Origin: a virus
Lineage: Duplodnaviria; Caudoviricetes
Length of the DNA stretch: 24,978 nucleotides
IMG/VR virus record: IMGVR_UViG_3300007231_000044
Span: 1 to 24,978 of that record
Reading direction: 5' to 3' (one strand)
Positions 1 through 24,978 of this stretch are shown here, piece after piece. The notes beneath the pieces were generated by a model, which was given only the letters and a program-made list of their open reading frames with translations, was not told where the DNA came from and did no database searches. Both the position numbers and the translations under genes were made by a program. The first letter of the stretch is position 1; the number at the start of each line of letters is the position of its first letter.

Positions 1-665
1 CTAGAGCCAACAGATGTAATTTTAAGCCAGTCATTATCTGATGTAGACTCCTGATCTATGTTAAATGTTCTACTGCTTCCTGTTTGGTCTAGCCAAAAGT
101 AGCCTCCTGCGTATCCGTCTCCATCGTAGGTGACAACATTATCGTCTCCATCAATGTCCATGTAATTAGTGGCACCATCTACATCTATAGATGCAGTAAT
201 GTTATTGCCACCACCTTGCACAGTCCAATCTAAATCTAAGCTTGCTGCTAGTGCAGTCATGGCATGATTCAAAGTCATGGTGTTGGTATTGCCTGTGACT
301 TGTACGTTTACATTAGAACCATCAGCTCCAGTAGCGTTGGTCTCATCTGTACTCATATTGAACGTATTTGTGTCGCCAATAAATGAGAAGTAACCTGTGT
401 AGTTATCTGCCCAGATGTCTCCTAAGAATTTATTGGTATTACCTTTTTGTAATATATCTAAGGTCATAGTTGCACCATCGATATCTAATGCAGTCATAGA
501 ACCAGCAGCTGCGTCAGCTCCACCAATGATGTTGCCACTACCCCCAACTTGTTCGATATCTAAATTAGATGTAGCACCTGACTGATCTATAAATATCTCG
601 TTGTCAGCTGCATAAAAAGGTGTTGCTATTAAAAGCAACAATATAAGTAGTCTATTTGTTCTCAC
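1..665 (-). CDS. Secreted curlin-like (CsgA/CsgB-like) beta-solenoid repeat protein, 3' end outside window
   Basis: Not in the ORF track. Manual translation from GTG at 665 (GGGAG 7 nt upstream) stays open to base 1: MRTNRLLILLLLIATPFYAA-DNEIFIDQSGATSNLDIEQVGGSGNIIG...LDILQKGNTNKF...FSFIGDTNTF...VNVQVTGNTNTM...WTVQGGGNNIT...MDIDGDDNVV...WLDQTGSSRTFNIDQ. It has a Sec signal peptide plus degenerate (Q)xGxxN repeats, and overlaps the csgG stop by 14 bp. Confidence 0.75.
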   Translation of the reverse strand, partial: MRTNRLLILLLLIATPFYAADNEIFIDQSGATSNLDIEQVGGSGNIIGGADAAAGSMTALDIDGATMTLDILQKGNTNKFLGDIWADNYTGYFSFIGDTNTFNMSTDETNATGADGSNVNVQVTGNTNTMTLNHAMTALAASLDLDWTVQGGGNNITASIDVDGATNYMDIDGDDNVVTYDGDGYAGGYFWLDQTGSSRTFNIDQESTSDNDWLKITSVGS

Positions 666-1464
666 TTCTTTGCTCCCAATACCCTAGTTCTAACCCTTCG
701 AGTATTGTTTCTAAGACCGCTGTTTCCACAGCAGCCTGTAATGCTATATTTACTGATTCATTTTCTACTATCCCGCTCTCAATTTCAACTAATTCAGTGT
801 TGTTACTGTAGAACTTAAATACGTCTTGTGATATAGAAGCACTCAATACACTCTTGGTTACTAATACTTCTAACAAAACTTTACCTGTGCTCACTGAAAC
901 AGTGCGTAAGGAAACAGTAATACTGTCCTGCCTGTATTCTTTTGATGCACCTATACCAAGATACCTGGCCCCAGCTCCGCCACTCTTAACATTAGTTTCA
1001 TAACCTATAACTCCACCTTGCATAAGAAGCCCTGCAAACAATAAAGGTTTAAGCTTTTGTTTTTCTTCGAAATTTTCTCTGGTTGTACGTATGAGCTGTC
1101 GTTCTTTAGTCAGATCGTCTAGGCCTTTGCGCTCTACTACATCAAAGAAGTTTGAATGTTTAAGCGCTCTTATTAAATAAGCATCGGGAGAGGAAGTAAT
1201 AGCTGTACTAAAACTAGCGTACTGACTATTAGATCTACGTTGGCCTGTATTATCTTGAAAACTTTTTGCATAAACGGCAACGATAGGTTTTTTGACAGGG
1301 GGTCCAATGTCTTTAAGTCCTTGTACAATTAAAGAACTTACTTCTGCAGGTTCAATGTCCCGCATTGGAGGTATACCATTGTCTAATGGGTCTACAATTA
1401 AAGCACAGCTAGAAACTAAAAGAACCGAGAGGAACAGTAATTTCCGTTGTATTGCCTTCTTCAT
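652..1464 (-). CDS. csgG: Curli production assembly/transport outer-membrane pore lipoprotein CsgG
   Basis: Lipobox LVSSC (Cys20). Motifs VAVY..FQDNTGQ...FSTAI, LIRALKHSNFFDVVERKGLDDLTKERQLIR, GGVIGYETNVKSGGAGARYLGIG, YRQDSITVSLRTVSVSTG and E.E.G...NE correspond to the CsgG motifs I know from E. coli. Confidence 0.93.
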   Translation of the reverse strand: MKKAIQRKLLFLSVLLVSSCALIVDPLDNGIPPMRDIEPAEVSSLIVQGLKDIGPPVKKPIVAVYAKSFQDNTGQRRSNSQYASFSTAITSSPDAYLIRALKHSNFFDVVERKGLDDLTKERQLIRTTRENFEEKQKLKPLLFAGLLMQGGVIGYETNVKSGGAGARYLGIGASKEYRQDSITVSLRTVSVSTGKVLLEVLVTKSVLSASISQDVFKFYSNNTELVEIESGIVENESVNIALQAAVETAVLETILEGLELGYWEQRSENK

Positions 1465-1879
1465 CTGTAATTATTAAAGTTACCTTATCGTCTTCTACCC
1501 TATATTCTATGGTATTACCTTCTAATTCTAAAACACCAAAATCAGATGAGGACTCACCAAATAAATTATCTACCAGCTGTCTACTGAGCTGTGCATATAT
1601 TCTACTCTCTAGGTTACGTATGAACCTAGCTAATGTTGTGTTCTCTGCTTCTCTTTCTAAGTCTTCTTGATAGGCTCTAATCTCTTCTCGTACAGCTTCT
1701 ATCCTGTTGAACTCTTGATTTTCTATAGTTAGATAGTGACTAGATGTATTCTGCCCTGAGAAACTAGGGCTTTTAAACTTGTGCGTCATTTCATCAGCTT
1801 GAACTGATAAAACAATAAACATAGTAAGTATGATAAAAGATATAAACAATATTTCGTCAGGTCGTTTAGGAGCCATCAA
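1409..1879 (-). CDS. csgF: Curli assembly protein CsgF-like
   Basis: Signal peptide ending VQA. The mature N-terminus DEMTHKFKSPSFSG resembles CsgF GTMTFQFRNPNFGG. It also has an FIRNLESRIYAQLSRQL helix and C-terminal beta strands ending TEITVP, and lies directly upstream of csgG. Confidence 0.85.
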   Translation of the reverse strand: MMAPKRPDEILFISFIILTMFIVLSVQADEMTHKFKSPSFSGQNTSSHYLTIENQEFNRIEAVREEIRAYQEDLEREAENTTLARFIRNLESRIYAQLSRQLVDNLFGESSSDFGVLELEGNTIEYRVEDDKVTLIITDEEGNTTEITVPLGSFSF

Positions 1880-2226
1880 TCTTTCCTTTGATCGTCTCTG
1901 TCAGCTTTAGCGATCTTATCTATATCAATAAGATTAGGAACTCCTAAGATTGTTTTAATCATAGTGTCTTGTCTAATGATTTCATTATCAAGTGATCTGA
2001 TCCTATCTATCAATGCCACTAGTATTCCATGTTGAGAGTCTAGCTTGCCTCCTAACCTTTCTTCCATTGCTGCTATTTGTACTGCAACTTTTTCATCTAA
2101 GACGTCTAGCTTTGTTTCCATGCCATCAATAATTCTATTGATAAGTTTCCATATAAAAAAACCTAAACCTAGTGCCGCCGCTATAGGGAAGCCTACTTCA
2201 TTAATAAATGTAACTGTCTGTTCCAT
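1876..2226 (-). CDS. Small single-TM membrane protein with coiled coil (YvrJ/BhlA-like N-terminus), first gene of the curli-like operon
   Basis: INEVGFPIAAALGLGFFIW hydrophobic helix followed by a heptad-like charged segment. ATGA overlap with csgF. Confidence 0.7.
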   Translation of the reverse strand: MEQTVTFINEVGFPIAAALGLGFFIWKLINRIIDGMETKLDVLDEKVAVQIAAMEERLGGKLDSQHGILVALIDRIRSLDNEIIRQDTMIKTILGVPNLIDIDKIAKADRDDQRKD

Positions 2227-2238
2227 ATTCTTTTGTAA

Positions 2239-2267
2239 ATTATACTCTTATTGGAACCATCTGCGAA
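2239..2267 (-). promoter_or_regulatory. Putative sigma70 promoter for the curli-like operon
   Basis: On the minus strand, TTCGCA (2267-2262), a 17 nt spacer, then TATAAT (2244-2239), 12 nt upstream of the ATG at 2226. No Shine-Dalgarno sequence. Confidence 0.5.
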
Positions 2268-3696
2268 CTTCTCCAAGAACTTCGTTGCTGATCTTAACTT
2301 TACTCAATAGATTTTTAAGTATCTGTTCGTCAACTGTACCTTGTGATACTAAGTCTACATAGGTACAACTGCGTTCTTGACCAATCCTATGTATGCGGTC
2401 CTCTGCTTGTACCCTAAGTTCTAGGTCATAAGAGTTAGAGTAAAATATCATAGTGCTGGCTTCTGTTAATGTAATACCTCTACCACCTGTTTGTGGGTTA
2501 GATACAAAATATCTAAGTTCACTGTCAGGATCCTGGAACTTTTCTATAATATTTTGTCGTTCGTCCTGAGGTGTTTTGCCGTAGTAAGATGCTACAGAGC
2601 CTTGACCAAACTTCTCAGTAATAGCTCTTTCTAATTCTTGTATATCTGTCTGGAAGACGGCAAAGATTACAACCTTACCTGACGTTTCTTCTAATAGATC
2701 TAATACTGCTTGCACTCTGTTGTTCTTTAATATGATTGTCTCGCCATCCTCATTACGTAAGCTACCTGCTACTACTTGTTGTAGTCGCATAAGCTGAGTA
2801 AGTACGTTCATAGTCGAAAACAATTCATCATCTAATACCATTAATGCTTCACGTTTCATTGTGCTGTATGCTTTGCTCTGCTCCTCTGTAAGTTCTACAT
2901 GCCTTCTTACATAAACTTTCTCAGGTAAGTCCAAGCATTCATCTTTTATCTTACGTATAGAAAAATCCCTAATCGATTGTTGTAGTTCTTCTAACTTTTG
3001 AAAACCTACTATCTGTTGAAAGGCATGTTGCCCCATTTGTTTACGTTGAGTTATGGCATACCTGGCTTGAAAGGCATAGAAACTACTGAAGCCTAATAGG
3101 TTTGGTGATAAAAAATAACATTGTGAATACAGATCAAGAGGTGCTTTTGTTATAGGAAATCCTGTAAGTATTCTTCTGTAGTCGGCTAATGGTGCTAACT
3201 TAATAAGATGTTGTGTGCGTTTGGCTTTTGGATTCTTAATCGTAGTCGATTCATCTACGGCCATCATTACATCATGCGTAACCATAAACTCCTCTACAAA
3301 TTTACATGCCTTGACTGTAGCAAAAGCTTCTACATTGACTAAAAAAATATTAAGTGTGCCTTCACTAGGTTCGTTAACCATCGTCTTAAAATCATGTAAC
3401 CATTTTTGTGTGTGGTTTGGTTGCCATACTAATACGTTACGTTCTATGCGATCAGGTAAATGTTTATTTACCTCGTTAATATCCCAATTACGTAAATTAC
3501 CTTTAGGCGACACAATCAATAGCCCTGATATTTTACCTTCTTCAAATAAAATGCCTGCGTTGTCTAGGAGAATTTTTGATTTGCCTAAGCCCATTTCCAA
3601 AAACAATGCAAATAGGTTACGATGATAACTCTCTTGGAGAGTTTCTAACTGATGTTGATATGGTTCGCTCTTGAATTCGTAGTTTGTTATTTCCAT
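2248..3696 (-). CDS. SNF2-family (SF2) helicase/ATPase
   Basis: Walker A EMGLGKS, Walker B AVDES, motif III ILTGFP, motif V GGRGITL, motif VI QAEDRIHRIGQ. Confidence 0.93.
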   Translation of the reverse strand: MEITNYEFKSEPYQHQLETLQESYHRNLFALFLEMGLGKSKILLDNAGILFEEGKISGLLIVSPKGNLRNWDINEVNKHLPDRIERNVLVWQPNHTQKWLHDFKTMVNEPSEGTLNIFLVNVEAFATVKACKFVEEFMVTHDVMMAVDESTTIKNPKAKRTQHLIKLAPLADYRRILTGFPITKAPLDLYSQCYFLSPNLLGFSSFYAFQARYAITQRKQMGQHAFQQIVGFQKLEELQQSIRDFSIRKIKDECLDLPEKVYVRRHVELTEEQSKAYSTMKREALMVLDDELFSTMNVLTQLMRLQQVVAGSLRNEDGETIILKNNRVQAVLDLLEETSGKVVIFAVFQTDIQELERAITEKFGQGSVASYYGKTPQDERQNIIEKFQDPDSELRYFVSNPQTGGRGITLTEASTMIFYSNSYDLELRVQAEDRIHRIGQERSCTYVDLVSQGTVDEQILKNLLSKVKISNEVLGEVRRWFQ

Positions 3697-3745
3697 AAGT
3701 CCCGTCCTTTATTCTTCGTTATATATTCAAACACATCTTAAAGTG

Positions 3746-3773
3746 TTGCAATGTATTATATAGATGGTATAGT
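3746..3773 (+). promoter_or_regulatory. Rightward sigma70 promoter for the replication module
   Basis: TTGCAA (3746-3751), a 16 nt spacer, then TATAGT (3768-3773), with an extended -10 TG at 3765-3766. Confidence 0.6.
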
Positions 3774-3783
3774 GCATTGGCAA
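3755..3783 (-). promoter_or_regulatory. Leftward sigma70 promoter for the SNF2 helicase
   Basis: On the minus strand, TTGCCA (3783-3778), a 17 nt spacer, then TATAAT (3760-3755); near consensus. Confidence 0.7.
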
Positions 3784-3819
3784 CTTTAAGTTGATAACGA
3801 AATAAAGAAGGAGTGAGCA

Positions 3820-4392
3820 ATGACAAATATCAAAGATCTTTTTGAGAAAAGCACAACAAAAGCAGTAGAGGAAATATCAGAAGACTCTATCAAAGACCTC
3901 AGTGAATTATGCCAGAAACTATTAAGAGTAGAAGCAGAGGTTGGTAACACAGAAGAAAGACTAAAACGTTTGAAAGACCAACAAAGGGAACTTTCAGAAC
4001 AACTCATACCTGACAGACTGACACAACTAGGTGTGTCGGACCTTAAACTAAATGACGGTTCACGTATATCAGCTGAACCATTTTACAGTGCCAGAATATC
4101 TGTAGCGAATCTAGAAGAAGCGCACAACTGGTTACGAGATAACGGACACGGAGACATTATCAAAAACACTATGACACTTTCGTTTGGTCAAGGTGAAGAT
4201 AGTCTCGCAAAAGAATTGGTGGCATTGTGTAAATCTGAGGGTTTTGTACCTACAGAAAAAGAAGCAGTGCATCCAAGCACCCTGAAGGCATTTGTTAAAG
4301 AACAAATAGAATCAGGTAACGGTGAGTTTGACCAAGAGATACAGAAAAAGTTTTCTGTGTACCTCGGCAAGCGCACTAAAATTAATCGTTGA
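3820..4392 (+). CDS. Conserved phage replication-module protein (N-terminal coiled coil, C-terminal VHPSTLKAFVKE motif)
   Basis: Strong SD AAGGAG. The motifs WLRDNGHGDIIKN and VHPSTLKAFVKEQ recur in phage proteins encoded next to SSB and polymerase genes. Function unknown. Confidence 0.75.
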   Translation: MTNIKDLFEKSTTKAVEEISEDSIKDLSELCQKLLRVEAEVGNTEERLKRLKDQQRELSEQLIPDRLTQLGVSDLKLNDGSRISAEPFYSARISVANLEEAHNWLRDNGHGDIIKNTMTLSFGQGEDSLAKELVALCKSEGFVPTEKEAVHPSTLKAFVKEQIESGNGEFDQEIQKKFSVYLGKRTKINR

Positions 4393-4437
4393 ACGAAGAA
4401 AGAAGGAGAAAAAAATGGCAACGAAGAAAGAAGGAGA
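4392..4437 (+). repeat. 18-bp direct repeat flanking a start codon
   Basis: AACGAAGAAAGAAGGAGA at 4392-4409 and again at 4420-4437, with the ATG at 4415 between them. Confidence 0.9.
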
Positions 4438-5203
4438 GGGGACAGCCTTAACGTCCCTATTTGAAAACATCGAAGAGAAAGGTTTCGGAGATGTAGGTGC
4501 GGAAGACCTCAAGACTCCGCGTATCAGCATAGTGCAAGCAATGTCTCCGCAAAGACAAAAAGCCAGCGCAGATTATGTTGCAGACGCAGAGGAAGGAGAT
4601 ATCTTCTATTCAGGAAACAGTACCTGTGTAAATGGAGACAAAGGTCTTTCATTTTTACCTGTCTACTATAACAAAACTTTAGTCGAGTGGCGTTTGCGTG
4701 AGAAAGGTGGAGGTCTTGTAACCGTGCATCCTGCAGATTCAGATCTATTGAATCGATGCCAACGTGATAGCCAAGGTAGATTAGTTACGCCAAGTGGGGA
4801 AACCCAGCTGACGACAACTGCTAATCATTATGGTTACGCGCTTATTGATGATACACCCCAAAGGTGTGTTATTAATATGACTGGTTCACAACTTAAACAC
4901 TCGCGTAGTTGGAATACCCTGATACAGGGAACCAAACTGCAAGGTGCAAAAGGAGCTTATACTCCACCTGCATACTCGCATTGGTATCTTCTAAAGACTC
5001 AAGTGGAATCCAATGATCGTGGGTCGTGGTATAGCTATAATATTACGCAGGAACGGGTATTGGCCGAGAAAGAAATCGACCTCTTTAAAGAGGCAGAAGA
5101 ATTCTCTAAGTTTTGTTCCGATGGAGGAATGGACCAGTTACCTGGTCAGAAGACCTCCACAATAGAAGATAAGTCTGGGTCCAAACAGGATTGGGAAGAC
5201 TAA
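4415..5203 (+). CDS. Putative single-stranded DNA-binding/annealing protein
   Basis: Start moved from 4322 to the ATG at 4415 (SD AAGGAG). Motif DLKTPRISIVQAMSPQ, aromatic-rich beta segments, acidic C-terminal tail QDWED, position in the replication module, and a terminator after it as expected for an abundant protein. Confidence 0.6.
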   Translation: MATKKEGEGTALTSLFENIEEKGFGDVGAEDLKTPRISIVQAMSPQRQKASADYVADAEEGDIFYSGNSTCVNGDKGLSFLPVYYNKTLVEWRLREKGGGLVTVHPADSDLLNRCQRDSQGRLVTPSGETQLTTTANHYGYALIDDTPQRCVINMTGSQLKHSRSWNTLIQGTKLQGAKGAYTPPAYSHWYLLKTQVESNDRGSWYSYNITQERVLAEKEIDLFKEAEEFSKFCSDGGMDQLPGQKTSTIEDKSGSKQDWED

Positions 5204-5210
5204 CTTCATT

Positions 5211-5252
5211 AAGCTCCAGCATTCACTCACTCAATGCTGGAGCTTTCTTTTT
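5211..5252 (+). terminator. Rho-independent terminator
   Basis: Perfect 13-bp stem AAGCTCCAGCATT / AATGCTGGAGCTT with a 9-nt loop, followed by TCTTTTT. Confidence 0.85.
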
Positions 5253-5260
5253 GAGTACGC

Positions 5261-6850
5261 ATGGAAGAAATCGCAAATAAATTTAAGCAAGTATTCTCAG
5301 GATTAGAGAGAGCTCACGGTATATATGAAATCACGGGACAAAAGAACACCGCGAAAGGTGTTAAGAAAGACGGCAGAGGACGGACACTACAAGAGCCTTT
5401 GACGGTAGATCTTTGGGAGAGACATTTAAAAGGAGACCTGTCTATTGGTGTAATACCATTGACTGATGATGAGACTTGCAAATGGGGTTGTATAGACGTT
5501 GACGAATACCCCATAGATACAAATGAAATACTGCAAAGGATAGAAGAAATGAATCTACCTTTGTTGCCGTGCATGACTAAATCAGGCGGAGTACATTTGT
5601 TTTTATTTACCAAGGAACCGATATCAGCGTTTAAGTTCCAATCTAAACTAGAGGAGATAGCAGCAGCTATGGGAAGAACAGGAGACGAGATCTTTCCTAA
5701 GCAATACGAGTGGTCTAAACAACTACCGAAAGAAAACCAGACAGGCAACTGGTTAAACATGCCTTACTTTGCAGGAGAAGACACAACAAGATACGCACTA
5801 AAACCTGATGGGGAAGCTGCGGACATAGAAGAATTTTTTGATTTAGTAGATAAAGTATCTATAACCGAAAGACAGTTAGATAGTTTTATAGCTGTAAAGA
5901 AAAGCAGAAAGAAACAGATTACTAAGCAAGGCAGTATGTGGGATGAGGCCCCACCTTGTTTAATACACATGAAACTTAACGGAATACCTGAGGGTATGCG
6001 TAACAATGCCTTACTTAATTATGGTGTGCTCTTACGCAAAGTGCATCCTGAAGGAGAGGAATGGAAAGACAAACTCCAGGAGATAAACAAAACAGTTTGC
6101 ACAAAGGCTCTGTCTCACAGTGAGCTTAATACAATTATACAAAGCTTAGAAAAATCAGAGTATAGATACCAATGCGGTAAACAACCTTTGGTAGATTTTT
6201 GTCAGAGTGGTATCTGCGTAACTAGAAGATATGGCATTGATGCATCTGAGCGTGATCCTAACTTTGGTGGCTTGCGTAAGTATCTAACTGATCCACCGCT
6301 TTGGCATTTAGATGTAGACGGTAGAACAATTGTTTTAGATACAAAGCAACTGCATAACTTCTCTATGTATCAACAAAGATGTATGGAGGTTCTTAATATA
6401 TGTCCACCTGATGTAAAGAAAACAGATTGGGTAGCCAAGTTAAATGCTTTGCTACAAGACGTACAAGAAGTAGAAGTCCCTGCTGATATGACAAAGCAAG
6501 GGTTACTACAAGAAGCTATCTATGAATTCTGCAGACTGTCTGAGTCTTCTTCTAGATTATCTATCGCATCTAATGGTGTGTTTAGATACGAAGAGGACAA
6601 GACTAAGCAGTGGTGGTTTACAGGTAGAGATGCAGTGATCTTTATCCAAGAGTTTAAGAAGATGCGACACATAAAAGAAGCAGAGGTATTTACTGAGCTT
6701 AAAAACATGGGAGCTACAAACATAGCTAAATACATCGACAGGACTGTTGGTAACAAAAAGATTTGGATGCTAGACATATACGAGATAGATGAAGATGCTG
6801 TTGACTCTAGTGACTTTAAATCACAAAAGGAGCCTTTGGCATGGGAATAA
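5261..6850 (+). CDS. Archaeo-eukaryotic-type primase (prim-pol) with PriCT-like domain
   Basis: AEP motifs WGCIDVD, TKSGGVHLFLF and NWLNMPY, plus PPCL...GMRNNALLNYG (PriCT-like) and a Cys cluster C.K.PL..FC...IC. Confidence 0.8.
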   Translation: MEEIANKFKQVFSGLERAHGIYEITGQKNTAKGVKKDGRGRTLQEPLTVDLWERHLKGDLSIGVIPLTDDETCKWGCIDVDEYPIDTNEILQRIEEMNLPLLPCMTKSGGVHLFLFTKEPISAFKFQSKLEEIAAAMGRTGDEIFPKQYEWSKQLPKENQTGNWLNMPYFAGEDTTRYALKPDGEAADIEEFFDLVDKVSITERQLDSFIAVKKSRKKQITKQGSMWDEAPPCLIHMKLNGIPEGMRNNALLNYGVLLRKVHPEGEEWKDKLQEINKTVCTKALSHSELNTIIQSLEKSEYRYQCGKQPLVDFCQSGICVTRRYGIDASERDPNFGGLRKYLTDPPLWHLDVDGRTIVLDTKQLHNFSMYQQRCMEVLNICPPDVKKTDWVAKLNALLQDVQEVEVPADMTKQGLLQEAIYEFCRLSESSSRLSIASNGVFRYEEDKTKQWWFTGRDAVIFIQEFKKMRHIKEAEVFTELKNMGATNIAKYIDRTVGNKKIWMLDIYEIDEDAVDSSDFKSQKEPLAWE

Positions 6851-7119
6851 GTAGAGAAGAAATTTCTGGGTACGTAGAAGAATTAGGTATAGATGGCATT
6901 TTGTTAGCAGATGGATTAGAGGATGCTTTTATAGGTGTGTCGTGTGGTTTTGGTCCGAGTAAAGCTGTGTATGACTGGGATAAATGCGTAGAAATATTTA
7001 TGACTAGAGACAAAATGACCTACGAAGAAGCTGTTGAGTGGATAGACTTTAATGTAACAGGTGCTTATGTTGGAGAGCAAACACCAGAATTTATATTTTT
7101 ATATGACAAACGTAACTAA
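6841..7119 (+). CDS. Conserved hypothetical phage protein
   Basis: SD AAGGAG upstream. Pattern ADGLEDAFIG...AVYD..KC...MTYEEAVEWIDFNV.GAYVGEQTP, which I recognise from aquatic phages. Confidence 0.75.
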   Translation: MGISREEISGYVEELGIDGILLADGLEDAFIGVSCGFGPSKAVYDWDKCVEIFMTRDKMTYEEAVEWIDFNVTGAYVGEQTPEFIFLYDKRN

Positions 7120-8650
7120 ATACTTTGGGCCTCCTGGAACAGGAAAGACTACAACTCTTATGAACATTATAGAGAAGAGTCTTGATGAAGGCGTTGCACC
7201 TGAGAGGATAGCGTTTATATCTTTTTCTGTAAAAGCAGCTGAGGAAGGAAAGAACAGAGCGAATATACGATTGGGTCTGGGCTTTGATGAGATGCCTTAC
7301 TTCTGTACGAGCCATGCTTTCTGCAAAAGAATTATGGGTATATCACAAGTCATGGGTGGTAGAGATGTATTTGATTTCTTAGAAGATTATGAGTTTAACC
7401 TTACTAAGAAGTATGGAACAAATGCGAGAGGCCTGAGGTCCGTGGTCCAAGATCCCTACTTCGATATCATAGAACGTGCGAAGGCTAACTGTTGCACATT
7501 AAAAGAAGAGCGATTGTCTTTAGAGAAAGAACAACGTAAAGGAGTTGTAGTCCACATGCTAGAACCTATAGCAGAAGCTTGGGAGTCGTTTAGACTTTCT
7601 AGAGTACCTGTTGTCTATTCGTTTGCTGACATGATAAACAAATTCCTAGACGATGGTACGGCTCCTGAATTAGATCTATTAATTGTTGATGAAGCTCAAG
7701 ACTTAGCAGAACTAAACTGGAGGCTTGTAGAAAAGTTAGCTTTGAATGCTAAAAAGACTTACATAGCTGGAGACGATGATCAGGCTATTTACGAATGGAA
7801 TGGAGCAAAGCCACAGCGTTTTGTAAATTACGTAGGCGAAAGCATTGTGTTAGATCAGTCCTATCGTATACCTGGCAAAGTACATCCTATAGCTGAGCGT
7901 ATATCTAAGCGCATAATTTCTAGAGAACCTAAGACTTATAAACCTAGAGAAGAATCAGGCACAGTCAGTAAGGTCAGTTCAGTAGAACTATTGCCTTTGC
8001 GGGAGGGTAACTGGCTCGTGCTTGCTTCTTGTGACTATATGTTGACGGATGCATCTAAGGGATACAACGTCAGAAAGTATTTGATAGACAATGGTTTTGC
8101 TTTTGCTCACAACAACTTTCGTTATATACCTAGAAAGATGAGCATGGCTATACAGATTTGGGAGAGACTAAACAATAAAGAAGAGATCACGTTATCAGAG
8201 CTTGATGATCTTTATGGGTATTTAGGTAAGACAGGAGTGAAGAGAGGATTCATCACACAGGTTTCACAGGCTCCGAACCAAGGGCAGTCGTTATCACTGC
8301 AACAGATTATAGATAACTATGGACTCAAACCAGAATGTCTTGGCCAAGAATGGCAGACTGTGTTTGATAAAACGATAGACGTAGAAAGAAGAAGTTTTAT
8401 AGAGAAAGCATTAAAGAACAAAGAAGATTTATTAGGAGAACCACGCATTGTCATTTCGACTATACATCAGGCAAAAGGTGGAGAAGCGGAGAACGTAGCT
8501 GTGTACTTAGACTTATCTAAATCACAGAAGCGGACTTCTATGTTACAACCCGATGGGCTACACAGACAGTTCTATGTTGCGATTACACGTACAATAGAAA
8601 ACCTATATCTGATACAGGCCCAAGATGATTATTACAGGTACGTTATATGA
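7103..8650 (+). CDS. UvrD/Rep-like SF1 helicase
   Basis: Likely start at ATG 7103. Motifs GPPGTGKTT, IVDEAQD, AGDDDQAIYEWNGA, LDQSYR, STIHQAKGGE and FYVAITR. Confidence 0.93.
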   Translation: MTNVTKYFGPPGTGKTTTLMNIIEKSLDEGVAPERIAFISFSVKAAEEGKNRANIRLGLGFDEMPYFCTSHAFCKRIMGISQVMGGRDVFDFLEDYEFNLTKKYGTNARGLRSVVQDPYFDIIERAKANCCTLKEERLSLEKEQRKGVVVHMLEPIAEAWESFRLSRVPVVYSFADMINKFLDDGTAPELDLLIVDEAQDLAELNWRLVEKLALNAKKTYIAGDDDQAIYEWNGAKPQRFVNYVGESIVLDQSYRIPGKVHPIAERISKRIISREPKTYKPREESGTVSKVSSVELLPLREGNWLVLASCDYMLTDASKGYNVRKYLIDNGFAFAHNNFRYIPRKMSMAIQIWERLNNKEEITLSELDDLYGYLGKTGVKRGFITQVSQAPNQGQSLSLQQIIDNYGLKPECLGQEWQTVFDKTIDVERRSFIEKALKNKEDLLGEPRIVISTIHQAKGGEAENVAVYLDLSKSQKRTSMLQPDGLHRQFYVAITRTIENLYLIQAQDDYYRYVI

Positions 8651-10515
8651 GTTTTGTTTACAAGCCCCCAACGGAGTGGATACCACCCGATAGTTTTCCA
8701 ACAGAGAAATTATGTCAGGCAACAGAGATTGCCATTGACCTTGAGACTAGAGATCCAAGTTTAAAAGAACTAGGACCAGGTTACATTAGAGGTGATGGCG
8801 AGGTCGTCGGTATTTCTTTTGCAATAGACGGTTACGAAGATTACTTTCCGTTTGCACATGAGCAAGGATTTAACTTTTCTAAAAAGAAAGTTATAGAGTT
8901 TACTAAAAAGATCTGCGCTACAGATAGTGACAAGATATTTCACAACTCTAGTTATGATGTTGGTTGGTTGACACGAGAAGGTGTGCCTATCAATGGCAGG
9001 ATTATCGATACGATGGTCGTTGCTCCTTTGATTGACGAGAACCAATACTGGTATTCATTGAATGCATTGGGTCGCGAATACATAAATGAAGGCAAGACTG
9101 AGGGAGAGCTAAATGCTGCTGCGGAGGAGTGGGGACTGGATCCTAAGGCTGAGATGTGGCGGTTACCGTCAGCTTATGTGGGTACTTATGCAACACAGGA
9201 CGCCGCCCTCACGCTTAAATTATGGAATCACTTTAAGATTTTATTAGAAGAACAAAACCTATGGAACGTGTTTGATTTAGAAATGCGAGTGCTTCCTGTC
9301 ATTCTTGCGATGAAACAAAAGGGTGTTCGTGTTGATACAGACAGAGCTCAGTCATTAAAGAAGCAGCTCATTAAAAGAGAGAAAGATATCGTTCAACAAA
9401 TTAAGGATGAGTCAGGTGTTCCAGAACTACAACTGTGGGCAGCCAACTCATTAGCAAAAGTATTTGATGCAATGAACCTTACGTATCTTAGGACACCAAC
9501 AGGAATGCCTAGTTTTACAAAAGCTTTCCTGGAGAACCACTCTCATCCTATAGCTAATTTGATACGCGAAGCTAGAGAAGTAAACAAGACACACAGCACG
9601 TTTATTGATTCCATACTAAAACATGCACATAACGGAAGGATACATGCAGAGATACGTCAGCTCAAAGGTGAGTCAGGCGGTACAGTCACAGGTCGGTTGT
9701 CCATGAGCAATCCGAACTTACAACAAGTGCCTGCACGTAATAAAGAGATTGGCCCTTTGATTAGATCTTTGTTCTTACCAGAAGAAGGAGAGCTGTGGTG
9801 CTCTGCTGACTTCTCACAACAAGAACCTAGAATACTGACACACTATGCTAGTAGATCTAAGTACGACGGAGCAGATGCTATTGCTGAGGCGTACCATGCT
9901 GGTGATGCAGACTTTCATCAAGAGGTAGCTAACTTGGTAGATATTGACAGGAAGACAGCAAAGACAATAGGACTTGGCATCATGTATGGCATGGGCAAAG
10001 GTAAGTTAGCAGATCAGCTAGGCGTTACTGTAGACGAGGCATCAGAGATCTTAGCTAAGTTTAATACCTATGCACCGTTTGTCAGGCAGTTAGCTGACTC
10101 GGTTATGCGTAGTGCAAACTCAAAAGGTTACATCAAAACGATACTAGGGAGGCGCTGTCACTTTGATATGTGGGAGCCTTTGAAGTATGGAACAGGTAGA
10201 CCGATGAAACACAAAGAAGCCGTGCATGAATATAACGGCGAGATCAAAAGAGCGTTTGTCTACAAAGCGTTAAATAAACTAATTCAAGGTTCAGCAGCAG
10301 ATATGACTAAGCAGGCCATGGTCCATTGTTATGAGGCGGGTTACCTTCCGCTTTTGCAAGTCCATGACGAGCTGGTGTTCTCTATAAAGTCTGACGAAGA
10401 TGTAGAAAACATCTGTCGTTTAATGGAGGAAGCTGTAGCTTTGGATGTCCCAAACAAAGTTGATGCTGAGATTGGAAAGAATTGGGGCGACTCAATGGAA
10501 GCTAAGAATAATTGA
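8647..10515 (+). CDS. polA: Family A DNA polymerase with 3'-5' exonuclease domain (no 5'-3' exonuclease)
   Basis: ExoI IDLET, ExoII HNSSYD, ExoIII YATQD; TGRLSMSNPNLQQVP; motif A DFSQQEPR; motif B RKTAKTIGLGIMYG; motif C QVHDEL. Confidence 0.96.
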   Translation: MSFVYKPPTEWIPPDSFPTEKLCQATEIAIDLETRDPSLKELGPGYIRGDGEVVGISFAIDGYEDYFPFAHEQGFNFSKKKVIEFTKKICATDSDKIFHNSSYDVGWLTREGVPINGRIIDTMVVAPLIDENQYWYSLNALGREYINEGKTEGELNAAAEEWGLDPKAEMWRLPSAYVGTYATQDAALTLKLWNHFKILLEEQNLWNVFDLEMRVLPVILAMKQKGVRVDTDRAQSLKKQLIKREKDIVQQIKDESGVPELQLWAANSLAKVFDAMNLTYLRTPTGMPSFTKAFLENHSHPIANLIREAREVNKTHSTFIDSILKHAHNGRIHAEIRQLKGESGGTVTGRLSMSNPNLQQVPARNKEIGPLIRSLFLPEEGELWCSADFSQQEPRILTHYASRSKYDGADAIAEAYHAGDADFHQEVANLVDIDRKTAKTIGLGIMYGMGKGKLADQLGVTVDEASEILAKFNTYAPFVRQLADSVMRSANSKGYIKTILGRRCHFDMWEPLKYGTGRPMKHKEAVHEYNGEIKRAFVYKALNKLIQGSAADMTKQAMVHCYEAGYLPLLQVHDELVFSIKSDEDVENICRLMEEAVALDVPNKVDAEIGKNWGDSMEAKNN

Positions 10516-10542
10516 GATATATCTTAGATTGTAATGTATAAT
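10512..10542 (+). promoter_or_regulatory. Possible promoter/operator upstream of the RHH-like gene
   Basis: TATAAT at 10537-10542, TTGAGA at 10512-10517 (19-nt spacing, suboptimal), and the palindrome AGATATATCT at 10515-10524. Confidence 0.4.
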
Positions 10543-10561
10543 GTTATCTACAGGAGTAAAA

Positions 10562-10732
10562 ATGGATACAACTAAATGGAAAAGCGTAGCGATACGTAAA
10601 GAGATTGTGGAAGCGGCTGCTATTATCGGTGAAAAAACTGAAAGGCCCACCAGTAATGTGTTTGCGTATGCGGTAAAAAGATTACAAGATGATCTTGAAA
10701 GCGGACGCTTGAACGACGTACCTAAGGTTTAA
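10562..10732 (+). CDS. Small ribbon-helix-helix-like DNA-binding protein
   Basis: Start moved to ATG 10562 (AGGAG at 10552-10556). An alternating beta strand KWKSVAI is followed by two predicted helices (KEIVEAAAIIGEKT, TSNVFAYAVKRL). Confidence 0.55.
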   Translation: MDTTKWKSVAIRKEIVEAAAIIGEKTERPTSNVFAYAVKRLQDDLESGRLNDVPKV

Positions 10733-10734
10733 TC

Positions 10735-11451
10735 ATGAAACATGAAATACTGTACGAGTCTCCGTACGAGTACGGTGTGTTCTCCAGCGAAGATAGACGC
10801 AGCGGTCGGTTCTACGACTGCAACGGAGTAAAGCTCCCGTCTGTTACTACTATATTATCTGGCACTAAAGAAGGTGACTTCTTGAAGAAGTGGATAGATA
10901 AAGTAGGTGAGGAAGAAGCTGAGCGTATCAGAACAGAAGCTGCAACTAGGGGATCGTACATGCACGACATCCTGGAGAAGCAGCTAGTTAACGGTGGCAT
11001 CTGGGATTTTGTACCTAGAAACGCAGAAGAGAAACGTGCTTACAAAATGGCTTGTACTATCATGGACCAAGGGCTACCTAACGTATCACAAGTGTATGGT
11101 TGTGAGATATCTTTGTACTACCCTGATCGCTATGCAGGTAAAGCTGACGTGATTGGTGTACACAATGATGATCTGTCTATCATGGACTTTAAACAAACCA
11201 ACAAACCTAAACGCAGACAATGGGTGTGGGACTACTTCCAACAGTTAGCTGCTTACGCACTTGCACACAACGAGCTGTACGGCACAGACATACAGAAAGG
11301 TGTAATCATGATGTGTTCTGTAGACTGCCTATACCAGGAGTTTATTCTTGAAGGTGACGAGTTTAAGAAAGCTGCCGAAGCTTGGATGGAACGCGTAGAA
11401 AAGTTTAGTCTTCCAGATCTAGAATCCCAAGATTCTCTTCAAGATTCCTAG
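10735..11451 (+). CDS. PD-(D/E)XK exonuclease (lambda-exo/RecB/MGME1-like)
   Basis: LPSVTTILS, RGSYMH, E..LY, YAGKAD, IMDFKQT and QLAAY motifs. Confidence 0.88.
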   Translation: MKHEILYESPYEYGVFSSEDRRSGRFYDCNGVKLPSVTTILSGTKEGDFLKKWIDKVGEEEAERIRTEAATRGSYMHDILEKQLVNGGIWDFVPRNAEEKRAYKMACTIMDQGLPNVSQVYGCEISLYYPDRYAGKADVIGVHNDDLSIMDFKQTNKPKRRQWVWDYFQQLAAYALAHNELYGTDIQKGVIMMCSVDCLYQEFILEGDEFKKAAEAWMERVEKFSLPDLESQDSLQDS

Positions 11452-14400
11452 ATAACTCTGGGTTTCCTGTAAGAGAAACTTTTTGTCTTTCAATCAGATC
11501 GTACTTACGATCAAGTTCTGATTCAGGCCATCTTCTAGAAAGTCTAAAGTCTTCTGCTTTTTTCTCAAAGTTTTTAACTGTACTTTTTGGAACAGGCCAA
11601 GCAGTAAAGATACCTCTTTCAATATTATCGTAAAAGTCTTTTCCTGCTCCTGTCCTTTGCACAAAACTTTTTAGTCTATCTTCGTATACGTCTTGGTTTA
11701 CATCCCATGTTTTTAAAGCTTGCAGCTCAAAATATAAACCTTGTTGTATTTGGAACCAAGAACGTTGTGCATCTTCCCAATCCTTTATAACATCTTCTTC
11801 GGTTAACTGTTCAGCTGATGCGTATTCTCGGTTTAAGTTTTGTTTAGTATATTGATTAAATTCTTTTACTCTATTAGATATAATAAAAGGCATTGATACA
11901 TCAGGGTTTACTTCTGAATTTGAGAATCCCATTAATTTTGCTGCAGCTCTTACAAATGGCATAGTTTTACCATAACGATTTAAAGCTGCATCTCCCTCTT
12001 GCAAAGACCATATTACATCATTAACTTGCCTATAAGCTCCAGGTCCAGCTTTGTTAAACGCATACTCTAACCCTGTAGTAAATTGATCTGAAAAATCATC
12101 TTGTTCGTTCCAAATAGGTTTTATATTTAAAGGATTATCATCGTTTTGGTTGTTTATTAAATCTAAAGCTAACTTAGCAGAAATACTTTCTTGCATGTAC
12201 GTTTCGGTGTACTCAGCAATAAATTGACCCATAGCTTTTCTTATAGCTGCTGGGTCTCCTTTGCCACGAGTTTCTCTTAAAGTGCCTCCTATAACGTTAT
12301 AGAATTTACCTATTGCTTCGTAAGGGAAAAAATAATTTGTGTTTAAGTAAGGAGTTTCTTTTCCTTTTGGACCCAACCAAATTATTCTATCTCTATCTTG
12401 ATAAGGTGCTATAAGCTCATTCGCAGCATAAGTATCATCATCGTCTACATTAAAGATTGTCTGACTTGCTTTAGCTAACGCTGCAACTAATCCATGTGTT
12501 GCTACGTATCCACCAATTGCTCGTTCTTGAGCACGTTGTAAAAATGGATTAGATGGCAGCTCTATGCCTTGAGCAGCAGCTATAGCTTGTATTTCTGGAT
12601 TAGGTGAGTAAGTTCCCATTCTGTAAACTAATTGAGCAGAGTTAGCAGTCGTTCTAGCTATTTCTGTAGGGAAAGCTATAAAGTTACCAATTGGGAGATT
12701 TGCGTAATACTCTCTAAATTTACCTACATAATCATAGTTAGGCATAGTATTTCTAACCATGTAAGCTGATACATGATCTATGTATTTATCTAAGTCCGTA
12801 ACATTTCTTAAAACTGTTCCTTGGTCTTGAACATAGTTAGAAAGTTTTTCTGTAATACCACTTTTTGTTTTTAAACTTTTAGAAAAGTCTCTTAGCACTC
12901 TAAGTTTTAAATCGTCAGAACCTCCTATGTTATCTACCATATCTTTAAATTTTCGTCTTTCAGATAAGAACGCAAGTATTTTAAAGAAATCATCTGATGC
13001 AGCATACGCTCGTCTAGCTCCTCTATTTAAACTTAACACGTAATTATCAAATGCTTTACCTGGACCTGTTTGGCCTAAGCCATATAAAAGATTACTTATT
13101 TGTTCAATAGATTTAAAATTTGTAGGAGAGTTTGCTACACGAGTAAATACACCTAAAGCATCGTTCGCCCTAACTTCTGTGTTAACAATTCCAAGTTGTT
13201 GCATGTATCCCCAAGCTGAATTGTATTCATCAACGTTACCTGAAATTTCTCCTGTTTCAGGGTTGTATTGCACATTGCCGAATAAATCATTACCAATTAA
13301 CTGTATTGCGTTTTGTATTTCACCTTCTTTACCAAACATTCCTCTAAAATGTCCGTTGAAACCATACATAATTCCAGCTCCATACAGGTTTCTCATTTGT
13401 GTACCAGGACTCAATACAATAATTCCGTATTGAGTTATAGCTTTTGCTGTGCCAAACGTATTTGCAAGGGCGTTAAGGATTGCGTCTTCTCCTCTTATAG
13501 TTCCCCCTGACAAAGCTTCAGCCATAGTTTTTGTAGTGTAAAATCCTTCTAAAGGATTAAACTCATCTCCTGTTTCTATCTTAATAGGGTATTCTTTGGT
13601 AGCCACTGGAGAAAACCATTGCTCTCCTGGTAATTCACTAAGTCTTTTAACCTCTTGAAAAAACGTAGCATTCTCTACAGTTCTAGCCATTCGTGCAAAA
13701 GAAGTTGCAGCAATCAGTTCAGGTTCTTTTATCTCTCCCAACAATTGTCTTACAGCGTAAGGTATTTCGCCACGTTGAGTTAACAACTTGTTGATTTTAA
13801 TATCTGCTTTTTCGCCTTTATTTTTTCCTTTTAATAAAGCAGCCATTTTTGAAACGTCTGTTGCACTTTCGTACAAAGATCTATCTATCCATTCGTTTAC
13901 TGCTTCTTCGGCTCTTTCTTTTCTTATTTCAAGAGCACGACTTTCTACTTGTTCATTAGTTGCAACTGAGCCTAACTCACGTCTTGCATCAGATCTATAA
14001 TCAGGCATTCTAGATCTAAACTTATACTCCATAGAAATTACTGCTTTATTATACAAATCTGTCATTGTCCTATTAGGCACAGTAGTTTTAGCTCCTACTT
14101 TTTCTGCAACTTTAAAAGGCAAGTTTTGTATAGATTCAACCATCATCTGGCCTTTTGGATTCCAGCCTAAATTTGGAGAAAAGAATTTATATGATCTTGT
14201 TACATAAGTGTTTAAATTATGTTCTACCACAGCGCTTAAATTTGGATCTAAACTTTCTGGAGGTATTTCTTTTAAAAGTCTTCCACTAATAGCATCAATA
14301 CCTTTTCTAATTTTAAGTGCGGGTTTTCTTAATGAATCAGGCAATTGCCTTGCAGCTACTTTAGTTGTTTGTATGTCTTGCAATTGTCCTTCTATAAATT

Positions 14401-16789
14401 CTATTTCATCGTTTATAGAATCTACTTCATTTTGCGACAATTCGTCTCGTCCCTCTACTTTTTGAGTTTCAAGATCAGCTAAGTTTTTTTCAGCTACTTT
14501 TCGTTCTTCGGCTGTAAGTTCTATACGCGCGCCTGTTTGTTGTAGAAAAGCCATAATTAATTTATCAGCTTCTGCTTTAGTTTTGATATCGCCTCGTCTA
14601 ACTGCTTCCGCTATAGCTTGCTCTACTTCTAAACCTAAGTTCTGCGCTTTTGTTTCTAGTGCTCTAATGTTTGTTATTCTTTGACGAGACCTACTGCCAA
14701 TTAACAAACCTGTAGGCATTAACGGTCTTATGTAAGAACTAAAAATCCTAGACAAAGCGTTTCCTTGAAATTGCGGTGCAGTGCCTAATGGCATTTCAAG
14801 AGAAATTAATCTTGGGCTTGAATACACACTATCTATTTGGCTGCCTTCAAAAACTTCGTCTATAGTTTTATTTGCAAAAGGACTATCTGGAGATACCTCA
14901 ACACCATCTACTTTAAATACAGAAAGCTCAGCACCACGTTTAGTTGTTTGCTCAGCTAAACTCATACCTTCTTCTATACCTTGTCTTTGAAAACCTATTG
15001 TTTTTACGCTACCGTCTGGCTGCTCAACCATCATTTCTGCTCTTAGTGCAGTTCCTTCTGGTCTTATAACATCTATGTATTGTGGTGTTAATACAAAAGG
15101 AACAGGATTACCGTCTTCATCAAACGATACTTGTGTTAAATCTATATTTCTACTTCTATTTGCTCTGTCTCGAACTTGTCTTTGTAAATCAACAACAGCT
15201 TGTTGTTCTGCTAGTTTGTTAGCTAGTTCAGATTTAGACATACGTTTAGTCATTTCTGAATTTGCAGTAGGAACAGCTTCTGCTACCGCTATTCTTAACT
15301 CTTCTATTGTATAAGTTTGTTCAATATCACTTACATAATCTCTAAACTCGTTGATACCTAATTTCCATGCAGGGCCTTGTCGTTCTCTTAACAAAATATT
15401 TGCACTCGCATTTGCTAAAGCTACACGATCTTCTTGCCTAGTTTCTGTAGTACCAGGTGTAAAACTTAATTCGCCTTGTCTGTTTGCCCATATTGAATAT
15501 GCTTCTTGTGTACCAAATTCTTCTAAAATGTAAGCGTCTAATTCTTCATCCGTCATTTGATCTAAAGTAGCTTTCTGCTCATCAAAAACTTTTTCGGGAT
15601 TATAGTTAGAAAGTACATTGTCTATCATGTAGTCTCTAATAACTTTTTCTTGGTTTTTAGCTCTTACCGCTTCTACAAGTTTATTACGTAAAGACTCTCT
15701 ACTTTCTCCTGGTATCACTACACCTAGTTCTAAATCAGGACTATTAACTATTATTTCTCTAAGTTCGTTAGCATCTAATTCATCTAAGTCTGGTGCAAGA
15801 GAATTAAGTTCTGCTTGTGTTAAGGCTTCTGTTTTTTCATCATTTACATTACGTTCTTCTTCGGTAAGTTCTTTTTGAAATTTAGTGAACTTAGGAGTAG
15901 ACATTCTTCCTGCTGTAGCAAAAATAGTTCCTTCGCCAATAGCTTCACCCATTACACTTTTTGCTAAACCTGTACTTACATCTAAGTTAGGATCAATATT
16001 ATTTTTGACCATTAAGTTTTGTGTGACTGTATCTACTCCCCCTATGCCACCTTGTAAAATAGCCTGTGTTATATAGTGCTTTAATATCGGTTGGTTTAAA
16101 CCCACCAACCCAGCAGGGACACTAGCTGCATTTATAATTGCACTTATCCCTGATTTTTTTAATGCGTACTTATCTGCTCCTGCTTCATCATCAGGATTTT
16201 TTTCGAGATACTCGTAGTAAGCGTCTCCGTAAGTTTGAGCAAAAACAACAGAACCACCGCCTACAGCTGCTGCTGCTAATGCAGCGTAAGGATTACCTGT
16301 AGCCATAAGTGTAGCTCCACCTGCCGCCCCTGCCCCTGCTAGAAAAGGAGCTGAGCCAGGTATTACTTCACCTATAGTTGCTGCCCACCATTCTGGTTCA
16401 GCTATGTTTTTAAATTGTTCTAGTCCTTCTTCGCCATACTTAGCTTCGTACGCATATTCACTAGCTTGTTGTTCGTTTATGTCGGCCCTTTGTCGTAACT
16501 CTTTAGCATAGTCGTCATGGCCTCTACCCTCTTGTGCTACAGCTCTAGTTTCTTGCCAATCTCCTATACTCGCTTGTGTACTGCCGTACAAACTGTCATA
16601 AAACCTTTCTGCAAGTAAAGCTGTTTTAGCAGCTAAAGGTAAAGGTAGTTCGTCTGCAACGTCAAAAAGAGTCTTTTGTCTTGGTTGATCGTCTTGATCT
16701 ATTTTTTCAATTTCAGAAACTTCTTCAGGAGTAATCTCTAGAAGCTCAAGTCTTGTTTTCTCTTCTTCTGTAAGTGGACGCAAAGCCAT
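11405..16789 (-). CDS. Large putative internal virion/DNA ejection protein
   Basis: 1794 aa, mostly helical, and last gene of the late module. N-terminal Gly/Ala hydrophobic segment (APFLAGAGAAGGATLMATGNPYAALAAAAVGGG). Position is analogous to podovirus core proteins. No catalytic motif recognised. Confidence 0.65.
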   Translation of the reverse strand: MALRPLTEEEKTRLELLEITPEEVSEIEKIDQDDQPRQKTLFDVADELPLPLAAKTALLAERFYDSLYGSTQASIGDWQETRAVAQEGRGHDDYAKELRQRADINEQQASEYAYEAKYGEEGLEQFKNIAEPEWWAATIGEVIPGSAPFLAGAGAAGGATLMATGNPYAALAAAAVGGGSVVFAQTYGDAYYEYLEKNPDDEAGADKYALKKSGISAIINAASVPAGLVGLNQPILKHYITQAILQGGIGGVDTVTQNLMVKNNIDPNLDVSTGLAKSVMGEAIGEGTIFATAGRMSTPKFTKFQKELTEEERNVNDEKTEALTQAELNSLAPDLDELDANELREIIVNSPDLELGVVIPGESRESLRNKLVEAVRAKNQEKVIRDYMIDNVLSNYNPEKVFDEQKATLDQMTDEELDAYILEEFGTQEAYSIWANRQGELSFTPGTTETRQEDRVALANASANILLRERQGPAWKLGINEFRDYVSDIEQTYTIEELRIAVAEAVPTANSEMTKRMSKSELANKLAEQQAVVDLQRQVRDRANRSRNIDLTQVSFDEDGNPVPFVLTPQYIDVIRPEGTALRAEMMVEQPDGSVKTIGFQRQGIEEGMSLAEQTTKRGAELSVFKVDGVEVSPDSPFANKTIDEVFEGSQIDSVYSSPRLISLEMPLGTAPQFQGNALSRIFSSYIRPLMPTGLLIGSRSRQRITNIRALETKAQNLGLEVEQAIAEAVRRGDIKTKAEADKLIMAFLQQTGARIELTAEERKVAEKNLADLETQKVEGRDELSQNEVDSINDEIEFIEGQLQDIQTTKVAARQLPDSLRKPALKIRKGIDAISGRLLKEIPPESLDPNLSAVVEHNLNTYVTRSYKFFSPNLGWNPKGQMMVESIQNLPFKVAEKVGAKTTVPNRTMTDLYNKAVISMEYKFRSRMPDYRSDARRELGSVATNEQVESRALEIRKERAEEAVNEWIDRSLYESATDVSKMAALLKGKNKGEKADIKINKLLTQRGEIPYAVRQLLGEIKEPELIAATSFARMARTVENATFFQEVKRLSELPGEQWFSPVATKEYPIKIETGDEFNPLEGFYTTKTMAEALSGGTIRGEDAILNALANTFGTAKAITQYGIIVLSPGTQMRNLYGAGIMYGFNGHFRGMFGKEGEIQNAIQLIGNDLFGNVQYNPETGEISGNVDEYNSAWGYMQQLGIVNTEVRANDALGVFTRVANSPTNFKSIEQISNLLYGLGQTGPGKAFDNYVLSLNRGARRAYAASDDFFKILAFLSERRKFKDMVDNIGGSDDLKLRVLRDFSKSLKTKSGITEKLSNYVQDQGTVLRNVTDLDKYIDHVSAYMVRNTMPNYDYVGKFREYYANLPIGNFIAFPTEIARTTANSAQLVYRMGTYSPNPEIQAIAAAQGIELPSNPFLQRAQERAIGGYVATHGLVAALAKASQTIFNVDDDDTYAANELIAPYQDRDRIIWLGPKGKETPYLNTNYFFPYEAIGKFYNVIGGTLRETRGKGDPAAIRKAMGQFIAEYTETYMQESISAKLALDLINNQNDDNPLNIKPIWNEQDDFSDQFTTGLEYAFNKAGPGAYRQVNDVIWSLQEGDAALNRYGKTMPFVRAAAKLMGFSNSEVNPDVSMPFIISNRVKEFNQYTKQNLNREYASAEQLTEEDVIKDWEDAQRSWFQIQQGLYFELQALKTWDVNQDVYEDRLKSFVQRTGAGKDFYDNIERGIFTAWPVPKSTVKNFEKKAEDFRLSRRWPESELDRKYDLIERQKVSLTGNPELSRNLEENLGILDLED

Positions 16790-16792
16790 AAC

Positions 16793-18073
16793 TTATACTA
16801 CTGGAAATGTAATCCATTTATTAAGTTCGTCTGGTAAATAAAATGACTTGTCATTGGCTTCTCTAGCTTCTTTTTCTTTTCCAAGAAGAATTTTATAGTA
16901 GTCTAATAAGTTTCCTGCTCCACCTGTACCAGGAATAGCTCTTTCTTGATCTTGGTATGCAGGAGGAAGTTTGCCACCTGTTTGATTTATAAAAAGTTGT
17001 AGAGCTTTACCAAACTTTCCGTCTTGAGCTTTAACTGCTTCATCCCATTGGTTTTGTAAAAGTTCTCTTTCTTCTTTTTGTTTTGTTATTTCTTGTAAAG
17101 AAAAGGCTTCTGATTCTTTAGCTGTCAAGTCAAAGTCTAACTCTCCACTTGTAGTGCCTGCTCTTGCTTGTGCATTAAGTATTGCTTTTTGTATATCTAT
17201 TTCCCCTACTAAAGCTTTGTCTAATGCTGCTGTCTCTGCTTGTTTTCCTGCTGTTAATCCAGCAAGGTATCTACCAGAAGGTGATCCAACTGTCGCTACA
17301 CCTGCACGAGCTGCTGCTCCTATTTGAGGAGCTAATGTTCTTCTTTCTGCTTGCAATTCTTCAAGTTTAGATAAGTCTATTTGCGAACCAGCTGTAGCTT
17401 GATCTTGTTCTAGTTTGGCTATTCGAGCTCTTCTCATAAAAAATTCTTGTATGTCTGGACTATATTTATTCCATTCCTCTAAAGGAAATCTACCTTCTCC
17501 AAAAAACTCATCTAGTTGTTCTTGAGTTAATACGACTCCGCCACTTTGCATGCCAGGAACGTCTGTCATAAACTCAGCAAGAAACTGTTCAGTAAACAGT
17601 TGGTCCTCAGGATCTACTTTGTCTACTTTAAATTGTTTGCGTAAATTGTTTAGTTGATTGTTATAGGCTACGCTCATGCTTTTTAAATACTTGCCAATAT
17701 TTTCTACACCCGCTTTTGATATGTAATTATCTATCTCAGATTTAAAGGTTGCTTTTAAATCATCTACGGCCATTCTAAAACCATCAGGTCCTTGGTCCAT
17801 CGTTGCTTCTTCTTTGACCTCTACCTTTTCGTCCATCATAGGCATTGGCATATCAGGGACATCTGGATTACTAACAGAAGCCATCATGTTTAATGACGCG
17901 TTTAATTCATTATCACCTTCTTCAAATAACTGTGTTTGGGGGACGACACCGCCTGTTTCCATACCAGGGTAAGGTACAGAACCGCCAGCCATCATAGGTA
18001 CAGGATCAAGGCCAGACATGATACCTTGCTCTCTATTAGAGAACATTTTTCTTTTCTTCCACTGCTCGTGCAT
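16793..18073 (-). CDS. Putative internal virion/ejection protein
   Basis: 426 aa with coiled-coil character and three MxxGG motifs. TAATG-coupled to the upstream gene. Confidence 0.55.
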   Translation of the reverse strand: MHEQWKKRKMFSNREQGIMSGLDPVPMMAGGSVPYPGMETGGVVPQTQLFEEGDNELNASLNMMASVSNPDVPDMPMPMMDEKVEVKEEATMDQGPDGFRMAVDDLKATFKSEIDNYISKAGVENIGKYLKSMSVAYNNQLNNLRKQFKVDKVDPEDQLFTEQFLAEFMTDVPGMQSGGVVLTQEQLDEFFGEGRFPLEEWNKYSPDIQEFFMRRARIAKLEQDQATAGSQIDLSKLEELQAERRTLAPQIGAAARAGVATVGSPSGRYLAGLTAGKQAETAALDKALVGEIDIQKAILNAQARAGTTSGELDFDLTAKESEAFSLQEITKQKEERELLQNQWDEAVKAQDGKFGKALQLFINQTGGKLPPAYQDQERAIPGTGGAGNLLDYYKILLGKEKEAREANDKSFYLPDELNKWITFPVV

Positions 18074-19278
18074 TAACCCATGCCTCCGAATAGTTGAAGA
18101 AGACTAGCTAATCCAGCTAACTGATTAGATTGTCCAGCAGGTTGTGTAGAAACACCTGTTTGATCTACGCCTGGTAAATTAATATTTCCTCCGCCAAGAA
18201 GATCCATAATACCTTGCATAGGATCGTAGGTATTGGCAATAGGATTAAATGTAGTAGTAGATCTAGTGGTAGGTAACAGTCCTAACATGCTTTGTAAATT
18301 TTTCAAACGTTGCGTAGGTTCTGCCGATAATCTATTAGCCGCATCAAACTGTGCTCCATACATTTGATTTTGTATGCCTCTGCCTGTTCTGCCTAATCCT
18401 TCAAAAGCGTTAATTTGTTTTAGTAAATTACTTTGACCAGTTGTTCCTAGATTAGCAAAACCTGTTCCTAGCCCAGCAATACCTGTTCCTAAGTTACCGT
18501 ATTGACCAGCTACGTTAGAAAGTCCTGAACCAAATTGTCCAAGTTGTCCGCCTAGTTGTCCTAGTCCTGAACCAAACGATCCAAGCTGTCCGCCTAGTTG
18601 TCCTAGTCCTTGACCTGCTGTCATTGCAGCACTTCTTGCACCTTCAAAACCTCTTGAACGTATGCCACCAATCGCTTCCGCTGCGCCTCGACCAAATGCT
18701 CTTTCCCTTTCTTGTTCCATTAACCTGCCACGAGAGCCGCCAAATGCGCCTCTACTTACAGCTTGTGATCTGTCTGCAACACCTTGTTTAGCACTTCGTT
18801 CTTGTAAGTCTGACAGTGTCTGCTGGACAACATCTTGTTCATAAGGATTGTAAAAAGAACTAGCGGCTCCTGGTCTATAATAATCAGAAGCTTGTCCAGT
18901 TAACTGTGTGCCTAGTCCATATAGTCCTGTGCCTTGTCCTACTAATCCTGTTCCTTGTCCATACATGTCTTGTGCTCCAGCCAGAGCTCCTTGTCCTTGA
19001 CGTGCAACGCCTAACCCTTCTTGCATCATTTGTCCGCCTTGTTGTATGTATGGGGTAAACCCACCAAGGCCACCAGCTAATTGTCTGGCTTGCATTTCAA
19101 ACGGATCCAATCCTGCGTATTGTTGTACAGCTACAGGTGTTGGTGTTCTAGCTAAACCAAACGCGGATTCTAAAAATCCACGGCGCATGGCCTGAGCAGA
19201 TGGCTCTTCATACGTAGCAGTAGTTGAAGGACCTTGACCTCTTGCTGTACCTGTAAAATAACTTTGATTAACTGCCAT
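18073..19278 (-). CDS. Gly/Gln-rich pilot/ejection-like protein with heptad repeats
   Basis: Motifs YNPYEQDVV and GAFGGSR, long G-x-x-hydrophobic heptad runs, and a position downstream of tail genes. Confidence 0.65.
   Translation of the reverse strand: MAVNQSYFTGTARGQGPSTTATYEEPSAQAMRRGFLESAFGLARTPTPVAVQQYAGLDPFEMQARQLAGGLGGFTPYIQQGGQMMQEGLGVARQGQGALAGAQDMYGQGTGLVGQGTGLYGLGTQLTGQASDYYRPGAASSFYNPYEQDVVQQTLSDLQERSAKQGVADRSQAVSRGAFGGSRGRLMEQERERAFGRGAAEAIGGIRSRGFEGARSAAMTAGQGLGQLGGQLGSFGSGLGQLGGQLGQFGSGLSNVAGQYGNLGTGIAGLGTGFANLGTTGQSNLLKQINAFEGLGRTGRGIQNQMYGAQFDAANRLSAEPTQRLKNLQSMLGLLPTTRSTTTFNPIANTYDPMQGIMDLLGGGNINLPGVDQTGVSTQPAGQSNQLAGLASLLQLFGGMG
18521..18610 (-). repeat. 42-bp in-frame tandem duplication
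   Basis: Copies start at 18521 and 18563 and encode GLGQLGGQLGSFGS / GLGQLGGQLGQFGS. Confidence 0.9.
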
Positions 19279-20105
19279 TAGCTCATCCTCTCTGCTTGTT
19301 TCATTAGACTGTATAAGTTTTTAGCGCCTATATTATCAGTAGCTTTTCTTGTCATAACAAACTCACCTGGTTCTAGTCTTGCTAGTGTTATGTCTCCAGG
19401 TCCTTCGTTCATAGATGCTAAACCACCCTGTTTCATTTCAGGTGGTGGTGCATTAGCGTAACCTACACCTGGCATTAGTGCAGGTTGTAAGTTAAAAATT
19501 CTGTAGTCAGGCATACTGCCTAATCCTTGATCACCATAAGCTTCTTGTCCAATTGGTACTTTTATATCGTCTTTTCTTTGTTCTTTCAGCTGGTTATACA
19601 AAAGCAATTGTCCTATAGGTGAGTTAGCAAAGTCTGTAATGCCTCCGCCTACTGAACTCATAATTCCTTGAGCTTTGTTTTTGCCTTTTTTACCGCCAAC
19701 AAGACCTAGAATAGTATCTAGTAAAGTACTGGATGTGTCCGCATTTGCTATTAGATCTTGTGTAGAGTCCATAAACAAATCGGGATAAAGTTCTTTTACA
19801 GTATCGTCATAGTTTGTATTCTCATTAAATAAATTATCATAAACATCGCTAAAATCTACGCCAGGTTTGTAGTCAAAGTCTAAATTAGCTATGCCATCAT
19901 CATCGCTACCAAACAAATAACTGTAATCATCGTCGCCAAACAAACTTGAAACATCAAAGTCCAAAGAAGTTATACCAGAGTTGCTAGGATCATAATCAAA
20001 ATTTAAATTAACTGCACCATCACCAGAATCGTCAAACAGGTAGCTGTAATCTGTTGTATCGTCGTCTTTAAAAAGATCGTCTAAAAAATCAAAATTGTAT
20101 GACAT
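19278..20105 (-). CDS. Putative virion protein with acidic/aromatic repeats and a C-terminal ARLEPGEFV motif
   Basis: Start moved to ATG 20105, which removes the overlap with the upstream gene and has AGGT upstream. DYSYLF repeats. C-terminal D.TLARLEPGEFVM..KA...IG motif typical of phage virion proteins. Confidence 0.6.
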   Translation of the reverse strand: MSYNFDFLDDLFKDDDTTDYSYLFDDSGDGAVNLNFDYDPSNSGITSLDFDVSSLFGDDDYSYLFGSDDDGIANLDFDYKPGVDFSDVYDNLFNENTNYDDTVKELYPDLFMDSTQDLIANADTSSTLLDTILGLVGGKKGKNKAQGIMSSVGGGITDFANSPIGQLLLYNQLKEQRKDDIKVPIGQEAYGDQGLGSMPDYRIFNLQPALMPGVGYANAPPPEMKQGGLASMNEGPGDITLARLEPGEFVMTRKATDNIGAKNLYSLMKQAERMS

Positions 20106-20130
20106 AACATTACCTATATTATCGTTTTTT

Positions 20131-20610
20131 CTATTCGTTGTCTTGTTTGTTAGAAGCCCCAAAGTAAAAAGATATGATAGCACTTGCTAAACCACCAAGG
20201 TATCCGAGCACTAAGTTAACCAAAGCCTCTGAGTTGGCTTCTGGGGGCATAAGGGTGATAAGAAATATATACCCTAAAAAACCACCTAATGTAGCAATAC
20301 CTATAATTTTTGCTGTCCAATCTTTACCAAACTTAGTTCTTGCGTCTTGTACATCTGCTGTTTCCAATGCAAATAGATCTATATCTAGCTTTTTCATCTG
20401 GACTTCAAAATCAGCTTCTACTTTCTTTAACTGCGCTAGTTGCTCAGGAGTAGCTGTCTCCATGGCCTTTTGTATTTTCTTTGGCTCAGGATCGCATCCT
20501 AATACTTCGGAAATCATATTTGCAGCCATACCGCCCATAGGCCCACCTAATGCGGTTCCTATTGTTGGAGCTACTGTACCTACTAACGTTTTTAATAATC
20601 CTAGTTTCAT
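20131..20610 (-). CDS. Holin-like membrane protein (3TM holin-like)
   Basis: Start at ATG 20610 (TAATG overlap). N-terminal Gly-rich hydrophobic segment, DVQDAR motif, and two C-terminal TM helices ending IISFYFGAS. Confidence 0.6.
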   Translation of the reverse strand: MKLGLLKTLVGTVAPTIGTALGGPMGGMAANMISEVLGCDPEPKKIQKAMETATPEQLAQLKKVEADFEVQMKKLDIDLFALETADVQDARTKFGKDWTAKIIGIATLGGFLGYIFLITLMPPEANSEALVNLVLGYLGGLASAIISFYFGASNKQDNE

Positions 20611-20906
20611 TAACACTTCCACCTTCTGCGCGCTTGCCTAATCCTTGAATTAGGGTTGTTTCTAGTTTTAGCAGAGCTCTTTTTGAGCTGGCCCGCAGAT
20701 CTTGCGCAATAAGATTTACGTCGTTTGGCTGCCTTACTACCTTTCTTTACTTTACCTGTTACCGCAGTTTTTAACTTTGATCCAGGGTTGGCTTTCCTAT
20801 AGGCTTTTACACCTTTCTTAGTCATGCCAGCGCCAGACTTAGTAGGACGGTAGTTACCGCCTTTACCAGTCGTTTTGCGTATTGGCTTAGCTTTTCTTGC
20901 CGCCAC
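20610..20906 (-). CDS. Small very basic conserved phage protein (DUF6321-like)
   Basis: K/R-rich with no acidic residues. Motifs YRKANPGSKLK, RRKSYCAR and R.RW.C. GTG start. Confidence 0.75.
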   Translation of the reverse strand: MAARKAKPIRKTTGKGGNYRPTKSGAGMTKKGVKAYRKANPGSKLKTAVTGKVKKGSKAAKRRKSYCARSAGQLKKSSAKTRNNPNSRIRQARRRWKC

Positions 20907-21003
20907 GTTTCTTTAATTTCTTAAAGTCCGCACCTGTAATTTTATTACGAGGTTTAGCAACTCTAGCTAGTTTCTTTTGTTTTGAGGATAACTTCTTAGC
21001 CAT
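20887..21003 (-). CDS. 38-aa basic micro-protein
   Basis: Not in the ORF track: MAKKLSSKQKKLARVAKPRNKITGADFKKLKKRGGKKS. It has an AGGA SD and fills the gap between its neighbours. Confidence 0.7.
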   Translation of the reverse strand: MAKKLSSKQKKLARVAKPRNKITGADFKKLKKRGGKKS

Positions 21004-21011
21004 TATTTTTC

Positions 21012-21257
21012 CTATAGTAATTTAGTTTTTTTCCTGCGATCGTTTGCTACTGCACCACAACCTTTACTTTGCACTGCGGTTGCACTCGGCATAAAAACAC
21101 CGCCGTCTTTCATTTTTTTAGCTGTTTTTGCTGCATCTGTAAAGTCCTGAGCACTTGGAGCACCTTTAGCTCCTGGTTTTCTCATCTTTTCTCCTGAGCC
21201 TGCTGCTATACGTTTCTTTTTTGCATGTATATTTGCATACAATCCTGGTTTAGCCAT
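21012..21257 (-). CDS. Small basic conserved phage protein
   Basis: SD AAGGAG. MAKPGLYANIHAK..RI..GSGEKMRKPG.KGAP motif familiar from aquatic podoviruses. Confidence 0.8.
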   Translation of the reverse strand: MAKPGLYANIHAKKKRIAAGSGEKMRKPGAKGAPSAQDFTDAAKTAKKMKDGGVFMPSATAVQSKGCGAVANDRRKKTKLL

Positions 21258-21325
21258 TATGGTCTCCTTAATGATTTCTTATAGTTTGACACAGTTTGTG
21301 TTTTCTTCTTAGTTTTTTTAGCCAT
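21257..21325 (-). CDS. 22-aa basic micro-protein
   Basis: Not in the ORF track: MAKKTKKKTQTVSNYKKSLRRP. It has GGGAG upstream, overlaps the lysozyme stop, and ends in a TAATG overlap with the next gene. Confidence 0.5.
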   Translation of the reverse strand: MAKKTKKKTQTVSNYKKSLRRP

Positions 21326-21761
21326 TCAACATTTTCTCCCTAAGCCTTACAGCTCGGTCTCCAACCTGGGTTGCCCATTTGCTGTCCATCATTTCATCAG
21401 CAGCTGTTTCCCAATCTTCGTTTCTTGCAGCGGCTAAAAACTTTTTAAATTTGCTTAATCTAGGATAACCTAGATTAAAACACATGTTAGCTAGTACGCG
21501 CTGTCTTGTATCGTTAAGACCGCGCCACCACTGCATGTTTTTATCCAGTTCTTTGCATACGATGTCTACGTCTGCATTTAAACAATCCTTAACTCTTTCT
21601 TCTGATACAGGTGTTCCTAAAGGTTGGTCGTGTTCTTTGTCTCTTTCTGTAATTAAATGGCCTACACCAAATGTAGCGTATCCAAGATGATCATTATAAA
21701 TCTCATGAATAACACCTTCATCTAACATAAGCTCTTCTAATAATCTAACTCTGTCCATCAT
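21318..21761 (-). CDS. T4-type (GH24) lysozyme/endolysin
   Basis: Start moved to 21761 (ATGA overlap). Catalytic triad E-x8-D-x5-T in DEGVIHEIYNDHLGYATFGVGH, plus NMCFNLG and SKWATQVGDRA. Confidence 0.92.
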   Translation of the reverse strand: MMDRVRLLEELMLDEGVIHEIYNDHLGYATFGVGHLITERDKEHDQPLGTPVSEERVKDCLNADVDIVCKELDKNMQWWRGLNDTRQRVLANMCFNLGYPRLSKFKKFLAAARNEDWETAADEMMDSKWATQVGDRAVRLREKMLNG

Positions 21762-22081
21762 ATCGTTATTGTTGTAGCTCCACCCGTTGACACTGTTATT
21801 TTGCCTAAAGAAGCAACGCCTTCTACCCCGAACTGTTCTCCCTCGTATAGTGTTATCCATTGTTCACCATTCCATAGTTGTAGTTCTTGCGCTGTTAAAT
21901 TCCATATAATGTCGCCTTGTTGGAATTTGTTTTCATTACGCTGTGTTTCATTAACCGAAAGAGTAGCGTCTAAATCTACCTTATTAAGGCTAAGTTCTAA
22001 TACTCTAACTAACCTGTTAAATGTATCAGGAGATATTTCGCCTATGGCTATTGGAAGTCTTGTTTCTAGAATTTTAGCCAT
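21758..22081 (-). CDS. Hypothetical tail-associated protein
   Basis: Coupled to the tail gene. GDIIWN....LQLWNGEQW beta motif typical of fibre/spike modules. Confidence 0.6.
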   Translation of the reverse strand: MAKILETRLPIAIGEISPDTFNRLVRVLELSLNKVDLDATLSVNETQRNENKFQQGDIIWNLTAQELQLWNGEQWITLYEGEQFGVEGVASLGKITVSTGGATTITI

Positions 22082-23970
22082 TATCTTCTACCATTTACTT
22101 TGAGGTCCATACGAGTAGCTCCAACTCTAAAACCAACTCCTAATCTTGCTCCTAGACTATTATCATCGTCAGACTCAATCCTAAGTGCTGCTTGTCTGGC
22201 CCTAAGTCTAGTATCTATTTTTGTAGTAGTTGCTGTGCAAGTGTTTGTCGAGTCGGTAGCTAAGCTTTCGCCTGGATAGTTTCTTTGTTTCAATACAAAG
22301 TTAATTGTCTGGCCTGAACCACCGTCGCCTGTAAATTTAACATCAGGAATAATTTTGTTAATTGATTGAAACTGCTCTCCGTTTCCTAATGCAAAGTCGC
22401 TGGATTCTATAAACACATTATCCATTGGAGAACCATCATCATCGTTACCTGTTTCATGATTATATAAATATCCTACATCGTTTGTGCTGTACGTAGCCAT
22501 AGGAGTATTAAATATACCTTCGTCCAACCATGAGCTTCTTGTAAGTTGTCCTATGCTCCAGGCTCCATCCTCATAGTTATATACAACATACCTATTAATA
22601 ACTTCAGAATCAGCTGAGCAATAAAACCATCCTACTTCATCAAACTCTTTGTTTACAAAACCAAATACCTGAAAAGCTTGTCCTTGGTTAAAATCGCTAA
22701 AGACATAATTTTGAACAGTACAAGAAATATCTTGAACAGCACCTGAATAAGTATAAAAACCTTTTTTATCCATCCAAAATATACCTTTGGGTGTATTGAC
22801 AGCTCCATTTGGAGAAATTAATCCAACACCTTCATTAACTAAATTTATACCAAATGTAAAAGGCTGACCGATAAAAGACATTGAATACAAAGCGGTATCT
22901 GTCCAAATTAAAGTTTCTTGTCTTGCTCTAATAGCTCCGATAATTTGTGATCCTGCAGAAAGTCTAAAAGATCCTGCGGTATTGGTAGCTAAAGGTTCCC
23001 AAACGGCTGCGTTTTCTTGGTCGCTCCAAGCAACCAACATAGGGTCTAAAGCTCCTGATCGCGAGCTTCCTGATATTGGATCAGCGCCTAAACAAACAAC
23101 GTGTCTATCAATGTCACTGACTAACACTTGCAAGGCTAAAGTAGGAGTTAAGTTTGCTCCTGACAGACTTGTTAAAGGTATTGCTCTAGTCGTTCCTAAT
23201 GTAGCTGCGCTAGTGTCAAAATAATATATGCCACCTGCTCGTACATTCATGATTAGATCTTCACCAAAATTATCATGAGACCATAGACGTAATTGATTAG
23301 CACTTGTTAAGGCTGTTGTTGAGCCCCAAGTTCCTGCACCCCAAGTTCCTGCACCCCATCCTGAAGACTCTACATAAGTATCTAGTCCTACGTTAATTTG
23401 ATACGCTCCTACAACAGAACTTCCGCCGTTACCACTATCACTACCGTTAGCTGTTACTGTTGCGCCAGAAGTATCTTTAGCTGTAATCGTATAAGTGTTT
23501 GTTCCTGTAACTAAAAGTATTTGGTATTCTTGATTCAAAACTGTAGCGGTTACAGTCCCACCTAAACTAGCAGCACCACTGAACGTGACAAAATCATCCG
23601 TTACTGCGCCATGGTTTGTGTCGGTAATTGTAATAGTTGAACTACCGTTAGTTGCTGCAAAGGTTACATCGCCTGCAGATGTGGTTTCTCGAAGAGGAGT
23701 AATATCATAAAAGTTATCTCCTTCTTTTATGTAATACTTCCATGTAGCACCTAAACCTAAATATCTTGTTAAAGATAGATCTACCCAAGCATGAAGAGCT
23801 CTAACTGTAGATTGATATGTGCTTAAAGTAGCCTTAGCCCATCCACCAATTTTTTCTGGAAGGCCTTTGCGAAATCGAACAAGATTAGCGTCAAACCATC
23901 CGCCATCATTAGAATAGTCTGTTCCTTCGCGATTTATTCCTGGTCGAAATATAAATTTTTCTAATGCCAT
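22081..23970 (-). CDS. Tail tubular/nozzle (head-stabilisation-like) beta-propeller protein with inserted beta domain
   Basis: N-terminal PGINRE.T.Y...GGWFD.NLVRFR.G.PEKIGGW; WSDQE and LIWTD propeller-type motifs; FCCH-like insert SSTITITDTNHG...DFVTFSG...NTYTI. Confidence 0.7.
   Translation of the reverse strand: MALEKFIFRPGINREGTDYSNDGGWFDANLVRFRKGLPEKIGGWAKATLSTYQSTVRALHAWVDLSLTRYLGLGATWKYYIKEGDNFYDITPLRETTSAGDVTFAATNGSSTITITDTNHGAVTDDFVTFSGAASLGGTVTATVLNQEYQILLVTGTNTYTITAKDTSGATVTANGSDSGNGGSSVVGAYQINVGLDTYVESSGWGAGTWGAGTWGSTTALTSANQLRLWSHDNFGEDLIMNVRAGGIYYFDTSAATLGTTRAIPLTSLSGANLTPTLALQVLVSDIDRHVVCLGADPISGSSRSGALDPMLVAWSDQENAAVWEPLATNTAGSFRLSAGSQIIGAIRARQETLIWTDTALYSMSFIGQPFTFGINLVNEGVGLISPNGAVNTPKGIFWMDKKGFYTYSGAVQDISCTVQNYVFSDFNQGQAFQVFGFVNKEFDEVGWFYCSADSEVINRYVVYNYEDGAWSIGQLTRSSWLDEGIFNTPMATYSTNDVGYLYNHETGNDDDGSPMDNVFIESSDFALGNGEQFQSINKIIPDVKFTGDGGSGQTINFVLKQRNYPGESLATDSTNTCTATTTKIDTRLRARQAALRIESDDDNSLGARLGVGFRVGATRMDLKVNGRR
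23324..23358 (-). repeat. 15-bp tandem repeat encoding WGAGT
   Basis: CCCCAAGTTCCTGCA twice plus CCCCA; protein GWGAGTWGAGTWG. Confidence 0.9.
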
Positions 23971-23977
23971 CTTTCAT

Positions 23978-24160
23978 TTATATTAATTTGTCTATACCTA
24001 AAGAAGCAGCTGTTAGGCCATACAAGCCCCACATAATATACTCAAGTCTTCTAAACTTAGCAGATCCTTCGTCTAATCTTTTCTCTATGTTTTCATAGCG
24101 AATAGCGCACTCTTTTTCATGTGTGCTAATTTGATGTATTGCGTCTTTAGCTGTAGCCAT
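23978..24160 (-). CDS. Small coiled-coil plus C-terminal TM protein (XhlA-like)
   Basis: HEKECAIRYENIEKRL coiled coil followed by hydrophobic IMWGLYGLTAASLGI. Confidence 0.6.
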   Translation of the reverse strand: MATAKDAIHQISTHEKECAIRYENIEKRLDEGSAKFRRLEYIMWGLYGLTAASLGIDKLI

Positions 24161-24363
24161 TATTTTTTCTTTTTAGGTCTTCCTCTTTTTTTCTTTTTTA
24201 CTTGTACTGTTGTGTAAGCTTCATTAACGTCTGGAGTAGATTTATCATCTGCAACAAACTTTCCTTCGTCTGTTCTAGCTCTTACAGTTTCTTCTTCAAC
24301 ACCTCTGACTTTTAGCCAAAAGTTTTTCATAGTGTCGTAGTACGTTTTTGGAAGCCAGTTCAT
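24160..24363 (-). CDS. Hypothetical protein with C-terminal AT-hook-like motif
   Basis: RAR...GKFVADD.STPDVNEA motif and KKKRGRPKKKK tail. TAATG overlaps on both sides. Confidence 0.65.
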   Translation of the reverse strand: MNWLPKTYYDTMKNFWLKVRGVEEETVRARTDEGKFVADDKSTPDVNEAYTTVQVKKKKRGRPKKKK

Positions 24364-24575
24364 TATTGCACCTCTTCAGGTTCTTCTATCACTTCTAAAG
24401 TACTTTGATAACCAACTAAAGCTGTAACTCTAATATCTAATTGATATTGTAGTTGAGCCATTTGCTCTCTAAGATTTTGAATCTCTTGTTGCAAAGTTTC
24501 TGTATAAGCAATTCTTTGTTGTAATTGAGGGTCTACAGGTTGTTCTGTAGTTTCAGTTGTTACTTCTTCAGTCAT
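24363..24575 (-). CDS. Hypothetical acidic coiled-coil protein
   Basis: SD AAGGA; heptad pattern LQQEIQNLREQMAQL. Confidence 0.65.
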   Translation of the reverse strand: MTEEVTTETTEQPVDPQLQQRIAYTETLQQEIQNLREQMAQLQYQLDIRVTALVGYQSTLEVIEEPEEVQ

Positions 24576-24584
24576 TTTTTATCC

Positions 24585-24896
24585 TTATGAATTAGCTGAT
24601 ATATAAGCTTTACCCGTTGTAACTCCGCCACTACAAGTAGTTTTTTTACTTGAAGACGAGCCTACTACGTTAGGTGTATCATCTGCTGCGTCAACAGGTT
24701 CATAAGCTAAGATAGTTTCTAAGTGGTCCACATTACGTTGTACCATTTCATTTATCTCGGCTTGTGTCATAGTTGTTGTATCAGCTTCTGCTGAACCACC
24801 AACATACGTTGATTTTTTACCATTCGTATTGATGTCGTTGATAAGCGTTACGCTATCTGTTGCTGCTGTTAGCACTTCTGCTACTGTTTGAGCCAT
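24585..24896 (-). CDS. Hypothetical protein downstream of the tail fibre
   Basis: SD GGAG; motif QRNVDHLETILA. Confidence 0.65.
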   Translation of the reverse strand: MAQTVAEVLTAATDSVTLINDINTNGKKSTYVGGSAEADTTTMTQAEINEMVQRNVDHLETILAYEPVDAADDTPNVVGSSSSKKTTCSGGVTTGKAYISANS

Positions 24897-24912
24897 ATTA
24901 TTCTCCGTTTAA

Positions 24913-24978
24913 TTATCCTTCTAACGCTGCAACTCTAGTAGTTAAAGCATCTATTTTATTATCAGCTTCTTGCAAAGC
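24913..24978 (-). CDS. C-terminal end of a probable tail fibre with intramolecular chaperone coiled coil (partial)
   Basis: Manual translation ALQEADNKIDALTTRVAALEG* resembles the terminal coiled coil that follows peptidase S74 chaperone domains. Only 21 residues are visible. Confidence 0.55.
   Translation of the reverse strand, partial: ALQEADNKIDALTTRVAALEG

Follow-up and report, generated by a model that had tools for sequence, protein, structure and literature searches.

A viral curli block with a CsgG/CsgF pore, a curlin-like protein, a FecR-domain protein and a CHASE2 adenylate cyclase: a candidate trans-envelope sensor in an HTVC023P-type phage

The DNA analysed here (from here: the window) is a stretch of 24,978 nt from an aquatic phage (IMG/VR record IMGVR_UViG_3300007231_000044) and constitutes an entire contig. 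At its left end, four overlapping minus-strand genes encode a small membrane protein (1876..2226), a CsgF-family adaptor (1409..1876), a CsgG-family outer-membrane pore lipoprotein (652..1464) and a secreted curlin-like beta-solenoid protein with degenerate repeats (1..665). The overlaps measure 1 (or 4), 56 and 14 nt, and a gap of 21 nt separates the stop codon of an SNF2 helicase gene (2248) from the first operon start (2226). This arrangement had been given in a preliminary description of the window; the positions were confirmed and the genes are intact. Because the window is the complete contig, the operon breaks off at base 1: 221 of the 238 codons of the repeat gene lie inside the window and the rest past the contig end, and from a fifth gene, encoding a FecR-domain protein, the first 11 codons (MTGLKLHLLAL in translation; 1..34, minus strand) are present in the +1 frame within the repeat gene.

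The missing part, which the preliminary description had proposed to retrieve, was supplied by contig L001. It aligns to window positions 1-11464 at 99.9% identity in one uninterrupted piece and beyond base 1 holds the end of the repeat gene, the rest of the FecR-domain gene and then a CHASE2 adenylate cyclase gene. The compact three-part exporter envisaged before is thus incomplete, as the contig end hides two genes that both covary with the rest. A chimeric join near 2230-2250, raised earlier as a possible artefact, is ruled out by the one-piece match to L001 and by contigs of two other public runs that bridge this junction, X1 spanning 1928-4200 with 1 difference and X5 spanning 1785-3627. 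Host genes left of the operon, the other suspicion raised, were not found either: in L001 the operon is followed by phage genes, which rules out a chromosomal origin.

A sigma-70-like promoter candidate, TTCGCA-17-TATAAT, precedes the operon at 2239..2267 on the minus strand (L001 9198-9226) and matches the consensus in 10 of 12 positions. The TATAAT element is present in 15/15 distinct upstream sequences with the block behind SNF2 (from 73 listed). Since promoter-like sites are altogether no more numerous here than expected by chance (24 vs. 27.4 ± 5.4), the element is regarded as a candidate only. An Rfam search of the window gave no match. One metatranscriptome run, found with the window sequence, contained short operon contigs, some of them nearly identical, which may represent DNA. 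In a report on pelagiphage transcriptomes (PMC12753301) curli and csg are not mentioned.

Both pore components were identified with high significance. CsgG matches PF03783 (E 3.6e-51) over positions 7-208 of 210 and the NCBIfam CsgG model (E 1.8e-49) far better than HfaB (E 2.3e-4). Its lipobox cysteine is Cys20, and a lipobox-like cysteine occurs in 170/190 complete homologs. The protein is 46% identical to CsgG of the myophage HTVC008M, in line with the earlier statement that csgF and csgG occur in this phage and its relatives. CsgF carries a signal peptide and matches PF10614 (E 7.6e-18; 65.4 bits vs. a cut-off of 25.8), with the motif F-x-x-P-x-F-x-G in 168/178 complete homologs; its ATG overlaps the upstream TGA by 1 nt and a TTG at 1879 is an alternative start. 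The 56 nt shared by csgF and csgG (1409..1464, minus strand) are dual-coding: they encode the C-terminus of CsgF and, read in the +1 frame, the signal peptide of CsgG. This frame is open and hydrophobic in 24/24 distinct tails, and synonymous shuffles equalled it in 0-3.5% of trials (0.4% for the window sequence). As noted previously, csgE, csgC and csgD were not recognised: the respective profiles had no match among 27 window ORFs and 7 L001 ORFs, and 5/5 records of related phages, of which 4 are at least 95% complete, gave no CsgE match either. A survey of gene order, also suggested earlier, yielded 68 loci with this CsgG, with the repeat gene next in 66 and FecR in 58, while the remaining contigs end earlier.

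The first gene of the operon (1876..2226) encodes a protein of 116 aa that crosses the membrane once and has a coiled coil at its C-terminus. It matches phrog_18771 (E 3.6e-15), a family of unknown function, and is homologous to both members of a small-protein pair in myophages (BLAST E 1e-6 to 1e-16); its charges suggest an N-out/C-in topology. In the available text of Wittmers 2022 (PMC9599517), a small membrane gene at the same position is labelled histidine kinase ("HK"). We rejected this label for the 116-aa protein, which has no HisKA or HATPase match in Pfam or NCBIfam. His66, its only histidine, is kept in 38/43 distinct homologs, the other 5 having no histidine at all, and 72/143 short paired forms are likewise devoid of histidine. 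Atlas matches at 0.97 or above were viral hypothetical proteins only, while the leads to a BhlA holin (0.87) and a Mu releasin-like family (0.86) fall below the mark of 0.9. These weak leads bear on the proposal by Buchholz 2022 that the pore and the small membrane protein directly breach the envelope or time its breach in a pinholin- or spanin-like manner, for which a holin-like or lysozyme gene at most 1.2 kb downstream in 53/88 podo-type loci with enough flank also speaks ("holin-like" being a reading of an unnamed 3-TM protein). We consider such a lysis device improbable. Here, the block is located behind SNF2 with its own promoter candidate, whereas the lysozyme and the holin-like gene are found at 20131-21860; CsgG is a lipoprotein of the outer membrane, while the inner membrane is the site of pinholin action; and the covariation between FecR and CHASE2 described below would have no explanation, unless lysis is the output of a sensor.

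PolA and the SNF2 helicase, both listed in the preliminary description, were confirmed by domain search. The four best PolA matches (50-54%) are 023Pt_psg01 (54%), HTVC023P (53%), DSL-LC04 and HTVC027P, the next following at 38%, and the PolA group assigns the backbone to the HTVC023P-type podoviruses. The podovirus-like tail and ejection genes mentioned earlier could not be substantiated: none was named by any library. The sole virion structural family named is phrog_3287, so the podovirus call rests on the PolA relatives. One of these, DSL-LC04, has Gammaproteobacteria as recorded host. A scan of GTDB with the phage FecR profile, requiring close peptide matches, retrieved neither a host nor a bacterial copy of the whole block; judged by their neighbours, 7 of its 8 loci are phage contigs within MAGs of unrelated taxa, and the eighth is an unrelated bacterial FecR.

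The block is almost certainly the published viral curli block, consisting of membrane protein, CsgF, CsgG, curlin-like protein, FecR and CHASE2 cyclase. It is common in ocean phages, with an estimated ~2,900 stored IMG/VR stretches matching FecR patterns, and three papers give three different guesses at its function. The available text of Wittmers 2022 (PMC9599517) reports CsgF, CsgG and CsgA/B without CsgC/D/E in nine HTVC023P-type podovirus genomes and puts forward the same superinfection, sibling-capture and channel hypotheses as the preliminary description. The novelty claimed there for a short-tailed phage with its own substrate was therefore anticipated, and the locus adds no new kind of system. 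The gene order, small membrane gene(s), csgF, csgG, repeat protein, FecR and cyclase, without CsgC/D/E, is shared between the window phage, the HTVC023P-type podoviruses and the pelagimyophages HTVC008M (NC_020484) and Melnitz (MZ577097). The window phage differs in having a single membrane gene (116 aa) in place of a pair, in lacking a second curlin and in the position of the block behind SNF2. Moreover, the signal peptides of CsgG and FecR lie in gene overlaps here, whereas the genes are separate or nearly so in the two cultured myophages.

In case of the repeat protein, structure rather than profile evidence suggests a curlin-like fold. The AF2 model (pLDDT 76) is almost entirely beta, and its best structural match is CsgA (8c50: Z 16.7, rmsd 9.2, 201 aligned); SufB/D-type helices score practically the same (Z 16.0-16.2 at an rmsd of about 3). 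Foldseek with this model returned nothing at E 0.001 or better, and profile searches of PDB sequences with the repeat and FecR alignments gave nothing meaningful. The identities proposed earlier for pore and adaptor hold by Pfam, and the curlin-like protein is a fitting candidate substrate; the expected hit to the curlin repeat failed to appear, as the repeat protein has no match to this Pfam family and one relative reached E 0.79. Strict curlin motifs (N-x-h-x-h-x-Q) number 2 in 238 aa, and canonical motifs occur at 1.0 per 100 aa. Two cysteines are located within the final 30 residues in 118/118 podo-type homologs, the pair of the present protein falling outside the window.

These features bear on classical curli export, the reading of the preliminary description, Wittmers 2022 and Zaragoza-Solas 2020, according to which CsgG and CsgF secrete the repeat protein to form amyloid fibres, which cause infected cells to aggregate or shield them, with FecR and the cyclase merely regulating or riding along. 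The intact CsgG and CsgF, the match to CsgA, the persistence of cyclase-less variants and the myophage counterparts, which do match the Pfam curlin repeat (first repeat protein of Melnitz, E 8.6e-6), are in its favour. Against it stand the scarcity of strict motifs, the conserved C-terminal cysteine pair, the covariation of the repeat protein with the FecR C-terminal domain and the lack of a second curlin behind FecR in podo-type loci (0/130 rows vs. 65/82 myo-type rows). In addition, Melnitz-infected cultures showed no clumping according to the available text of PMC9004378. Degenerate curlins also occur in bacterial curli operons (PMC10192328). Bacterial curli (CsgA, CsgB, CsgF, CsgG) share with the phage block the CsgG and CsgF families and a secreted two-sided beta-solenoid, predicted for the phage, with CsgA as best structural match, whereas the phage block has one degenerate subunit with a terminal cysteine pair and no Pfam curlin match, lacks CsgE and is coupled to FecR and a CHASE2 cyclase. 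Overall, we rate fibre export as possible, though rather unlikely.

The FecR-domain protein comprises 371 aa (L001 11431-12546; PF04773 E 9.7e-14). Its gene overlaps the repeat gene by 86 nt, in a frame that is open and hydrophobic in 32/32 distinct tails and that synonymous shuffles equalled in 0-1.05% of trials; the FecR signal peptide is thus dual-coded with the repeat gene. A frameshift fusion of curlin and FecR across this overlap was set aside, because the overlap frame encodes a hydrophobic leader and the FecR genes of myophages come with a signal peptide of their own. In a structural comparison, the cell-surface-signalling domain of PupR matched the FecR model (6ovm: Z 16.3, rmsd 2.4, 134 aligned), and RGT, including its Gly-Thr, is invariant in 212/212. 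By motif, this Gly-Thr (Gly138-Thr139) resembles the FecR self-cleavage site (PMC12036975) and is a candidate cleavage site. Its C-terminal domain ends in curlin-like strands.

The FecR domain directly follows the short hydrophobic leader, with no cytoplasmic sigma-binding part, and no sigma factor was found among the ORFs scanned in the window and L001. In these two respects the protein does not fit a FecR-type anti-sigma factor, which would be expected to bind sigma in the cytoplasm and to have a partner of the ECF class. The same observations, together with the absence of a TonB receptor among the scanned ORFs and the constant retention of the repeat protein, make it very improbable that the block serves to take up iron carriers, cofactors or other small molecules through an ungated channel, FecR being the iron regulator, as proposed in the available text of Wittmers 2022. 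This idea would fit the lack of a CsgE gate in the five related records, the FecR fold and a myophage-type locus (L077) that, by inspection, adjoins porin-like and phosphate-binding-like genes.

The CHASE2 adenylate cyclase has 581 aa (L001 12543-14288; CHASE2 E 2.2e-28, cyclase E 1.9e-20). For class III cyclases, we take the functional residues to be two metal-binding Asp, a substrate-binding Lys plus Thr/Ser/Asp, and a transition-state Asn plus Arg. D416, K456, D460, R533 and K568 are invariant in 131/131 sequences, N529 is found in 127/131 and position 522 is S, T or D in 131/131. The protein thus carries the residue set of a class III adenylate cyclase and is predicted to be active.

Some related phages lack this gene: no cyclase was detected in 9/9 cyclase-less records, one of them 96% complete, and no remnant was found behind FecR. 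These phages retain the pore, the solenoid and a strongly conserved FecR allele, so the block has some role without its own cyclase. Among 124 related podo-type loci, one FecR-domain allele occurs in 22/22 cyclase-less and 0/102 cyclase-bearing loci. Mapped for 97 loci, the cyclase-less label changes once on the tree of the FecR N-domain, 9 times for the FecR C-part and 13 times each for the repeat protein and CsgG (shuffled mean about 16.5). The FecR C-part, with 9 changes, sits closer to the cyclase gene than the N-domain with its single change. Pairs sharing the same backbone differ chiefly in FecR residues about 50-250. Independent pairs agree on the link between allele and cyclase (8/8, p 0.008), with the allele defined after the pattern was seen and of single origin on its own tree, so that the pairs count transfers, not origins. 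Co-transfer plus later crossovers could mimic part of this pattern. Tuning of the cyclase-less allele to host receptors is unsupported: host FecR domains form their own clade, and the mean scores against 8 of them were 73.6 bits (16 cyclase-less), 68.8 (81 cyclase-bearing) and 76.2 (54 myo-type).

Within cyclase-bearing loci (44 podo-type, 22 myo-type), FecR residues 51-215 covary with CHASE2 (partial r 0.50 in both groups) and hardly with the repeat protein (0.02 and 0.11), while residues 251-371 covary with the repeat protein (0.35 and 0.29) and not with CHASE2 (0.06 and 0.00); the Mantel-type p-values ignore shared ancestry, and covariation is no proof of direct contact. The N-domain thus follows CHASE2 and the C-domain the repeat protein, the reverse of the gene order. 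Complex prediction for CHASE2 (residues 22-295) and the FecR N-domain scored 0.00 twice, which is uninformative either way.

Taken together, the block may well be a trans-envelope sensor chain ending in cAMP rather than a fibre factory, a reading that we hold with moderate confidence. By family knowledge, CsgG and CsgF would form a pore in the host outer membrane, and the solenoid would be exported through it and remain there, either as a single subunit or as a short stub with a cap. Following the covariation, the exported FecR protein would span the gap between both membranes, its C-terminal domain gripping the solenoid and its N-terminal FecR-fold domain touching the periplasmic CHASE2 domain. 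Given the intact catalytic residues, contact or a pull at the surface might then alter cyclase activity; lysis timing is a plausible output of the cAMP signal. We counted in favour of this chain the degenerate repeat without a second curlin in podo-type loci, the linkage of FecR allele and cyclase, the covariation against gene order, the PupR-like fold with invariant Gly-Thr, the invariant cyclase residues, and the presence of the repeat gene and FecR behind CsgG wherever the contigs reach that far.

Bacterial pairings of FecR and CHASE2 were counted in favour as well. Both plasmid FecR matches (2/2) adjoin CHASE2 cyclases, and 8/8 SAR11-family chromosomal CHASE2 regions examined have a FecR-domain gene, several with barrel or TPR genes. 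In such modules, a CHASE2 signalling enzyme of the inner membrane neighbours a FecR-domain protein that is exported, and a protein of the outer membrane often accompanies them, whereas in the phage the curli pore and solenoid replace the TPR/beta-barrel protein. For Sinorhizobium NsrA-CyaK, which likewise combines an outer-membrane receptor with a CHASE2 enzyme, signalling from receptor to cyclase has been shown according to the available text, in which a FecR domain of NsrA does not appear. Phage and host FecR domains fall into separate clades. Counted against the sensor chain were the retention of the block in cyclase-less phages and the host proteins: [IV]RG[TS] is found in 0/8 host FecR domains, and in both host CHASE2 proteins that were scanned a SpoIIE phosphatase takes the place of a cyclase. 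One subunit type could, moreover, still polymerise. Domains binding cNMP were absent from 5/5 related phage records and present in only 6/121 sampled SAR11-family genomes, which leaves the cAMP output unexplained if the host is SAR11.

If the sensor reading is correct, a lytic phage equips its host with phage-encoded signalling from surface to cytoplasm, the curli pore serving as receptor. The comparative results name two candidate contacts, one between CHASE2 and the N-domain of FecR and one between the repeat protein and the FecR C-domain, and provide natural matched and mismatched alleles. In a more speculative version, which we regard as rather doubtful, the self-cleaving FecR protein would be partly secreted, its FecR-fold head sitting as a periplasmic plug on CHASE2, its acidic linker threaded through CsgG and its curlin-like tail clamped to the capped outer solenoid. 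Contact with another cell or virion would dislodge the plug and thereby set cAMP, informing the phage of crowding or superinfection and letting it time lysis; in cyclase-less phages, the dedicated FecR allele would engage another receptor, from the host or a co-infecting phage. A related arrangement may exist in the retained RTX adhesins MpIBP and LapA, which have an N-terminal periplasmic plug. Over its first ~90 residues, the FecR model is similar to the plug of MpIBP (5ix9: Z 7.0, rmsd 2.4, 72 aligned; Foldseek E 9e-3), a likeness that is a lead, as Z 7 is in the range that common arrangements give. These adhesins use type I secretion via TolC, whereas the phage FecR protein has a signal peptide and the CsgG pore. 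Longer FecR homologs are cadherin/RTX proteins in which the FecR domain is N-terminal and is combined with a low-complexity stalk.

The four open reading frames that the preliminary description had read as a curli-like secretion operon with its own candidate substrate are present on the minus strand, filling positions 2226 to 1. The window comprises one entire virus contig of 24,978 nt. CsgG (PF03783, E 3.6e-51) and CsgF (PF10614, E 7.6e-18) were both matched clearly by Pfam profiles, as anticipated there. A curlin repeat match was not obtained: neither the repeat protein nor the 116-aa membrane protein had a Pfam hit above the cut-off. The join at the SNF2 gene, where a chimera would have refuted that reading, is genuine, because the IMG/VR contig L001 matches positions 1–11464 at 99.9% with no break and contigs from two further runs span the junction. 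The GC content of the block (36–40%) is similar to that of its flanks. Beyond base 1, where the preliminary description proposed to look for the rest of the operon, L001 supplies the full-length repeat protein (238 aa), followed by a FecR-domain protein (371 aa; gene start at window base 34), a CHASE2 adenylate cyclase (581 aa) and then phage genes. The best DNA matches to the window came from metagenomes labelled freshwater or aquatic, one of which may be where the window originates. PolA is closest to that of HTVC023P-type phages (50–54%; next best 38%) and groups the phage with them. Four large minus-strand ORFs at 11405–20183 (1794, 426, 401 and 301 aa) gave no PHROGs match at E 1e-5 and no Pfam match above the cut-off; by position, they are probably internal virion or ejection proteins. 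An unnamed 3-TM protein (phrog_1544), which looks holin-like, and a nearby phage lysozyme (PF00959) are encoded on the minus strand at 20131–20622 and 21318–21860, far from the curli block; in many relatives this pair stands directly behind it.

For this phage group, the system has been described before. The block was first reported in myophages (Zaragoza-Solas 2020, PMC7029224) and occurs in nine HTVC023P-type podovirus genomes in the order 'HK', CsgF, CsgG, CsgA/B, FecR, often with a second CsgA/B and a cyclase, CsgC/D/E being absent (Wittmers et al. 2022, PMC9599517). The GenBank records of the myophages HTVC008M and Melnitz contain it in the same order. The histidine kinase label was rejected for the 116-aa membrane protein, which is too short, has no kinase domain and whose one His is dispensable. 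Both proteins of the myophage pair are its homologues, and there are weak leads towards coiled-coil membrane proteins of a holin-like kind.

We gathered 235 loci, annotated by BLAST. Near-complete FecR proteins were found in 212, which were called podo-type (130) or myo-type (82) by whether FecR was nearest to the window's type or to that of HTVC008M/Melnitz; some podo-type loci lie in other backbones. A cyclase was present in 105 podo-type loci and absent from 23 with at least 900 nt of flank, the flank being too short in 2; once four duplicate contigs and these last 2 loci had been removed, 102 loci with and 22 without cyclase remained. A second curlin behind FecR occurred in 65 of 82 myo-type loci versus none of the 130 podo-type loci. 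A direct lysis device, a role put forward in Buchholz 2022 (PMC9004378), gains from the 53 of 88 podo-type loci in which a holin-like or lysozyme gene comes next after the block, but not from the window's phage, where no such gene follows it; we regard this explanation as improbable.

The repeat protein was modelled as an almost entirely beta solenoid (pLDDT 76, 16-row alignment). Its closest structure was that of CsgA from Pontibacter (Z 16.7, rmsd 9.2), with SufB/D-type helices scoring equally well, and Foldseek returned nothing significant for the model. By the curlin motif of Sleutel 2023 (PMC10192328), it is degenerate, with 2 strict motifs; podo-type repeat proteins have 1.0 motifs per 100 aa versus 1.6 for the myophage second curlin. 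All 118 podo-type repeat proteins carry a C-terminal Cys pair, compared with none of 75 myo-type first repeat proteins, and two Cys near the end were found in 59/59 myo-type second curlins. The repeat protein is named curlin-like here, with amyloid formation only putative. Bulk curli fibres appear unlikely as the product of the block; Buchholz 2022 (PMC9004378) saw no clumping. The second curlin of HTVC008M (L069, 8462–9787) has a PA14 domain (E 2.7e-6), and across myo-type loci the second curlin can be anything between about 110 and 500 aa long, which would fit a ligand-binding tip that varies.

In the FecR model, a confident N-terminal domain of ~185 residues is joined by an acidic linker of low confidence to a small beta domain at the C-terminus. 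The N-domain matches PupR (Z 16.3) and a Parabacteroides anti-sigma domain (Z 14.3) and weakly resembles the MpIBP pore plug (Z 7.0), which is described as keeping an adhesin in its pore when secretion is only partial (PMC5550230; bioRxiv 10.1101/198937). The motif RGT is invariant in 212/212 FecR proteins; self-cleavage at Gly-Thr is reported for E. coli FecR (PMC12036975). The final strands, in which an Ile and a Gln are invariant, resemble one half of a curlin repeat. We also found 77 relatives of 771–2200 aa, many of which have an N-terminal FecR domain followed by cadherin or RTX repeats.

Which FecR N-domain allele a locus carries goes with presence or absence of the cyclase. When trees were built from the 97 loci with all parts, 18 of them cyclase-less, the cyclase-absence label needed to change once for the FecR N-domain, compared with 9 times for the C-part and 13 times each for the repeat protein and CsgG. 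Allele calls from sequence alone equalled cyclase absence in 124/124 loci, with references picked after the pattern had been seen, and 8/8 independent pairs on the backbone tree agreed. Sliding windows placed the swapped tract at residues ~50–250; both of its flanks are backbone-type in three of the four pairs, the C-part being more diverged in the fourth. The cyclase was absent from the entire record in 9/9 cyclase-less records, one of them near complete.

Within cyclase-bearing loci (44 of 65 podo-type and 22 of 28 myo-type after dereplication), the FecR N-domain covaried with CHASE2, partial r being 0.50 for either set, versus 0.02 and 0.11 with the adjacent repeat gene. The C-domain covaried with the repeat protein (0.35, 0.29) versus 0.06 and 0.00 with the adjacent CHASE2. 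This contrast is not linkage-like, since linkage predicts the opposite pattern; as shared ancestry inflates the p-values, the contrast carries more weight than the numbers. Neither the allele nor the covariation result was found in print in the main texts, mostly open-access, that were covered on phage curli/CsgG, FecR, CHASE2 cyclases and HTVC023P. The value lies in the specific, testable contacts that these results suggest rather than in the locus itself.

With middling confidence, we consider a trans-envelope sensor chain the likeliest mechanism, ahead of fibres, a lysis device and an uptake channel, the last being highly improbable. Counted against the sensor chain are the intact remainder of the block in cyclase-less phages and the scarcity of cNMP-binding domains, found in 0/5 related phage records and only 6/121 SAR11-family genomes.

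A third line of evidence on the wiring is that the same domains are paired in bacteria. Each of the two plasmid hits has a CHASE2 cyclase as its neighbour; on an Ensifer plasmid (L238, 9264–18533) one cluster encodes an ABC export system and a cNMP-binding protein together with a CHASE2 cyclase, a TPR protein and a FecR protein. Signalling from an outer-membrane receptor to CHASE2 cyclases is reported for Sinorhizobium (PMC7529298 and PMC13001267). Of 121 genomes sampled from the family to which a MAG titled Pelagibacter belongs, 25 had CHASE2. Ten regions were taken: two were phage contigs with the curli block, and all eight chromosomal ones had a FecR-domain gene near CHASE2, several with barrel or TPR genes. 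A SpoIIE phosphatase forms the end of both chromosomal CHASE2 proteins that were scanned. These SAR11-family loci (L239–L244, L247, L248) combine FecR and CHASE2-SpoIIE with barrel/TPR or autotransporter genes, some also with pilins and with STAS and anti-sigma kinase genes. In ~22/121 sampled genomes of this streamlined lineage they look like a partner-switching system that spans the envelope.

Among the first 68 loci, the signal peptides of CsgG (24/24 distinct tails) and FecR (32/32) are encoded within the 3′ end of the preceding gene, in its +1 frame, the loci being related and the counts not independent; in synonymous shuffles an open, equally hydrophobic frame was rare. HTVC008M differs in having no such overlaps. 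Cargo genes, some for small membrane proteins and one for a protein of 220 aa that has a methyltransferase-like motif, lie between the membrane gene and csgF at L010 (711–1695), L019 (8286–9589) and L013 (6954–7489). In L050–L054 (e.g. L052, 12537–14951) the cyclase converges on FecR from the opposite strand, separated from it by a small heat-shock-like gene, yet the FecR domains group with those of cyclase-bearing loci. At L076 (GC 52%) the complete block adjoins genes that by inspection are integrase-like and excisionase-like, and a temperate phage may carry it there.
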